A stretch of 64,000 nt of DNA from Bacteroidota bacterium (GTDB lineage: Bacteria; Bacteroidota; Bacteroidia; Bacteroidales; UBA4417): the NCBI GenBank assembly GCA_013376995.1, contig JACAAZ010000001.1, positions 294,957 through 358,956 on the forward strand, read 5' to 3'. This document shows positions 1-64,000 of the stretch, one piece after another (the stretch's first letter is position 1; every line of letters begins with the position of its first letter). The translations under genes and the position numbers were made by a program. Under the pieces are notes generated by a model. It searched no databases and was not told the origin of the DNA. It worked only from the letters and a program-made list of their open reading frames with translations.

Positions 1-1116
1 GCGCAACTCGTATTTGGTACGACGGATAACTACTTCATGACGATGTTCAATGAAATGAACAATCATCTGCTTGAGGTTCAGCTGGTAAGGCCTTCCCTTG
101 ACCAAAGCAATGCTATTGGTACTGAACGAAGTCTGGAGGCCGGTATATTGATAAAGTTTATTCAGGACAACATTAGGAACTGCATCTTTCTTGAGTTCGT
201 AAACGATACGTAAACCATTCCTGTCACTTTCGTCCCTGATGTCGTAAATACCTTCAATTTTCTTATCATTTACCAGGTCGGCTGTTTTCTTGATCATTTC
301 AGCCTTGTTCATCTGGTAAGGGATGGAAGTTGCAATAATACATTCCCGTCCCTTTTCATCTGTTTCGAACATGGTTTCACCACGCATCATGATCCTGCCA
401 CGCCCGGTTTCATAAGCTTCGCGTACTCCATCATAACCGTAAATAATTCCACCTGTAGGGAAATCGGGAGCTGTAATGAATTTCATCAGTTCCTCTATTG
501 TAATATCGTGATTATCAATGTAGGCAATACATCCATTGATAATTTCAGTAAGGTTATGAGGAGGAATATTGGTGGCCATACCAACGGCAATACCAGAGGA
601 ACCGTTGATAAGTAAATTGGGAACTTTGGCTGGCAGAACGGTTGGTTCTTCAAGAGTATCATCAAAATTCAACCTGAAGTCAACTGTTTCCTTATCAATA
701 TCAGCAAGGAGTTCTTCTGAAATCTTGCGTAAACGAGCCTCAGTATACCTCATTGCGGCAGGGCTGTCACCGTCGATGGATCCGAAGTTTCCCTGTCCAT
801 CTACCAGCGGGTAACGCAGAGACCATTCCTGGGCCATCCTGACCATTGCATCATATACAGAAGTATCGCCATGGGGGTGATATTTACCGAGAACTTCCCC
901 GACGATACGAGCTGATTTCTTGTACGGACGGTTTGATAATACACCTAAATCGAGCATTCCAAACAGTACCCTTCTGTGAACTGGTTTCAATCCATCCCTT
1001 ACATCGGGAAGCGCACGAGATACAATAACCGACATCGAATAATCGATGTAGGCTGCTTTCATCTGACTCTCAATATTTACCTGAACGATCCTTTCGCCTT
1101 CCTGTATATTATCCAT
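1..1116 (-). CDS. gyrA: DNA gyrase subunit A, N-terminal 372 codons (3' part lies beyond the window start)
   Basis: Absent from the ORF track because it runs off the edge. My reverse-strand translation from the ATG at 1116..1114 gives [51 protein letters not shown]...[10 protein letters not shown]...[21 protein letters not shown] and AAMRYTEAR (active-site Tyr) are GyrA-type rather than ParC-type. Confidence 0.9.
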
Positions 1117-1324
1117 TTCGTAACTCTGTCAATATTAATTAGTTGTAAAAATTCTGATTGTGATACGAAGGTAACCTTTTTTTCGAAACTATAACCGCCA
1201 GACCTATTGATTTTATTAATGATTACTAACATTTTTATGTTGACAAAACGAAAGCCCCCAATGAGATTTTAATCGGGTAAATGGGTAATTTTAAAACTAA
1301 TCTCAGGGATGTGCGTTTTATAAG

Positions 1325-1332
1325 TAATTTTG
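1325..1332 (+). promoter_or_regulatory. Candidate Bacteroidota -7 promoter box (TAATTTTG) upstream of clpC
   Basis: Matches the TAnnTTTG consensus, 55 nt upstream of the clpC ATG in an AT-rich spacer. Confidence 0.3.
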
Positions 1333-1386
1333 ATGTGTAAATCAGACATTTCATACTTAACTTTATAGAAAAGGATAATCAAATAC

Positions 1387-3969
1387 ATGGAAGCAAAATT
1401 TTCACAACGCGTAAAGGATGTCCTATCATTTAGCCGGGAAGAAGCAGTGAGGCTTGGCAATGATTACATTGGCGTTGAACATCTCCTGCTTGGAATTATC
1501 AGGGAAGGAGAAGGGCTGGCTTTACGCATACTTGGATATCTGAATGTTGACCTCACAGAAGTTCGTCGCACCATTGAGGTAGCGATAGCTAATCCGGCAA
1601 GGCGGGACAGGGATTCGGAGAATCTTCCCCTTGTTAAGCAGGCTGAACGTGCTTTAAAGCTTACCTACCTGGAAGCCAAGTTATTCAACAGCGAACTCAT
1701 AGGCACCGAGCATCTTTTGTTGGCCATTCTTAAAGATGACGACAACCTTGTTACCCGTAGCCTTAATAAGTATAATGTAACCTACGAAATAGTGAAGGAT
1801 GAAGTAAAATCCTATCTTCTGTCTCTTGATGAAGGTTCTTATAATGAACCGAAAGAAGCCCGCAGAAGGGAAAGCAATGAATTCAGGGACGAGCTTCCGG
1901 GCGGAGCCCAGGATGAAGATCCGGATGATGTCGGAGGACTTGGTGGACTCAAAAAGCAGGGGGAAAGCAAGTCAAAGACACCTGTCCTTGACAATTTTGG
2001 ACGGGATCTTACGCGTGCTGCTGAAGAAAGTCGTCTGGACCCTATTGTTGGTCGTGAGAAAGAACTTGAACGTATATCGCAGATATTAAGCAGGCGTAAG
2101 AAAAACAATCCTATTCTCATTGGTGAGCCTGGAGTTGGTAAGTCAGCCATCGCTGAAGGGTTAGCTTTAAGGATTGTACAACGCAAAGTTTCAAGAGCGC
2201 TGTTTAACAAAAGGGTTTTCACCCTCGATTTAGCTTCCCTGGTTGCTGGAACCAAGTATCGCGGACAGTTTGAAGAACGCATGAAAGCCGTTCTGAATGA
2301 ATTGGAAAAGAACCGGGATATCATCCTGTTTATTGATGAAATCCATACCATCGTTGGTGCGGGGAATGCATCTGGATCGCTGGATGCTTCCAATATGTTC
2401 AAACCTGCACTTGCCAGGGGCGAAATCCAGTGCATAGGTGCCACAACCCTGGATGAATACCGTCAGTATATCGAAAAGGACGGAGCTCTTGAACGCAGGT
2501 TCCAGAAAGTACTTGTGGATCCTACCTCACCCGAGGAAACAATAGAGATTCTGAACCAGATCAAGGAAAAATATGAAGATCACCACCTGGTAAAGTACAC
2601 ATCCGAAGCTATTGATGCTTGTGTGTCATTAACCAACCGTTACATTTCGGACCGTTACCTGCCGGATAAGGCGATTGATGCCCTTGACGAAGCTGGTGCA
2701 CGAGTCCATATTTCAAATATGCATGTTCCTGTTGAGATAATTACTGTTGAAAGCGAGATCGAAGATGCGCGGCAGAAAAAAATGAAGGCCATTAAAAGCC
2801 AGAAATTTGAGGAAGCTGCAAAATTCAGGGATACTGAAAGGCGTCTGCAGGGCGACCTGGAAACTCAGAAGAAGCGCTGGGAGGATGAATCCAAGATCAA
2901 CAGGGAAACAGTGTCTGCCGAAAATGTTGCAGAAGTTGTTGCCATGATGACCGGGGTTCCTGTTCAGCGTATAGCGCAGAATGAAAGCGACCGCCTGATG
3001 AATATGGAAGAAGAATTGGCTGATTCCGTAATCGGGCAGAAAGATGCTATCAAGAAAGTTGTTAAAGCTATCCGCCGTAACAGGGCCGGACTTAAAGATC
3101 CCAATAAACCTATTGGAACCTTCATTTTCCTTGGGCCAACCGGGGTTGGAAAAACTCACCTCGCCAAGATTCTTGCACGTTATCTTTTTGACTCAGAAGA
3201 TGCATTAGTCCGCATTGACATGAGTGAATACATGGAGAAATTTGCCGTATCCAGGCTGGTAGGAGCTCCTCCTGGTTATGTAGGCTATGAAGAAGGCGGT
3301 CAGCTGACTGAAAAAGTTAGGCGTCGCCCCTACTCTATTGTCCTGCTTGATGAAATTGAGAAAGCTCACCCGGATATCTTCCATATCTTACTCCAGGTTC
3401 TTGATGATGGTGTTCTAACCGACAGTTTAGGCCGTCGTGTTGACTTTAAGAATACGATAGTTATCATGACCTCAAACATTGGTTCCAGGCAGCTTAAGGA
3501 TTTTGGCGCTGGGGTTGGATTCAGTACAGCTGCCCGTCAGTCACAAGGAACCGGGCTTGCCCAGGGAGTTATCGAAAACGCCCTCAAGAAAGCGTTTGCA
3601 CCTGAATTCCTCAACCGAATTGATGACATTGTCATATTTGATTCACTGAATCGCGAAGATATTCACAAGATCATTGATATTGAACTTCGCCACCTGTTCA
3701 ACCGCATCCGCAAAATGGGTTACATTCCTGAAATTACGGAAGCTGCCAAGGATTTTATTGTTGATAAAGGCTGGGATGAACAATTTGGAGCCAGGCCTCT
3801 CAAACGGGCTATCCAAAAATACATTGAGGATACATTAGCTGAGGAAATCATCAAAACCTCCCTCAAAGAAGGTGATGAGATAAAAATTGATTTCAATACT
3901 GAAAACAATGATATTTCAATCGAAGTAATTGCTGCTAAGATTGACGAAAGTATCAAACCATCCGAATAG
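1387..3969 (+). CDS. clpC: ATP-dependent Clp protease ATP-binding subunit ClpC (class I AAA+ chaperone)
   Basis: 860 aa with an N-terminal double Clp_N repeat. Two Walker A motifs (GEPGVGKS, GPTGVGKT), a UVR-like linker (KFEEAAKFRDTERRL), and a ClpB D2-small C-terminus. Confidence 0.9.
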   Translation: MEAKFSQRVKDVLSFSREEAVRLGNDYIGVEHLLLGIIREGEGLALRILGYLNVDLTEVRRTIEVAIANPARRDRDSENLPLVKQAERALKLTYLEAKLFNSELIGTEHLLLAILKDDDNLVTRSLNKYNVTYEIVKDEVKSYLLSLDEGSYNEPKEARRRESNEFRDELPGGAQDEDPDDVGGLGGLKKQGESKSKTPVLDNFGRDLTRAAEESRLDPIVGREKELERISQILSRRKKNNPILIGEPGVGKSAIAEGLALRIVQRKVSRALFNKRVFTLDLASLVAGTKYRGQFEERMKAVLNELEKNRDIILFIDEIHTIVGAGNASGSLDASNMFKPALARGEIQCIGATTLDEYRQYIEKDGALERRFQKVLVDPTSPEETIEILNQIKEKYEDHHLVKYTSEAIDACVSLTNRYISDRYLPDKAIDALDEAGARVHISNMHVPVEIITVESEIEDARQKKMKAIKSQKFEEAAKFRDTERRLQGDLETQKKRWEDESKINRETVSAENVAEVVAMMTGVPVQRIAQNESDRLMNMEEELADSVIGQKDAIKKVVKAIRRNRAGLKDPNKPIGTFIFLGPTGVGKTHLAKILARYLFDSEDALVRIDMSEYMEKFAVSRLVGAPPGYVGYEEGGQLTEKVRRRPYSIVLLDEIEKAHPDIFHILLQVLDDGVLTDSLGRRVDFKNTIVIMTSNIGSRQLKDFGAGVGFSTAARQSQGTGLAQGVIENALKKAFAPEFLNRIDDIVIFDSLNREDIHKIIDIELRHLFNRIRKMGYIPEITEAAKDFIVDKGWDEQFGARPLKRAIQKYIEDTLAEEIIKTSLKEGDEIKIDFNTENNDISIEVIAAKIDESIKPSE

Positions 3970-3990
3970 TCTGATTATTGCATAAAAAAA

Positions 3991-4026
3991 GCCTGTCAAT
4001 CTTATGGTTGTCAGGCTTTTTTATTT
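3991..4026. terminator. Bidirectional rho-independent terminator between clpC and the convergent acyl-CoA dehydrogenase
   Basis: The stem gcctgtcaa / ttgtcaggc has one mismatch. It is preceded by an A-run and followed by a T-run. Confidence 0.7.
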
Positions 4027-4062
4027 TTCAGCTGGTTGGATAACCTTTAATATTTCAATTAT

Positions 4063-5769
4063 TTAGGCCATCTTAAAATCTCCAAGATCCTTGGGATGTG
4101 AATTGTTGATATAGCTTACAGATGCAATATTTTCAGCTCTTCCTTTACGGATAAAGATATCTGCTGAGCGTGTGTAGGTTGCATCCCTGTAAGAATCGTG
4201 CAATAACAGGAACCCAACAAGTACATTTCCTGCCATTTCAACCAATCTTCGTGCATGATAATCAATATATTCATTATCGGCAAATTCAGTAACTTTTTCA
4301 ACTGCTTTTGCATACTGATCTGTCATTTTATCGAGCAAACTCTTCAGGTATTCATGTTCCGGTTTCACCGGCTGTTGAGCGTGTTCCTTCATTAATTTCA
4401 GATAGGAACCGTTAGTAACACCTCGAATTGCTGCTACAACCTGGAGTTGTGAAGTACCTTCATAAATGGTGGTAATGCGGGCATCCCTGAATATCCTTTC
4501 AACCGGGAAATCTTTCATATAACCGGTTCCACCATGAATCTGAATTGCATCATAGGCAATCTGGTTACAGTATTCACTGGCAAACAGTTTAAGGAGTGGG
4601 GTCAAAACATCGGCGTACTTTTGATAGTACTTCATATCATCCCTTTCTTCAGCTTCAAGCTTCCGATCATGCATGATTAATGAATAGACCTTATATACAT
4701 CCACAAACCGAGCAGTTTCATACAGCAAAGTACGAATGCCGTCAATCTTGACTTTCATCATTGTAAGCATTTCGTATACAGCAGGATACTGGATAATTGC
4801 TTTGCCAAATTGTTCACGTTCGTTTGCATATTTAACTGCTTCCCTGTATGCAGCTTCAGCAATTCCAACAGACTGTGCCCCTACTCCCAGTCGGGCTGAG
4901 TTCATAAGAGACATAACATATTTAATCAGTCCAAGCTTAGTTTCACCAACTAATTTGGCAGGTGCATTCTTGAACACGAGTTCACAGGTTGGCGAACCCT
5001 TGATCCCCAGCTTGTTTTCAATCCTTCTAACACTAACTGCTTTGTGTGCCCTGTCATAGACGAATAATGAAAGGCCTCTTGCATCGGTTGTACCTTCTTC
5101 GGAGCGAGCCAATACCAGTGAAATATCTGCATCACCATTGGTAATAAAGCGTTTCACTCCGTTCAGCATCCACATATCTTTCTGGGCGTCGTAGGTTGCT
5201 TTCAGCTGAACAGCCTGGAGATCTGACCCTGCATCAGGTTCCGTTAAATCCATTGCTGCTGTTGCTCCTTTATTGAACCTGGGAAGAAATTCCTTCTTGA
5301 TATCATCGGATGCAAATTCATGCAAAGTTTCAGCGCAATCCTGCAGTCCCCAAATATTGGCGAACCCGGCATCAGCCCTTGAAACCAGTTCTGCAGCCAT
5401 TACGTAGGGAACCATAGGGAAATTAAGACCACCGTACTCCCGGGGCAATGACATGCCAACTAAACCTGCTTTTGTGAGAACATCATGATTTTCCTGTGTT
5501 CCCCTGGCATATTTTACCTCGTTATTGATAAGTTGAGGACCGTCATGATCAACTGATTCTGCATTGGGACCAATAACTTCACCACATATTTCTCCGACAA
5601 TTTCCAATACCTTGTTATAACTATCGAGAGCATCTTCAAAATCCATGGGAGCATAGTCGAATTGCTCATGTTCAGCATAATTATTCTCCTTCAGCCGAAC
5701 GATTTTAGCCATCAGAGGGTGATCCAATTGAAATTTCAGGTGGGGATTATCTGTATAGAAATTTTCCAT
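4063..5769 (-). CDS. Acyl-CoA dehydrogenase family protein (long form, 568 aa)
   Basis: ACAD N, middle and C-terminal domain motifs are present (TEPDAGSD, RFITNGD, IHGGTGY, IYEGTSQLQ). It lies directly downstream of etfB-etfA. Confidence 0.85.
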   Translation of the reverse strand: MENFYTDNPHLKFQLDHPLMAKIVRLKENNYAEHEQFDYAPMDFEDALDSYNKVLEIVGEICGEVIGPNAESVDHDGPQLINNEVKYARGTQENHDVLTKAGLVGMSLPREYGGLNFPMVPYVMAAELVSRADAGFANIWGLQDCAETLHEFASDDIKKEFLPRFNKGATAAMDLTEPDAGSDLQAVQLKATYDAQKDMWMLNGVKRFITNGDADISLVLARSEEGTTDARGLSLFVYDRAHKAVSVRRIENKLGIKGSPTCELVFKNAPAKLVGETKLGLIKYVMSLMNSARLGVGAQSVGIAEAAYREAVKYANEREQFGKAIIQYPAVYEMLTMMKVKIDGIRTLLYETARFVDVYKVYSLIMHDRKLEAEERDDMKYYQKYADVLTPLLKLFASEYCNQIAYDAIQIHGGTGYMKDFPVERIFRDARITTIYEGTSQLQVVAAIRGVTNGSYLKLMKEHAQQPVKPEHEYLKSLLDKMTDQYAKAVEKVTEFADNEYIDYHARRLVEMAGNVLVGFLLLHDSYRDATYTRSADIFIRKGRAENIASVSYINNSHPKDLGDFKMA

Positions 5770-5821
5770 TTTAAGCTTAAATTATTGTTTAAATAAACCT
5801 GATTAACTACTAGATAATCAT

Positions 5822-6844
5822 TTATTTGGAGTTTTTCTTATAATATTTGATCATCTTTGGGATCACCTCATTTACACTTCCTATAATGGTATAGTCAGCT
5901 ATGAAGTTGATAGGTGCATTTGGATCTGTATTGATTGAGATGATTTGAGCGGATTGATCCATACCAGCCCTATGCTGAACAGCTCCGGAAATTCCGCAGG
6001 CAATGTAGAGTTTGGGACGAACGGTTACACCGGTCTGGCCGATCTGACGCTCATGGTCCTCAAATCCGGCATCAACGGCAGCACGGGTAGCGCCAACATC
6101 AGCACCAAGTACTTCTGCCAGTTCATACAGAAGCTTGAAATTTTCGCGGGATCCGACTCCATATCCGCCAGAAACAATGATCCCTGCATTTTTGATGTTC
6201 ACCTTGCTTTTTTCGATATGCCTTTCTATGATCTCAACTACGAAATCTTCATCTTTAAGAAGTGCTTTAGCATCGATGGATTTTAAAGTTCCTTTATATT
6301 TTGCATCAACAATTTCCTTCTTCATCACCCCTTCACGGACTGTTGCCATCTGTGGCCTGGTATCCGGATTGATGATAGTAGCAATAATATTTCCACCAAA
6401 AGCAGGACGAATCTGGTAAAGAAGATTTTTATAGACGGTTTGTGTCCTGTTTTCAGTATGGTCACCAATTTCAAGGCTGGTACAATCGGCGGTGAGACCA
6501 CATTTCAATGCCGATGCAATGCGCGGTGCAATATCGCGGCCGATACTGGTGGCACCAAATAACACGATTTCTGGCTTCTCAGCAGAAAACACTTCAATCA
6601 ATATCCTGGAATGCGGAAGGGTGAGGTATGGGAAGAGCCTTTTGTCATCTGCATAATGAATTACATCGACTCCGAAAGGAAAAAGAATTCCTTCAAGGTT
6701 CTCGACCTTTGAGCCGAGAACCACTGCTTCAAGTTTTACACCCAACTCATTGGCTAACTTACGGCCTTTTGAAAGCAACTCTAAGCTAACGTCAGAGATT
6801 GATCTTTCTTCAGAAACTTCGCAATAAACAAATATATTATTCAC
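5822..6844 (-). CDS. etfA: Electron transfer flavoprotein subunit alpha
   Basis: 340 aa with the FAD-binding C-terminal region (PKLYIACGISGAVQHRAGM). It sits between etfB and the ACAD gene. Confidence 0.9.
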   Translation of the reverse strand: MNNIFVYCEVSEERSISDVSLELLSKGRKLANELGVKLEAVVLGSKVENLEGILFPFGVDVIHYADDKRLFPYLTLPHSRILIEVFSAEKPEIVLFGATSIGRDIAPRIASALKCGLTADCTSLEIGDHTENRTQTVYKNLLYQIRPAFGGNIIATIINPDTRPQMATVREGVMKKEIVDAKYKGTLKSIDAKALLKDEDFVVEIIERHIEKSKVNIKNAGIIVSGGYGVGSRENFKLLYELAEVLGADVGATRAAVDAGFEDHERQIGQTGVTVRPKLYIACGISGAVQHRAGMDQSAQIISINTDPNAPINFIADYTIIGSVNEVIPKMIKYYKKNSK

Positions 6845-6878
6845 TGTATTTCTCTTTTACTGTTCTTGTTTGCTTGAA

Positions 6879-7751
6879 TTACCCAATTACATGACTGCTG
6901 ATCAGTTCCTGCATCAACCATTCAACTTCCTTATCATCAGAAGTTAATTTCTTACTTTCCTTATGCGCAAGAACAACATTTTCAATCTTTTTCACCTTTG
7001 TTGGTGAACCTGAAAGTCCCAGCATTTCTACATTAGCGTCAAGATCTGCAACAGTCCATTCCTCGATCTGCAGATAAGGGCGATGTGTATACAGGTCAGT
7101 GTAGTCCTTGGTTTCTTCCTGCAGTTCTGTTACAGTGCGGGCATGCTTATTTTTCATCAGGAGTTTGGCAAGGCGAGGGCGGCAAGATGGAGCTGAACCA
7201 TGAACTGTAATAGCAACGGGAAGTTTTGCTTTTACAACTTCCACTCCCATTTCGAGACGACGCTTAATTGAAACATGGGTATTGGTGATATCAAGAATAT
7301 CTTCAGCGTAGGTAACCTGCGGCAGATGCAACTTTTCAGCAGTCTGGGGACCTACCTGTGCTGTATCACCATCAATTGCCTGCCGGCCGGAGATCACAAA
7401 ATGGTAAGGTTCAAGTTTTTTAACAGCCAGGGAGATTGCATAAGAGGTGGCCAGAGTATCACTTCCGGCAAATTTACGGTCAGTGATAAGGTATCCGCGA
7501 TCTGCTCCCCTGTATAATGCTTCCCGGATGATCTCTGCAGCACGGAAAGGCCCCATTGTCAGAATAATGACTTCAGATCCGGGGAACTGGTCCTTTATTC
7601 TCAGGGCCTGTTCAAGAGCATTAAGGTCTTCAGGGTTAAAAATGGCGGGCAGCGCAGCTCTGTTAACTGTTCCGTCAGCCTTCATGGCATCTTTCCCTAC
7701 GTTGCGAGTGTCGGGGACTTGCTTTGCTAAAACGATAATTCTATATTTCAT
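6879..7751 (-). CDS. etfB: Electron transfer flavoprotein subunit beta
   Basis: The track ORF runs to 7871. The conserved EtfB N-terminus MKYRIIVLAKQVPDT begins at the internal ATG at 7751, and the upstream 40 codons have no homology-like content. Confidence 0.85.
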   Translation of the reverse strand: MKYRIIVLAKQVPDTRNVGKDAMKADGTVNRAALPAIFNPEDLNALEQALRIKDQFPGSEVIILTMGPFRAAEIIREALYRGADRGYLITDRKFAGSDTLATSYAISLAVKKLEPYHFVISGRQAIDGDTAQVGPQTAEKLHLPQVTYAEDILDITNTHVSIKRRLEMGVEVVKAKLPVAITVHGSAPSCRPRLAKLLMKNKHARTVTELQEETKDYTDLYTHRPYLQIEEWTVADLDANVEMLGLSGSPTKVKKIENVVLAHKESKKLTSDDKEVEWLMQELISSHVIG

Positions 7752-8103
7752 CCGTAAATGATTTATTAATTCTTTGCCTGTTTTAAAGGTACTAATGCTC
7801 GGTCGCAGGTGTTTATTAAATGCCGTAAAGCTTACACCGCCAATTGTGAAAGAACACTCATGTTTCGCCAACTGGTAGATAGGTGTATGATGTCAAACAC
7901 TTATCATGCTCGTTTCAAGTTTTTCTGATTGGTTCAGGAACTTAAAATATCGACCTATTTGAATATCTCAATATTCACTTGGCAGGTGCAAAAATAGAAA
8001 AAGGAAGTTAATAATAAAACTATTGCTGTAGTGATGACCTGAGCTATATTCAGAGCGGTATCAACAGATTGATATGGAGTTCTTCTGTAACCTTAAAATA
8101 CAG

Positions 8104-8111
8104 TATGTTTG
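8104..8111 (+). promoter_or_regulatory. Candidate -7 box (TATGTTTG) for the TonB-C-like gene
   Basis: TAnnTTTG match 16 nt upstream of the ATG at 8127. This argues against the TTG start at 8109 used in the track. Confidence 0.35.
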
Positions 8112-8126
8112 TATTTTGATATTTCC

Positions 8127-8579
8127 ATGAAACATCCTGAAGATAAACCACACAAGAATAAGAAGTTCCTGAAGGTACCAACCTTTCCGGGTGGCACTAC
8201 TGAATTTGTAAAGTTCATTGCTGAGAACCTAAAATACCCGGAGGAAGCGATAAAGAACCAGACAGAAGGCACTGTTTACCTTGAATACACAGTGGATGAC
8301 CTTGGGAATATTGGAGATGAACTTGTTGTGCATGGTATTGGCCATGGTTGTGATGAAGAAGCTTTGCGACTTGTCAGGCTGATGAAATACCCTGCTGTAA
8401 AGAATCGTGGTGTCCGCCTTAAATCAAAGATGAAGACCCGGATACATTTCGAACTTCCTCTTCATTTGAAACCTTCAGTTCCTCTTAATATTTCTTACGT
8501 AACCACTACGCAGCCCAAAACAGAAAAGCCGGAAACTCCTTCCCGGCCATCCTACGGTTATACGATCAATCTTGATTAA
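8127..8579 (+). CDS. TonB C-terminal-domain protein (energy transducer TonB family, no TM segment seen)
   Basis: FPGGTTEFVKFIAENLKYPEEAIKNQTEGTVYLEYTVDDLGNI is the typical TonB_C beta-alpha-beta core. The start is moved to the first ATG. Confidence 0.6.
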   Translation: MKHPEDKPHKNKKFLKVPTFPGGTTEFVKFIAENLKYPEEAIKNQTEGTVYLEYTVDDLGNIGDELVVHGIGHGCDEEALRLVRLMKYPAVKNRGVRLKSKMKTRIHFELPLHLKPSVPLNISYVTTTQPKTEKPETPSRPSYGYTINLD

Positions 8580-8588
8580 GTTGCCAGA

Positions 8589-9470
8589 CTAGAGTTTATC
8601 GTTTGGCAGGTCCTCATCCGGATTTAAGGGGTTTGTATGGCAATCCTTGCATTCAAGGCTTTTATTATACATATGCATAGCCCTGTAGCTCATACCCATG
8701 CTTGAGAACCCACCGTCATTGAAAAGATTCTGCATCGTTACCTTCTTCGTCAGGTCACTGAAGAGTGTTATGCAATAATCAGCACATTCTTCAGCTGTGG
8801 CGTTACCAAGAGGAGACATTCTTTCAGTGAAATCCATCAGGCCATCAATACCTTTTACGCCGCTACCGGCAGTTGTTAAGGTAGGAGATTGTGAAATGGT
8901 ATTGATCCTGATCTTTTTCTCCCTGCCATAGATGTATCCGAAGCTCCTGGCTATACTTTCGAGTGCGGCCTTGGCGTCTGCCATGTCATTATATTCAAAT
9001 AGCGTCCGTTGCGCTGCAATGTATGAAAGAGCTACTATTGAACCCCACTCGTTAAGGGCATCCAGTTTTTTAGCCGTTTGAATAACCTTATGAAAGGATA
9101 TTGCAGAAATATCCATGGTCTTGAGATAGTATTCATAGTTCAGTCCATCATACGGAATTTTCTTCCTTACATTAGGAGACATGCCGATGGAATGAAGGAT
9201 AAAATCGATTTTACCGCCAAAATGCTCAAGAGTAACTTTGAAGAGGTTCTCGAGATCTTCAACGTTCGTCGCATCAGCAGCAATAACAATTGTTTTGCAT
9301 TTTTCAGCCAGAAGATGGGTATCGCCCATCCGAAGAGCCATTGGTGTATTTGTAAGGACAAACTCAGCTCCTTCTTCATACGCTCTTTCAGCCGTTTTCC
9401 ATGCAATGGAGCGATCGTTCAAGGCGCCGAATATGATTCCTTTTTTCCCGTTTAAGAGGTTATATGCCAT
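8589..9470 (-). CDS. fabI: Enoyl-[acyl-carrier-protein] reductase (NADH), FabI type
   Basis: SDR fold with an N-terminal GKKGIIFGALNDRSIAW nucleotide-binding motif and a Tyr/Lys active-site region (YIAAQR...MADAKAALE). Confidence 0.85.
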   Translation of the reverse strand: MAYNLLNGKKGIIFGALNDRSIAWKTAERAYEEGAEFVLTNTPMALRMGDTHLLAEKCKTIVIAADATNVEDLENLFKVTLEHFGGKIDFILHSIGMSPNVRKKIPYDGLNYEYYLKTMDISAISFHKVIQTAKKLDALNEWGSIVALSYIAAQRTLFEYNDMADAKAALESIARSFGYIYGREKKIRINTISQSPTLTTAGSGVKGIDGLMDFTERMSPLGNATAEECADYCITLFSDLTKKVTMQNLFNDGGFSSMGMSYRAMHMYNKSLECKDCHTNPLNPDEDLPNDKL

Positions 9471-9522
9471 AGTTTTTGGTTTTATATCGTAAGAATATAT
9501 GTTTCCAGGTGGTAGAAATATT

Positions 9523-11178
9523 TCAACTCACCATTAATTCCTTTGCAGCAGCCCGGGCAGAGTCGGTTATTGTCTCATCACTCAGCATACGGGCTATTTC
9601 ATTTATTCTCTCGTCTTCGTTAAGGACTCGCAAAGTGGAAGTAGTATTGATCTCACCATCTTCCTTGAATGCAAGGACGTGTTCGTGTGATTTGCCTGCG
9701 ATCTGTGGGAGATGAGTAATAGCTATCACCTGCATGGTAGCTGACATTTTACGCATGATATTTCCAATTTTCCCTGCTATTTCGCCGGAAACGCCGCTGT
9801 CTATTTCATCAAACAATATGGTTGGCAGGAGACTCCGGCTAACAACCAGGGATTTTATACCCAACATCAGCCTTGATAATTCTCCTCCTGAGGCTACCTT
9901 TTGTATTTCACGTAGTTCTCCGCCTTTATTGGCGCTGAATAAGAAAGAAACCTTATCGGTTCCTGAGACCGAGAACGTAATTGTTGAGTCTGTTTTTATA
10001 ATAAATTTAGCTGAAGGCATACCGAGATCGGCCAGTAAAGCTTCCATTTCCTTTTCTATTCCCGGGGAAACCTGTTTTCTTTTTTTGGAAAGTACTGAAG
10101 ATGAGGATAACAGCTTATTATCAAGCAGCTCCAACTGCTGGTTCAAGTGTTCGATTTTGTCGGTGAGAGAATTAATATCATATATCTTTCCTGCAAGCTC
10201 CTCACGTAATTGAATCAGTTCCAGAACAGTACCAAGCTTATGCTTTTGCTGAAGGTGGTAAATCAAATCGAGGCGTTGGGTAAGAAACTGAACACGTTCA
10301 GGATCATGGTGTACATGGTCTATCAGTTGCCTGAATTCAGCTGAAATTTCTTTGAGTTCAATATAAGTTCCTTCAATCCTGGAAGAAACGGATTCCAGTT
10401 GGGAACTGTAGCGCGAAGCCTGGATAATGGCCTGACGAGTTTCGGTTAAGCCGGAGAGAATATTTTGATCCGAATCAGCCAGCAATTGCAAGGCAACAAA
10501 CAACTTTGACTTTATTTCCTCGGCATGAGTCAGTAATTCCAGTTCTGATTCAAATTCCTCCAGTTCATTTTCAACCAGGTTAGCAGATAGTAGTTCATTA
10601 AGTTGAAACTCGTAGTATTCTTTATCCGCATTAGCTTTCTTTTCTTTTTCAATTGCAATTGCGAGTTCAGCTTTGACTGATTTGTATTCATTGAAGAACC
10701 CGGCATACTCAATCAGTTCCCTGGCATTACCGGCATAGGAATCAATCATTGCCAGCTGAAAGCCTGCATCATTCAATTCGAGTGTTTGGTTCTGGGAATG
10801 AATATCTACCAGCCTATCCCCTACCTCTTTTAACACATTCAGGTTTACCGGTGTGTCATTGATAAATGCCCTGGATTTCCCTTGCGGATTTATTTCCCGG
10901 CGAAAAGTTGAAATCTTCTCGAAGTCAAGGTCGTTCTGCGTAAAAAAGGCCTCCAACCCATATCCTTCCAGTTGGAAAGATCCTTCTACTATACATTTTT
11001 TACTTTTATCCATCAAAACCTGGGAATCAGCTCTTTGCCCAAGTATAAGGCCTAATGCTCCTACAAGAATGGACTTACCCGCACCTGTTTCACCCGTAAT
11101 GCAGGTAAAGCCAGAATGAAAGCCAAGATCAAGATTCTGGATGAGAATGAAATTCCTTATCGAAAGGTTTAAAAGCAT
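9523..11178 (-). CDS. recN: DNA repair protein RecN
   Basis: 551 aa. Walker A GETGAGKS at the N-terminus, a long central coiled coil, and a C-terminal SMC signature ASGGELSRLML with Walker B ILFDEIDSG. Confidence 0.9.
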   Translation of the reverse strand: MLLNLSIRNFILIQNLDLGFHSGFTCITGETGAGKSILVGALGLILGQRADSQVLMDKSKKCIVEGSFQLEGYGLEAFFTQNDLDFEKISTFRREINPQGKSRAFINDTPVNLNVLKEVGDRLVDIHSQNQTLELNDAGFQLAMIDSYAGNARELIEYAGFFNEYKSVKAELAIAIEKEKKANADKEYYEFQLNELLSANLVENELEEFESELELLTHAEEIKSKLFVALQLLADSDQNILSGLTETRQAIIQASRYSSQLESVSSRIEGTYIELKEISAEFRQLIDHVHHDPERVQFLTQRLDLIYHLQQKHKLGTVLELIQLREELAGKIYDINSLTDKIEHLNQQLELLDNKLLSSSSVLSKKRKQVSPGIEKEMEALLADLGMPSAKFIIKTDSTITFSVSGTDKVSFLFSANKGGELREIQKVASGGELSRLMLGIKSLVVSRSLLPTILFDEIDSGVSGEIAGKIGNIMRKMSATMQVIAITHLPQIAGKSHEHVLAFKEDGEINTTSTLRVLNEDERINEIARMLSDETITDSARAAAKELMVS

Positions 11179-11320
11179 CCCTTATGTTTGAATGTAAGCA
11201 AATATAGGAAATAGCCCTGAATGATCAATAACCAAACTGTTGGTGCAATGTTGGGAAGAGCGATACGAAAACCATCATCCGGCAAGACCCAGCATTTCAG
11301 AATTTATAATTCCAGGAAAA

Positions 11321-12247
11321 TTATTTACCTCCTGTTGCCTGCTGAATTTGCGAATACCGGGATGAATTGGCAGGATCAAGTTCTTTCAGGATATTGATTG
11401 CCTTAGTCTTATCCATTGGAGAAGCATCAGAATAAACATTAACCAACTCATCACGTTTTGCATCCATCATCAACTGGAGGACAAAAAGACCAGGCTTTTC
11501 ACGATTTGCACGCTGAAAATTTTCCAGGCAATCATTGATGGCAGAACGGCCCATTTCAATGTTATCTGTCATCATATCGAGGCCAAGCCTGTGATATTCA
11601 TAAACTCCTTCCCGCAATGGGCTATAAGCACTATTTAATAAATTCTCAACCAGCCAGTACCTGTTTTTCAGGCTTTCGAAGGCTTTCCATCCTTTTTCCG
11701 GGGCATTCTGCGCAGCATTTACAATAGTCCTTGCTTTTTCAAAATAGAGTGTCCCTCCCATTTTTGAAAACGAATCAGCATCTAAACCCAATAAAACATA
11801 AACATAATAAGCAATTACCGAGGTCAGATTTGAGGTATAGGTATCCTCGTTGAAATTGAGTGGCTCAAATTCAACGTACTTAAAATCAAAATCCTTATCG
11901 ATATAATTAAATAAAGTTGTGCTGTATGAGGTTTTATAGACGGGCCGTTTCAGTACGAGGCTGATTTTTGATTTGAACTGATCAGAAGATATCCTCTCAG
12001 TGATGTTGATCATCATTGAACATTCAATTCTCTCTTCAGGACGATAGATGTAATTTGTCCACTTTTTATTATTGATAAATTCATATATAGCCTGCTGCAG
12101 GGTCTGGAATACCTTTCGTTCCGAGCCTTCCACCTGGGGAGCATTTACCTGGACCTGGCAATTGAACTCCTGGCCGCTTACAAAAGCAGGTAAAAGAAGA
12201 ATTATATAGGGTAACAGTCGTCGAAGCATCTGATAGGATCTAATCAA
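11321..12247 (-). CDS. DUF4835 family protein (annotated in some databases as T9SS-associated PorD)
   Basis: Signal peptide followed by the QEFNCQVQVNAPQVEGSERKVFQTLQQAIYEFINNKKWTN pattern typical of DUF4835. It occupies the conserved position between coaBC and recN. The PorD naming is from memory and is not verified here. Confidence 0.7.
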   Translation of the reverse strand: MIRSYQMLRRLLPYIILLLPAFVSGQEFNCQVQVNAPQVEGSERKVFQTLQQAIYEFINNKKWTNYIYRPEERIECSMMINITERISSDQFKSKISLVLKRPVYKTSYSTTLFNYIDKDFDFKYVEFEPLNFNEDTYTSNLTSVIAYYVYVLLGLDADSFSKMGGTLYFEKARTIVNAAQNAPEKGWKAFESLKNRYWLVENLLNSAYSPLREGVYEYHRLGLDMMTDNIEMGRSAINDCLENFQRANREKPGLFVLQLMMDAKRDELVNVYSDASPMDKTKAINILKELDPANSSRYSQIQQATGGK

Positions 12248-13439
12248 TTAAATTAGTGGCAAAATCAAGAATATCAACAGCCACTTCTGATTTTGGTTTC
12301 AGCTTATATGGGAAAACCTCACCATTCCGGCTAATAATGCTAACCTGGTTTGTAGGAGTAGAAAATCCGGCACCAGGTGTTTGGAGTGAATTAAGGACTA
12401 TAAAGTCAAGATTCTTTTTTTCCAGCTTTTGTTTTGCGCTTTCGATTTCATTGTTTGTTTCCAGGGCAAAACCAATTAAAACCTGTTTTTTCCTTTTCTT
12501 CGCGCCAAGTTCTGCAAGGATATCAACTGATTTCTTCAATTGAAGCATCAGCTTATCTTCCGATTTATGTATTTTTTGATTTTGGGGATCTATTGGCACA
12601 TAATCAGCAACGGCAGCAGCCATGATGCACATTTCTGCATCAGTAAAATTCTCCAGGCAGGCAGAATGCATTTCTGCAGCTGTTGTTACTTTTACCAACC
12701 TGATGTTCGGATGAACCGGTAAAGAGGACACGGGGCCACTCACAAGCGTGACATCTGCCCCTCGGCTGGCTGCTTCAATGGCAAGAGCATTTCCCATCAA
12801 TCCACTCGAATAATTGCTAATAAACCTTACAGGGTCGATTGGTTCTATGGTGGGACCACTAGAGATCAGGATTTTTTTTCCTTTGAGAGCTAAAGCTTTC
12901 GAAAAAAAAGCTTTTAAAATTGATACTATGTTTTCGGGTTCTTCCATCCTGCCATATCCAAGAAGGCCTGAAGCTAGTTCACCTTCAGTCGGAGCAATCA
13001 GGATATTGCCGTATGATTGGAGCCTTTGAATATTGCTTTGGGTTGATGGATGCTCAAACATATCAACATCCATTGCCGGGGCAAAGAAAATAGGGCAACG
13101 AGCAGCCAGATATGTGGCCATCAGAAGATTATCTGTAATCCCTGTTGACATTTTGGCAAGCGTATTGGCGGAAAGCGGGGCTATGACAAACACATCTGCC
13201 CAGCTTCCCAATTCAATATGGCTATGCCATTTCCCATCAGATTCATTGAAAGGCTTGATGGATACAGGATTTTGTGAAAGAGCTGAAAGTGTCAGGGGGG
13301 TAACAAAATCGCATGCAGACTGGCTCATGACGATCCTGACTTCTGCGTTTTCCCTGATGAGCAGGCGGACCAGAAAAGGTATCTTGTAGGCAGCAATGCT
13401 ACCGGTAATTCCAATCAATACCTTTTTGCCGCTAAGCAT
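12240..13439 (-). CDS. coaBC: Bifunctional phosphopantothenoylcysteine decarboxylase / phosphopantothenate-cysteine ligase
   Basis: 399 aa with an N-terminal flavoprotein domain (ITGSIAAYK) and a C-terminal DFP/CoaB domain (ISNYSSGLMG, AAVADY). It overlaps the next gene by 8 nt. Confidence 0.9.
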   Translation of the reverse strand: MLSGKKVLIGITGSIAAYKIPFLVRLLIRENAEVRIVMSQSACDFVTPLTLSALSQNPVSIKPFNESDGKWHSHIELGSWADVFVIAPLSANTLAKMSTGITDNLLMATYLAARCPIFFAPAMDVDMFEHPSTQSNIQRLQSYGNILIAPTEGELASGLLGYGRMEEPENIVSILKAFFSKALALKGKKILISSGPTIEPIDPVRFISNYSSGLMGNALAIEAASRGADVTLVSGPVSSLPVHPNIRLVKVTTAAEMHSACLENFTDAEMCIMAAAVADYVPIDPQNQKIHKSEDKLMLQLKKSVDILAELGAKKRKKQVLIGFALETNNEIESAKQKLEKKNLDFIVLNSLQTPGAGFSTPTNQVSIISRNGEVFPYKLKPKSEVAVDILDFATNLID

Positions 13440-13457
13440 GGATAAGGAGATATGAGA

Positions 13458-13793
13458 TTAAAAATCAGTAGCGTTATCCTTGATCGGATTCCGGTGAAAT
13501 ATTTGGTTGTTCAGGAATTCATTTGTTGCAATCAAAGTAGGTTTTGGAAGATGTTCATAGAACTTTGCCAGTTCAATCTGCTCCCTGTTTTCAAAAACTT
13601 CTTCAAGATTATCACTGGGAGTAGCAAATTCTTCAATCTTGCCATTCAATTCTTCTTTGATTTCCTGAGCAATCTGGTTAGCTCTTTTTGCGAGAATTGC
13701 TACCGATTCATAAATATTTTCGGTAGGAGCATTTAATTCGCGCATATTTCTGGTGATAGTGGTGGTTTCGATTTTCAGCTTTTTGTAATCCAT
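13458..13793 (-). CDS. rpoZ: DNA-directed RNA polymerase subunit omega (Bacteroidota long form)
   Basis: 111 aa. ENIYESVAILAKRANQI matches the RpoZ core helix. It holds the conserved bamD-rpoZ-coaBC position. Confidence 0.7.
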   Translation of the reverse strand: MDYKKLKIETTTITRNMRELNAPTENIYESVAILAKRANQIAQEIKEELNGKIEEFATPSDNLEEVFENREQIELAKFYEHLPKPTLIATNEFLNNQIFHRNPIKDNATDF

Positions 13794-13814
13794 GATTTAT
13801 ATTGAGGTTTGTGA

Positions 13815-14609
13815 TTACTGATTTGTTTCTTTCAAAAGGTTCTTTTGTATAGTTGAAGACTGGGTAGCATATTCACCTGAAGGATACTCAGAATTTATTA
13901 TGCGGTATGCATCCATTGCGCTTTCAATTCTTTCTTTTTTCTTTTCAGGGATACTGTTGATTGCATATTTATATTTTGCATCCAGTAATGAGAAAAGCAC
14001 CTTTTCTCTTTCCTTGGTATCCGGATATTCTTTCAGAAGATTTGTAAGACAGATAATAGATGCCTTGTAATCATCCATTCTATAATACAGCATGGCAATA
14101 TTAAATGCCTTCTTTTCAAGTTTAGCCCTAAGTTCGTCAATCAATTGATTACACTGATCAACCCTCTGACTGTTTGGGTACTGATTGATAAACAATTGGA
14201 GTGACGAGATGGCCGAAAGTGTATTTGTCTGATCCAGGCTGAAATTAGGAGAATCCAGGTAACTGCAATAAGCCCCCATGAATGAGCATTCTTCACTGAA
14301 TGGACTGGAGGGGAAAGTATTTACAAAATTGTTAAAATAATATCCACCCAGGATGTAATCCTTTTGCTTGTAGTAGCAATAGGCATTATAATAGGAAATT
14401 TTTTCAGCTTTATCAGTACCCCTGTAAAACACAAGGATCTGATCAAACAATTGCTGAGCCCTGTAATACTCACCTTTATCATAATACTCGATCGACTTGT
14501 TATATTTCAAGTCATTATCGGTACTCTTAAGTAGCTTTTGATATTTGCTGCATGATGACAATATCAATGCAGTGATGAGTAAGCAAAATAGAGAAAGCCT
14601 TTTTACCAT
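13815..14609 (-). CDS. bamD: Outer membrane protein assembly factor BamD (TPR lipoprotein)
   Basis: The lipobox LSSC follows MVKRLSLFCLLITALI, and TPR-like repeats run throughout. The start is moved from the TTG at 14624 to the ATG at 14609. Confidence 0.8.
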   Translation of the reverse strand: MVKRLSLFCLLITALILSSCSKYQKLLKSTDNDLKYNKSIEYYDKGEYYRAQQLFDQILVFYRGTDKAEKISYYNAYCYYKQKDYILGGYYFNNFVNTFPSSPFSEECSFMGAYCSYLDSPNFSLDQTNTLSAISSLQLFINQYPNSQRVDQCNQLIDELRAKLEKKAFNIAMLYYRMDDYKASIICLTNLLKEYPDTKEREKVLFSLLDAKYKYAINSIPEKKKERIESAMDAYRIINSEYPSGEYATQSSTIQKNLLKETNQ

Positions 14610-14698
14610 GGTGCAAAAGTACAAAAATCAATGAAATAAATTAACGCAAATATTCCCACCTTATTGTCATACTTTTCAGACCAAAAAACAATGTAGGA

Positions 14699-16042
14699 TC
14701 AAGTAGTCCTAACGGCCGAATAAGCCTCCAGGCAGCGGTTCCGGGCAAGATTGTGATCAACTATCGGTTTCGGATATTTTGATGTATTGAATTCAGGTAT
14801 CCACCTTTTGACATATAGGTTATCAGGATCAAATTTATCAGCCTGGGCCCGTGGATTAAATATCCTGAAATAAGGTGCAGCATCACATCCGCATCCCGCT
14901 GACCATTGCCAGTTACCGTTATTGGATGCAAGTTCAAAATCCAATAGCTTTTGTGCAAACCAGGATTCTCCCCATCGCCAGTCAATTAGTAAATGCTTGG
15001 TAAGAAAACTAGCCGTTACCATCCTAACCCTGTTATGCATAACGCCCGTCTGCAATAACTCCCTCATACCGGCATCAACCAGGGGATAACCGGTTTCACC
15101 GAAGCACCATTTCTGAAAATCACCTTCATCATTTCGCCATAGAATTCTTTCGTATTGAGCTTTGAAAGGTTTATTTACCACATAAGGGTAATGCCAAAGA
15201 ATCTGCATAAAGAATTCCCTCCATTGCAGTTCACCTAACCAGGTGCTGTTTAGCCTAAAAGTCCTGCTAACCAAATGCCTTATACTTATTGTCCCAAATC
15301 GCAGGTGAACCCCCAGATGGCTTGTTCCGATTGCAGGAAAATTACGTGTCTGATCATACCTGGCAATTAACTCTTCATTAATAATAGGGGCTTTGAACAC
15401 TCCCTTAACTTCCTTGAAACCAACGAAATCTAAAGTAAACGTAGTCTTGGCTGATCCTTTCAGAAAAATATCCCTATTGGAAGTTAAAGATGAATTCTCA
15501 TCACTCAATGAAGGCTCAAACATTGATTTCCATTTTGAGCTGTATGGGGTAAAAACAGTGTATGGAGTTCCATCATTCTTTACAATGTCTTCTTTTTCAA
15601 AAATGACCTGGTCTTTGCAGGTTATGAATTCTATTCCCTTTCTTAAAAGCAAATCTCTTATGCTGCAATCCCTCTTTTGGGCATAAGGCTCATAATCATG
15701 GTTTGTGAAAACTGCTTTCACCGAATATAAGTCTGTTAACCGTTCTATTACATCTGCCGGGTTTCCTGCGTATTTCCTGATATAAGAACCTTTTTGAGCC
15801 AGATCAATATCCAAATACTTCAAGGCCTGGAATATGAAACTCACCCGTTTGTCATCTTTTTCAAGAGAATCCAATATTTCAGGATCAAATATGAAGATTG
15901 GCAAAATTTGCATTTCCCTGTGAGAGGCAAGTTTCAGTGCCTGATTGTCATAAAGCCGAAGGTCTCTACGAAACCAGTGAATGACAACAGGTTCAGTCAG
16001 AACCTGTAAATTATTTTCGGGATAAGGCAGATTAAGGTTCAT
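14699..16042 (-). CDS. Cryptochrome/photolyase family protein (deoxyribodipyrimidine photolyase-like)
   Basis: 447 aa with an N-terminal photolyase alpha/beta domain (WFRRDLRLYDNQAL) and a C-terminal FAD-binding domain (NGNWQWSAGCG, YFRIFNP). Confidence 0.85.
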   Translation of the reverse strand: MNLNLPYPENNLQVLTEPVVIHWFRRDLRLYDNQALKLASHREMQILPIFIFDPEILDSLEKDDKRVSFIFQALKYLDIDLAQKGSYIRKYAGNPADVIERLTDLYSVKAVFTNHDYEPYAQKRDCSIRDLLLRKGIEFITCKDQVIFEKEDIVKNDGTPYTVFTPYSSKWKSMFEPSLSDENSSLTSNRDIFLKGSAKTTFTLDFVGFKEVKGVFKAPIINEELIARYDQTRNFPAIGTSHLGVHLRFGTISIRHLVSRTFRLNSTWLGELQWREFFMQILWHYPYVVNKPFKAQYERILWRNDEGDFQKWCFGETGYPLVDAGMRELLQTGVMHNRVRMVTASFLTKHLLIDWRWGESWFAQKLLDFELASNNGNWQWSAGCGCDAAPYFRIFNPRAQADKFDPDNLYVKRWIPEFNTSKYPKPIVDHNLARNRCLEAYSAVRTT

Positions 16043-16176
16043 TCAGCATTAAGTGAATTTCAATTGATTAACAGCATCTATTTGAAAATGTTGTAAAGCT
16101 ATCTTGTGCTCACTAAAGAATTGGTTAGTTTTGCACCATCAATTCCCCGATTTAATAATTACTAAATCAATTTGAA

Positions 16177-17427
16177 GTGGATCTTTTTGAAAAGCGAGTA
16201 AAAAATCTTGGTCCTTTAGGTATGTATGCTGAGCGGGCCGACGGCTATTTTATGTTTCCCAAACTGGAAGGCGAAATTAGCAACAAAATGGTTTTCAGGG
16301 GTAAGGAAAGGCTTATCTGGAGTTTGAATAATTATTTGGGCCTGGCAAATCACCCTGAAGTCAGAAAAGTAGATGGTGAAGCTGCCCAGCGCTGGGGACT
16401 GGCATATCCGATGGGCGCTCGTATGATGAGCGGACAAACGGACTACCACGAGCAACTTGAACGCGAACTTGCCAGTTTCGTCAAAAAACCGGCTGCCTAT
16501 CTATTTAATTTTGGATATCAGGGAATGTTGTCCGTAATCGATTCAATGCTCGACAGGAATGATGTAGTTGTTTATGACAGCGAAGCACATGCCTGCATTA
16601 TTGACGGGCTGAGGCTTCATATGGGTAAAAGGTTCGTGTATCCCCATAATAATATTGAAAACCTCAGGAAAGGGCTTGAAAGAGCTACCCGCCTGACCAA
16701 CCAAACAGGTGGCGGGATCATGGTAATTACTGAAGGTGTCTACGGAATGACCGGTGATCTTGGAAAAATTGATGAGATTGTAAAACTGAAAAAAGAATTT
16801 GATTTCCGCCTCCTGATTGATGATGCGCACGGCTTTGGAACAATGGGCCCAACAGGTGCAGGTACTGATGAACATTTCGGAGTTCAGGACCAGGTTGATA
16901 TGTATTTTGGAACATTTGCCAAGGCAATTGCCGGTATCGGTGGTTTTGTTGCCTCAACAGCACCGGTAATTGATTTCCTGAAACATAACATGCGCTCACA
17001 GATATTTGCAAAATCGCTTCCAATGCCAATGGTAATCGGAGCCTTGAAGCGTCTTGAATTAATCCGCACCCAGCCGGAATTAAGAACCAAGCTTTGGACG
17101 ATCGTCGATGCTTTGCAATCAGGGCTTAAAAAAGCCGGATTTGACATTGGCCCATCCGGATCACCGGTTACCCCGGTTATGCTTAACGGTACAATTCCTG
17201 AAGCTACTATGATAACACTTGATCTTAGGGAGAATTACAATATTTTCTGCTCTATTGTTACCTATCCAGTGGTTCCAAAAGGAATTATCCTGATTCGGCT
17301 TATTCCAACAGCTGACCATAATCTCGAAGATGTTGAATATACCATTAACGCCTTCAAGGAAGTGCGCCAAAAGCTTGATGAAGGGAAATATGCTTCAGAG
17401 CAGATTGCAGATATTACAAATTTATAG
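16177..17427 (+). CDS. PLP-dependent alpha-oxoamine synthase family protein (BioF/Kbl/Spt-like acyltransferase)
   Basis: 416 aa with a GTG start. WSLNNYLGLANHPEV, DDAHGFG and FGTFAKA (PLP lysine) are characteristic of the family. The substrate cannot be assigned by eye. Confidence 0.8.
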   Translation: MDLFEKRVKNLGPLGMYAERADGYFMFPKLEGEISNKMVFRGKERLIWSLNNYLGLANHPEVRKVDGEAAQRWGLAYPMGARMMSGQTDYHEQLERELASFVKKPAAYLFNFGYQGMLSVIDSMLDRNDVVVYDSEAHACIIDGLRLHMGKRFVYPHNNIENLRKGLERATRLTNQTGGGIMVITEGVYGMTGDLGKIDEIVKLKKEFDFRLLIDDAHGFGTMGPTGAGTDEHFGVQDQVDMYFGTFAKAIAGIGGFVASTAPVIDFLKHNMRSQIFAKSLPMPMVIGALKRLELIRTQPELRTKLWTIVDALQSGLKKAGFDIGPSGSPVTPVMLNGTIPEATMITLDLRENYNIFCSIVTYPVVPKGIILIRLIPTADHNLEDVEYTINAFKEVRQKLDEGKYASEQIADITNL

Positions 17428-17446
17428 GCTAAACTCAATTATTGAA

Positions 17447-17476
17447 ATGCCTGGTTGTTCGACCAGGCATTTTTGT
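17447..17476 (+). terminator. Rho-independent terminator after the alpha-oxoamine synthase gene
   Basis: Perfect 9-bp stem atgcctggt / accaggcat with a 6-nt loop, followed by ttttt. Confidence 0.75.
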
Positions 17477-17519
17477 GTTTCATTAATTGTTAGTTTTGTG
17501 TGTTATTCAGTTGTTTACA

Positions 17520-18332
17520 ATGTATAAGATCGAAAAGACATCAACCATAATTCTCATTCATTCAACCGTTTTCTATATTCTTTCATATCTAATTATCCTC
17601 ATATTTTTCCAATTAATTACTGCCATCTCCGGACAATTCTTTGATTTGCCTGCTCTTGTCCGGTATAACCGACTGGATTTCCTGGTGACCACGCAAGCCT
17701 GGACATTTGATTCGATCAAACTGATCTTTACTTCAGGTGTGATTACGGCACTGCTGCTTGGCTTGATATGCCTAGTGATCTTTATAAAAGCATCCCGGTT
17801 CGAAGGGCTATTAAAGATCTTCTTTTTCTGGGGATTTGTTCATGGGCTCAATATGTTCATCGGGTCTGTTGTTATTGGTGCGTTTTTTTATGAAGGAATG
17901 GGTTATGTATATGCCTGGATGTATGTTGATGATACATTGAAAATGTTCCTTCTTTTTGGCGGTCTGGTAATTATGCTGGGAATTGGGACATGGATGGTGA
18001 AGCCAATGCTGGTTTCAGCAAACATCTATTACAATACAGGAAGAGCGGAAAACAGGCGTGAATTCAAAAGATATCAGTTCATTTACCCATATATCATTTC
18101 AACTATTATCCTGATTTTATACAGGCTTCCACTGTCACTTTACGAAACGTTTATCCTTATTACTCCCGGGTTTTTCCTTTTGCCCTTACTATCTAGTTTT
18201 CATCAATATACGATTTTCTTTTTCGATGAAAAAGAGCGGAATAACAAGCTGAATATTAAGGTTCTTATATTCACCCTGGTTCTAATGCTGATTTACAGAA
18301 TCATACTGGGATATGGCCTCAGGATTGGCTAA
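17520..18332 (+). CDS. Hypothetical polytopic membrane protein
   Basis: About 7 hydrophobic segments and no recognisable motif. The start is placed at the first ATG (MYKIEK...); the track uses an upstream TTG that overlaps the terminator. Confidence 0.55.
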   Translation: MYKIEKTSTIILIHSTVFYILSYLIILIFFQLITAISGQFFDLPALVRYNRLDFLVTTQAWTFDSIKLIFTSGVITALLLGLICLVIFIKASRFEGLLKIFFFWGFVHGLNMFIGSVVIGAFFYEGMGYVYAWMYVDDTLKMFLLFGGLVIMLGIGTWMVKPMLVSANIYYNTGRAENRREFKRYQFIYPYIISTIILILYRLPLSLYETFILITPGFFLLPLLSSFHQYTIFFFDEKERNNKLNIKVLIFTLVLMLIYRIILGYGLRIG

Positions 18333-18353
18333 AAAGAAAGGGATATAAGAATT

Positions 18354-18674
18354 TTAAAATACAGGCATGGATCTGTCAATGTCGTTAGCCCATTGGTAAA
18401 GTCCCCCCTCGAGGATAAATACATTTTTAAATTTTGCTTTTTCGCGTAAGTAAAGGAAAGGCGCTTCACTTTTAACGCCATACAGGCAGTAAATCACAAT
18501 TGGGATATCCCGGGAGATGGAGTCCACGCGTTCGGGAAGATCAATCTGGGGAATATTAATAGCGCCGTCAATATGACATTCTTCAAATTTGATAGGGTCC
18601 CGTGTATCAATAATTTGAATTTGCTCCCCATTATCAAGCTTTTCTTTCAATTCAGAAGGCGTAAGATATCTCAT
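18354..18674 (-). CDS. Rhodanese-like domain protein
   Basis: MRYLTPSELKEKLDNGEQIQIIDTRDP...CLYGVKS shows the rhodanese fold with an active-site Cys loop. The 32-codon N-terminal extension in the track overlaps the upstream terminator hairpin, so the ATG at 18674 is used. Confidence 0.75.
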   Translation of the reverse strand: MRYLTPSELKEKLDNGEQIQIIDTRDPIKFEECHIDGAINIPQIDLPERVDSISRDIPIVIYCLYGVKSEAPFLYLREKAKFKNVFILEGGLYQWANDIDRSMPVF

Positions 18675-18736
18675 AAGAGCATTTTCAGAGTAAAGGTCAA
18701 TAGGACTTCTACAAAAATAGTGAAATATAGAAATAA

Positions 18737-18766
18737 AAAAAGGAGCACGAATGCTCCTTTTTTTAT
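18737..18766 (-). terminator. Rho-independent terminator of the small lipoprotein gene
   Basis: Stem aggagca / tgctcct with loop cgaa, flanked by A- and T-runs on both sides. Confidence 0.7.
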
Positions 18767-18781
18767 TCATAAGGGTAAACC

Positions 18782-19021
18782 TTATTTCTTGATGAGCTTC
18801 TTAGCTATAGAATCTTCATGAGCAACTTTTGCAGCTGAATCAGCAGCAATCTTTGCAAGAGAATCCATCTTAGCTTGTTGAGCAGCCTGAACTTGTGCCA
18901 GTGAATCAGCCATTGCGGTTGAATCTGCTATTTCTTTAGCTCTTTTTTCCTGTGCGCTAGGGCCGCAAGCTACAACTGCAACCATTCCAGCAACGAGTAA
19001 TAATGCAAATAATTTTTTCAT
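18782..19021 (-). CDS. Small Ala/Lys-rich lipoprotein (79 aa), function unknown
   Basis: Signal peptide with the lipobox VVAC. The mature part is a low-complexity amphipathic helix with an ADS/AK periodicity. The gene has its own -7 box and terminator. Confidence 0.6.
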   Translation of the reverse strand: MKKLFALLLVAGMVAVVACGPSAQEKRAKEIADSTAMADSLAQVQAAQQAKMDSLAKIAADSAAKVAHEDSIAKKLIKK

Positions 19022-19046
19022 GACGCGGTTTAATTAAAAAACGCTG

Positions 19047-19054
19047 CAAAAGTA
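19047..19054 (-). promoter_or_regulatory. Candidate -7 box (TACTTTTG on the minus strand) for the small lipoprotein gene
   Basis: The plus strand reads caaaagta, 26-33 nt upstream of the ATG at 19021. Confidence 0.35.
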
Positions 19055-19290
19055 CTGCTATTTTAGTTGCGAAAATCAATATTCTGTAAAAAAATGCATA
19101 ATATTTTTTTTTCAATTATATTTATTTGATATATAGATAATTAACATTTCCATTGTTGATATCTTTTTTCGCATTGAAATGATTTCTTCACCCTTTTCCA
19201 AGCATATAGAGCGATTTTTAATATCAATATGGCATAGTTTATAAGCTCAGCTCATCAACTTTTTATTCGTTCCCATCAGACAGAAAAATG

Positions 19291-19298
19291 TAAATTTG
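19291..19298 (+). promoter_or_regulatory. Candidate -7 box (TAAATTTG) for rarA
   Basis: TAnnTTTG match 35 nt upstream of the rarA start. Confidence 0.35.
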
Positions 19299-19332
19299 CC
19301 ATATTACTTTAATACCCTTATCCTCATAATAA

Positions 19333-20619
19333 TTGAATCCAACTTCTGCTCACCAGGTTCCCCTGGCGGAACATCTCAGGCCATTATCTCTGGATGATTA
19401 TATAGGACAGAATCATTTAGTTGGTAAGGGTATGCCTTTTCGGAAGATGATTGAACAAAGCAACATTCATTCAATGATCTTCTGGGGGCCTCCGGGTGTC
19501 GGCAAAACTACATTAGCACTTATTATAGCACAAAGCACCGGACGGCCATTTTATACCCTTAGTGCTGTAAATTCAGGTGTGAAGGATGTAAGAGAAGTCA
19601 TAGAAAAATCAAGGGTGGATCTTTCTCAACCCATACTTTTTATTGATGAAATCCACAGGTTCTCCAAATCGCAGCAGGATTCCTTGATGGGGGCAGTTGA
19701 AAAGGGAATAGTGATCCTCATCGGCGCTACAACGGAAAATCCCTCTTTTGAAGTGATCTCCCCTCTCCTATCCCGTTGTCATGTATATATCCTGAAGCCG
19801 CTTGAGAATGACGATCTCTTGCTGATTTTGGATCATGCACGCAAATCCCTGGAAATTAGGCTGGAAACCAAAATAATTATCAAAGAGGAGGAAGCCTTGT
19901 TGAGACTTTCAGGAGGCGATGCCCGCAAGTTACTTAATGCTATAGAGTTGATTTCAGTTGCCCTTTACCAGGAAGGTAAATCAATTGAGATCGATAGTCA
20001 GAACACCCTGTCGATTATTCAGCAAAACCTTGCTCTTTATGATAAAGGAGGAGAAATGCATTATGATGTGATTTCCGCCTTTATTAAGTCTTTAAGGGGG
20101 TCAGACCCCAACGCTGCCGTCTATTGGCTGGCACGAATGATCAATGCTGGGGAAGACCTGCTTTTCATAGCACGGAGAATGGTAATATTAGCATCAGAAG
20201 ACATTGGAAATGCTAATCCAAATGCTTTGTTGCTTGCAAACAGCTGCTTTGAGGCTGTTAATAAGATCGGTTATCCTGAAAGCAGGATCATACTTTCCCA
20301 GACTGCCATTTACCTTGCCAATTCAGCTAAAAGCAATGCCTCCTACATGGCTATTGAAAATGCACTGCAAGCAGTTGAAAAATTCGGAGATCTTCCTGTT
20401 CCTTTGCACCTGAGAAATGCTCCAACCCGCTTTATGAAGAATATTGGTTACGGCAAGGATTACCAGTATGCACATAGTTTTGAAGGGAATTTCATAAACC
20501 TGGAATTCCTTCCTGACAAACTCAGTGGCAGTAAGTTTTATGATCCGGGAAAGAACCCTCGTGAGGCAGAAGCAAGGGAAGCTCTGAAGAAGAGATGGAA
20601 AGACAAATACGATTATTAA
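19333..20619 (+). CDS. rarA: Replication-associated recombination protein A (MgsA/RarA AAA+ ATPase)
   Basis: 428 aa. PLAEHLRPLSLDDYIGQNHL, Walker A GPPGVGKTT, Walker B FIDEIHRF, and a C-terminal MgsA_C domain (HYDVISAFIKSLRGSDPNAAVYWLARM). Confidence 0.9.
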   Translation: MNPTSAHQVPLAEHLRPLSLDDYIGQNHLVGKGMPFRKMIEQSNIHSMIFWGPPGVGKTTLALIIAQSTGRPFYTLSAVNSGVKDVREVIEKSRVDLSQPILFIDEIHRFSKSQQDSLMGAVEKGIVILIGATTENPSFEVISPLLSRCHVYILKPLENDDLLLILDHARKSLEIRLETKIIIKEEEALLRLSGGDARKLLNAIELISVALYQEGKSIEIDSQNTLSIIQQNLALYDKGGEMHYDVISAFIKSLRGSDPNAAVYWLARMINAGEDLLFIARRMVILASEDIGNANPNALLLANSCFEAVNKIGYPESRIILSQTAIYLANSAKSNASYMAIENALQAVEKFGDLPVPLHLRNAPTRFMKNIGYGKDYQYAHSFEGNFINLEFLPDKLSGSKFYDPGKNPREAEAREALKKRWKDKYDY

Positions 20620-20636
20620 CAGTAAAACTCTGATGA

Positions 20637-21455
20637 ATGAATATTGCTGATATTATTCCCAATATTAAATATGCTGAATCTGGTAATTTTTTCCTGATTG
20701 CCGGACCCTGCGTTGTTGAAGATGTCCAAAGTCCGCTGAGGATCGCTGAGACACTCGTAGCAATTACGGATAAGCTCTGTATCCCTTTTATCTTTAAAGC
20801 CTCATACAGGAAGGCAAATCGCTCGAGAAGTTCATCCTTTACAGGGATAGGTGACGGGGAAGCACTTGCCGTTCTTGCTGAAATCAAAAACAGGTTTGGA
20901 TGTCCTGTATTGTCCGATATCCATTCTGAAGCGGAAGCTACCATGGCAGCGTCCTATGTTGATGTGTTGCAAATCCCTGCTTTCCTGTGCCGGCAAAGCG
21001 AACTTCTTTGGGCAGCAGGTGAAACTGGAAAAGTAATCAATATCAAGAAGGGCCAGTTTTCATCTGCAGCATCCATGCTGTTTGCTGTTGAAAAGGTTAG
21101 GGAAACCGGGAATCAGAAGATTATGCTGACTGAAAGGGGAAGTACATTTGGCTACCAGGACCTTATTGTCGATTTCCGCAACATTCCTGAGATGCAGCAA
21201 GCCAAAGTCCCTGTAATTCTTGACGTCACCCATTCATTGCAATTGCCGAATCAATCATCAGGAGTGACCGGAGGCAGGCCTGACCTTATCCCAACAATAG
21301 CCAAAGCTGGAATTGCAGTCGGAGCGGATGGACTTTTCATTGAAACTCATCCGGATCCGGCAAATGCGAAATCCGATGGAGCCAATATGCTTCGGTTGGA
21401 TAAAGTGGAACACCTGATGGAGCAATTGGTGAAAATCAGGCGAGCATTAGAATAA
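20637..21455 (+). CDS. kdsA: 3-deoxy-8-phosphooctulonate (KDO-8-P) synthase
   Basis: 272 aa. AGPCVVE, FKASYRKANRSS, QIPAFLCRQ and DVTHSLQLP are KdsA signatures. Confidence 0.9.
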   Translation: MNIADIIPNIKYAESGNFFLIAGPCVVEDVQSPLRIAETLVAITDKLCIPFIFKASYRKANRSRSSSFTGIGDGEALAVLAEIKNRFGCPVLSDIHSEAEATMAASYVDVLQIPAFLCRQSELLWAAGETGKVINIKKGQFSSAASMLFAVEKVRETGNQKIMLTERGSTFGYQDLIVDFRNIPEMQQAKVPVILDVTHSLQLPNQSSGVTGGRPDLIPTIAKAGIAVGADGLFIETHPDPANAKSDGANMLRLDKVEHLMEQLVKIRRALE

Positions 21456-21458
21456 TCC

Positions 21459-22079
21459 TCATTTTACGTAGGCTGCCATACCCGGCAGAAACCAATCAAT
21501 CAGTTGAGCATAAATATGTTGTGCGATGAAAATCGCTCCGAATGCTATACAGATTGTTACTACAATAAATCCTATCTTTTTCTCCAGGCTTATCTGGAAT
21601 AACTCCTGAACGCCATACCAATAGATATAGAGCGTATAGGCAATAAAGATATAAAGCCCTAGTGGGATCATGATCCGCATGAGGGGATGCAGGTATACCA
21701 GGAATGTTACTACAAACAGCGGTGTAAAGGTATACAGGACAAGTTTTAACGTTCGGTTGAGACTGGTTTCAATACCAATCCTCGGAAGTGTTATTGAAAT
21801 GAGGAAAGTTGCTGAAATTAATAGCAGGTAAGGAATCGCAACCCATGAGATAAGATTAAAAAAGAGTACTGACACCAATTCCCAGGAAAAACCAAGAACC
21901 GGTTTTATCGTAAAAAAGAGGCCAATACTCCTGCCAATTGCACTGAAGAGAATAATGGGGAATCCATATTCCCACAATAGCATCTTGTTAGAATCCTGCT
22001 GATCACGGATCACTTTCCATTGCATGCTGGGCAACAAGGAAATTTTGATCACACGGCTGATCACTTCAATAAGTTTCAT
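21459..22079 (-). CDS. Yip1-family integral membrane protein
   Basis: 206 aa with five hydrophobic helices after a short soluble N-terminus, as in the Yip1/DUF1282 architecture. The assignment rests on topology only. Confidence 0.5.
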   Translation of the reverse strand: MKLIEVISRVIKISLLPSMQWKVIRDQQDSNKMLLWEYGFPIILFSAIGRSIGLFFTIKPVLGFSWELVSVLFFNLISWVAIPYLLLISATFLISITLPRIGIETSLNRTLKLVLYTFTPLFVVTFLVYLHPLMRIMIPLGLYIFIAYTLYIYWYGVQELFQISLEKKIGFIVVTICIAFGAIFIAQHIYAQLIDWFLPGMAAYVK

Positions 22080-22180
22080 TTATACTTATTCAGATTTAAG
22101 GCTCATTGCAAATGCCTTTTGAAGAACAATGAGCTGATTTTGAGAATGTCGGGGGGAAGAGTACCGAGACGGAGAAGCAT

Positions 22181-23332
22181 TTACCTTACTATAACGTGCC
22201 TGAGCCCTCCTGTATTGTTGTAAAGCTCCAGGTTGCCTAAAGATTTTGCAGGCAAAAAAGTTACAACACCAAATTGATCGAGTGTAAACTGTGATTCAAT
22301 CTTAACTTGTCCGCCAAGCTTAACTTTTACCATGGCTTCATCCGGGATCCGATAATAAATTCCCTTTGGTGACTTGGAATCAATCCCATGTTGTTCGATA
22401 CTGCTTCGAACATTCCCTAATTTATTCAGGTTACTAATTTCAAGCTGAAGTAAATCGCCGGAAGATAAATTTTTATCCATAACTCCCTTTCCAATAGAGA
22501 ATTTGCACAAAGGATATGTTTGATCTTCGGCTGAATAAGCCGGTACTATTCGGAATGAGTAGGTTTCGGTAGTATAGTTTGTTACCCCTTTAAAGAGTTC
22601 CAGGTACTCATTTTTTAGTTCATCCATTTGTTTATACATGAACTCCATGGTGCCTTTTTCATAATTAACTTCCTGATAACCATTGATCAGGTTGAACATG
22701 CTTTCATCCAGTTTAAGAATGAAATCAGCAGCCTCTTTCGCTTTTTGCTCCGGGGTCTTGGCAGAAGAAATCTTCTTGAATACTTTCTGTTCGATTGTTG
22801 TTGTATCAACACTGATTCGCCTGATAACGGTATCTACTCGTTCGAACATGGTTGGATTGGGAATCTCAGGAATATTTAATCCTGAGCTGCCCAGCTCTTT
22901 TGCCTGCCTGTGGTTTGCGTCCTTGTTGAAATCTCCCATTCCAACCAGAGCACCGTTTTCAGACAAGAAAAACTCCAAGGTTTGCCTGTCTTTCTTTTTC
23001 CCCGTATTCCTGGCAAAATAAAAATTGTCAGGATCCGGTTCAGTAAAGGTCGAGAGACGGATTGCTGCAACCTCATATTCAGTGCTATTCATACTTATAA
23101 CCTGGGTTAGGCCTAGGTATTTATCAGCAAATTCGGAATACGGACCTTTTATCTTCTGCGATTTCTTGACCAGAACGTCAATATTGATACCAGTCCTCGG
23201 AAGACTGTAGAAAAAGCCGTCTTCCCTTACTTCGGACAGTGATCCCTGTACCTTTGAAACTACGATTTGTCCAACTACCTGATTTACTGTTATGAAGGTA
23301 AACAGGATAAGGATTGATGCAATTCTTGTCAT
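22181..23332 (-). CDS. Hypothetical secreted protein (possibly DUF4831 family)
   Basis: The signal peptide MTRIASILILFTFITVNQVVGQ is followed by about 360 aa with no motif I can name confidently. The start is set at an ATG two codons inside the TTG used by the track. Confidence 0.5.
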   Translation of the reverse strand: MTRIASILILFTFITVNQVVGQIVVSKVQGSLSEVREDGFFYSLPRTGINIDVLVKKSQKIKGPYSEFADKYLGLTQVISMNSTEYEVAAIRLSTFTEPDPDNFYFARNTGKKKDRQTLEFFLSENGALVGMGDFNKDANHRQAKELGSSGLNIPEIPNPTMFERVDTVIRRISVDTTTIEQKVFKKISSAKTPEQKAKEAADFILKLDESMFNLINGYQEVNYEKGTMEFMYKQMDELKNEYLELFKGVTNYTTETYSFRIVPAYSAEDQTYPLCKFSIGKGVMDKNLSSGDLLQLEISNLNKLGNVRSSIEQHGIDSKSPKGIYYRIPDEAMVKVKLGGQVKIESQFTLDQFGVVTFLPAKSLGNLELYNNTGGLRHVIVR

Positions 23333-23448
23333 CGGCAAAATGAATTGAATTAACTAATTCTCATCCAAAAGTAAGGTAAAAACAACTTATCTGTTCTAAA
23401 ATATTGATGGGTGCTGAAATGTACACTATAGTGATGTACAATATATCA

Positions 23449-23456
23449 TATATTTG
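23449..23456 (+). promoter_or_regulatory. Candidate -7 box (TATATTTG) upstream of pstC
   Basis: TAnnTTTG match 83 nt upstream of the annotated start. A direct repeat atgtaca(n8)atgtaca lies just upstream. Confidence 0.3.
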
Positions 23457-23538
23457 TAAGGTGAATTGATTTGCCTAATCTCATTAGCTGAACTATTTCA
23501 TCAATGCTTATCCAGGTAAAACTTAATTTCTGCTTGAG

Positions 23539-24438
23539 TTGAAATTATATAATCTCACCAGAACCTTACGAAGCCGATTGCATTCCACCTGGATGATTAC
23601 GGCACTTGTCTTTTCGTTATTATTACCCATTTTACTGATTATCGGACTTTATTTCAAAGCATCTCCCCTATTGCAGGATCAATCCTTGTTTGGATTGCTT
23701 TTCTCCAAATCCTGGAAACCTATGTCGGGGCAGTTTGGGATGTATCCTTTCATAATCAGTTCGCTATGGGTTACTGTTATAGCACTTCTGTTAGCCGGCC
23801 CTGTTTGCCTGTTGTCAGCCATCCATCTCACGCAATATGCAAGACCGATTGTGCTAAGGATCATGCATCCGGTAATTGATATACTCGCAGGAATTCCATC
23901 GGTTATTTTTGGTGTCTGGGGCGTCCTCGCAATCGTTCCTTTTGTCGGCGATCACATTGGCCCATTGTTCGGTAAAAGTATTACCGGATATAGCATTTTG
24001 AGCGGAGGCCTTGTACTGGCGGTTATGATCATCCCATTCATACTTAATATTCTTATTGAAGTATTCAGAACAATACCCGAAGAACTTACAGAGGTGACAC
24101 TGTCATTGGGAGCTACTCATTGGATGGTTATCAAGCATGTACTTTTAAGAAAAGCCTTCCCGGGGATCATATCTGCCTTCAGTCTTGGCCTTTCCCGGGC
24201 ATTTGGTGAAACCATAGCTGTTTTAATGGTAGTGGGAAATGTGACCAGGATACCTACGGGTGCTTTGCAGCCGGGATACCCGTTACCGGCGCTCATCGCA
24301 AACAATTATGGAGAGATGCTGTCAATTCCGCGCTATGACTCTGCACTTATGCTGGCAGCACTGGTTTTGTTAGTGATTGTTATTTTGTTCAATATTATCT
24401 CTCGCTGGTTGATTTTCAGAGTTGAAAGAAACACGTAG
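23539..24438 (+). CDS. pstC: Phosphate ABC transporter permease PstC
   Basis: Six-TM BPD_transp_1 permease with an EAA-like loop (LSLGATHWMVIKHVLLRKAFPGI). It is followed by pstA and pstB. The TTG start is uncertain. Confidence 0.85.
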   Translation: MKLYNLTRTLRSRLHSTWMITALVFSLLLPILLIIGLYFKASPLLQDQSLFGLLFSKSWKPMSGQFGMYPFIISSLWVTVIALLLAGPVCLLSAIHLTQYARPIVLRIMHPVIDILAGIPSVIFGVWGVLAIVPFVGDHIGPLFGKSITGYSILSGGLVLAVMIIPFILNILIEVFRTIPEELTEVTLSLGATHWMVIKHVLLRKAFPGIISAFSLGLSRAFGETIAVLMVVGNVTRIPTGALQPGYPLPALIANNYGEMLSIPRYDSALMLAALVLLVIVILFNIISRWLIFRVERNT

Positions 24439-24443
24439 TTAAA

Positions 24444-25301
24444 ATGAAATTGGGAGTTAGAAAAGCGGAAGAATTATTTTTCAGGGTGGTCATGTTCCTG
24501 GCCACCACTGTGATTCTTCTGGCATTGCTCATGATCATTTTTACCATTCTTCATAAAGGATTGGCAGCGGTATCGTGGAAAATGATTTCCCAGTTGCCGA
24601 AAGGCGGTTTTTATTTCGGGAAGGAAGGAGGAATCTTAAATGCTATCCTGGGTTCTATTTACCTGGCATCTGGCGCATCCATCCTTGCCATCTTATTTGG
24701 ATTACCTGTTGCGCTGTATATCAACATCCACCTGCATAAGAACAAGCGACTTGTCACAGCCATCCGCTTCATGCTGGATGTGATGTGGGGAATACCTTCC
24801 ATTGTTTATGGTGCCTTCGGTTTTACGGTAATGTTATTCTTTGGAATGCGATCATCCTTACTGGCAGGGATGCTAACGGTTACCTTATTCATCATCCCAA
24901 TCATGATTCGATCGATTGATGAAGTAATGAAAACCGTTCCTAAGGGTTTGCTTGAATCTACACTTTCGTTGGGCTCAACCAAATCGGAAACTGCATACAG
25001 AGTCTATTTCAAACAATGCATTTCAGGGGTAACTACAGCATTGCTGCTTTCTTTTGGAAGGGCTATTGGTGATGCTGCATCCGTATTATTTACCACAGGA
25101 TACACGGATAACCTGCCGACATCGCTTTCTGAACCTACAGCTACTTTACCCCTCGCAATTTTTTTCCAGCTTAGCTCACCAATAGCCGAAGTAAAGGAAA
25201 GAGCCTATGCTTCTGCTGTGATCCTGACTGTGATCATACTTATTATCAGTTTGGTGTCAAGAGTTTCTGCCCGTAAGTACCTGAAGCATAAAATAAAATA
25301 A
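24444..25301 (+). CDS. pstA: Phosphate ABC transporter permease PstA
   Basis: Second permease of the operon, with the EAA loop STLSLGSTKSETAYRVYFKQCISG. Confidence 0.85.
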   Translation: MKLGVRKAEELFFRVVMFLATTVILLALLMIIFTILHKGLAAVSWKMISQLPKGGFYFGKEGGILNAILGSIYLASGASILAILFGLPVALYINIHLHKNKRLVTAIRFMLDVMWGIPSIVYGAFGFTVMLFFGMRSSLLAGMLTVTLFIIPIMIRSIDEVMKTVPKGLLESTLSLGSTKSETAYRVYFKQCISGVTTALLLSFGRAIGDAASVLFTTGYTDNLPTSLSEPTATLPLAIFFQLSSPIAEVKERAYASAVILTVIILIISLVSRVSARKYLKHKIK

Positions 25302-25305
25302 TCCG

Positions 25306-26067
25306 ATGACTGGAAAGGCAAAGATCAATATCGAACATTTAGACCTGTATATTGGGAAGCAACATATTCTCAAGGATGTATCGACCCAGATTCCGGAGAA
25401 AAAGATCACAGTTATCCTTGGACCATCAGGTTGCGGTAAAACGACCTTGCTCAAGAGTTTGAACAGGCTGACAGATCTATATTCGAATGTTAAGGTAAGT
25501 GGTAAGATATTCATTGAAGGCGAAGATATTCTGCATACGAATATGGATATCACTGAGATAAGAAAACGCATGGGATTGCTGTCTCAACGTCCTTATCCAC
25601 TTCCGATGAACATCTTCAACAATGTTGCCTATGGTTTGAGGATCAGTGGCCGTACAAATAAAATTGTACTCCGGAAAAGGGTTCAGCATTACCTGGAACT
25701 AGTCAATCTTTGGGATGAAGTGAAAGATCGTCTGCATGATCCGGCTTCTTCCCTTTCAATCGGGCAGCAACAACGACTCTGCCTTGCCAGGGGCCTATCC
25801 GTGGATCCTGATATTATCCTTGCTGATGAACCTACTTCTGCCCTTGATCCTATCTCAAGCGAAGTTGTAGAGAAGAAATTCATTGACCTCAAAAGCCAGT
25901 ACACCGTTGTAGTAGTAACGCATAGTCTTCAGCAGGCCAGGCGAATAGCCGATTACGCAATCTTTATGTACCTTGGTGAAATAATTGAACAAGGACCTGC
26001 TTCTGAATTTTTCAGCGATCCGAAGGAGGAATTGACGAAATCTTACCTGAAGGGATTATTTAACTAG
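25306..26067 (+). CDS. pstB: Phosphate ABC transporter ATP-binding protein PstB
   Basis: Walker A GPSGCGKTT, the ABC signature LSIGQQQRL, Walker B ILADEPTSALD, and PstB-specific NVAYGLRI. Confidence 0.92.
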   Translation: MTGKAKINIEHLDLYIGKQHILKDVSTQIPEKKITVILGPSGCGKTTLLKSLNRLTDLYSNVKVSGKIFIEGEDILHTNMDITEIRKRMGLLSQRPYPLPMNIFNNVAYGLRISGRTNKIVLRKRVQHYLELVNLWDEVKDRLHDPASSLSIGQQQRLCLARGLSVDPDIILADEPTSALDPISSEVVEKKFIDLKSQYTVVVVTHSLQQARRIADYAIFMYLGEIIEQGPASEFFSDPKEELTKSYLKGLFN

Positions 26068-26070
26068 CTT

Positions 26071-28260
26071 CTACCTGATAAACAGCAATTCCCTGTATTT
26101 AGGCAGCGGCCATAGTTCATCATCAACAAGCAATTCAAGTTTATCAACGTGATACCTTATTTTTTCGAAATAGGGTAAAACCACTTTGTTATATTCAACA
26201 GCTTTCTCTTCGATGTTTTCAATCTTATTAGCCAGCCTGCGGCATTCCACCATTTCATAAACCAATGTCCGGATAATGGAAATATGTTCGGATATCTCCT
26301 TGATATTCTGCATCTGGTTGTTAGAAAGCTTTACAAAAGTCTTCACATCGAGTACTTCCTTGAGTCCTTTGACATTATCAATGAGAGCATTCTGGTAGCG
26401 AATAGCCGTAGGAATGATATGATTAATGGAAAGGTCGCCGATCACCCTCGACTCAATCTGAACCTTTTTCAGATAGTTTTCAAGGTTAATATCAAAGCGC
26501 GCCATCAATTCACGCTCCGTCAAAATGGAATGCTCATCAAATAACCTAATACTCTCAGGCAGAATGGTCACTTTCATTGCTTCCGGAGTAGAGCCAATGT
26601 TTGATAGCCCTCTTTTGGCTGCTTCTTCCGTCCATTCATCGCTATAACTATTGCCTTCGAACCTGATATCCCGGGATTCCTTTATATATAAGCGGATTAC
26701 CTGGTATATGGCATCCTCTTTAAGTATTCCTTTTGAAATTAGAGCATCGACATCCATCCTGAATTGTTTTAATTGTTCCGCTACAATCAGGTTTAATGCA
26801 ATCATTGGTTTTGCGCAGCTTTCGGATGAACCTACTGCCCTGAATTCAAATTTGTTTCCGGTAAATGCAAATGGTGAAGTCCTGTTCCTGTCGGTATTAT
26901 CCAGGAGGATTTCAGGGATCTTGGGGATATCTAAAGATACCTTATCGTTCAGGTTGGTTTTTTTTCGGTGGACACCTTCGGCACGCTCGATTTCATCCAG
27001 CACAGCTGTTAGCTGCGAACCAATAAAGACTGAAATGATAGCCGGTGGAGCTTCATTGGCACCAAGCCTAAGATCGTTGCTAGCCGAGGCAATACTTGAC
27101 CGGAGAAGATCCGCATGTTTACTTACGGCTTTGATAATATTCACGAGAAAAGTAAGAAACTGCAGGTTCGATTCAGGTGTTTTTCCTGGTGATAATAAGT
27201 TACTGCCTGTATTGTTCAGCAATGACCAGTTATTGTGTTTTCCTGATCCGTTAATCCCCTGGTATGGCTTTTCATGTAAAAGAACAGTGAGGTTATGCCT
27301 TTTGGCAACTTTTTCCAGGATATGCATAAGTAGCTGATTATGATCAACTGCCATGTTTGCTTCTTCATAAACAGGAGCACATTCAAACTGGCTGGGTGCA
27401 ACTTCATTATGTCTTGTTTTAACTGGAATTCCAAGCCTGTGGGCTTCATATTCGAACTCTTTCATGAAATCCATAACCCTTTCAGGAATTGTGCCGAAAT
27501 AATGGTCGGACAACTGCTGATCTTTTGCTGAGGCATGACCAAAAAGTGTACGGCCTGTAAGGGCCATATCCGGGCGGGCATGGAAAAGGGCAGTATCAAC
27601 AAGGAAGTATTCCTGTTCCCATCCAAGGGTAGCAACTACTTTGGTAATAGCAGGGTCGAAATAATTGCAAACAGCTGTAGCCTCCCGATCCAGGGCATGA
27701 AGGATCTTAAGCATTGGAGTTTTATAATCCAGTGCTTCACCAGTATAAGATACAAAGATTGTAGGGATACAAAGCGTATCATCAACTATAAATGCTGTGG
27801 ATGTCGGATCCCAGGCTGTATAACCTCGTGCCTCAAAAGTATTCCGGATTCCGCCGGACGGAAAACTGGAAGCATCAGGTTCCTGCTGGATAAGTTCATT
27901 GCCGCTGAAATTCTCGATAGCTTTTCCTTCAGCGGTAGGCATCAGGAAGGAATCATGTTTCTCAGCCGTAGCCCCGGTTAATGGATGAAACCAATGGGTG
28001 TAATGGCTGGCACCTTTTAATATTGCCCATTCCTTAAGCGCGGAAGCAACCTGGTCTGCCAACTGCCTGTCAATTTTCTTACCGGTTCCGATGGTCGACA
28101 AAAGTTGATCATAAGCAAGCTGTGGGAGAAACTCCCGCATAACTGAACGGTTAAAGGTGAGTTCACCAAAGTACTCTGAGACTTTTCTTGAAGTTGTATC
28201 TACGCTTCTTCTTGAACGTGATATAGCAAGTTCAAGAGCTTTAAAACGGATGTTTGACAT
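26071..28260 (-). CDS. glnN: Glutamine synthetase type III
   Basis: 729 aa, the size typical of GSIII. N-terminus MSNIRFKALE...YFGELTFN; the catalytic region has HNEVAPSQFE and HEKPYQGINGSGKHNNWS. Confidence 0.9.
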   Translation of the reverse strand: MSNIRFKALELAISRSRRSVDTTSRKVSEYFGELTFNRSVMREFLPQLAYDQLLSTIGTGKKIDRQLADQVASALKEWAILKGASHYTHWFHPLTGATAEKHDSFLMPTAEGKAIENFSGNELIQQEPDASSFPSGGIRNTFEARGYTAWDPTSTAFIVDDTLCIPTIFVSYTGEALDYKTPMLKILHALDREATAVCNYFDPAITKVVATLGWEQEYFLVDTALFHARPDMALTGRTLFGHASAKDQQLSDHYFGTIPERVMDFMKEFEYEAHRLGIPVKTRHNEVAPSQFECAPVYEEANMAVDHNQLLMHILEKVAKRHNLTVLLHEKPYQGINGSGKHNNWSLLNNTGSNLLSPGKTPESNLQFLTFLVNIIKAVSKHADLLRSSIASASNDLRLGANEAPPAIISVFIGSQLTAVLDEIERAEGVHRKKTNLNDKVSLDIPKIPEILLDNTDRNRTSPFAFTGNKFEFRAVGSSESCAKPMIALNLIVAEQLKQFRMDVDALISKGILKEDAIYQVIRLYIKESRDIRFEGNSYSDEWTEEAAKRGLSNIGSTPEAMKVTILPESIRLFDEHSILTERELMARFDINLENYLKKVQIESRVIGDLSINHIIPTAIRYQNALIDNVKGLKEVLDVKTFVKLSNNQMQNIKEISEHISIIRTLVYEMVECRRLANKIENIEEKAVEYNKVVLPYFEKIRYHVDKLELLVDDELWPLPKYRELLFIR

Positions 28261-28352
28261 GATTCAGGACTGAGTTTAGGTCAGTAAAATTAAGGAAATG
28301 TTATGCAGGGAAAGTGTATAGGTAAGCAAGTTTTAAACAAGAGTTCAACATT

Positions 28353-29801
28353 TCACTTTCCCTTCCTGAATATCCATAGCCCGAGGAACGTGATGGCTCC
28401 ATTGATGAGCAGAAGTTCAAAACCCATGCTGTATCCATTCAAAAGTACAGCTGAGTATTCACTTAGAAAATAACATATGATAGGTGATGAAATGGCTACA
28501 AAAGGAACAAACCTATCCTTAACCGCAAATCGCGTAAACAGTCCGAAAGCAAACAGGCCAAGTAATGGCCCATAGGTATATCCTGCTACAGTGAATAGCT
28601 TTTCAATCACAGCCCTGTCATTGATTGCGCGGAAAATGATAATGACCAGCAAAAGCAATAGAGCAAATGATATGTGGACAAAGTACCTTATGCGTTGTTT
28701 TTTGTTTTCATCCATATCCTTGCGTTTATTCAAACCCAGGAAATCGATGGAAAATGAAGTAGTAAGCGATGTCAATGCACCATCGGCACTTGGGTATGCC
28801 GCAGATATCAATCCAATGATGAAAACCAGACCTGCTACAGGACCAAGGTAACGGATAGCTACCAATGGAAAAAGGTCATCAGAGCGTTCAGGAAGCGTTA
28901 ATGAATGTTTACTGGCATAAAGGTAAAGCACTGCGCCAAGGAAAAGAAACATCAGGTTTACGAAAATCAGTACGGTGCTAAAGCTGAACATATTCTTCTG
29001 AGCTTCCCTGATGTTCCTGCAACTCAGGTTTTTCTGCATCATTTCCTGGTCGAGGCCTGTCATTGCAATTGAGATAAACATTCCACTCAATATCTGTTTA
29101 ACAAAGAACCGCTTACTATGCCAATCGTAATCCATCATCCTTGAATAATCACTGTTAACCACATTGCTGATAAGGCCCCCAAATGTGAAGTGCAGGTCCT
29201 TGCTTATCAAATAGATAGAAATACCAACTGCAATAAGCATGAAGGTAGTCTGAAGTGTATCTGTCCAAATAATGGTCTTTATTCCTCCTTTAAAGGTGTA
29301 AAGTATAATCAGGGTGATGAAAATGGAAACGGTAAGGCCGAATGGCACATTCCACGCATCGAAAACAAAGATCTGCAGGACATTTACTACGAGGAACATT
29401 CTGAATGATGCCCCTATTGTACGGGAAAGAATGAAGAAAAAAGCGCCGGTTTTATATGACCAGAACCCAAAACGTTGCTCCAGGTAGCTATAGATTGATG
29501 TAAGGTTCAGCCTGTAATACATGGGCATAAGAACTGTCGCGATCACAGTATATCCAAAGAGATAACCCACCAATACCATGAAGTAGGTAAAACCCGTAGC
29601 TCCCACCCATCCTGGTACCGACATAAATGTGACCCCGGACAGTGATGCACCTATCATTCCGTATGCGACAACATACCAGGGTGATGCCTTATTACCAATA
29701 AAAAAGGAATCGCTGTTGGCTTTTCTGGCGGTAAGCCAGGTAATATAGAAAAGCAATGCTGTGTAAGCCAGGAAAGCTATGAAGATGGTTGCAGGAGTCA
29801 A
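28353..29801 (-). CDS. Sodium:solute symporter family transporter
   Basis: 482 aa with about 13 TM segments and an SSF-like pattern (GGIKTIIWTDTLQ). The start codon is TTG and the substrate is unknown. Confidence 0.8.
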   Translation of the reverse strand: MTPATIFIAFLAYTALLFYITWLTARKANSDSFFIGNKASPWYVVAYGMIGASLSGVTFMSVPGWVGATGFTYFMVLVGYLFGYTVIATVLMPMYYRLNLTSIYSYLEQRFGFWSYKTGAFFFILSRTIGASFRMFLVVNVLQIFVFDAWNVPFGLTVSIFITLIILYTFKGGIKTIIWTDTLQTTFMLIAVGISIYLISKDLHFTFGGLISNVVNSDYSRMMDYDWHSKRFFVKQILSGMFISIAMTGLDQEMMQKNLSCRNIREAQKNMFSFSTVLIFVNLMFLFLGAVLYLYASKHSLTLPERSDDLFPLVAIRYLGPVAGLVFIIGLISAAYPSADGALTSLTTSFSIDFLGLNKRKDMDENKKQRIRYFVHISFALLLLLVIIIFRAINDRAVIEKLFTVAGYTYGPLLGLFAFGLFTRFAVKDRFVPFVAISSPIICYFLSEYSAVLLNGYSMGFELLLINGAITFLGLWIFRKGK

Positions 29802-29884
29802 GGGTTGGAGCTGAGTTGATTGTTAGATAGGAGTTATTAGTTGTTGGTAATAAGTTATGGGTAATTGGTTGATAGGGGTTCAGG

Positions 29885-30074
29885 GTTGGAAGTGTTTGAC
29901 GTTGGAAGTGTTTGACGTTGGAAGGGTTTGGCGTTTGAAGTGTTTGACGTTGGAAGGGTTTGGCGTTGGAAGTGTTTGGCGTTGGAAGTGTTTGGCGTTG
30001 GAAGTGTTTGACGTTGGAAGTGTTTGATGTTGAAAGTGTTTGACGTTTGAAGTGTTGACGTTTGAAGTGTTGAC
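29885..30074. repeat. Tandem 16-bp minisatellite, 12 copies (GTTGGAAGTGTTTGAC consensus)
   Basis: Counted by hand: ten 16-bp units and two 15-bp units with point variants (ggc/gac, gttg/gttt). It continues a C-depleted tract that starts at 29802. Confidence 0.95.
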
Positions 30075-30180
30075 GTTTTTGACTATTGTGAATAAATCAC
30101 TTTATGAATAAGTAAAGTAATTGAATCAGTTCATTTTGCCATTTTTCAAATAACTCCTTACTAATTTTCAAATTGGCGAA

Positions 30181-30747
30181 TTATCGAACTGGCAAGTCCC
30201 TTGCGAAACTGATCAGGTCAGGATACAGGTAATCGGGAATTTCACCGGAGGCTTTTATTTCAGAAGTCTCCGCCCCTATCAGAGCATTGACCATACCCAA
30301 TCGTTTACCAAAAAGCATATCTGAAAAAGTATCTCCGGCCATAATACTTTTATGAAAGCGAATAGCCGGGAAATCCTTCCTTGCTTTCAGGCCCATCCCT
30401 ACTGCAGGCTTACGCATGAAACTCCCGGATTGCCTGAGGTCCGGGCAATAGTAAATTGCGTCTATCTTTCCACCGGCCTTTAGAATAGAATCCTTCATTG
30501 ACGAATGAACTTCTTCCAGTTCTTTGCTGGTCATTAATCCTCTCCCGATTCCCTGCTGGTTTGTCACTATGATGATCCGGTCAAAAATACCTGTGAATAT
30601 CTTTATTGCTTCCAATACCCCAGGCAGGAATTCGAATTGACCTGGCGATTTCACATAACCATCCGGAATACGACGATTTATTACTCCATCCCTGTCGAGG
30701 AACAAAGTCCAGCCTTCCTTTAATTCCAAGCTACTTATAGAACTCAT
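30181..30747 (-). CDS. gmhB: D-glycero-D-manno-heptose 1,7-bisphosphate phosphatase (HAD-IIIA)
   Basis: FLDRDGVIN (DxDG nucleophile motif), IIVTNQQGIG and MAGDTFSD are present. The start is set at the ATG at 30747, giving a 17-nt overlap with hddC. Confidence 0.8.
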   Translation of the reverse strand: MSSISSLELKEGWTLFLDRDGVINRRIPDGYVKSPGQFEFLPGVLEAIKIFTGIFDRIIIVTNQQGIGRGLMTSKELEEVHSSMKDSILKAGGKIDAIYYCPDLRQSGSFMRKPAVGMGLKARKDFPAIRFHKSIMAGDTFSDMLFGKRLGMVNALIGAETSEIKASGEIPDYLYPDLISFARDLPVR

Positions 30748-31462
30748 TGAAACGTTTAATAAGTGGGATCTCTTTCTGTCCACGGTCAAAGTCTTCAGGG
30801 ATTCCAATATCAATAAAGTAATTCCGGAAAGCTACGCCCAGAAATTTATGTTTCTTACATTGAAGGGCAAAAAAGTCACGCTCCAATGAAAACTTTTCTG
30901 GAAGTTCCTTGCGTTCAACAATTGAACGTTTCATCAGGTAAATTCCCGCATTAACCAGCCCTGATTTAGTATCAGGATCCTTTTCCCTGAATTCCCTGAT
31001 CCGGTGATCCCAGGTTCTCTCTACCAATCCATAACGTCCTGCATCTTTCACCCTTCTCAGTGCTACGATCATTTCGAAATCACCCCTTTTGATGTACAAG
31101 TCGTACATCTTATTCAGGTTGATATCAAACAATGTATCTCCATTCATTATGAGGACAACCTCTGAAGTGCAATAGCGTAAAGCTTCTTTTACCGCGCCGC
31201 CGGTACCCAGGGGTTCCTTTTCGATTGCATATACAATGGTTGAACCGTGCCAAAAATTACCAAAGTGATTAATTATCTGTTCCTTAAGATGTCCTACTGA
31301 AAGAACAACATTAACCAAATCAAACTGCCTGAGGTAGGAAAGTTGGTATTCCAGGAATGGCCTTCCTGCGATCTGGGCCATTGCTTTTGGCTTCTCTCCA
31401 ATAGTTGGTGATAACCTGGTTCCCAGGCCTCCGGCTAAAATAATAACATCTGTTCTAGGCAT
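30731..31462 (-). CDS. hddC: D-glycero-alpha-D-manno-heptose 1-phosphate guanylyltransferase-like nucleotidyltransferase
   Basis: The NTP_transferase N-terminus VIILAGGLGTRLSP...KPKAM is present. The gene context is hddA/gmhA/gmhB. Confidence 0.7.
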   Translation of the reverse strand: MPRTDVIILAGGLGTRLSPTIGEKPKAMAQIAGRPFLEYQLSYLRQFDLVNVVLSVGHLKEQIINHFGNFWHGSTIVYAIEKEPLGTGGAVKEALRYCTSEVVLIMNGDTLFDINLNKMYDLYIKRGDFEMIVALRRVKDAGRYGLVERTWDHRIREFREKDPDTKSGLVNAGIYLMKRSIVERKELPEKFSLERDFFALQCKKHKFLGVAFRNYFIDIGIPEDFDRGQKEIPLIKRFNEFYK

Positions 31463-31507
31463 AACAGCTTCGGTTTAATAAGAAGCAACTGTATTCAGTT
31501 GAAGGGA

Positions 31508-32086
31508 TTATACTGGAAATAATTCTGACTCAACCAACTGGCAGATTATATGCCCGATCATAATGTGACATTCCTGTATACGGGGAGTATCATTTGAAGG
31601 CACCTTGATGATGTGATCAGAAAGTGAATTCATCTTACCACCGCCAATGCCTGTCAGGCCAATTGTAAGCATTTCCCTGGCACTGGCAGCCTCAAACGCT
31701 TTGCAAACATTGGTTGAGTTTCCGGATGTTGAAAGCCCTACAAGGATATCTCCTTTGGCGCCAATACCTTTTATTAACCTTGCATAAATATCATCGTACG
31801 AATAATCGTTAGCAACTGCTGTAAGGTAAGAGGTATTAACGTGCAAGGCTTCCGCATAAAGCGGGGAACGATCATAATAGAACCGGCCTGATAATTCAGC
31901 TGCCAGGTGCTGTGCATCTGCAGCACTTCCGCCATTGCCGCAAAAAAGCACCTTTCCGCCTTTCCTGTAGCAATCCACAATAATTCCGACAATACTTTGT
32001 ATTTCATTAATTATCCCCTGATCCGATAAGATTTTGTTCTTTGTATTGATCGATTCAGCGATAACGGCTTTAATGATTTTATCCAT
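31508..32086 (-). CDS. gmhA: Phosphoheptose (sedoheptulose-7-P) isomerase, SIS domain
   Basis: 192 aa with CGNGGSAADAQHLAAEL and STSGNS, which are GmhA hallmarks. Confidence 0.85.
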   Translation of the reverse strand: MDKIIKAVIAESINTKNKILSDQGIINEIQSIVGIIVDCYRKGGKVLFCGNGGSAADAQHLAAELSGRFYYDRSPLYAEALHVNTSYLTAVANDYSYDDIYARLIKGIGAKGDILVGLSTSGNSTNVCKAFEAASAREMLTIGLTGIGGGKMNSLSDHIIKVPSNDTPRIQECHIMIGHIICQLVESELFPV

Positions 32087-32101
32087 GCCTTGATTTTGAT
32101 G

Positions 32102-33145
32102 CTAGTTTGTCCAGGTTGTAAGCCCTGAATTAGTAAATTCAAATCGTTGAACTTGCCCTCCAAAAGGTATAAGTGATTCTGCAACAGAATGTTTTGAATT
32201 ACCAGGGCAGTAAAATGCCATAAAGCCACCTCCTCCTGCCCCGGAAATCTTTCCTCCTGTAGCTCCGGCTGCAATAGCCGTTTCATATATCTTTTCAACG
32301 AGCGGATTTGTAATTTCTTCTGCCATTTGTTTTTTATAATGCCATCCAAAGTTCAGGATCTCACCAATCTTGTCCAGTTGCCCTTTCAATAATGCTTCTT
32401 TCATCATTATTGCCTGGTGCTTCATCTGGTGCATGGCTTCAATAGAGCGTGTGTTCCCGCTCCTTACGTTTTTCTGCTGAGAAGCAATGATCAGGGCAGA
32501 TTCGCGGCTTGTGGCTGTATAATACAGCAGGAGATTATGGGATAATTCATTCATATAAGCATCATTGATCCTTAAAGGATTTACAATGACCTTGTCATCC
32601 TTATAAAACTCCATGAAATTAACTCCTCCAAAGGTAGCGGAATACTGATCTTGCTTCCCTCCTGCCATTCCAAGATCAATTCTTTCTATCTCATAGGCCA
32701 GATGAGCAATATCATAATCTCCCAAAGGAAGTTTCAGCCATTCAACAAATGCTCCCAGGATGGCTACAACCAATGTTGAAGAAGTACCTAATCCTGAGCC
32801 TGGAGGAGCATCAACATGGGTAGTTAACTTAAAAGATAATGGCTTCTTTGAATAGTCCTTTACAATCCGGTTATAAATCCCCGCATGAAGGATACAAGAT
32901 TCATTCAATGGGAGTTTTTCCTCTGAAGGGAATTCAATTGTAACTTTCCTGTCGGATAGCACAAAAGTGACCTTAGCATCTTCAGTAGGCTCAATGCTTG
33001 CATGGGCATACAGGTTAAGCGTGGCATTCAGGATTGCCCCCCCAAACTGATCAGAGTAAGGAGCTACATCACTTCCTCCCCCAGCAAGTCCTATCCTTAA
33101 TGGCGCTTTACTCCGAAAGATATTGGATTTCAAATTATCGGGCAT
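32102..33145 (-). CDS. hddA: GHMP-family D-glycero-alpha-D-manno-heptose 7-phosphate kinase
   Basis: 347 aa with the GHMP motif PPGSGLGTSST and a C-terminal KISGAGGGGF. Its start overlaps the upstream PKD gene stop by 11 nt. Confidence 0.75.
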   Translation of the reverse strand: MPDNLKSNIFRSKAPLRIGLAGGGSDVAPYSDQFGGAILNATLNLYAHASIEPTEDAKVTFVLSDRKVTIEFPSEEKLPLNESCILHAGIYNRIVKDYSKKPLSFKLTTHVDAPPGSGLGTSSTLVVAILGAFVEWLKLPLGDYDIAHLAYEIERIDLGMAGGKQDQYSATFGGVNFMEFYKDDKVIVNPLRINDAYMNELSHNLLLYYTATSRESALIIASQQKNVRSGNTRSIEAMHQMKHQAIMMKEALLKGQLDKIGEILNFGWHYKKQMAEEITNPLVEKIYETAIAAGATGGKISGAGGGGFMAFYCPGNSKHSVAESLIPFGGQVQRFEFTNSGLTTWTN

Positions 33146-34925
33146 AAATTTTATATGTATGAATACCTGTGTTTGTTACAAGTTTAAGCAGGAAGATGCC
33201 TTCCCCGAGAGCCGGGATATGAATCTCATTAATTCCTGTTCCAATTTCTTTATCCTGAACCTTTCTTCCTTTCTGGTCAAATATTTCAAGGCCGGAAACG
33301 TTATTATCAGAAGGCAATTTTACTGTAAATCCATCTTCACTTGGATTCGGATAAACAATGAACGGGTCTTTATTTTGCTGATCTCCTTCAGGAACAACTA
33401 TCAGCTTACATTCTGTCTCCTCGTTGCATGAATTTCCAGCTGTCAGACATACCTCAAAAGTCCCGGTAACGGTATAAACATGGAAAGGATTCTGTTCATC
33501 AGAACTCATTTCATCCCCAAAATCCCAATGCCAGTAAGTGGCAAGGTTTGATTTATCCTTGAAATACACATTCCGTTCCTCAGGAATGGCATAACTGAAA
33601 TCTGCTTTTACTGATGGACATACTGAAACCGAATCACAAATATATGCAGAGTCACACATGCTTGATGCATTTAAACAGACTATATACTTACCAGGAATTG
33701 CATACTGGTGATAAGGGTTCTGAACCTGAGATGTAGTCCCATCTCCGAAATTCCACAACCAATCTGTAGCATTATTTGAAAAATTAACGAACTCAAGAAT
33801 GGAATCATTGAGTTCTCTCACCTTAAAAGCTGGGTATACAGGAAGACAAACCTGGATCATTTCACAATGTTGAGCTGAATCACATTCATTGAAACCGGCA
33901 ACACAAACCTGGAAAGAGGCTGAGGAATGAAATGTATGAGAAGGATTTTGCACGGAAGAGAAAGTTCCATCTCCAAAATCCCAGAACCATGAACTGGCTG
34001 AGGATGATGTTTCAGTGAAATTGACAACCGAGTCGTTAATAGAAACATAGGTAAACCCAGGTTGAACCTGGCTACAAACCAACACTGGACTGCAACTTGT
34101 GGATTCAGTACAGTTGTTGCCTACTTTTAGGCAAACATTATACAAACCCGGCTCTGCATAATTGTGAACAGGATTTTGTTCATCAGAAATGGTGCTGTCA
34201 CCAAAATTCCAGAGCCATTGGGAGATGTTCTGACCTGTACTTGTATAAGAAACTGAAGTACCGGACACTTGAAATGTAAATGATGGATCAACAGGATCAC
34301 AAGCTGAATACTCGATTTCAATTGAAGGCCGTATATCGGGATTAGCATTGTCACTTGAAGCAAATATCATACTTCTGTATGTTTCTTCCTTGATCATGCA
34401 TAGTGCTAACCCAAAGTTCTCAGCCGGATGCTTTACCATATAGGTTACAAGCGCCTTAACATCAATATCCAGGTAATCCTGGTTTTCTGAAGTGGAAGAA
34501 GGGAGTAAAACCCTGTTCTCTTCCGTATAAGATGGTTGATTATTCCAGCATGTAGTTGATTCATCCCAGGGTGATGTTACCCGCTTCAACCAGGAAGCAT
34601 TATCCCCGGTCTGAACACCGTGACTGTTGGTTGGATCATAGTAAAGATTAAGCTTTGCCGAGAGTATGCCGGCATCAACTGGAATTGCTGAAAGATCAAA
34701 GGATAAAAGACTCCTTCCAACTCCAAAGGCTCCCTGGTAAGTATAAGCTGTTGAAAGCAGGCTTCCGCAGTTTCCATATGGTGTATTGCAGAATATTGCT
34801 GTACTGTTCATATAAATATCTTTCCCATCGGCAGGACCTGGCTGAATCCGTAAGGTTTTGACAGTCTGGGCGTCCACAAAAACAGTTAATAAAAGAATAA
34901 GCAGGATAGAAAGTAAGTTTTTCAT
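33135..34925 (-). CDS. T9SS-sorted secreted protein: DNRLRE-like N-domain, four PKD repeats, Por_Secre_tail CTD
   Basis: Signal peptide ...VDAQ. N-domain SLLSFDLSAIP...AKLNLYY...SPWDESTTCWNNQP. Four WxWxFGDG PKD repeats. C-terminal VYPNPSEDGFTVKL...GIFLLKLVTNTGIHTYKI matches the TIGR04183-type sorting domain. Confidence 0.85.
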   Translation of the reverse strand: MKNLLSILLILLLTVFVDAQTVKTLRIQPGPADGKDIYMNSTAIFCNTPYGNCGSLLSTAYTYQGAFGVGRSLLSFDLSAIPVDAGILSAKLNLYYDPTNSHGVQTGDNASWLKRVTSPWDESTTCWNNQPSYTEENRVLLPSSTSENQDYLDIDVKALVTYMVKHPAENFGLALCMIKEETYRSMIFASSDNANPDIRPSIEIEYSACDPVDPSFTFQVSGTSVSYTSTGQNISQWLWNFGDSTISDEQNPVHNYAEPGLYNVCLKVGNNCTESTSCSPVLVCSQVQPGFTYVSINDSVVNFTETSSSASSWFWDFGDGTFSSVQNPSHTFHSSASFQVCVAGFNECDSAQHCEMIQVCLPVYPAFKVRELNDSILEFVNFSNNATDWLWNFGDGTTSQVQNPYHQYAIPGKYIVCLNASSMCDSAYICDSVSVCPSVKADFSYAIPEERNVYFKDKSNLATYWHWDFGDEMSSDEQNPFHVYTVTGTFEVCLTAGNSCNEETECKLIVVPEGDQQNKDPFIVYPNPSEDGFTVKLPSDNNVSGLEIFDQKGRKVQDKEIGTGINEIHIPALGEGIFLLKLVTNTGIHTYKIYAR

Positions 34926-35204
34926 AATAAGGAATTATTAAGTTAAGATAAGGTATCAAAGCAAATAAACTTTATTAAGGATAAATAACCTTCCGTATGT
35001 TTTACAGGTTCTCCACAGGGATTATCATAGCTGGCAGACTGAGATGGATATTCATTCCAAGCTCGTCTTGATTCAAAACTAATAATATATGCAGTTAGTA
35101 ATTCCATCAATATAATACCGGTAATCTGTGAATTGCAGTATGGTAACAATTGACTACTCCCGTATTGAGACAAAGTTAAGAATAAGCGATTGAAACAAGC
35201 ATAT

Positions 35205-36353
35205 TTAACTATTTAACTTATCAAGAATTCCTTCTATAGAAGATATCATATTCGACCATGAGAATCTTTCTTTTTCCTTCTTCACATTTTGAGTAAACTC
35301 TTCTTCTTTCTCCTGATCAAAATAGTTTACAATCGCTTCAGAAATAGAGGATGAATCCGGTTGAACAACATAACCTACCAATCCATCGGTTATGAACTCT
35401 TCGAGTCCTCCCACATTGGTAATGATCATCGGTCGGTCGAAATGATAGGCTATCTGTGTCACGCCACTCTGCGTTGCACTCTTATATGGCTGGACAACAA
35501 GGTTTGACGCACAAAAGTAAGCTCCTACCAGGCTTTCGGGAATAAAATCAGTCCGGAGAATTACCTGTTCACTAATATTGAACTTTTGGATAATGTCGTG
35601 ATAAGGTTTGGGATCCGAATAGAATTCACCGGCTACTATAAGTTTCAGGTTCATTTTTCTGATCCGTTCATCTGCCATTGCTTCCAGCAGCAGGTCGAGA
35701 CCTTTATAATCCCTGATAAACCCAAAAAAGAGCAGGTAATTTCCATCCTGGGGAATACCCAGGTTCTGCCTGGCTATTTGTTTGGATATTTTTTCACCGT
35801 AGTTATCGTAGATTGGATGAGCACAAAAGACAGATGGTTTTGTCCTTGTGAAAATCTTCAGGTCATCCAGCACATTCTTCGACATGGTAACGAACCCATC
35901 TGCACTGTTAACCCAGTACTTTGCAAGCATTTTGTCACCGGGACGGTGTTCGTGTGGAATTATATTATCGATGATGGAAACAACCTTAGTATGCCTGTTT
36001 CTTTTGATAATCCTCACTATAGTACCAAAACATGGCGCCATAAAGGGGATCCAGAACTTGACAATGACAAGGTCAGGCTTTAGTTTTTTCAATTCCCTTC
36101 CAACTTTAATCCAGTTAAATGGATTGATGGAATTGACTTTAACCTCAATATTCAGATCGCCGGGAGCAGGGTCAGTGGAATACTGTGTTTTACCAGGGAA
36201 AAGAAATGATGGATATTGAAGGCTAAAAGTGTAGATACTGGCATCAAAACCAAGATGCTGGTATTCCCGGATAATACGCTCATTAAAAGCTGACAGGCCT
36301 CCGCGCAACGGATATGCAGAACCGATAAGAATGACTTTTCCGCCTTCTTTCAT
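35205..36353 (-). CDS. Glycosyltransferase family 4 (GT-B, Glycos_transf_1)
   Basis: 382 aa. The C-terminal half carries the E-x7-E-like region (QPYKSATQSGVTQIAYHFDRPMIITNVGGLEE). Confidence 0.8.
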   Translation of the reverse strand: MKEGGKVILIGSAYPLRGGLSAFNERIIREYQHLGFDASIYTFSLQYPSFLFPGKTQYSTDPAPGDLNIEVKVNSINPFNWIKVGRELKKLKPDLVIVKFWIPFMAPCFGTIVRIIKRNRHTKVVSIIDNIIPHEHRPGDKMLAKYWVNSADGFVTMSKNVLDDLKIFTRTKPSVFCAHPIYDNYGEKISKQIARQNLGIPQDGNYLLFFGFIRDYKGLDLLLEAMADERIRKMNLKLIVAGEFYSDPKPYHDIIQKFNISEQVILRTDFIPESLVGAYFCASNLVVQPYKSATQSGVTQIAYHFDRPMIITNVGGLEEFITDGLVGYVVQPDSSSISEAIVNYFDQEKEEEFTQNVKKEKERFSWSNMISSIEGILDKLNS

Positions 36354-36367
36354 TTCAAGGAGGTAGT

Positions 36368-37306
36368 TCAGATAAGTACTTTTTCGACCAGGTAATGATT
36401 CCTGTCGGCAGAATTACGGGCTACCATTTCAGCAAGGAACCCGGCAAGAAAAAGTTGAGTACCTATGACCATGGCCAGCAATCCGAAATAGAAAATCGGT
36501 CTCTCTGTCATCCTGTAGCCTTCCATAAAAAAGCGCATATAGGTGAGATAAACTGCTACCACAAAGCCAAAAAAGAAAATGATACTTCCCAGAAGCCCGA
36601 AAAAATGCATTGGGCGTTTGCCAAAGCGCGAAACGAACATAATGGAAATAAGGTCCAGGAATCCATTTACGAATCGCTCAAGCCCAAATTTGGTAATGCC
36701 ATACTTACGTGCACGATGTTCAACGACCTTCTCCCCTATCTTCTTAAACCCGGCCCACTTGGCTATTACAGGTATAAAGCGGTGCATTTCTCCATAAACT
36801 TCTACACTCTTGATCACTTCCTTGCGGTACGCTTTAAGCCCGCAATTATGGTCGTGCAGTTTTACTCCAGACATCTTACTAGTTGTCCAGTTAAAAAGTT
36901 TTGACGGGATATTCTTGGAAAGTGAAGGATCGTGCCGAACTTTCTTCCATCCTGAAACCAGGTCAAAGCCCTGGTTCCGGATCATATCATAAAGTTCAGG
37001 TATTTCATCCGGGCTGTCCTGGAGATCAGCATCCATGGTTATAACCACGTTGCCATTTGTCTCCTGGAATCCCTGGTTCAATGCTGCTGATTTACCGTAA
37101 TTTCTCCTGAACTTAATGCCCTTGAGCCTTTCATCAGATGAATGTAATTCTTCAATAGCTTTCCAGGAGCCATCACTGCTTCCATCATCCACCATTATCA
37201 CTTCGTAGGAAAAATTGTTATCACGCATAACCCTGGCAATCCAAGCGCAAAGTTCTGGCAATGATTCAACTTCATTATAAACAGGGACGACAACCGAAAT
37301 ATCCAT
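36368..37306 (-). CDS. Glycosyltransferase family 2, polyprenol-phosphate sugar transferase-like with C-terminal TM helices
   Basis: VVVPVYNE, MVDDGSSDGS and DADLQD (DxD) are present, followed by two or three C-terminal TM segments as in GtrB/DPM1-like enzymes. Confidence 0.85.
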   Translation of the reverse strand: MDISVVVPVYNEVESLPELCAWIARVMRDNNFSYEVIMVDDGSSDGSWKAIEELHSSDERLKGIKFRRNYGKSAALNQGFQETNGNVVITMDADLQDSPDEIPELYDMIRNQGFDLVSGWKKVRHDPSLSKNIPSKLFNWTTSKMSGVKLHDHNCGLKAYRKEVIKSVEVYGEMHRFIPVIAKWAGFKKIGEKVVEHRARKYGITKFGLERFVNGFLDLISIMFVSRFGKRPMHFFGLLGSIIFFFGFVVAVYLTYMRFFMEGYRMTERPIFYFGLLAMVIGTQLFLAGFLAEMVARNSADRNHYLVEKVLI

Positions 37307-37312
37307 AAACCT

Positions 37313-37885
37313 CTAGATTACGCCACCTGGTGCTGAATTGTCAAATACAGATGGGTTTTTCTTCATGATAGCTCCAATGATCAGGGAAGCAACAGCACCG
37401 AAGATTAGCCCGATACCCATATTTTTAATAGTTGCAAATATCGAATTAGCATCGGCAGCCTGTTTATCGATCTTGTTAAGCGTTTCTTGAAGCTGAGTGT
37501 CAGATACCTTGCCGGAGAGATAGTTTTCCATATAATCCTTCTGTGCCTCAAGCATATGTTTCATATAGCCAGGGTCAAAATAATTATTGAAAACATAGGT
37601 AAAGATGGTGGAAATGATGCTTGATGCAAAGAATGCAATGAAACAGAACAGGAAAGCCTGTCCGAAACTGATCAACCCTCCTGTCGAAGTACGATAGCTT
37701 TTAAGGAGGAAAACGAGAACAGTAATGATAATTCCGAAATTCAAAAGCATAAGCAGTATGGGTTTCCATATACCGACCATTTCGATACCGGCTACGTACT
37801 GGATAATGAACAGTACTATTCCAATGATGGCAAGATACCCGCCTGCTTTTAATGCAGCTGGGAACATAGGCTTTGAAGTTTCCAT
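37313..37885 (-). CDS. DUF4199-like membrane protein
   Basis: 190 aa with four TM helices around a central polar segment. This is the usual Bacteroidota partner immediately upstream of the GT2 gene. The family call is from memory of that architecture. Confidence 0.55.
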   Translation of the reverse strand: METSKPMFPAALKAGGYLAIIGIVLFIIQYVAGIEMVGIWKPILLMLLNFGIIITVLVFLLKSYRTSTGGLISFGQAFLFCFIAFFASSIISTIFTYVFNNYFDPGYMKHMLEAQKDYMENYLSGKVSDTQLQETLNKIDKQAADANSIFATIKNMGIGLIFGAVASLIIGAIMKKNPSVFDNSAPGGVI

Positions 37886-37976
37886 TGTATCATGTTTTTG
37901 ATTGTTCGCAAAGGTAAGAAAGTTAGCCTAAAATGATTAATTATTCTGGCCTTTCCTTGAAATTACAGAAAATGTG

Positions 37977-37984
37977 TATCTTTG
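37977..37984 (+). promoter_or_regulatory. -7 promoter box (TATCTTTG) of the SRP RNA gene
   Basis: TAnnTTTG match ending 5 nt before the first base of the predicted RNA. Confidence 0.5.
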
Positions 37985-37988
37985 CAGC

Positions 37989-38084
37989 GGGTAAGTCTTA
38001 TACGACCAGCTCCCTCTGAACTCCCCCAGGACAGGAATGTAGCAAGGGTAGGTGGTTGAGCGGTGCGATATAAGTAGCTTACCC
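37989..38084 (+). ncRNA. ffs: Signal recognition particle RNA, small (4.5S) type
   Basis: The 5' end gggtaag pairs with the 3' end cttaccc. The domain IV core is CCAGG-ACA-GGAA-UGU-AGCA-AGGG: a GGAA tetraloop closed by ACA/UGU and flanked by conserved CAGG and AGCA. A T7 run follows immediately. Confidence 0.8.
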
Positions 38085-38097
38085 TTTTTTTATTATA

Positions 38098-38374
38098 TCA
38101 AATTGCAAATTTCAAAATGCATATTGCAAATTTAGGATTCAGCAGGTGAATATTACAGAACTCTCAGTTTGCTAAAGTTATTCACTTATTGTACTATAAA
38201 CATTCCCTTGTAAGTCAAAAGGCTTTCTTCTTGCCATTTTTCATTATCCATTGATTATCTTTTGCAATTTGCTCCATTCAGTGAGCTGAATTCTGAGATT
38301 TGAGATAAAGTCTCCCCTAAGGGGCTTATTAACTTTAGTTATTTGCATTTCAACTTTTGCATTTTGCAATTTGA
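38098..38374. mobile_element. 277-bp MITE-like element with 34-bp imperfect terminal inverted repeats
   Basis: The left end tcaaattgcaaatttcaaaatgcatattgcaaat matches the reverse complement of the right end, tcaaattgcaaaatgcaaaagttgaaatgcaaat, at 26 of 34 positions, and the first 12 are identical. It has no coding capacity. The mobile nature is inferred, not shown. Confidence 0.35.
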
Positions 38375-38446
38375 ATTTCAACCTAAAACATCTGAACTAT
38401 CCTATAAAATCGTTACTTTGTCATCCTAAACCAAAACTTCTGGAAA

Positions 38447-39100
38447 ATGAAATTCTTTGTTGATACAGCCAATCTTGATCAGATCCGTGAAGCTTATTCC
38501 CTTGGAATCCTGGATGGTGTCACTACAAATCCGTCACTAATGGCCAAAGAGGGTATCAGGGGAACAAATAATATTATGCAGCATTATGTTGATATATGCA
38601 ACATTGTGGAAGGCCCTGTGAGTGCAGAAGTATTATCAACTGATTTTGACGGAATGATGCGTGAAGCAGAAGAACTTGCAGAACTTCATCAGCATATTGT
38701 TGTCAAGATCCCTATGGTAAAAGACGGCATTCAAGCCATTAAGGCATTGAGTGAAAATGGAATTAAAACCAACTGCACATTGGTATTCTCTGCCGGACAG
38801 GCTATCCTGGCTGCAAAAGCAGGTGCAACCTATGTTTCTCCATTTATCGGGAGGATTGATGATTCAGGAGTAGATGGTTTACTACTTATAGAGCAGATTG
38901 TAAGAATATACCAGAATTATGCCTTCGAAACCGAGGTATTGGCTGCATCCATCCGCAACACCCTTCATATCATTAAGTGTGCTGAGATCGGCGCTGATGT
39001 AGTTACAAGTCCATTATCATCTATACTGGGGCTACTCTATCATCCTTTAACGGATCTTGGAGTTGCAAAGTTTGTGGAAGACTCTAAAAAGATGATTTAG
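38447..39100 (+). CDS. fsa: Fructose-6-phosphate aldolase / short transaldolase family protein
   Basis: 217 aa. MKFFVDTANLDQI, GVTTNPSL, VVKIP (Schiff-base Lys) and YVSPFIGR are present. Confidence 0.88.
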   Translation: MKFFVDTANLDQIREAYSLGILDGVTTNPSLMAKEGIRGTNNIMQHYVDICNIVEGPVSAEVLSTDFDGMMREAEELAELHQHIVVKIPMVKDGIQAIKALSENGIKTNCTLVFSAGQAILAAKAGATYVSPFIGRIDDSGVDGLLLIEQIVRIYQNYAFETEVLAASIRNTLHIIKCAEIGADVVTSPLSSILGLLYHPLTDLGVAKFVEDSKKMI

Positions 39101-39196
39101 AATTGAAGCAATCGCTTAATAACTACCTGGCATAATCGATTGTACTACTTATACAGCCCTGATCATTATACCTTTTCCTGACAAAAATTCCTGACC

Positions 39197-39811
39197 ATGC
39201 TCCTGAAGATCTACCCCGAGAATCCTGATGAACGAGCCATACGGAAAGTGATAGAATGCCTGAAAGACGGAGGGATCATCATCTACCCCACGGATACCAT
39301 TTATGGTATTGGATGCGATATCTTCAAGAGTAAAACGGTGGAACGCATTGCTGAATTAAGAGGAATCAAGCCCGGCAAATCGAACTTCTCCTTCATTTGT
39401 CACGACATGAGTCAATTGTCGGAATTTGTAAGGCCGATCGACAATCATACCTTTAAGATCATGAAGGCCAACCTGCCGGGGCCCTTTACTTTCATCCTGG
39501 ATTCCAATAACAATGTGCCCAGGCACATACAGAGCAAACGTAAAACTGTTGGGATACGTATTCCGGATAATGACATAATCCGGTTGATTGTTAAAGAATT
39601 AGGTAACCCTATTATGTCGACATCAGTGCATGATGATGATGACATCCTGGAATATACCACGGATCCTGAACTCATTTATGAAAAGTTCCAGGACAAGGTG
39701 GATATAGTGATTGACGGGGGCTACGGTGGTAATATTCCTTCAACAGTTGTGGATTGTACGCAGGGAGAACTTATGGTTACCCGTGAAGGGAAAGGTGAAT
39801 TGATCTATTAA
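39197..39811 (+). CDS. tsaC: L-threonylcarbamoyladenylate synthase (YrdC/TsaC/Sua5 family)
   Basis: 204 aa with IIYPTDTIYGIGCD and SVHDDDD...STVVDCT, consistent with the YrdC fold. Confidence 0.85.
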   Translation: MLLKIYPENPDERAIRKVIECLKDGGIIIYPTDTIYGIGCDIFKSKTVERIAELRGIKPGKSNFSFICHDMSQLSEFVRPIDNHTFKIMKANLPGPFTFILDSNNNVPRHIQSKRKTVGIRIPDNDIIRLIVKELGNPIMSTSVHDDDDILEYTTDPELIYEKFQDKVDIVIDGGYGGNIPSTVVDCTQGELMVTREGKGELIY

Positions 39812-39826
39812 AGCGGTTTTTGGCCA

Positions 39827-39923
39827 GTCATATAATGGTCATACAATAGTCATTCAATGGTCATACAATGGTCATTTCCGCCAGCTGGCGGATCATTCGA
39901 TAGTCATACTATGGTCATACAAT
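39827..39923. repeat. 11-bp-period tandem array, block 1 (about 8 units of GTCATACAATG), interrupted by a 16-nt perfect palindrome
   Basis: Units read agtcatataatg gtcatacaata gtcattcaatg gtcatacaatg gtcatt, then the palindrome tccgccagctggcgga, then tcattcgata gtcatactatg gtcatacaatt. Confidence 0.9.
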
Positions 39924-40023
39924 TGATAAGGCATTGCGCTTAGGGCTAAGAGCATATCGGCACGAGTAATAGCTATCAGTTAAATCAGTGAAATCAGCGT
40001 CTGAAACAAGTGCCGGGGTGGGG

Positions 40024-40110
40024 GCATTCAATTGTCATACAATGGTCATACGATAGTCATTCAATGGTCATTCAATGGTCATACAATAGTCATACAATGG
40101 TCATTCGATG
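40024..40110. repeat. 11-bp-period tandem array, block 2 (about 8 units of GTCAT[AT]C[AG]AT[GA])
   Basis: Units read gcattcaatt gtcatacaatg gtcatacgata gtcattcaatg gtcattcaatg gtcatacaata gtcatacaatg gtcattcgatg. Same orientation as block 1, 100 bp away. Confidence 0.9.
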
Positions 40111-40132
40111 GCGAAGGGAAAGATACCAATGA

Positions 40133-40330
40133 CTTGAAATATGAAGTAGGAAGCTGGAAGCCGGAAGTAAAACATAAGAAGTAAGAAGTAAGGCTTAGGA
40201 AGTGTTACGGGGTCAATAACCCAATCTCTAATAACAATTACGAATCACTAATAATCAATAGCCAATCACTAATAACCAATAACTATCAACTCAAAACCAA
40301 CAGCCAAACGCTGCTATCAATCAACGTCTT
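40133..40330. repeat. Two adjacent strand-biased low-complexity tracts: purine-rich GAAGTA-type, then an almost G-free AATCACTAATAA-type
   Basis: 40133-40205 reads gaagtaggaagctggaagccggaagtaaaacataagaagtaagaagtaagg. 40213-40330 reads aatcactaataatcaatagccaatcactaataaccaataac... with almost no G. Confidence 0.8.
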
Positions 40331-40374
40331 ACGGTTTTTTTTAGATCAGGGCTTGGAAATGCGGGAAATAGTGC

Positions 40375-40382
40375 TAATTTTG
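40375..40382 (+). promoter_or_regulatory. -7 promoter box (TAATTTTG) of tRNA-Lys
   Basis: TAnnTTTG match 20 nt upstream of the mature tRNA 5' end. Confidence 0.5.
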
Positions 40383-40401
40383 CGCCCTCAAAATCAAGGA
40401 T

Positions 40402-40474
40402 GATTCGCTAGCTCAGTAGGTAGAGCACATCCCTTTTAAGGATGGGGTCTTGGGTTCGAATCCCAAGCGGATCA
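40402..40474 (+). tRNA. tRNA-Lys (anticodon UUU)
   Basis: Folded by hand. Acceptor stem gattcgc/gcggatc (one G-U pair); D arm gctc-agtaggta-gagc; anticodon stem catcc/ggatg with loop cTTTTaa; variable loop gggtc; T arm ttggg-ttcgaat-cccaa; discriminator A. No encoded CCA. Confidence 0.92.
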
Positions 40475-40489
40475 CACAATAAATGAAAA

Positions 40490-40523
40490 CGTCTGTAAAT
40501 TTTATGTTTACAGGCGTTTTTTG
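40490..40523 (+). terminator. Rho-independent terminator after tRNA-Lys
   Basis: 10-bp stem cgtctgtaaa / tttacaggcg (one G-U pair) followed by tttttt. Confidence 0.7.
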
Positions 40524-41185
40524 TTTGCTATCCTTATAAGTTTCAATCTGAACAGGAATTGATATAAATATTCTAATCTAATCTTTAATTCACCGGACAG
40601 AAAACCCAAGTGTCTTTTCATGACTGGCATCATAACTACTAGTTTCTGTGTACACAAAATCCCTTGAATTTGATGTGTATTCATTGAGTTGTGATGAACT
40701 CCAAATGTATGCGCAACAAAGTTGCCAGCAAAAGAAACCATAGCTTGGATAATCGCATCTCCTACTACTGGTAAGAATACAAATAATTCAACCAAAATTA
40801 TGAAGAACTTAAAATCAACTGAAAATACATATGCGAATTTAATGCATTCTTGATTAAATACCTGTTTGCCTTCGGGAACCTTCGTGTTATTGTGTCCGCC
40901 AGCCGGAGGATGGCAAGATCTGCCACGAAGACACCAAGCCACTAAGAAATCACAAAGAAAATTCCAGGGAGTAACTGATATACTTGAGGTGATAAAGTCA
41001 GACCTGTTGAATCAAGATATGTAACTCAATTCCCAAAAGCCTTTTTGTATGAAAGGAAGCAAGTAAACAACATATTTAAGATGATTCTCGTAATGTATTT
41101 CGCACCTCCCGGAACGGCCCTTCTTTTTGATTGGCCGTTTCGCTTTTAATGAACTAAATTAACTACTCATTGATTGCAATTTGAT

Positions 41186-41430
41186 TACAATGCATAGTAA
41201 TCTGAGTTCAATGCAAAGTGAGGGGCTTATCAATGAAGAGTGAGTTGATATCAATGCAGAGTAAGTTGGCTTCAATGCAAGGTAACATGCTCTCAATTGA
41301 GTGTAATGTGTTGTCAATGGAGTGCAATTTGAATATCAATGCAGAGTAAGATGACATCAATGCAGAGTAAGATGATATCAATGCAGAGTAAGATGATATC
41401 AATGCAGGGTAAGAAGACTTCAATTTACAC
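41186..41430. repeat. 21-bp tandem array, about 11 units (TCAATGCAGAGTAAGATGATA consensus)
   Basis: Units counted from 41208. The three central units are identical or differ at one position, and the outer units become progressively more degenerate. A further degenerate unit lies at 41186-41207. Confidence 0.92.
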
Positions 41431-41700
41431 TTTTTTGAGCTGAAATGTATGGTAATACCAGTGTATTCTATTTTAGGAAGCCAGCCAACTTACAATTAAT
41501 AAGCCTATTCTGTAAAATTTCTTCTCCCCGCTGGTGCGCTCTGTGTATCCGTTCATCCGGTATCAATAGCCGTAAACTAAATGGTCCGGTGATCCTGGCA
41601 TTTTTTCAAGGGAATGACTCTTGCAACACCCTATCCTTTTGTATATTAGTACATTGTACGGCATTCACTTAGTATTCATTTTTCATTAAATCATTTTATC

Positions 41701-42627
41701 ATGAACTCACAACTTATTGCACGCCTTAAAATGTACCAGGTCATGGCCGACCTGCTCAGCGAAAATGCTGAAATCACGCAAACCTTGCCAGGTTTTCCCG
41801 ATTTGCTTCTTACACTTCAGCAAAAAATCGGGTTACTGAAAGAGGATGTGAAGAATCAATCCGGAAATACAAATGGTATCGCCTATGCCAAGAAAAAAGA
41901 CAGGGATGAACTTATTAAGTCAGCCCTTGAACTCTCAAGGAAGATTACAGCTTATGCTTCCATGAATGGGAATGAATTGCTGTCCAGAAATTCGAAAATT
42001 TCCCACTCTACCCTTTCCAGGAAACTGGATCATGAACTTGCCGGCTATTGCCTGAATCTCTGTGAATCTGCACTCACAATGCTTGAACAGCTACAGCCCT
42101 ATTCTGTAACGGAAGAAGAAGTTAAAGCAATTAAACAGCTTGCTGATGAATTCTTCTATATGATTCCAAAACCCAAAGAAGCCAAGAATCAATTGAAACA
42201 AAGCCATGATTCCGTAAAACGCCTGATCAGTGAAACAGATGTTGTACTGAAGAAAATGGATATTCTGCTTCAGATTTTGCGTAATACCAATTCCGGCTTT
42301 TATGAGAAATACCTGGCTGCCCGGAAAATCTTCCTGCATGGGGGAAAGAAAATCAGCATGAAAGGTATTGTCAAAGATGCCAGAACCCAAACCGGGCTTA
42401 GTGGGGTCGTGGTCGAATTTACACATCCCAACGGAGGCGGAAATGGATATTTGGAAGTCATACTAAAAAAGAAGACATCCTCATTGGGCGGATTCACTAT
42501 TCAGTCATTGGAAGCAGGAACTTACCAGGCAGTTGCCAGCAAAGCAGGTTATGAGTCACAAACCCTGCCGGTTTTCATCAACGATGGTGAATTGTTCCAC
42601 CTGAACTTCAACCTCAATCCTTTATAA
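41701..42627 (+). CDS. Hypothetical protein with C-terminal carboxypeptidase-regulatory-like (CarboxypepD_reg) beta-sandwich domain
   Basis: 308 aa. The first roughly 220 aa are helical with no signal peptide. The C-terminal segment MKGIVKDARTQTGLSGVVVEF...GGFTIQSLEAGTYQAVASKAGYESQTLPV fits the CarboxypepD_reg pattern. Confidence 0.6.
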   Translation: MNSQLIARLKMYQVMADLLSENAEITQTLPGFPDLLLTLQQKIGLLKEDVKNQSGNTNGIAYAKKKDRDELIKSALELSRKITAYASMNGNELLSRNSKISHSTLSRKLDHELAGYCLNLCESALTMLEQLQPYSVTEEEVKAIKQLADEFFYMIPKPKEAKNQLKQSHDSVKRLISETDVVLKKMDILLQILRNTNSGFYEKYLAARKIFLHGGKKISMKGIVKDARTQTGLSGVVVEFTHPNGGGNGYLEVILKKKTSSLGGFTIQSLEAGTYQAVASKAGYESQTLPVFINDGELFHLNFNLNPL

Positions 42628-42664
42628 CAAATATCCTTATCAGATTATTTTTTTGAATGCCGGG

Positions 42665-42696
42665 AAAGCCTCCAGTAGTTATGAGAGGCTTTTTTC
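42665..42696 (+). terminator. Rho-independent terminator after the 41701..42627 gene
   Basis: Stem aaagcctc / gaggcttt with a 12-nt loop, followed by ttttt. Confidence 0.65.
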
Positions 42697-42745
42697 GTGC
42701 AGAAGGGTTTTAGGGTTTTAGGGTTTAGCTGACGGACCAAATTAA

Positions 42746-43369
42746 TCACTTCACCCCTCCCCTTTCTCTAATCACCTTTAACAACCTCAGTGGTATATCC
42801 ACAATAATCATATTATACAGCCAGGAAGGCACCTCACCACCTGGATTTATAAAACCTTCCAGTGTAACTTGCACAATCCCGTTCTTCATGGGGAGGATCG
42901 TCCATTTCTGATGGAAATTCGTTACCCTTACCATATCCGGATTTAAAGGCACCACATTAAGGAGTTGTTTGGATGCAACTACTTTAGCGCCGGTGGCAGG
43001 ATCATCCGAAATATGTACTTCTGCAACCAGGTCGCGGTTTGTTAATGGCCAGGGTGCATCATAAATAAAGTAATAACGAATCAGCTTGTCCTTTTCATAT
43101 GCAAGCACACGTATGTCTTTTACATCATCACCCCACCAGTCCTGTTTTGTAGGATCACCAACCAGCGAACACACTTTTTCGAAGTTCCCTCTGAACTCAG
43201 TTTCACCGTGAAAGGATTTGAATGCACTGTTAGCCTCCTGCCTTAAATAAAGCCGGATACCTTCCTTTTCTTTAACAAATTGCCAGGGTTGGGAATATGA
43301 AAATGAAATTGTTAGTAGTTGCAGAGAAGCAGAAAGACTGAAACACAGGAGTATATATCGCATTTTCAA
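42746..43369 (-). CDS. Secreted START / SRPBCC lipid-binding domain protein
   Basis: Signal peptide MKMRYILLCFSLSASLQLLTISFSYSQ, then a START-like pattern (FKSFHGETEF...RYYFIYDAPWPLTNRDLV...GGEVPSWLYN). Confidence 0.7.
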   Translation of the reverse strand: MKMRYILLCFSLSASLQLLTISFSYSQPWQFVKEKEGIRLYLRQEANSAFKSFHGETEFRGNFEKVCSLVGDPTKQDWWGDDVKDIRVLAYEKDKLIRYYFIYDAPWPLTNRDLVAEVHISDDPATGAKVVASKQLLNVVPLNPDMVRVTNFHQKWTILPMKNGIVQVTLEGFINPGGEVPSWLYNMIIVDIPLRLLKVIRERGGVK

Positions 43370-43378
43370 ACGAGTTAT

Positions 43379-44272
43379 TTAGTTATTCCACATGCCGGCA
43401 GTGATGACGCCACCTGTGCCAAAGCTGCAGAGCAAAACTTTTTTATTCTTAATAGTGTCCTTTATGGAATTGAGAGCAACACCCACAGAAGCAACACCAA
43501 TATTCCCGGTCTGCTCAACCACATTGATAAACTCTACCTTGTGTTTTTTGAATACCCCTGATAGATGTTCCAGGATTGAGGGATTCACCTGGTGGAGGAT
43601 CATAATATCAGGTTTACCTGATTTTTGGATAAAATCGAGATAGAATTGTTCAGCATTCCTAAGCAGTTTGATGGCAAGAAGGTTATTCATGCTAAGGCCC
43701 AGGTGTTTTCGAGGATCGGTAATGATAGTTTTGCTTTCTTTCATGATTACATTGTCGGCATCGTGTCCTAGTTTGATCTTCACTACTTCTGAAAGTCCTT
43801 TATACTGATGAGATTTCGAGAATGAAAGACCTTTGTCTGTATCCTGGTAGCAGATCAGGCAGGCAAAGGAACCATTCCCGAAAATACTGTTGATCCTGCT
43901 GGTGCGGGAGGTACTTTTACGGGCTGCATCAGCGCATACAACCATTACCGAGGATCGGTTCAGTTCCGCGAGCTGGCTGCCAAGGATAAGGGACGTGACT
44001 CCCCCGGCACATCCCTGCACTATATCTATGGCATGGCAATTTGAAAAAGCATGACTGAATTTCTCAATGATGGACTGCCCGAGTGATGGAGCTAAGGAGT
44101 CAGGACAGGTAGTGGCAACTATGAGGTGTGTAAGATTTTCCGGCAGTCCTTCCTGTACAAGGGATGATAAGGCTTTTTCAGCAAGTTGTAAGACCTGCCT
44201 GGGTTGTTCAGGAAGTTCCATTTTGCCGGAATACTCGGAATAGCCTATCATTTTATGAAAAACAGTTCCCAT
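43379..44272 (-). CDS. Beta-ketoacyl synthase III (FabH)-like condensing enzyme, divergent short form
   Basis: 297 aa with a candidate Cys-His-Asn triad: VQGCAGG, ILHQVNP, TGNIGVAS. A thiolase-fold C-terminal GTGG is present. It sits 9 nt upstream of the START gene. Confidence 0.7.
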   Translation of the reverse strand: MGTVFHKMIGYSEYSGKMELPEQPRQVLQLAEKALSSLVQEGLPENLTHLIVATTCPDSLAPSLGQSIIEKFSHAFSNCHAIDIVQGCAGGVTSLILGSQLAELNRSSVMVVCADAARKSTSRTSRINSIFGNGSFACLICYQDTDKGLSFSKSHQYKGLSEVVKIKLGHDADNVIMKESKTIITDPRKHLGLSMNNLLAIKLLRNAEQFYLDFIQKSGKPDIMILHQVNPSILEHLSGVFKKHKVEFINVVEQTGNIGVASVGVALNSIKDTIKNKKVLLCSFGTGGVITAGMWNN

Positions 44273-44520
44273 ATAAAAGAAGATGTAATTAAAGTGAATC
44301 TGAAATAAAAGTAACTAAATTACTATGATATCCAAATAACCTGCATTAAGCCAGATGTGTTCCAGGAAGAAAATATATGTATCAGATTGGATTCGGGTAC
44401 CTTCGAGTCAATTTACCTTCGAGGCTGTTTATTTGCCGCCGGCTTGAATGACTTTTTCGGATTCCGTGACCTGGCTTTCAACTAAAATACTACAAATCAC
44501 CTGTTTATTTAATTTGAATA

Positions 44521-44557
44521 ATACAAAAGCGCCTGCAAATGAATTATTTGCAGACGC
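44521..44557 (-). terminator. Rho-independent terminator of the 89-aa gene
   Basis: 12-bp stem gcgcctgcaaat / atttgcagacgc (one G-U pair), loop gaatt. A T-rich run follows on the minus strand. Confidence 0.65.
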
Positions 44558-44599
44558 ATTTGTGTATTATTAGATAAACTTTAATAAATAAAGAGGCGG

Positions 44600-44869
44600 T
44601 TAAATTTTACTTAAAATTTTAACTTCCGGCATCCCTATCACTCCACCTTTTTCCATTGCAGCCTTCAATTCCGGATTTGTCATGAAACTATGCAGCGCTT
44701 CCACACTGGGAACTTCACCAATTAAGGTTATTTTATTTGGATTATCAACAGAATGATACAGACTATGAATATTGAAACCTGCTTTGGTTCGATTCACTTC
44801 ATCAGCATCAAACACTTTTTTCCAGTCAGAATAATTCCTGACTTCATGCGACAATATTGCTGTTACCAT
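44600..44869 (-). CDS. Small (89 aa) cytoplasmic protein of unknown function, DUF3764-like pattern
   Basis: WKKVFDADEVNRTKAGFNIHSLYHSVDNPNKITLIGEVPS...F resembles small ferredoxin-fold stress or unknown-function proteins. The gene has its own terminator. Confidence 0.5.
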   Translation of the reverse strand: MVTAILSHEVRNYSDWKKVFDADEVNRTKAGFNIHSLYHSVDNPNKITLIGEVPSVEALHSFMTNPELKAAMEKGGVIGMPEVKILSKI

Positions 44870-45122
44870 TTTATAAAGATTTAGGATTCTTACTCATTTG
44901 GCTTTTTATAAACGCCCCGTTTATTAAAGAGGGTTCTGGACTCCTCTCATGATTGATAATCAGAATTATAGAAAAAAAATTTGAATCCTGAACAAGTTCA
45001 CAAACTGCGATATATATAACAATCGAAATGTATTAAATGTTATTATAAATCGGAAAATGAAACAGAAGAAAAGAATATTAATCATCCTGGATGAAATTCA
45101 TGGTTATAAAACTCATGTAGCT

Positions 45123-45157
45123 AAAAAAACCTGTTGATAATTAGAATATCAGCAGGT
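45123..45157 (-). terminator. Rho-independent terminator of the dockerin-like ORF
   Basis: On the minus strand: acctgctgata - loop - tatcaacaggt, followed by ttttttt. Confidence 0.65.
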
Positions 45158-45192
45158 TATACAGCATAATTAATAATGATGAAATTTAGCTT

Positions 45193-45528
45193 TTAGGGTC
45201 TGATAGCCATTACGACAATTGTCGAGTTATTGTCCACTGTTGCCATATCAGTACCATCTACAATACCATCTCCATTGATATCTTCGGAGTTGTAGCCGAA
45301 TAGAAGGAGAGTACTTGCATTATCGATGGAGGCCATATCTGAACCATCAACCACACTATCCTGGTTCGCATCTCCTCCATAAATTGCATAAACACTTCCC
45401 ATTTGTAACTGGTTACTGCCAAAAGCCTGAGCAGCCGACGTGCTGAAATTATAATTGATTGTATTTCCTGCAAAAGATACCGGTACAGCACTCCAGGTCT
45501 CAATACTGTTCCTGTGTTTCACAGTCAA
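45193..45528 (-). pseudogene. Dockerin-type Ca-binding repeat ORF, probably the 3' remnant of a larger secreted-protein gene
   Basis: Two EF-hand-like dockerin loops are present (GDANQDSVVDGSDMASIDN and DINGDGIVDGTDMATVDN). There is no signal peptide, only a TTG start, and only 111 nt of non-coding DNA upstream before the divergent tatA. Confidence 0.4.
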
Positions 45529-45639
45529 TTCTGCACTAAATAATTTGCTTTACCAGAATTTAAATCATGAACAACAGCTAAGAGTTTAATAGTTGAATTA
45601 CATTTGCATAGTAATAAACAAATCTAAAAATCTCATTAA

Positions 45640-45816
45640 ATGGAAGGAATAAGTTTTCAGCACATCCTTTTAATACTGGTCATCGTTTTGTTACTCTTTG
45701 GCGGGAAAAAGATTCCTGAACTCATGAAAGGCCTTGGAAGTGGAATCAGGCAGTTCAAGGACGGTATGAATGGCAACGACCACGACAAAAAGCCTGACAG
45801 CGATACGGCAAAATAA
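45640..45816 (+). CDS. tatA: Twin-arginine translocase subunit TatA/E (58 aa)
   Basis: Below the 60-aa cut-off of the ORF track. My translation is [58 protein letters not shown]. The TM helix, FGxKK(I/L)PEL hinge and amphipathic helix are diagnostic. Confidence 0.85.
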
Positions 45817-45910
45817 AAAGGAATATTTGACAAACTATTATTGGAAAATATCCAAGAATACTCTGTTTTAATCCAGAACTGTTTCAAACCATAACAGTTT
45901 GTTGAAAATT

Positions 45911-45946
45911 AAAACCGCTTAATCAATTGATGATTAAGCGGTTTTA
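45911..45946. terminator. Bidirectional rho-independent terminator between tatA and the convergent cytochrome operon
   Basis: Perfect 11-bp stem ccgcttaatca / tgattaagcgg with an A-run before it and a T-run after it. Confidence 0.75.
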
Positions 45947-45978
45947 ATTGAAATAAATCTATTATCTATCTGCTGTCA

Positions 45979-46248
45979 TTAATTCGCAGATTTCAGGAAT
46001 GTCGCTATTTTCTTAACTTCCAGATCGGTGAGGCCAGCTTTGATCTTCATATGCCCCATGATTATATGCCACTGATCATCACTATAAGTTGCAGGGGAAG
46101 GTGCATTATGGCAGCGTGCACAATTTTCGCCCCAAAGCTGAGCTCCTGATTTATCAAGGATTGCCTGGGGCGTTTTACAAGCCGTGGCAATGAATATGGC
46201 AACGATTACTGACATTACAGCGAGAGTGATTATCTTCTGAGATTTCAT
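45979..46248 (-). CDS. Small monohaem c-type cytochrome lipoprotein (89 aa)
   Basis: Lipobox IATAC and haem motif CARCH. The start is moved to the ATG at 46248 (MKSQKIITLAV...), because the track's upstream extension overlaps the barrel gene. Confidence 0.7.
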   Translation of the reverse strand: MKSQKIITLAVMSVIVAIFIATACKTPQAILDKSGAQLWGENCARCHNAPSPATYSDDQWHIIMGHMKIKAGLTDLEVKKIATFLKSAN

Positions 46249-46267
46249 ATTTGTCTTTTTTAAGAAG

Positions 46268-47425
46268 TTAGAACCGGTAGATGGCTTGAAAAACAAACTG
46301 GTTTGCCGAGTAATTCTGTGTCTGGTAGGAGAACTTCAGTATACAATCCCATGCGAGCCAGTAGTTTAGGCTGTAAGCCATCTGGTGAATGGTATTTCCC
46401 AGGGACAAGTCAGAATAGGTAACAGCGTTTCCCCAGGGTGCATTTTCAGGAGTTGTGAAAGAAGAATACCTTGCAGATACTTCTAGATTATCAACAAACT
46501 GGCTTGTAAATCCGTTTGGGCGCAAACCACCCTGAATATACCAGGCTGAACTTTTATTGGTTGAGAAGGAACCTCCTTCATCAAAAGGATAGGTTGCTTT
46601 ATCAACGCTCATGGTCTTGTACTCGCCATATACCCTGACGATGCTCTTCAATGCAGGAATGTTATGATAGAAATTCAGGTCATAAGCCATCCAGTTAGCC
46701 CCGATTTTATTAAAAGGTGTATTGATATCACCGGTTTTAGATTTATGTAAAAGAGAAACTCCCAATTCAAGGCATGAATTGGAGAACGGCAGCAGGCCTA
46801 CCCTACCCCCGAACGCCATATTTTTATTGTTATTCAGAAAGCCTTCATATTCAAAGTTTCCGGCCATCGTTGCATCTTCTGCCAGCAACTGGGGACCATC
46901 AGACATATAGAAATCATAGTTCAGTTTTGAATATCCCAATTGCAATCCGCCAACTATACCGACTCCATTTTCAACCATGGGTCCTATTCCACCATCTCCG
47001 AAACCAACGGGATCTGTAGAAAAACGATTCAGGTAACCTTCACCCATCATACCCCGGTAATGGCCGAACTTTGGAAGAAAACGACCTGCATAAACCGTTA
47101 AATTGGGTAGTATCTGGTAGTTAAGATGAACCTGCTCCAGTCCAAAATCTGCAACTCCATCACGAGTTTCAATTTCAATCTCTGAAATCAGGAATAGCTT
47201 GTCTCCCAAACTAACAAGAGGGGCTATATGAAATTTTGCATTTTTGAACCCCATTTGACCTGAGTCAGCGACAAATTGCGTTTCAGCTCCTCCTGTCATC
47301 ATGAGTTTTTTGATTCCCCACATGGGGTTATTAGCTTCGGGTAAAGTTTGTAGCGTATCTTGAGCTACAGTGCTCAGTCCCAAAAGAAGGGAGATCGCCA
47401 TGACTAAATAGTAGCTTTTCTTCAT
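46268..47425 (-). CDS. Outer-membrane beta-barrel (porin-like) protein
   Basis: Signal peptide MKKSYYLVMAISLLLGLSTVAQ. Alternating hydrophobic/aromatic beta-strand pattern throughout. The C-terminal ...FQAIYRF is an OMP beta-signal with a terminal Phe. Confidence 0.7.
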   Translation of the reverse strand: MKKSYYLVMAISLLLGLSTVAQDTLQTLPEANNPMWGIKKLMMTGGAETQFVADSGQMGFKNAKFHIAPLVSLGDKLFLISEIEIETRDGVADFGLEQVHLNYQILPNLTVYAGRFLPKFGHYRGMMGEGYLNRFSTDPVGFGDGGIGPMVENGVGIVGGLQLGYSKLNYDFYMSDGPQLLAEDATMAGNFEYEGFLNNNKNMAFGGRVGLLPFSNSCLELGVSLLHKSKTGDINTPFNKIGANWMAYDLNFYHNIPALKSIVRVYGEYKTMSVDKATYPFDEGGSFSTNKSSAWYIQGGLRPNGFTSQFVDNLEVSARYSSFTTPENAPWGNAVTYSDLSLGNTIHQMAYSLNYWLAWDCILKFSYQTQNYSANQFVFQAIYRF

Positions 47426-47432
47426 AATTTTC

Positions 47433-47819
47433 TCATTTAGATATTCCATTAACTTTTTGTAATTCACGGATATAATTTACAAGGCTCCAGCGTTGAGTAT
47501 CAGTAATGACATAAGCAGGCATTGGAGCTTTTCCCTGCTTGATTTTCCAATAAAGAGATCCATCAGTACTTTGAGCAATTCGACTGGATAGCAGGTTACC
47601 AGGATGTGGAACCAGGCTGACTCCGGCAGGTCCATCACCTTTGCCTTTTGCACCGTGACACATCAGGCAGTACTTGGTGTAAAGATCGTTGCCTGCTTTA
47701 ATGTTAACCGGATCACTCTTCAAGGGGTTCTGAATGTTATCAGCTTCTTTAGGTGAATTCCAGGGGATCTTCTGTTGAAGACCCAGGAATAAAAATACCA
47801 GTATCAACGTTAGCTTCAT
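47433..47819 (-). CDS. Secreted class I c-type cytochrome (128 aa)
   Basis: Signal peptide present. CLMCHGAKGKGDGPAG haem site, with a distal Met in KAPMPAY. Confidence 0.8.
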   Translation of the reverse strand: MKLTLILVFLFLGLQQKIPWNSPKEADNIQNPLKSDPVNIKAGNDLYTKYCLMCHGAKGKGDGPAGVSLVPHPGNLLSSRIAQSTDGSLYWKIKQGKAPMPAYVITDTQRWSLVNYIRELQKVNGISK

Positions 47820-48161
47820 ATCTATATATTTAAATATTTATAAATAAAATTAAGCTTTATCTGCAGCTATGTCAAGTATAAACTCTAAACACGACTCTGA
47901 GCACCGCCCTTTTTGGGGACTTTTTCACGTTTATTGAAGTCCAAATAATGACTTCACTTATTGTATACTATTGATTTTGATACTATTGTATTTCAATAGC
48001 TAAATTCGGCAGTGAACGAATATTTAAGAAATTTTAATAGTGTTGAAGTCTGTTATAAACTTGCATACTGAACATATAATTCTATCGGGGTCAGGAGAAG
48101 TTCAAAGAAGTGGTTCAGACACAATTTCGTCAGAAGGCTATATTATACTGTTGAATTTTGT

Positions 48162-50858
48162 TCAGTTTTTGGTGTTTTTGCCAATCAACTGTTTAAGCAG
48201 TTCATTTTGAGCCTTTAATTCAGCTATAGATAGTTTAAGTTCATCGTTGATAATTTTTTGCTTTTCATTTTCAGCATTCAGTTCCTGCACAGCTTTTACA
48301 AGAGGAACCACGAACTGTGAATAGGCAACTCCATAATTCTGGTCTTTATTTTCAGGGATAATCACCCCGTCAAAATTAAAGCCTGTTTCCCTGGCTGCTG
48401 CTTCCACTTCCTGCGCCAGGAAACCACTGTGTACGATTTCTGATGAAGGACCATAGTCAAGAGTTTCCATTCTTGAGCTGCGGACACTGTCAGGCATGTT
48501 TTTCATCAGGAACTCATCAAATTTCCTGGTATCAAAGGTATAAGTCACAGGTCGAAGCTTGTTTATGAAAGCCAGCCCCTGAACATTTTCTTTTACATTA
48601 TCTTTAAACCTTGCATCAGATGGATAGGAATAGGCCACCTGGCCTTCTATTACTGAAACTGTTGTATTTCCAATCCTAACCTTCTGGCTGGCATTGACCT
48701 TGGCAGCATATCCAATGGCGGTAGCATTTATAAGTCCACCGGATGTCACATCAGCTCCCCAACCAATAGCAGTATTCCAGTTTCCACTTGTATTTGTAAA
48801 AAGCGTTTCTCTCCCAAAACCTGAATTGCCTGCACCTGATGTGTTGAAAACCAGTGCCTGGTATCCTGTTGCTGTATTGTTATCTCCTGAGGTATTAGCC
48901 CACATAGGCTGATAGCCAATTGCAGTATTGAAATTGCCGGTATTAATGGCGGGTGTAACTGAGCCGCGCAAAGCCTGGCATCCTACCGCGACATTGTAAT
49001 TGGTAAATGCCGTTGAAGTATTGTTTGAATAATACATGGCATATAACCCGATGGCTGTTGCATTGCTTCCAGCCACATTATTTACAAGTGTGCCGTACCC
49101 AATGGCTGTATTTGCATCTCCTGTTGTGTTGTAATATAATGCATTAAAACCGGTTGAAGTATTCTGGCTCCCTGAGTAGTTGCTGAAAGATGAAGAAAAT
49201 CCTACAGCAGTATTGCTGTTTCCGCCGTTATTTGAATATAATGAATTCACCCCCATCGCCGAATTATTGTACCCGGCAGTATTGGAAAAAAGTGAACCCA
49301 TGCCATGCGCGGTATTATAGTAGCCGGAGTTATTATGATAAAGAGCACTGCTTCCCGAAGCGGTATTGGAATATCCGCCATCATTGAAATACAGTGCCTG
49401 GTAACCGTTTGCAGTATTGTTACTCCCGCTTGAATTTGACCAGATGGTCTGGTAGCCAAGTGCTGTATTGTAGTTGCCGGTATTGCCGATAGTATTACCG
49501 TAGCCACGCAATGCTTCGTATCCAACAGCTACGTTATAACTTGTATAGGGCGTTTGAGTGCTGTATGCATTTGCCATTGCGTTGTACCCAACCGCTGTGG
49601 CATTGCTCCCGGTAAAACTAGAATTAAGTGCATTTTCTCCAATGGCTGTATTGGAACCACCAACTGTGTTATGATACATTGTATTGCTTCCGATCGAAGT
49701 GTTATCGGATCCGGTTGTATTGAAATAAAGTGAATAACTTCCGTTAGCTGTATTGTTGTTTCCGGTTGAATTTTTCATGATCGCCGAAAACCCTGTCGCA
49801 GTATTATTATTGCCTGTATTTGATGACGAATCAGAAGAACCCATCAATGCCTGGCATCCAATAGCTACGTTGTTATTGCTGAAGGGAGTTGCAGAACTGT
49901 TGGCGAAAAACATCGCATACGAGCCAACAGCAGTTGCATAGCTCCCAGCAATGTTTGTAGAAAGTGCCTTGGTACCGATAGCAACATTACCGTCGCCTGT
50001 TGTATTGTGGAATAAAGAGAACGATCCTAACCCAGTGTTTTTATTTCCTGTTGAATTATTATAAAGCACTGATTCGCCGACCCCGGAATTTTCATTTCCA
50101 ACAGTATTATAATATAATGCTGTACTCCCGAATGCACTGTTACTGGTTCCAGTTGAATTAGAAGCAAGTGAGGCGTTGCCGCTGGCTACATTGTACAGTC
50201 CAGTTAAGTTGGAGTATAAGGCAGCGTATCCGGTTGCAGTATTGTCAGTTCCCGTAGTGTTAAAGGACAATGACTGCATCCCGATTGCGGTATTATAATT
50301 ACCTGAAAGATTGTATCTTAAAGCATTGGAACCGATAGCCGTATTGTACATCCCGCTTGTATCAGTGATCAATGCCTTATATCCAAAAGCGGAATTGTGC
50401 ATTCCAGTGGTTAAAGAATTCAGTGTTTTGAATCCAAGTGAAGTGCTTGTTGTAATACTATCGACAATTCCGGCTTTTACATTATTTATCCTGAATTTCA
50501 AAGGTGACGCATCTGTCGTTCCGAGGAAATCAGTTGCCTGGTTTGTTCCACTGTTACCGGCAAGACTCCAGAATCTCCCGTTTCCTGCCATGACCCATAC
50601 GGGGCTTACTGAAGTCCCTGTATTAATATAGATGCCGGGGATGTTGTCGGTCTGAAAGATTGTCAAACCTGCAGCGGGTCCTACAATTGAATTTCGTTGT
50701 GCTACGGTCATTCTGGGCAGCAGTATGCCTTTTGCGGTGGATTTCACATCCAGTATTGCTGAATTATCAGGTGAAGAGCCATCTGTATTTATGGCGACCT
50801 GGGCCATAGCTATTAAATTTAACAGCAATAAAGCTGATGAAAAGAGCAGTCTTCTCAT
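48162..50858 (-). CDS. Secreted fibre protein: shared N-terminal module, about 17-aa Asn/Gly repeats, Peptidase S74-like intramolecular chaperone domain, coiled coil
   Basis: 898 aa. Signal peptide ...IAMAQ then [20 protein letters not shown]...[24 protein letters not shown]. Repeats are of NTAIGxxALxxNxxGxx type. The C-terminus has SDARFKDNV...GFLAQEVEAA followed by heptads. Confidence 0.85.
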   Translation of the reverse strand: MRRLLFSSALLLLNLIAMAQVAINTDGSSPDNSAILDVKSTAKGILLPRMTVAQRNSIVGPAAGLTIFQTDNIPGIYINTGTSVSPVWVMAGNGRFWSLAGNSGTNQATDFLGTTDASPLKFRINNVKAGIVDSITTSTSLGFKTLNSLTTGMHNSAFGYKALITDTSGMYNTAIGSNALRYNLSGNYNTAIGMQSLSFNTTGTDNTATGYAALYSNLTGLYNVASGNASLASNSTGTSNSAFGSTALYYNTVGNENSGVGESVLYNNSTGNKNTGLGSFSLFHNTTGDGNVAIGTKALSTNIAGSYATAVGSYAMFFANSSATPFSNNNVAIGCQALMGSSDSSSNTGNNNTATGFSAIMKNSTGNNNTANGSYSLYFNTTGSDNTSIGSNTMYHNTVGGSNTAIGENALNSSFTGSNATAVGYNAMANAYSTQTPYTSYNVAVGYEALRGYGNTIGNTGNYNTALGYQTIWSNSSGSNNTANGYQALYFNDGGYSNTASGSSALYHNNSGYYNTAHGMGSLFSNTAGYNNSAMGVNSLYSNNGGNSNTAVGFSSSFSNYSGSQNTSTGFNALYYNTTGDANTAIGYGTLVNNVAGSNATAIGLYAMYYSNNTSTAFTNYNVAVGCQALRGSVTPAINTGNFNTAIGYQPMWANTSGDNNTATGYQALVFNTSGAGNSGFGRETLFTNTSGNWNTAIGWGADVTSGGLINATAIGYAAKVNASQKVRIGNTTVSVIEGQVAYSYPSDARFKDNVKENVQGLAFINKLRPVTYTFDTRKFDEFLMKNMPDSVRSSRMETLDYGPSSEIVHSGFLAQEVEAAARETGFNFDGVIIPENKDQNYGVAYSQFVVPLVKAVQELNAENEKQKIINDELKLSIAELKAQNELLKQLIGKNTKN

Positions 50859-50958
50859 GGTTGCCAGATTTTATGAATGATATTTAATTTGTTAATCCTA
50901 ATTATAAAAGGACTCATATTTTCGTTTCTCCTCTATTCAAAATCGTTAAGCCTGATTT

Positions 50959-52461
50959 TCATTGACATCCGGCTTCATCAACCAACCCATTACAATTATC
51001 ATCTATTTTATTACCGCAGATTTCAACCGCTCCAGGGTGAATCGAGGGATTAGTATCATCACAATCACCCCCGGTTGCACTCCATCCAGGCAATATCGAA
51101 CACATGAGAACCATATTGAAGAAATTGCCGAAACCATCGCCGTCAAGGTCCTGGTAATAAGCAGTCCCGTCTTTTGTGGGCGCTTCGTCAACCAGGCCGT
51201 CACAATCATCATCTATTCCATTGCAGAACTCGTCAGCTCCCGGATGCCTGGCAGGATTGGTGTCATCGCAGTCAGTACCCACTTTAGCATATCCTGGAGG
51301 AGGAACACAACCTAAAGCCGTGATGGAGAGGTTCGGATTACCATAACCATCATTATCCTGGTCACGGTAGTAAGTCATGACAACAGAATAATTATCGTCA
51401 ATAATGCCGTTGCAGTCATTATCCAATCCGTCGCAAATTTCTGGAGCGCCGGGGTGAATACTGGCATAGTTGTCATTGCAATCCCCCGGATAAATTACAT
51501 ATCCTTGCGGGATAGGATTGCCACATTGCCAGATCATTGGAGAATTATAATCACCAAAACCATCTGCATCTAAATCTCGAAAAATGATTGATTGAAATTC
51601 GTCAACCTGTCCATTGCAATTATTGTCTATACCATCGCAGTATTCAACGAAGATACCCGGGTTTGCATAGTACTGGGAATCATTACAATCCGTATTATTG
51701 ATAACATAACCTGTTGGGACAGGATAACAAGATTGGATGGAAACTGCAGGATTACCATATCCATCATGGTCAGAGTCTAAATAAAACGTTGTTGTTTCAT
51801 CCACAATGCCATTGCAGTTATTATCAATTCCATCGCTTATTTCAGGGGCGCCGGGATAAACGAGTGGATTTGAGTCATTGCAGTCATTATTATTAGCTGA
51901 ATAACCTGTTGGTTGGTAACATAATTGGATTGTAGTTCCTGTTGGGCTTCCATGGCCATCTCCATCCGCGTCAATATAATAGGTGTTAGGAAATAGATTC
52001 CCGTAATAAGCATGGTCATCATCGGGGTCACAATCATTTGTTACATATCCTGCTGGTTTTACTGTGGAAAAGATTTGAGAAAAATGATTACCCAACGAAT
52101 CACCGTCTTTGTCAGCATAGAAATATTTAAAATTTGCAGGTTTCCACTGGGAACCGTCCCACACCAGCATATCCCCTACTGAATTCCCGGCTGTCATTGC
52201 TGTACCCAGCTTCAGCCATGCTGTCCCGCTGTAATAATCGAAGGTACCGGTTGAAGTATTAAAAACAATAAGGCCTGCTGCAGGTGATGCTATTGCATTT
52301 CTTTGGGAACTGGTCAAACGGGGTATTAGTATCCCTTTCGATGTGGATTTTACATCCAGCATGGCTGAATTATCAGGTTGAGTACCATCCGTACTAACTG
52401 CTACCTGGGAATGCACCGCAATTGCCGAGCAGACAAATATTATAAAAAGGAGTTTTTTCAT
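50959..52461 (-). CDS. Secreted protein: the same N-terminal module fused to seven or eight Cys-rich DxDxDG (MopE-like putative metal-binding) repeats
   Basis: The start is set at MKKLLFIIFVCSAIAVHSQ (ATG at 52461). The module reads [50 protein letters not shown]. Repeats follow the pattern D(A/S/Q)D(G/H/N)DG(H/Y/F)G...C..P.GY..N..DC(N/D)D....(Y/H)PGA.E.CDG.DN(N/D)CNG..DE. Confidence 0.8.
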   Translation of the reverse strand: MKKLLFIIFVCSAIAVHSQVAVSTDGTQPDNSAMLDVKSTSKGILIPRLTSSQRNAIASPAAGLIVFNTSTGTFDYYSGTAWLKLGTAMTAGNSVGDMLVWDGSQWKPANFKYFYADKDGDSLGNHFSQIFSTVKPAGYVTNDCDPDDDHAYYGNLFPNTYYIDADGDGHGSPTGTTIQLCYQPTGYSANNNDCNDSNPLVYPGAPEISDGIDNNCNGIVDETTTFYLDSDHDGYGNPAVSIQSCYPVPTGYVINNTDCNDSQYYANPGIFVEYCDGIDNNCNGQVDEFQSIIFRDLDADGFGDYNSPMIWQCGNPIPQGYVIYPGDCNDNYASIHPGAPEICDGLDNDCNGIIDDNYSVVMTYYRDQDNDGYGNPNLSITALGCVPPPGYAKVGTDCDDTNPARHPGADEFCNGIDDDCDGLVDEAPTKDGTAYYQDLDGDGFGNFFNMVLMCSILPGWSATGGDCDDTNPSIHPGAVEICGNKIDDNCNGLVDEAGCQ

Positions 52462-52477
52462 TCCAATCGGACTAAAA

Positions 52478-54802
52478 CTATTTATTCTCAACTTTTTCAA
52501 GACGCCTTGATAGATCGAGGTTTTCTTTTTTGAGCTCTTCTATCATAATTTGTTGCTCCTGTATGGCTTTCACCATAGGCGCAATAAGATCATTGTAACG
52601 CAAACTATACATCCCATCATCATCCTTCGTTATCATACCCGAATGGCTAGCCCCGGCATTCGTAAGTGTTTCTTCTACTTCCTGGGCAATAAAACCGTAT
52701 TCCGTCTTCTTTTTATCATCGTTAAGCCGGGTATAGGAAACCGGATTGAGATTTCTTATAAAATTCAGCCCAAGGTCTGATTTCTGAATATCCGATTTAT
52801 ACCTTTTATCTGATGTGATTGACCAACCAACCTGAATCCCGGCATAGCTAATCCCTGAATTTCCAATACGCACCTGGTCGTTGCCAGCTGAGTTCGGCAC
52901 CTGGGCGTCGTACCCTATGCCGATATTGTTTGATCCGGAAACATTCGAAAGTGCCCAAATTCCAAATGCTGAGTTGTTATTTCCACTAATATTATGCTGC
53001 ATCGCCTGGTATCCGTTAGCTGTATTCTGGCTCCCGCTATTATTATCCTGCATTGCCTGGTAACCTGTTGAGGTATTTGAATACCCCGAATTTGAAAAAA
53101 GCGCCTGGTAACCATAGCTTGAATTGTTATATCCCGCGGTATTCGTGTAAAGAGATTGGAAACCACTGGCTGTATTTCCATTACCTGATGTATTGGCTAG
53201 CATTGCCTGGTCACCAATTGCAGTATTCCATTGGCCTGTATTCAGCCATGTATAATTACCTCCTTTTAAAGATTCATAACCAAGGGCTGTGTTAAAGGTT
53301 TCCCGACCAGGGTTCCGATCGTCGGCATATTGCATGGATCCGGTCCCAATAGCTGTACTCCGGCTGTTCCCCCTGTTTGAACTGAGAGAACTCTCACCAA
53401 AAGCTACATTATAATTTCCCGATACGTTCTGGTTAAGAGAAAGAGAGCCGAACGCCGTATTATCGCTTCCTGTTATATTGGATCCCATTGACAAGTATCC
53501 AACGGCTGAATTGCTGCTGGCAGTCGTATTGTTGAACAAAGACCAATAACCGTTGGCAGTATTAAAGTTGCCAGTAGTATTGTAATTAAGAGATGCAATA
53601 CCGGATGCTGTATTGTAACTTCCAGTTGTATTTGAATGAAGCGTGCTGGAACCGACAGCCGTATTTTGATTTCCAGTGCTGTTGGAAAAGAGTGACTGAT
53701 AACCTACAGATGTATTTGAAGTCCCCGTAGTATTGGAAACCATCGCCTGGTCACCGACAGCTGTATTTGCTTTCCCGGTGTTGGCAGAAGGTAAAGTGCT
53801 GCCTTTCAGTGCTTCATAACCAACAGCAGTGTTAAAGGTTTCCAGTCCAACGATTCGATCATCTGCATAATACATAGCTGAAAATCCTATTGCTGTGCTT
53901 CTGCTGTTCGCCTTATTTGAATACAGGGATTGTGTTCCGCTGGCTGTGTTATTATTGCCTGTTATGTTGGCATAAAGTGCATATAACCCGTCGGCGGTGT
54001 TATTACTCCCTGTTGTATTATTTGCCAGAGCGCTGCCACCGGTTGCAGTATTCAGGAAACCTGTACTGTTGGAATGAAGTGCATAAATCCCGTTTGCGGT
54101 GTTTGCGTAACCGGTTGTGTTTGAATAAAGTGAAAAATACCCACTAGCTGTGTTATTAAATCCGGTTGTATTTGAAAAAAGAGACTCCTCCCCGCTTGCT
54201 ATATTATATGCACCTGTTGTATTATGATTTAGTGCATTAACCCCGATTGCAGTATTATAGCCTCCACTTGTATTTGAATATAGAGAACTATATCCAATAG
54301 CAGTGTTATTGATACCTGATGTGTTGAATAATAGTGAAACGCTTCCGATGGCTGTATTATTTGTTCCTGTATTTAAAGGGTTCAGTGCATTTACTCCAAA
54401 TGAAGTATTATTTAACCCGATATAACCGGATCTTTCATTATTTCTTTTAAAGATCATATCATTATTATCCGTAGTACCAAAAAAATTGGAAGCAGCATTC
54501 GTGCCGGCATTACCACTCAATCCCCATGTATTGGCCGTGCCCAGTTGAACCCATGCAGTACTGGTGCGGGTGAAAAGGCTGTTAACATCTGTATCGAACA
54601 CTACCAGGCCAGCAGCCGGGGCCACAATGGCATTGCGCTGCGCTGTTGTCATACGCGGCGGCAGAAAGCCTTTGACGGAGGATTTCACATCCAGCATGGC
54701 AGAATTATCGGGTAACGAGCCATCAGTATTAATAGCTACCTGGGCAGTTGAAACTGAAAAGAATATTATACCGGCCAGGAATAATAGAATTCCTTTTTTC
54801 AT
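52478..54802 (-). CDS. Secreted fibre protein paralog (774 aa) with shared N-module, Asn/Gly repeats, S74-like domain and coiled coil
   Basis: Signal peptide ...STAQ then [51 protein letters not shown]. The C-terminus has SDKRYKSDI...GFIAQEVEETL and EELKKENLDLSRRLEKVE. Confidence 0.85.
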   Translation of the reverse strand: MKKGILLFLAGIIFFSVSTAQVAINTDGSLPDNSAMLDVKSSVKGFLPPRMTTAQRNAIVAPAAGLVVFDTDVNSLFTRTSTAWVQLGTANTWGLSGNAGTNAASNFFGTTDNNDMIFKRNNERSGYIGLNNTSFGVNALNPLNTGTNNTAIGSVSLLFNTSGINNTAIGYSSLYSNTSGGYNTAIGVNALNHNTTGAYNIASGEESLFSNTTGFNNTASGYFSLYSNTTGYANTANGIYALHSNSTGFLNTATGGSALANNTTGSNNTADGLYALYANITGNNNTASGTQSLYSNKANSRSTAIGFSAMYYADDRIVGLETFNTAVGYEALKGSTLPSANTGKANTAVGDQAMVSNTTGTSNTSVGYQSLFSNSTGNQNTAVGSSTLHSNTTGSYNTASGIASLNYNTTGNFNTANGYWSLFNNTTASSNSAVGYLSMGSNITGSDNTAFGSLSLNQNVSGNYNVAFGESSLSSNRGNSRSTAIGTGSMQYADDRNPGRETFNTALGYESLKGGNYTWLNTGQWNTAIGDQAMLANTSGNGNTASGFQSLYTNTAGYNNSSYGYQALFSNSGYSNTSTGYQAMQDNNSGSQNTANGYQAMQHNISGNNNSAFGIWALSNVSGSNNIGIGYDAQVPNSAGNDQVRIGNSGISYAGIQVGWSITSDKRYKSDIQKSDLGLNFIRNLNPVSYTRLNDDKKKTEYGFIAQEVEETLTNAGASHSGMITKDDDGMYSLRYNDLIAPMVKAIQEQQIMIEELKKENLDLSRRLEKVENK

Positions 54803-54825
54803 AACTTATTGTATTAGAAAATAAT

Positions 54826-57444
54826 CTATTTTGATTTTTCTTCCAGCGCATTTAGCCTGCTCTCAAGCTGCAATATCTTTTCCTCTAGGGAACTTATTTT
54901 CGCCTTCGCTTCTTCAATAATAACCTGTTGTTCCTGGACTGATTTTACCAGCGGAACTGTAAAGCTTTCATAAGTAAGGCTGTAAGGTGTCTTATCATTA
55001 GCAGGCTTGTTAACACCGCTAAAATTGAAACCCGATTCAGATGCAGCTTTTTCTACCTGCTGTGCGAGGAAACCGGTATAAACAATTGATTCCTGTTTTG
55101 ACCTTGCATCTTTCATTATATCGTTGTTATATAAAGAGTCAGGTACTCCCCTGAAAGCATCAAGTTTTACAATATCCCATTGGTACGTAACAGGTTTTAA
55201 CTTTAGGATAAAATCAAGCCCTGGAACGTTTTCCTGGACATTCCTTTTGAAACGCTCATCAGAGATAGCGCTCCAGCCTACCTGTCCCCCTATCCAGGAA
55301 ACCGATGAACCACCAATATTGATGCAATTGCTTGAAGTAACATAAGCATTATTACCCAGCGCAGTAGTGTTGGAAAGCGCTGAACCTAGAGGACCGCAAC
55401 TATTGCCGATAGCGGTATTGTATGAACCTGAAAAATTATTGTTTAAAGCCTGGTTGCCATATGCTGTATTCTGACTACCCATGTTGTTGTTCATCAGGCA
55501 TTGGTATCCGACCGCTGTATTTGAATTACCCGAATTGTTGTTAAACTGTGACTGCACTCCAACTGCAGTATTCCACATTCCTGAAGAGTTATAATATAAT
55601 GTCTGAAAACCCAGGGCGGTATTACTATTGCCCGTATTGCTTGATGCGGATGCAGAGCCCCTTAATGCTTCAAAGCCAACCGCAACATTGAAATTGGTAT
55701 AGGGAGTACTTGAGCTATTTGAATAGTACATGGCCCTTTGACCTATGGCTGTTGCGGATGAACCAGCCATGTTAGAATAGAGAGATTCTAAACCGATTGA
55801 AACATTTTCACTTCCCACAGTATTTCCGTTCAGGGCCCAGCAACCGAGAGCAGTATTGCTGTTGCCGCTGATGTTATTAATCAAGGATCCAAGTGCAAAG
55901 GCTGCATTGGAACCTCCTGTTGTATTTTTCTTAAGTGCGGCAGCTCCGTAAGCAGTGTTGAAATCACCTGAACTGTTGGTATACATAGCCTGATAACCGG
56001 CTGCTGTGTTTGAAGATGCTGTAGAGTTGGAGAATAAAGACTGGTAACCCAGAGCAGTATTTTGATTCCCGGTGTTTGCAGATGCGGTAGTTGATCCTCG
56101 AAGTGCTTCAAATCCAATAGCTACATTGTCATTTTCAAAAGGAGTACTTGAATTATTGGAATAAATCATCGCATTGGTACCAATTGCCGTTGCATTCGAA
56201 CCTGCGACATTTGATAATAATGCCTGGTAGCCTATTACAACATTCTGATTTCCTGAGGTATTTGAAAATAATGGCTGGTAACCAACAGCAGTGTTGGATG
56301 TTCCGGTTGAGTTAAAAGTAAGAGAACCACTGCCAAGAGCTGTATTGTAATTCCCGCTCAGGTTATTATACAAACTCTGATTGCCAAATGCAGCATTCAG
56401 GCTACCAGTTGTGTTCGTGAAAAGTGAATAAGATCCTTCAGCAGTATTATTACTCCCGCCAGTACTGGAATAAAGAGAGTAAAATCCGTTTGCTGTATTA
56501 CCGTTTCCAGTCGTGTTATTATACAATGCCTGATTACCCGTAGAGGTGTTATTTGATCCGCTGGTATTGGACCATATGGATTGATAACCTATTGCAGTAT
56601 TACTTAACCCGGTATTGTTAGAAGCTACTGATGAACCTTTTAAAGCTTCATACCCGACAGCCACATTATTGTTGCTGAATGATGTCGTTTTATCGTTCGA
56701 ATTGTACATAGCCCTGGTACCTATGGCTGTCGCATATGAGCCTGCAACATTCGAAAAGAGGGATTGGTAGCCGAGTGAAAGATTGTTTGTACCGTTTACA
56801 TTGCTGAAAAGGGCATACATACCATAGCCGGTATTAAAATTCCCGGTAGAGTTGGAATAAAGCGATTGATAACCGCCAGCCGTGTTATAACTGCCGCTTG
56901 TATTTGAAAAAAGCGAAATAGCTCCGACAGCAACGTTATAAGATCCTGTAGTATTTGATGCAAGGGAATAATTCCCGAAGGCGGAATTATTAGAACCGGT
57001 GCCCGATGTATTTAAAGCACTAACACCAAATGAAGCAGATGCACCAAGTAACCCAGCCCTGATATTATTTCGTTTAAATATGAGGTCAACATCATCTGTG
57101 GTTCCCAAAAAATTTAATGTTGGGTTTATTCCACTGTTACCAGTCAGTTCCCATACGGATCCTTTTCCGTTTAAAGTCCATACAGGGCTTCCACTTGTTC
57201 CTGCATTGAAATATATACCCGGGGTATTATCCGTTTGAAATATTGTTAATCCCGCTGCAGGGCCGATCAAAGCGTTTCGCTGAGCCAGCGTCATCCTGGG
57301 TATCAATAAACCCTTTGATGAACTTGAAATATCAAGCATTGCTGAATTATCAGGCAATGAGCCATCAGTATTGATAGCTACCTGGGCTTTGGATAAAGAA
57401 AATAACAAAGAAAATGACAGGACTAAAAGTAAAAGTGCTTTCAT
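54826..57444 (-). CDS. Secreted fibre protein paralog (872 aa) with shared N-module, Asn/Gly repeats, S74-like domain and coiled coil
   Basis: Signal peptide ...LSKAQ then [51 protein letters not shown]. The C-terminus has SDERFKRNV...[10 protein letters not shown] and a heptad tail ([20 protein letters not shown]). Confidence 0.85.
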
Positions 57445-57577
57445 GGAATGCCAGTTAACTGATGAATTTGATTTTTTGAAGGATTGACAGCGTTTTGAAA
57501 CTGACTGTATCCACTATTCAGTCTGACTTCCATGTTAGTTGAGTTTATACTAGTTGATAGAAAGCAAACTTGATTTA

Positions 57578-57585
57578 CAAATGTA
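57578..57585 (-). promoter_or_regulatory. Candidate -7 box (TACATTTG on the minus strand) for the fibre gene array
   Basis: The plus strand reads caaatgta, 134 nt upstream of the ATG at 57444. It is the only TAnnTTTG match I saw in the proximal part of the 495-bp spacer. Confidence 0.25.
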
Positions 57586-57961
57586 GGAATTTATATATGT
57601 ATATAATATTTAAAATAATCAGATACATCATGCAATTTTAAGGAATATAAGAAGGGTTAGACTTGAAGGATCTCTTTGAATAACTGATCAGCGTTGATTC
57701 TTAATCATTCAGATGTAAAAAGATACATATCTAAAATATTTTTTAATACTTTTGCTATCGTAAGGAGAATACTGGTTTTCATAAAGGTTTTTCCTTCCTT
57801 TATTTCGAAATCTTCCCCTCCAATTTCGAATAATGAAATGTGCTGTTGTGTAAAAAGGAATTATCCTGATGCTCTCAGCATAAAGATGATTACTAATAAG
57901 CCTTAGATCAATTAAAAGTTATAAGTATAATTATTCCATCTTGGATACTAACAATACTTCG

Positions 57962-60550
57962 ATGAACAAAACAGTTACTATTGTCCTGCTTGTTATCCTC
58001 CCTATACTATTACAGGCCCAGGTAAAAATTCTTTTCAATGCCAATAAAGCTGAAACAGCTGGCAGTGCAGACTGGGTAATTGATGCAGATTCGCACAATC
58101 TCGGATATGGAACTGGCCCTGCAGTATTGGGCGGAGGCACTGAATCAAATGCACAGCGGTATCCAACTCCTGACCAGTCCACAGTTACTGCTTCCACCGG
58201 CGAAACCTACTGGCAGGGGGCAATTTCTGCATGGGGTATTGACTGCAGGAAACAGGGCTATACTGTTGAAACCCTGCCCTACAATGGTTCAATTACCTAT
58301 GGAAACAGCAGCAACGCACAGGACCTGAGTAATTATAAAGTATTCATTGATTGTGAACCTAACATTGTATATACGGCCGCGGAAAAGACAGCAATCATGC
58401 AATTTGTTCAAAACGGAGGCGGGCTTTTCATGGTTTCAGATCATAATGGCTCTGACCGAAACAGCGATGGCTGGGATTCTCCTGCAATCTGGAATGACCT
58501 GATGAGCAATAATGGCATTGCCACAAATCCTTTTGGAATCACATTTGACTTGGTCAGTATATCTCAAACGACTACCAACATCCCCAATCTTCCAAATGAC
58601 CCGATTCTTCATGGTATTATGGGTGACGTAACTGCAGCAATGTGGAGTGCCGGAACAACCATGACAACAAGTACAGCCGCCAACAGCTCTGTTCTTGGGA
58701 TAATCTATAAGACCGGGTCTTCCTTTGGAAGCACAAATGTGATGTTTGCTTATGCCAGTTATGGCAATGGAAGAGTAGCAGCAATCGGAGATAGTTCTCC
58801 GTGTGATGATGGAACGGGTGATTCGAATGACGTTCTATATAACGGGTGGACAGGCGATGCTAATGGAAACCATGAACGACTTATTATGAATGCCACCATC
58901 TGGTTGGCTTCTTCAAGCTCTGCCTCCACTTTATCAGTTACTCCGTCAAACCAGGCAGTTTCTCCTCAGGCTGGATCCACCAGCTTCAATGTAACATCGA
59001 ATGCAAATTGGTCAGTCAGCAGTAGCCAAAGCTGGTGCACCTTGGGCTCGTCTTCAGGAAGCAATAATGGAACAATAACTGCAAATTTCACTCAGAATAC
59101 AACAAATGCTTCCAGGACGGCAAATATCATCGTTACTGTAACCGGCCTGACACCCGTTACTGTTACAGTTACCCAGGCCGCTCCTACCCTTTCTGTTACA
59201 CCTTCCAGCCAGAGTGTTTCTGTTGCTTCAGGAACAACTCCGTTCACAGTAACTTCTAATTCATCCTGGACAGCCAGCAGCAATCAAAGCTGGTGCACAG
59301 TAACTCCGTCTGGTACCGGAAATGGCACTGTTACAGCAACCTATTCCCTCAATAATACAGCAGCCTCCAGGACCGCCAATATTACGGTAACAGTCACCGG
59401 TTTAACTCCTGTAGTAGTTACCGTAACCCAGGCAGCTCCTACTCTATCTGTAACTCCTGCTAATCAAAATGTTTCTGTTGCTTCAGGAAGTACTTCCTTT
59501 TCAGTAACATCAAATACTTCATGGTCAGCTTCCAGCAGCCAGGCCTGGTGCACAGTCACAACATCAGGTTCCGGAAACGGTACCATAACGGCTAATTTAA
59601 CTCAAAATACTACATCAACTTCAAGAAGTGCAAATGTAACCGTAACTGTTAGCGGACTTTCTCCTGTAATTGTAACTGTAACTCAGGCAGCACCAACCTT
59701 ACAGGTTACTCCTTCAAACCAGGATGTTGGTGTAGCAGCTGGATCTGTTTCATATTCCATTACTTCCAACACTTCCTGGACCATTTCAAGCAATCAGAGT
59801 TGGTGCACTGTAACTTCTCCCGGATCAGGCAATGGAAGTTTCAGTGCCAACTACTCTCAGAACAGCACTGGATCATCCAGGATGGCAACTATTACGGTAA
59901 ATTCTCCAGGTCTTACTCCAGTAGACGTTACTTTAACTCAAGCTGCTCCTGATATCACAATATCTCCATCTAATCAGGATGTTACCGATGCAGCAGGGAC
60001 AGCCAATTTCTCAATTGTATCAAATACTGACTGGAGTGCCAGTAGTAATCAGCCCTGGTGCACTGTTGTTTCTTCGGGTTCAGGTGATGCAACTCTCACT
60101 GCTTCTTATGCACAAAACACTACTACTAATTCCAGGATCTGCACTATATCCATTCTGGTAAGTGGTTTATCGCCTGTCACAGCAACAATAACACAGGCTG
60201 GAATGGCACTGGCACTGGAACCAACTAATTTCCCAACTGATTTCTCAGCTCATAATATTCACATTCAATGGATTGATGCTACAGGAATTGTTGCGCCTAC
60301 AGGATATCTTGTGAGGATGAGCAGTGTCAGCTATTCTGATATACAGGTTCCACAGGACGGTGTTCCTGTTGCGAACAGTTTTTCGGATAAAAATGTTGCA
60401 TCCGGAATCCAGGAAGTATGGTTTAAAAATCTGATTCCAAATACAACCTATTATTTTAAGATTTTCGAATATATAGGTACAGGCAACACTATCAACTACA
60501 AAACTGATGGTGTGATTCAGCAGGTATCTGCTTCTACGGGCCCTTTATAG
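57962..60550 (+). CDS. Secreted multidomain protein: ThuA/amidotransferase-like N-domain, five BACON domains, C-terminal FN3-like domain
   Basis: The start is set at the ATG at 57962 (MNKTVTIVLLVILPILLQAQ). The N-domain contains VFIDCEPN...FVQNGGGLFMVSDHNGSDRN. There are five 85-aa repeats with the BACON pattern ...NxxW...S..xWCT......G.G........N.....R.A.I.V. Confidence 0.8.
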   Translation: MNKTVTIVLLVILPILLQAQVKILFNANKAETAGSADWVIDADSHNLGYGTGPAVLGGGTESNAQRYPTPDQSTVTASTGETYWQGAISAWGIDCRKQGYTVETLPYNGSITYGNSSNAQDLSNYKVFIDCEPNIVYTAAEKTAIMQFVQNGGGLFMVSDHNGSDRNSDGWDSPAIWNDLMSNNGIATNPFGITFDLVSISQTTTNIPNLPNDPILHGIMGDVTAAMWSAGTTMTTSTAANSSVLGIIYKTGSSFGSTNVMFAYASYGNGRVAAIGDSSPCDDGTGDSNDVLYNGWTGDANGNHERLIMNATIWLASSSSASTLSVTPSNQAVSPQAGSTSFNVTSNANWSVSSSQSWCTLGSSSGSNNGTITANFTQNTTNASRTANIIVTVTGLTPVTVTVTQAAPTLSVTPSSQSVSVASGTTPFTVTSNSSWTASSNQSWCTVTPSGTGNGTVTATYSLNNTAASRTANITVTVTGLTPVVVTVTQAAPTLSVTPANQNVSVASGSTSFSVTSNTSWSASSSQAWCTVTTSGSGNGTITANLTQNTTSTSRSANVTVTVSGLSPVIVTVTQAAPTLQVTPSNQDVGVAAGSVSYSITSNTSWTISSNQSWCTVTSPGSGNGSFSANYSQNSTGSSRMATITVNSPGLTPVDVTLTQAAPDITISPSNQDVTDAAGTANFSIVSNTDWSASSNQPWCTVVSSGSGDATLTASYAQNTTTNSRICTISILVSGLSPVTATITQAGMALALEPTNFPTDFSAHNIHIQWIDATGIVAPTGYLVRMSSVSYSDIQVPQDGVPVANSFSDKNVASGIQEVWFKNLIPNTTYYFKIFEYIGTGNTINYKTDGVIQQVSASTGPL
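58927..60202 (+). repeat. Five tandem 255-bp coding repeats (BACON domains)
   Basis: Each repeat runs from (T/S)L(S/Q)VTPS(N/S)Q to VT(V/L)TQAAP. The boundary segments are recognisably similar at the nucleotide level. Confidence 0.85.
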
Positions 60551-60552
60551 GG

Positions 60553-63030
60553 TTAAGCCTTTAGTTGCTTTCTGACGGATTGGAAATCAAGGTAATAAAG
60601 CAGGCGAATGGAAAAGCTATTAGCCTGGTCCGATCTCATTGTATTTGCAAAGTCTTCTGCATAGCCCAGGTGAATTACCTCGTCACTGGAATTTATTGAG
60701 TTTTTCCACACCATACTGAGCTCGCTGCCAGGTGCAAAATACCAGACAAATTGCAAGTCTGCAGAAAAAGCATTGAAACTTTCATTCGGCAGATTTATTG
60801 AGTTATTTCGAGTTAACAATCCTTCCTGATCCAGCCTGTAGTAATCAAGAAACTCAACTCTTGACCAGTAATGGCGTCCTCGCAGGTTAAGAGATGACTT
60901 TGTATTAAATACATACTTGAAATTCACAATATTGCTAACAGTTAAAACATTTCTTCTTGCAAAATAAATTATGGGATCCTGAATACTGTCGAATAAAGTT
61001 TTGGCCCATCCATAGTCATTATGACTATCCAAATAACTTCCGGTCAATGTAACTGAGAATCTGTCAGAAAACCGCATCCTGAGAATAGTTTCGATATTCC
61101 AGCCTGTACCGCTGTTTCCCGGGGTTGAGGATAATCCAAAACTATTGTGGATCCTGAATTTTTTACGGGAATCAGATGCAATTCGCCAATTCAGGTAGGA
61201 AGATGCAGGTCTCTTATATTTCCAGCCCCAGGTCCTGGGTTCATAATAATCAGTTACGCCATCAGGAGTCACTCCTACCTCAATGTAATCAGCCCAATAG
61301 TTGTGAAATGTCATATAATTATCAGCCACCAGTTGATAGCTTATCAAATCATTCGGACTGCTTAAGGTTTTATACACCATAAGAATATCAGATTGCATGG
61401 ATTGCCATATCCACACAGGGTCAAAGACCAGGTGAGATAAACGGAGGGAATTGTTTACTTCATTATTGTTTGAAATGTACCCCATGTCATTTGGATCGTA
61501 ACGTTTATCCATAGCATCTCTCTGTAATTCATACTGGAATTTCCCCCTCGGTTTTGAGATGGAAACCAGGTACCTGCTTCCTGTTTCTTTCTTACCATCC
61601 TGATCAACAACCTGGCTCACATTCAGCCTTCCGAGAAATGAGAATGAACTTTTCTTATTATTCAGCCTGGTTTCTGCTCCGGTGACATTCGAATGATAGT
61701 GGTTCCGGGGCATCCAGTAATTAGTATTAATTATGGTAGCATATGAATTATGCTTAAGGTTTTGATCAACCACCATCACATTGTAATTTGTAAATTCCTG
61801 GGTGCGGATCTTCCTGCTGGAATTATCTGTAGTATCGAGCAGCTTTGCATCAGCCGGAGAGGTTATGGCATTAAAAAATCCTATCCCCAATCCTTTACTG
61901 TTTCTTCCTGATATTTTAGTAGCATTTAGGATACTCGTTTCTTCGGGATTCTCATTGATGACTTCATTCACTCTGGCTTCATAATAGGGTCGATAAAAGT
62001 CGCGGGGAATCGAGCCGATTCTTCTTGAATAGAATAATCCGCATTTATTGAAGAGCTCAGTCCCTTCTGTAAAGAACTGTCGCTTTTCATCATATCTAAC
62101 TTCGAAGGGCGTGAGGTTAAGAATTACATCATCCGATTGAACCTGTCCAAAATCAGGTATCAGCATCATATCAACCGTATAGCTTTCGTTAATTCCCCAT
62201 TTGAGGTCCAGTCCCCCTCTGCCGGAATATTTCCAACCGGTTACTTCAGGGCTGTTTTCAATGTATCCAGCTACATAAGGAGTTATTGACAATCTGACTG
62301 GAGGGTCAATATTCCTGATGCCTGTAATTGTGCCATAATATTTGAAAATATCCTGGTCCTGGTTGTCGATGTATGACCAGGTAGAGAATTCTCTTCTCCG
62401 CTGAAAGTTGCGCCAAAGGTTAAATCCCCATTTCTGCTCGGCAATTCGCGGGAACCTGAGTGCAGACCAGGGAATACGAACTTCAGCAATCCATGATGAA
62501 TCTGTTATCAGGGTAGCACTTTCCCAGACAGCATCCCAATTCAGGTCAGTTCCGATTGCTGAATATTTGCAATCATTCTGAAGATTGGCGGGTGTTACTT
62601 TGAATTCATACATATTCAGCCCGTCATTGTAAGGAAGAATATCAAAAGATATGTAATCCGTATTAAGTGATTCAACCTGGTCCCGTTTGCCAAATTCCTT
62701 GCAAATGCTGTCAGGATGGCTGTCCAACATCTCAGCAGCTATGTAGACCGCATCATTGTCATATGCCAGTTTAACCCTGGTTTGATTAGCCGGGCTGGAA
62801 CCATTATAAGGAGCATATACAATGAAATTACCTGCTACAGGCAGGTTCTCCCATACCTTATCATCGAGTTTACCATCGATTTTAGGAGGCATACTAATAT
62901 AGGATGCCTCATAATTTTTCTTTTCCCTTTCAGGTTTCCCTGCATTTGAAGCATATGCGGATACAGTGTTTATAACAGGAAGTAAAAGCAGTAACAATGG
63001 CAGCTGTTTGAATAGAATGTGGGTCCTCAT
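60553..63030 (-). CDS. CBM9-like / DUF5916 family outer-membrane-associated protein
   Basis: The start is set at the ATG at 63030 (MRTHILFKQLPLLLLLLPVINTVSAYA). The N-terminal PPKIDGKLDDKVWENLPVAGNFIVYAPYNG...AYDNDAVYIAA is the CBM9/DOMON-like signature. A long beta-rich C-terminal region follows. The stop is 2 nt from the convergent BACON gene stop. Confidence 0.7.
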   Translation of the reverse strand: MRTHILFKQLPLLLLLLPVINTVSAYASNAGKPEREKKNYEASYISMPPKIDGKLDDKVWENLPVAGNFIVYAPYNGSSPANQTRVKLAYDNDAVYIAAEMLDSHPDSICKEFGKRDQVESLNTDYISFDILPYNDGLNMYEFKVTPANLQNDCKYSAIGTDLNWDAVWESATLITDSSWIAEVRIPWSALRFPRIAEQKWGFNLWRNFQRRREFSTWSYIDNQDQDIFKYYGTITGIRNIDPPVRLSITPYVAGYIENSPEVTGWKYSGRGGLDLKWGINESYTVDMMLIPDFGQVQSDDVILNLTPFEVRYDEKRQFFTEGTELFNKCGLFYSRRIGSIPRDFYRPYYEARVNEVINENPEETSILNATKISGRNSKGLGIGFFNAITSPADAKLLDTTDNSSRKIRTQEFTNYNVMVVDQNLKHNSYATIINTNYWMPRNHYHSNVTGAETRLNNKKSSFSFLGRLNVSQVVDQDGKKETGSRYLVSISKPRGKFQYELQRDAMDKRYDPNDMGYISNNNEVNNSLRLSHLVFDPVWIWQSMQSDILMVYKTLSSPNDLISYQLVADNYMTFHNYWADYIEVGVTPDGVTDYYEPRTWGWKYKRPASSYLNWRIASDSRKKFRIHNSFGLSSTPGNSGTGWNIETILRMRFSDRFSVTLTGSYLDSHNDYGWAKTLFDSIQDPIIYFARRNVLTVSNIVNFKYVFNTKSSLNLRGRHYWSRVEFLDYYRLDQEGLLTRNNSINLPNESFNAFSADLQFVWYFAPGSELSMVWKNSINSSDEVIHLGYAEDFANTMRSDQANSFSIRLLYYLDFQSVRKQLKA

Positions 63031-63279
63031 AGTAATATCCCTTTTAGAAAGCTGGAAGATTATGCATAACGACAAATTTAGCCGGAAGCAAAAGTTGTGG
63101 AAAATGTATTCTGTGTAGGTTTGGATTCCTTCGTCATATCATTCTTTTCTATCGGTCATTACAATATTTTCCTGGGTTCAGGCTGGAGATGTTGAAAACT
63201 CCTGATATTAATTCGATATTAATTATATATTAATTTCCCTATTTTCGCAGTTGATTCTTTACAACTAATAATATTATCC

Positions 63280-63927
63280 ATGAAACTTGACAAAATCTTT
63301 AGTTTCCTGGTCCCTAAGGACCGAAAGTTTTTTCCCATGTTCAATAAGGCTGCTGATAACCTTGTTACAACTTCTGAATTATTGATCAAGCTAATTCGAG
63401 AGAATGACCTCGAAAAACGTTTGGATTATATTAAAGAAATTAAAGATGCAGAACATGACGGGGATGTCATGACCAAAGAAATGCTTGATGAATTGAATGG
63501 TACTTTTATTACCCCATTTGATAGGGAGGATATACATGAACTTATTTCAACCATGGATTCTGTAGTGGATTATATACATACCACCTCGAAAAGAATTCAC
63601 TTTTATAAGTTACCCCATTTCCCGGATGAGTTTGTACAAATAGCAGACTGTATTCATTCGGCAAATAAAGAAATACAACTTGTATTACGTTCTGTTAAGC
63701 ATGCCGGCGACTTCAATAAATTCCAGGAATCCTGCATTAAGATCAGCAATTTGGAAAGCAAGGTTGATGACATTTATCAGCAGTTCTTATCTGAACTATT
63801 TGAAAATGAAACAAATGCAATTGACCTAATTAAAAAGAGGGATATTCTCGCTTCTCTCGAAAAAGCCATTGATAAATGTGACGATGTGGCTAATGTATTT
63901 TCAACCATCATTGTTAAAATGGGTTAA
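63280..63927 (+). CDS. DUF47 / PhoU-like phosphate-transport regulator family protein
   Basis: 215 aa, a four-helix protein with FFPMFNKAADNL...E.D.I.......F.TPFDREDIHEL, typical of the DUF47 partner of PiT transporters. An ATG at 63990 may start that transporter, but only 11 nt remain in the window. Confidence 0.75.
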   Translation: MKLDKIFSFLVPKDRKFFPMFNKAADNLVTTSELLIKLIRENDLEKRLDYIKEIKDAEHDGDVMTKEMLDELNGTFITPFDREDIHELISTMDSVVDYIHTTSKRIHFYKLPHFPDEFVQIADCIHSANKEIQLVLRSVKHAGDFNKFQESCIKISNLESKVDDIYQQFLSELFENETNAIDLIKKRDILASLEKAIDKCDDVANVFSTIIVKMG

Positions 63928-64000
63928 GAGCTTGAACCAGGCTTCTTCATTTTCAGGTTTTCATTTTGTTTACATTTAATCCTCAGAGAATGAATTTCAC

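Follow-up and report, generated by a model that had tools for sequence, protein, structure and literature searches.

A four-gene array of putatively exported, phage-tail-fibre-like proteins, probably trimeric, in a Bacteroidales genome

What are four neighbouring genes of a Bacteroidales chromosome likely to make, when each encodes a signal peptide followed by the same N-terminal module, and three of them continue with the body and chaperone of a phage tail fibre? The genes, designated A-D, occupy positions 48162-57444 of the 64-kb stretch of DNA that was analysed (the window), and the ORF listing places all of them on the minus strand. Their ORFs are intact and are separated, in the order D-C-B-A, by gaps of 23, 16 and 100 nt; these coordinates agree with the initial annotation, which had described four consecutive same-strand genes with gaps of 16-100 nt. 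Their features are as follows.

54826-57444, minus strand: gene D, 872 aa; signal peptide, PTL_trimer module, 17-aa repeat body with three inserts, and S74 domain
57385-57444, minus strand: D signal peptide, residues 1-20, predicted cleavage between A20 and Q21, read from the sequence
57166-57384, minus strand: D PTL_trimer module, residues 21-93, by alignment and hmmsearch match
55264-57165, minus strand: D repeat body, with a 17-residue Asn/Gly/Thr period
56593-56739, 56053-56199 and 55615-55761, minus strand: D 49-aa inserts
54829-55263, minus strand: D S74 chaperone, S728/K733, a 145-aa C-terminal piece
52478-54802, minus strand: gene C, 774 aa; architecture as in D, with two inserts
54743-54802, minus strand: C signal peptide, residues 1-20, predicted cleavage between A20 and Q21
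54539-54742, minus strand: C PTL_trimer module, residues 21-88, by alignment, AF2 model and Foldseek
52814-54538, minus strand: C repeat body, with inserts at 53759-53905 and 53219-53365
52481-52813, minus strand: C S74 domain, S664/K669, 111 aa
50959-52461, minus strand: gene B, 500 aa counted from ATG
52408-52461, minus strand: B signal peptide, predicted cleavage between S18 and Q19
52204-52407, minus strand: B PTL_trimer module, with a precomputed PF26696 match on record
about 50962-52029, minus strand: B Cys-rich MopE-type repeats; no S74 domain
48162-50858, minus strand: gene A, 898 aa; architecture as in D, with three inserts
50802-50858, minus strand: A signal peptide, residues 1-19, predicted cleavage between A19 and Q20
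50583-50801, minus strand: A PTL_trimer module, residues 20-92
48621-50582, minus strand: A repeat body, with inserts at 49797-49943, 49461-49607 and 48921-49067
48165-48620, minus strand: A S74 domain, S747/K752, 152 aa

The ORF listing puts the start of gene B at an upstream TTG, at 52500. Two modes of variation were considered for the array and rejected: recent gene conversion, as the repeats are just 60-78% identical in DNA, and invertible switching, as no meaningful inverted repeats were found in the locus DNA.

This arrangement is not unusual. The close homologues number 7,946 or more and go by the name 'tail fiber domain-containing protein'. The profile search with the N-terminal module that the initial annotation had proposed was run and provided a list of fused bodies and co-occurring neighbours, comprising 228 module ORFs in 72 related loci. 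Arrays of up to 12 genes occur in Lentimicrobiaceae and other Bacteroidales genomes, some Bacteroidales genomes hold more than 25 paralogues, and the genes that recur beside the arrays encode propeller-type sensor kinases, LuxR-type regulators and dockerin-like proteins. The family is very large, centred on Bacteroidota and already catalogued; the locus, a paralogue array, is one ordinary four-gene case of it.

Each of the four leaders has a basic and a hydrophobic part; position -3 holds a small residue, position -1 is Ala or Ser, and Gln comes next. The claim that a signal peptide ends before Gln in all four proteins is borne out by this pattern, although the bar in its notation, drawn between MAQ and V, sits one residue late; cleavage precedes Gln, as the accompanying text correctly said. 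Among the locus ORFs of related arrays, Gln is module position 1 in 198 of 213 and Ala or Ser occupies -1 in 191 of 213, and internal module copies begin with Gly, not Gln. The first module directly follows the signal peptide in the window proteins and in the 213 related ORFs. This sequence pattern supports Sec export of A-D. None of the four has a Cys at the cleavage site, and profile searches at E<=0.1 returned no match in A-D to a T9SS CTD, a YadA anchor or any NCBIfam family, in line with the earlier statement that T9SS CTD, lipobox and autotransporter barrel are lacking. As a positive control, the window protein at 33135-34925 matches Por_Secre_tail (E 4.9e-9). A 14-residue PDB sequence match to the RgpB T9SS CTD (E 1.1) was taken as chance. 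T9SS sorting domains (Por_Secre_tail/CHU_C) were likewise found in 0 of 88 related non-S74 proteins, yet they are frequent among the 122 neighbours of related loci (12 Por_Secre_tail and 3 CHU_C), where Por_Secre_tail is the most frequent Pfam family; another route of attachment or export would therefore be needed. No conserved exporter or anchor gene recurs beside related arrays, and because of this we can only infer surface display.

The module that follows the leader is ~68 aa long, with 33 of 73 alignment columns invariant across A-D; the modules of B, C and D are 57-74% identical to that of A, B's being the most divergent. The common N-terminal module of ~70 aa described for all four is thus confirmed by alignment. 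A precomputed match to PF26696 (PTL_trimer) is recorded for protein B only, and because of this the membership of A, C and D is assigned by module identity. PF26696 is on record for all 120 short homologues among the listed module-profile matches and for most, but not all, full-length homologues of C. Many of the short 'stand-alone' module proteins proved on alignment to be truncated or frameshifted fragments. The family is known here by its Pfam short name; a literature search on PTL, PF26696 or Peptidase_S74 in Bacteroidota found nothing relevant. Upwards of 48,000 protein clusters carry PTL_trimer (48,487 representative clusters). The best-scoring 145 of the 48,487 representatives each carry 2-11 module copies, and in multi-copy proteins copies also lie at internal and C-terminal positions. 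In one protein (P0259) four tandem modules run straight into an S74 domain, and in another (P0143) the module co-occurs with collagen repeats. A cluster look-up of ten proteins assigned one multi-copy module protein to an Alphaproteobacteria MAG. The module is also present in phage fibre-like proteins, and it was found in 3 of 50,697 deposited phage genomes; an IMG/VR scan with patterns from the window modules gave no confirmed match.

A PDB sequence search turned up no solved structure related to either the N-module or protein C. The AF2 monomer model of the C N-module has a core pLDDT >95, and in the PDB it best matches the trimeric CBA120 tailspikes TSP3 and TSP4 (7rej, TSP4 residues 1-335), Mtd, HylP and the trimerisation domains of collagen XV/XVIII. 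These fold matches are weak (E 0.1-0.5), and all are to trimerisation modules. Matches of the model in BFVD are collagen-repeat and tail-fibre-like phage proteins, with identity up to 51%. The module is multi-copy, internal, present in phage fibres and modelled with a fold like that of small trimerisation domains; we therefore favour viewing it as a reusable trimerising unit and not as a dedicated docking adaptor.

The latter had been proposed by the initial annotation, as a common N-terminal adaptor, and does not hold up in that form: the module is the catalogued PF26696, multi-copy, internal and also found in phage proteins. On this proposal all four proteins would be held at a single outer-membrane or surface partner by the module, acting as a docking adaptor or a new sorting signal, and trimerisation would not be its main job. 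The N-terminus is the attached end in phage S74 fibres, and the position of the first module directly after the signal peptide, in the window and in the 213 related ORFs, would suit such a role, as would the contrast between T9SS CTDs in none of the 88 non-S74 members and their frequency in neighbouring proteins. The authors of a study of the Bdellovibrio bacteriovorus MAT (mosaic adhesive trimer) fibres, which bind prey, propose a docking-type role for the conserved N-domain of that family (Caulton et al. 2024, PMC10769870). We nevertheless consider a dedicated adaptor unlikely. It would have to account for a module that proteins carry in 2-11 copies, internally and at the C-terminus as well, among them the Alphaproteobacteria protein and phage proteins without a signal peptide, for fold matches to trimerisation knots, and for arrays with no conserved partner gene beside them. 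By analogy with the MAT fibres, some docking role of the N-module is possible. Docking and trimerising roles of the module are mutually compatible.

In A, C and D the module leads into a long repetitive body. Autocorrelation peaks at lags of 17, 34, 51 and 68 residues, a 51-nt period in the locus DNA, and a conserved 49-aa insert present three times in A, twice in C and three times in D agree with the ~17-residue Asn/Gly/Thr repeat broken by two or three conserved inserts that had been reported. The full-length AF2 monomer model of C is of moderate confidence (pLDDT 72, inserts <50) and shows one short strand per 17 residues. The repeats had been called YadA-head-like; however, YadA_head/Hep_Hag gave no match in the window proteins at E<=0.1 and only weak matches in two distant relatives. 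The suggested search with phage tail-fibre models instead placed the body with phage virion and tail-spike PHROGs 4636, 23837 and 6002 (E 1e-65 to 1e-98), the tail spike match having E 1.9e-98 for A and 2e-91 for D.

The C-terminal domain of the same three proteins matches Peptidase_S74 (PF13884) with 35.2 bits in A (E 1.6e-8), 53.3 in C (E 3.4e-14) and 35.7 in D (E 1.1e-8), above the Pfam gathering score of 22 bits used as the cut-off; B has no match. The motif SDxR[FY]K reads SDARFK in A, SDKRYK in C and SDERFK in D, which places the catalytic Lys five residues after the Ser, and S664/K669 of C is invariant in 57 homologues. Foldseek matched the C-terminal part of the C model, which includes a C-terminal helix (736-773), to the MyRF ICA (7dc3), the endoNF chaperone (3gw6), GA-1 (3gud) and the T5 fibre (4uw8), with probability 0.94-1.0. 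Score, Ser/Lys pair and fold agree with the S74 domain claimed for three of the proteins and support a genuine S74 intramolecular-chaperone domain, with catalytic pair, in A, C and D.

Body and chaperone are thus homologous to phage virion proteins, which raises the question of whether A-D are surplus or degenerate tail fibres belonging to a prophage, tailocin or extracellular contractile injection system (eCIS) encoded elsewhere in the genome. Phage and eCIS fibres are assembled in the cytoplasm, whereas all four proteins here have cleavable signal peptides, on ORFs that are intact. The Pfam scan of the window covered every ORF of 120 aa or more that did not overlap with a longer one, as well as one smaller ORF; no phage structural gene was found in the 64 kb, and the scanned ORFs are housekeeping or envelope genes. 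The neighbour survey, covering 122 neighbours at 50 related loci and 149 matched Pfam families, found no phage structural family among the 25 most frequent. Both results agree with the earlier placement of the locus outside any prophage. Although S74-bearing eCIS fibres are known in Bacteroidota, for example in Microscilla (PMC12923769), these observations, together with the rarity of the N-module among the deposited phage genomes, make such an origin extremely unlikely. The neighbourhood in the window also encodes carbohydrate-binding proteins (BACON, CBM9 and CBM96).

Gene B, with S74-bearing paralogues (A, C and D) beside it, departs from the fibre architecture and matches Cu-binding_MopE over five stretches (E 3e-59). 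Among the related module ORFs, 112 have S74 and 116 do not. The non-S74 bodies in related arrays include Fib_succ_major (15) and Lcl_C (13), as well as PKD and MopE; one related module protein matches Phage_depo_C.

These bodies bear on what the fibres might do. Endosialidases and other depolymerising tailspikes typically have an S74 chaperone, and A-D could be tailspike-like polysaccharide depolymerases, secreted for nutrients or matrix remodelling and not for adhesion; the S74 domain, the PHROG 'tail spike protein' match, the Phage_depo_C relative and the BACON, CBM9 and CBM96 proteins nearby would fit. We judge this improbable, given that A-D match no glycosidase or lyase family in Pfam or NCBIfam, that the body is built of a regularly repeated short unit of 17 residues and not of a large catalytic beta-helix, that Foldseek probabilities to the HK620 and P22 tailspikes and the FdlA lyase are <=0.2, and that non-S74 paralogues carry lectin-like, not enzyme, modules. 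A further alternative would keep the proteins inside the outer membrane, as periplasmic or vesicle cargo, for example structural or envelope-spacing elements; it draws on the lack of a known outer-membrane export signal and of an exporter linked to the arrays. Adhesin-type tips on paralogues (Lcl_C, Fib_succ_major and PKD) argue instead for an external target, MAT fibres built on the same logic are surface-exposed (PMC10769870), and a Tannerella forsythia 'tail fiber domain-containing protein', alike by name, was found in OMV preparations and is predicted to be an outer-membrane protein (PMC10682907). This alternative seems to us about as improbable as the depolymerase role.

We hypothesize that the locus is an array of Sec-exported, homotrimeric, phage-tail-fibre-like proteins, an interpretation that we regard as probable and for which a four-step mechanism is proposed. 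Signal peptidase I would cut after Ala or Ser, leaving Gln at +1; the site is a sequence pattern, from which processing and pyroglutamate formation are presumed. Outside the cytoplasm, three chains would then be aligned at both ends, by the N-terminal PTL_trimer module as a small trimerisation knot and, in A, C and D, by the S74 domain as intramolecular chaperone for the 17-residue-repeat beta body. The Ser/Lys pair (S747/K752 in A, S664/K669 in C, S728/K733 in D) would subsequently remove the chaperone by a cut before Ser. What is left would be a stable fibre, with about 640-730 residues in each chain and with the new C-terminus as its distal end. Such self-cleavage is inferred by analogy with phage endosialidase, T5 and Bdellovibrio Bd3182. 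B would present its Cys-rich MopE-repeat body on the same N-terminal trimeriser, and non-S74 members of related arrays would present Fib_succ_major or Lcl_C lectin-like tips. Of the trimeric fibres docking through a common N-terminal adaptor that were originally envisaged, the trimeric fibre stands as the most reasonable reading; the dedicated adaptor is not supported, the module being PF26696. By analogy with MAT fibres, the proteins would most likely serve as a set of fibres for adhesion or recognition, displayed on the cell surface or on vesicles.

We also entertain, much more tentatively, a broader reading in which these are Bacteroidota-wide, T9SS-independent surface fibres whose N-terminal module both trimerises and fixes them to an envelope component or exporter. 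The arrays might then constitute a switchable repertoire for attachment to other cells or particles, a non-predatory counterpart of the MAT fibres.

Bacteroidota are thought to export most large surface proteins via the T9SS or as surface lipoproteins. The PTL_trimer/S74 family, with tens of thousands of clusters, has neither a T9SS nor a lipoprotein signal, and it would rely, outside the cytoplasm, on a folding device known from phages, the S74 chaperone. Should the fibres prove to be surface-exposed, they imply an unrecognised route of export or attachment in Bacteroidota, and the same question applies to MAT fibres. Arrays with swappable lectin-like tips are candidate attachment determinants in sludge, sediment and gut communities.

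Several known systems share parts of this architecture. JGI names many homologues trimeric autotransporter adhesins (YadA family). Short Asn/Gly-rich repeats and a presumed trimeric adhesin role are common to both, but A-D have no anchor barrel and no YadA_head match, and the C-terminus of A, C and D is an S74 chaperone. The N-module model is similar, weakly (E 0.16-0.9), to the collagen XV/XVIII (multiplexin) trimerisation domain. In the Legionella Lcl protein, a secreted trimeric adhesin, a small trimerisation module registers a repetitive stalk with a binding domain (PMC11162425); 13 related PTL_trimer proteins have Lcl_C as their tip, although the window proteins have neither collagen repeats nor Lcl_C. 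The phage endosialidase and the T5 L-shaped tail fibre (3GW6, 4UW8) share the C-terminal S74 domain, Ser/Lys pair, helical tail and fold, but A, C and D are putatively Sec-exported and chromosomal, lie away from virion genes and would fold outside the cytoplasm.

The closest characterised system is the MAT fibre family of Bdellovibrio, a close parallel that is already published. Its members have a signal peptide, a conserved N-domain and adhesive tips, with 13 S74 and 8 non-S74 paralogues, and S74 self-cleavage and surface location have been demonstrated (PMC10769870); PDB entries for MAT fibres cover the tips only. MAT fibres differ in phylum, in that no predation link is known for the present family, and in their N-domain, which, compared by description, is ~130 aa and beta-rich, whereas the ~68-aa PTL_trimer module is also internal and multi-copy. 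The regular 17-residue Asn/Gly repeat body with 49-aa inserts and the tandem gene arrays also set apart the present, predicted fibres. The two families nevertheless have in common a signal peptide followed at once by an N-domain conserved across paralogues, a long beta-fibre body related to phage tail fibres (trimeric in MAT), one subset ending in S74 with SDxxxK and another without S74 but with other tips, including lectin-type ones, and many paralogues per genome.

The array occupies positions 48162-57444 of the window on the minus strand and comprises four genes:

54826-57444, minus strand, gene D, ORF of 872 aa
52478-54802, minus strand, gene C, ORF of 774 aa
50959-52461, minus strand, gene B, ORF of 500 aa counted from its ATG
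48162-50858, minus strand, gene A, ORF of 898 aa

The ATG of gene B was taken as its start in place of the upstream TTG at 52500 used in the mechanical ORF list. Intergenic gaps are 23 nt (D/C), 16 nt (C/B) and 100 nt (B/A). Each of the four proteins carries a leader that is Lys/Arg-rich and then hydrophobic, with a small residue at -3, Ala/Ser at -1 and Gln next. A module of ~68-73 residues follows, with 33 invariant columns and copies that are 57-74% identical to that of A in the alignment. The bodies of A, C and D display a strict 17-residue period (autocorrelation maxima at lags 17, 34, 51 and 68), the array DNA has a 51-nt period, and a conserved 49-residue insert occurs three times in A, twice in C and three times in D. 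In place of the repeat body and the C-terminal Peptidase_S74 domain (PF13884; S74), a self-cleaving intramolecular chaperone, B has five Cu-binding_MopE motifs (E 3e-59) and 22 cysteines. Re-examination of ORFs, leaders, module, periodicity, inserts and S74 domains thus found the initial annotation's description of the array sequence to be real throughout.

The C-terminal domain of A, C and D is a bona fide S74 chaperone/protease, as had been assigned from the sequence, with profile score, invariant residues and modeled fold in agreement. Profile scores range from 35 to 53 bits, well above the cut-off (22), and the Ser and Lys of the SDxR[FY]K motif (S664 and K669 in C) are unchanged in 57 of 57 homologues. 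The last 110 residues of the AF2 model of C match S74-type chaperones at Foldseek probabilities of 0.94-1.0, including the MyRF ICA domain, the endosialidase and GA-1 intramolecular chaperones and the T5 fibre. By analogy with characterised members, self-cleavage would occur before S747 in A, S664 in C and S728 in D. The accompanying description of the repeats as YadA-head-like did not hold, as the profile search of A-D returned no YadA_head match and the repeat body instead matched phage families in PHROGs, namely 4636 (tail spike) and 23837 and 6002 (virion structural), at E values of 1e-65 to 1e-98.

The chromosomal setting was surveyed by a Pfam scan of window ORFs of at least 120 aa free of a longer overlapping ORF, plus one smaller ORF. 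Genes identified include those for ClpB, acyl-CoA dehydrogenase with ETF, RecN, photolyase, glutamine synthetase III, a phosphate ABC transporter, glycosyltransferases, transaldolase and c-type cytochromes. The window also has the following features:

33135-34925, minus strand, PKD/CBM96 protein of 596 aa with four PKD domains, one CBM96 and Por_Secre_tail
40402-40475, plus strand, single tRNA-Lys (UUU)
45193-45528, minus strand, dockerin-like ORF of 111 aa with a weak Dockerin_1 match (E 1.5e-4)
45640-45816, plus strand, TatA gene
45979-46296, minus strand, CxxCH protein of 105 aa
46268-47467, minus strand, porin-like-looking protein of 399 aa with a signal peptide and no Pfam match
47433-47819, minus strand, c-type cytochrome
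57941-60550, plus strand, five-BACON protein of 869 aa with a ~330-aa N-terminal region without a Pfam match
60553-63075, minus strand, CBM9/DUF5916 protein

The scan found no capsid, portal, terminase, sheath, baseplate or integrase gene in the window, which bears out the placement of the array outside any prophage; a prophage or eCIS origin of the fibres was rejected, given this lack of structural genes in the window and the signal peptides of A-D. Searches of A-D at E≤0.1 found no T9SS C-terminal sorting domain (CTD), no YadA anchor and no match to any NCBIfam, consistent with the earlier statement that the proteins lack a CTD and an autotransporter barrel. A trimeric autotransporter was rejected for A-D on the lack of both a YadA anchor and a YadA_head match. 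T9SS cargo was rejected on the lack of a CTD, while the PKD/CBM96 protein has one; its Por_Secre_tail match indicates that the organism uses T9SS and serves as an in-window positive control that the scan detects CTDs where they are present.

Directly downstream of gene A lies the small minus-strand cluster at 45979-47819 with the cytochrome, porin-like and CxxCH genes. Neither an integrase nor a repeat was found beside the tRNA-Lys. The BACON gene lies upstream of gene D and is transcribed divergently, with the CBM9/DUF5916 gene next to it. The two genes adjoin the array in L001 as well, but L001 is the contig from which the window itself derives; being identical DNA, it does not count as an independent occurrence. 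Within the 496-nt intergenic region common to D and the BACON gene, TACATTTG at 57578-57585 (minus strand), 134 nt 5' of the ATG of D, fits the Bacteroidetes -7 promoter consensus, TAnnTTTG. Since ~0.2 matches per strand are expected by chance, this is weak evidence for a gene D promoter.

Judged by its sequence, the module belongs to Pfam PF26696 (PTL_trimer). A profile built from the four window modules retrieved 48,487 clusters, each represented at 50% identity, at E≤1e-3, and 27,356 when the threshold was tightened to E≤1e-10. The nearest relatives of the module come from MAGs of Lentimicrobiaceae and other Bacteroidales. In all 145 best-scoring representatives analysed, the module occurs in 2-11 copies per protein, in internal or C-terminal positions. 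In one homologue of 506 aa (P0259), four modules in tandem and an S74 domain follow the signal peptide and make up the whole of the remaining protein. Giant proteins of 1,700-4,000 aa (P0241, P0242, P0250, P0260 and P0300) carry 5-9 internal modules and N-termini such as GNIFFVLFGAVAVVGLLG, unlike Bacteroidota signal peptides; P0241 reaches 4,024 aa with nine copies plus S74, and the origin of P0250 in an Alphaproteobacteria MAG indicates that PTL_trimer is used well outside Bacteroidota. Of 213 locus ORFs, 198 have Gln as the first module residue and 191 have Ala/Ser at -1, and internal copies mostly begin with Gly (72/120). The conserved Gln is accordingly part of the signal-peptidase site and not of the PTL_trimer domain.

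In the AF2 model, the module is built from short strands and a single helix (core pLDDT >95). The top matches of this model in the PDB, though weak, agree with one another: the CBA120 tailspikes TSP3/TSP4, collagen XV/XVIII trimerisation domains, Mtd and HylP. A comparison with predicted viral structures gave 20 matches (E≤1e-3, identity up to 51%), among them phage proteins described as collagen-repeat, 'tail fiber-like' and 'intramolecular chaperone'. The module is rare in deposited phage genomes (three of 50,697 records). Clear copies were seen only in Leptolyngbya phage Lbo-JY46 (L072; PP438436.1, 92284-93426), at the C-terminus of a 380-aa hypothetical cyanophage protein, and at an unannotated position (395049-395204) in two 735-kb uncultured phage records, LR756501.1/LR756503.1. 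Separately, module residues ~39-52 (e.g., in D) show a 14-residue likeness to the T9SS CTD of gingipain RgpB (PDB 5hfs_A) that is not significant (E 1.1) and is probably due to chance, though curious in a family without a CTD.

Taken together, the identity, abundance, copy number and position, taxonomic range, model matches and phage occurrence of the module point to a reusable, presumably trimerising building block of fibres. The initial annotation had regarded it as a common docking adaptor; this is corrected by its being a catalogued domain, present in 2-11 internal or C-terminal copies and also in phages. In A-D it happens to come first after the signal peptide, where it may form the cell-proximal, attached end.

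With protein C as query, at least 7,946 homologues were found, usually with a PF26696 + PF13884 architecture and named 'tail fiber domain-containing protein' by NCBI or 'trimeric autotransporter adhesin' by JGI; Lacibacter sediminis is a cultured carrier. A 56.9-kb contig assembled from SRR12042537 matches the window. Module-bearing ORFs were sought in 72 sequences, made up of 70 related loci, the window and L001. There are 228 such ORFs, most of them by far in same-strand tandem arrays, and 112 carry S74. Arrays reach 12 genes in L055, 11 in L006, L017 and L025 and 10 in L010, and single MAGs hold >25 paralogues. Bodies of 88 non-S74 members examined include Fib_succ_major (15/88), Lcl_C (13/88), PKD, MopE and others, with a T9SS CTD in none of the 88. 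One locus (L011) mirrors the window, with three S74 genes and a MopE gene that shares the C-terminal motif.

Of the Pfam families hit by 122 genes adjoining arrays (50 loci), those that recur include Por_Secre_tail (12), GerE/LuxR (7) and CHU_C (3), and none of the 25 most frequent is a phage structural family. Clustering of neighbours recovered propeller-type sensor histidine kinases (12 loci), dockerin-like proteins (10) and LuxR-type response regulators (8). A large propeller-repeat kinase (12 loci), a LuxR/GerE regulator (8) or a TPR histidine kinase (4) often adjoins the arrays (L011, L012, L018, L023, L045, L057, L062, L071 and others), which hints at regulated expression; no kinase/LuxR-type regulator pair was found in the window. 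The dockerin-like proteins, of ~490 aa with dockerin-like C-termini, lie between or directly after fibre genes in 10 related loci (copies include L012:8403-9887, L033:12148-13638, L036:12124-13638 and L045:12747-14180), and the window ORF at 45193-45528 looks like a short remnant of one.

We hypothesize that A-D are exported by Sec and that trimers are held in register by PTL_trimer at the N-terminus and, in A, C and D, by the S74 chaperone at the C-terminus. Self-cleavage of S74 would release a fragment of 111-152 residues and leave a stable, presumably surface-exposed and adhesive fibre of ~640-730 residues per chain, whose new C-terminus would be the distal end. B would be a non-fibre paralogue displayed on the same PTL_trimer trimeriser. 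The analysis establishes the domains, catalytic residues, signal-peptide pattern, paralogue repertoire and chromosomal context on which this model builds, whereas trimerisation, cleavage, surface exposure and adhesion are inferred from them. The interpretation first offered for the array is retained in part, with its S74 domains and non-prophage setting upheld and its dedicated N-terminal adaptor considered less likely than a trimerising block. Of wider interest, beyond this window, is how tens of thousands of such fibres would reach and stay on the Bacteroidota surface when no recognised signal for crossing or anchoring in the outer membrane is present, and what led some Bacteroidales to amplify them to dozens of paralogues.

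With its four genes, the window locus is an unexceptional representative of a very large family that is already catalogued and for which a functional analogue has been published. Among characterised systems, the nearest is the mosaic adhesive trimer (MAT) family of Bdellovibrio bacteriovorus. Its 21 paralogues all have a signal peptide and share an invariant, beta-rich domain at the N-terminus, for which an anchoring role has been proposed (PMC10769870). Thirteen paralogues end in S74, with self-cleavage demonstrated at the SDxxxK serine, and eight carry other tips (TNF-like, C-type lectin or beta-sandwich); the fibres are trimeric over their whole length and lie on the cell surface (PMC10769870). 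The window locus, from another phylum, is organised on the same principle. Three features set it apart: its N-module, as far as the descriptions of the two domains go, a body of 17-residue repeats and the arrangement of its genes in a tandem array.
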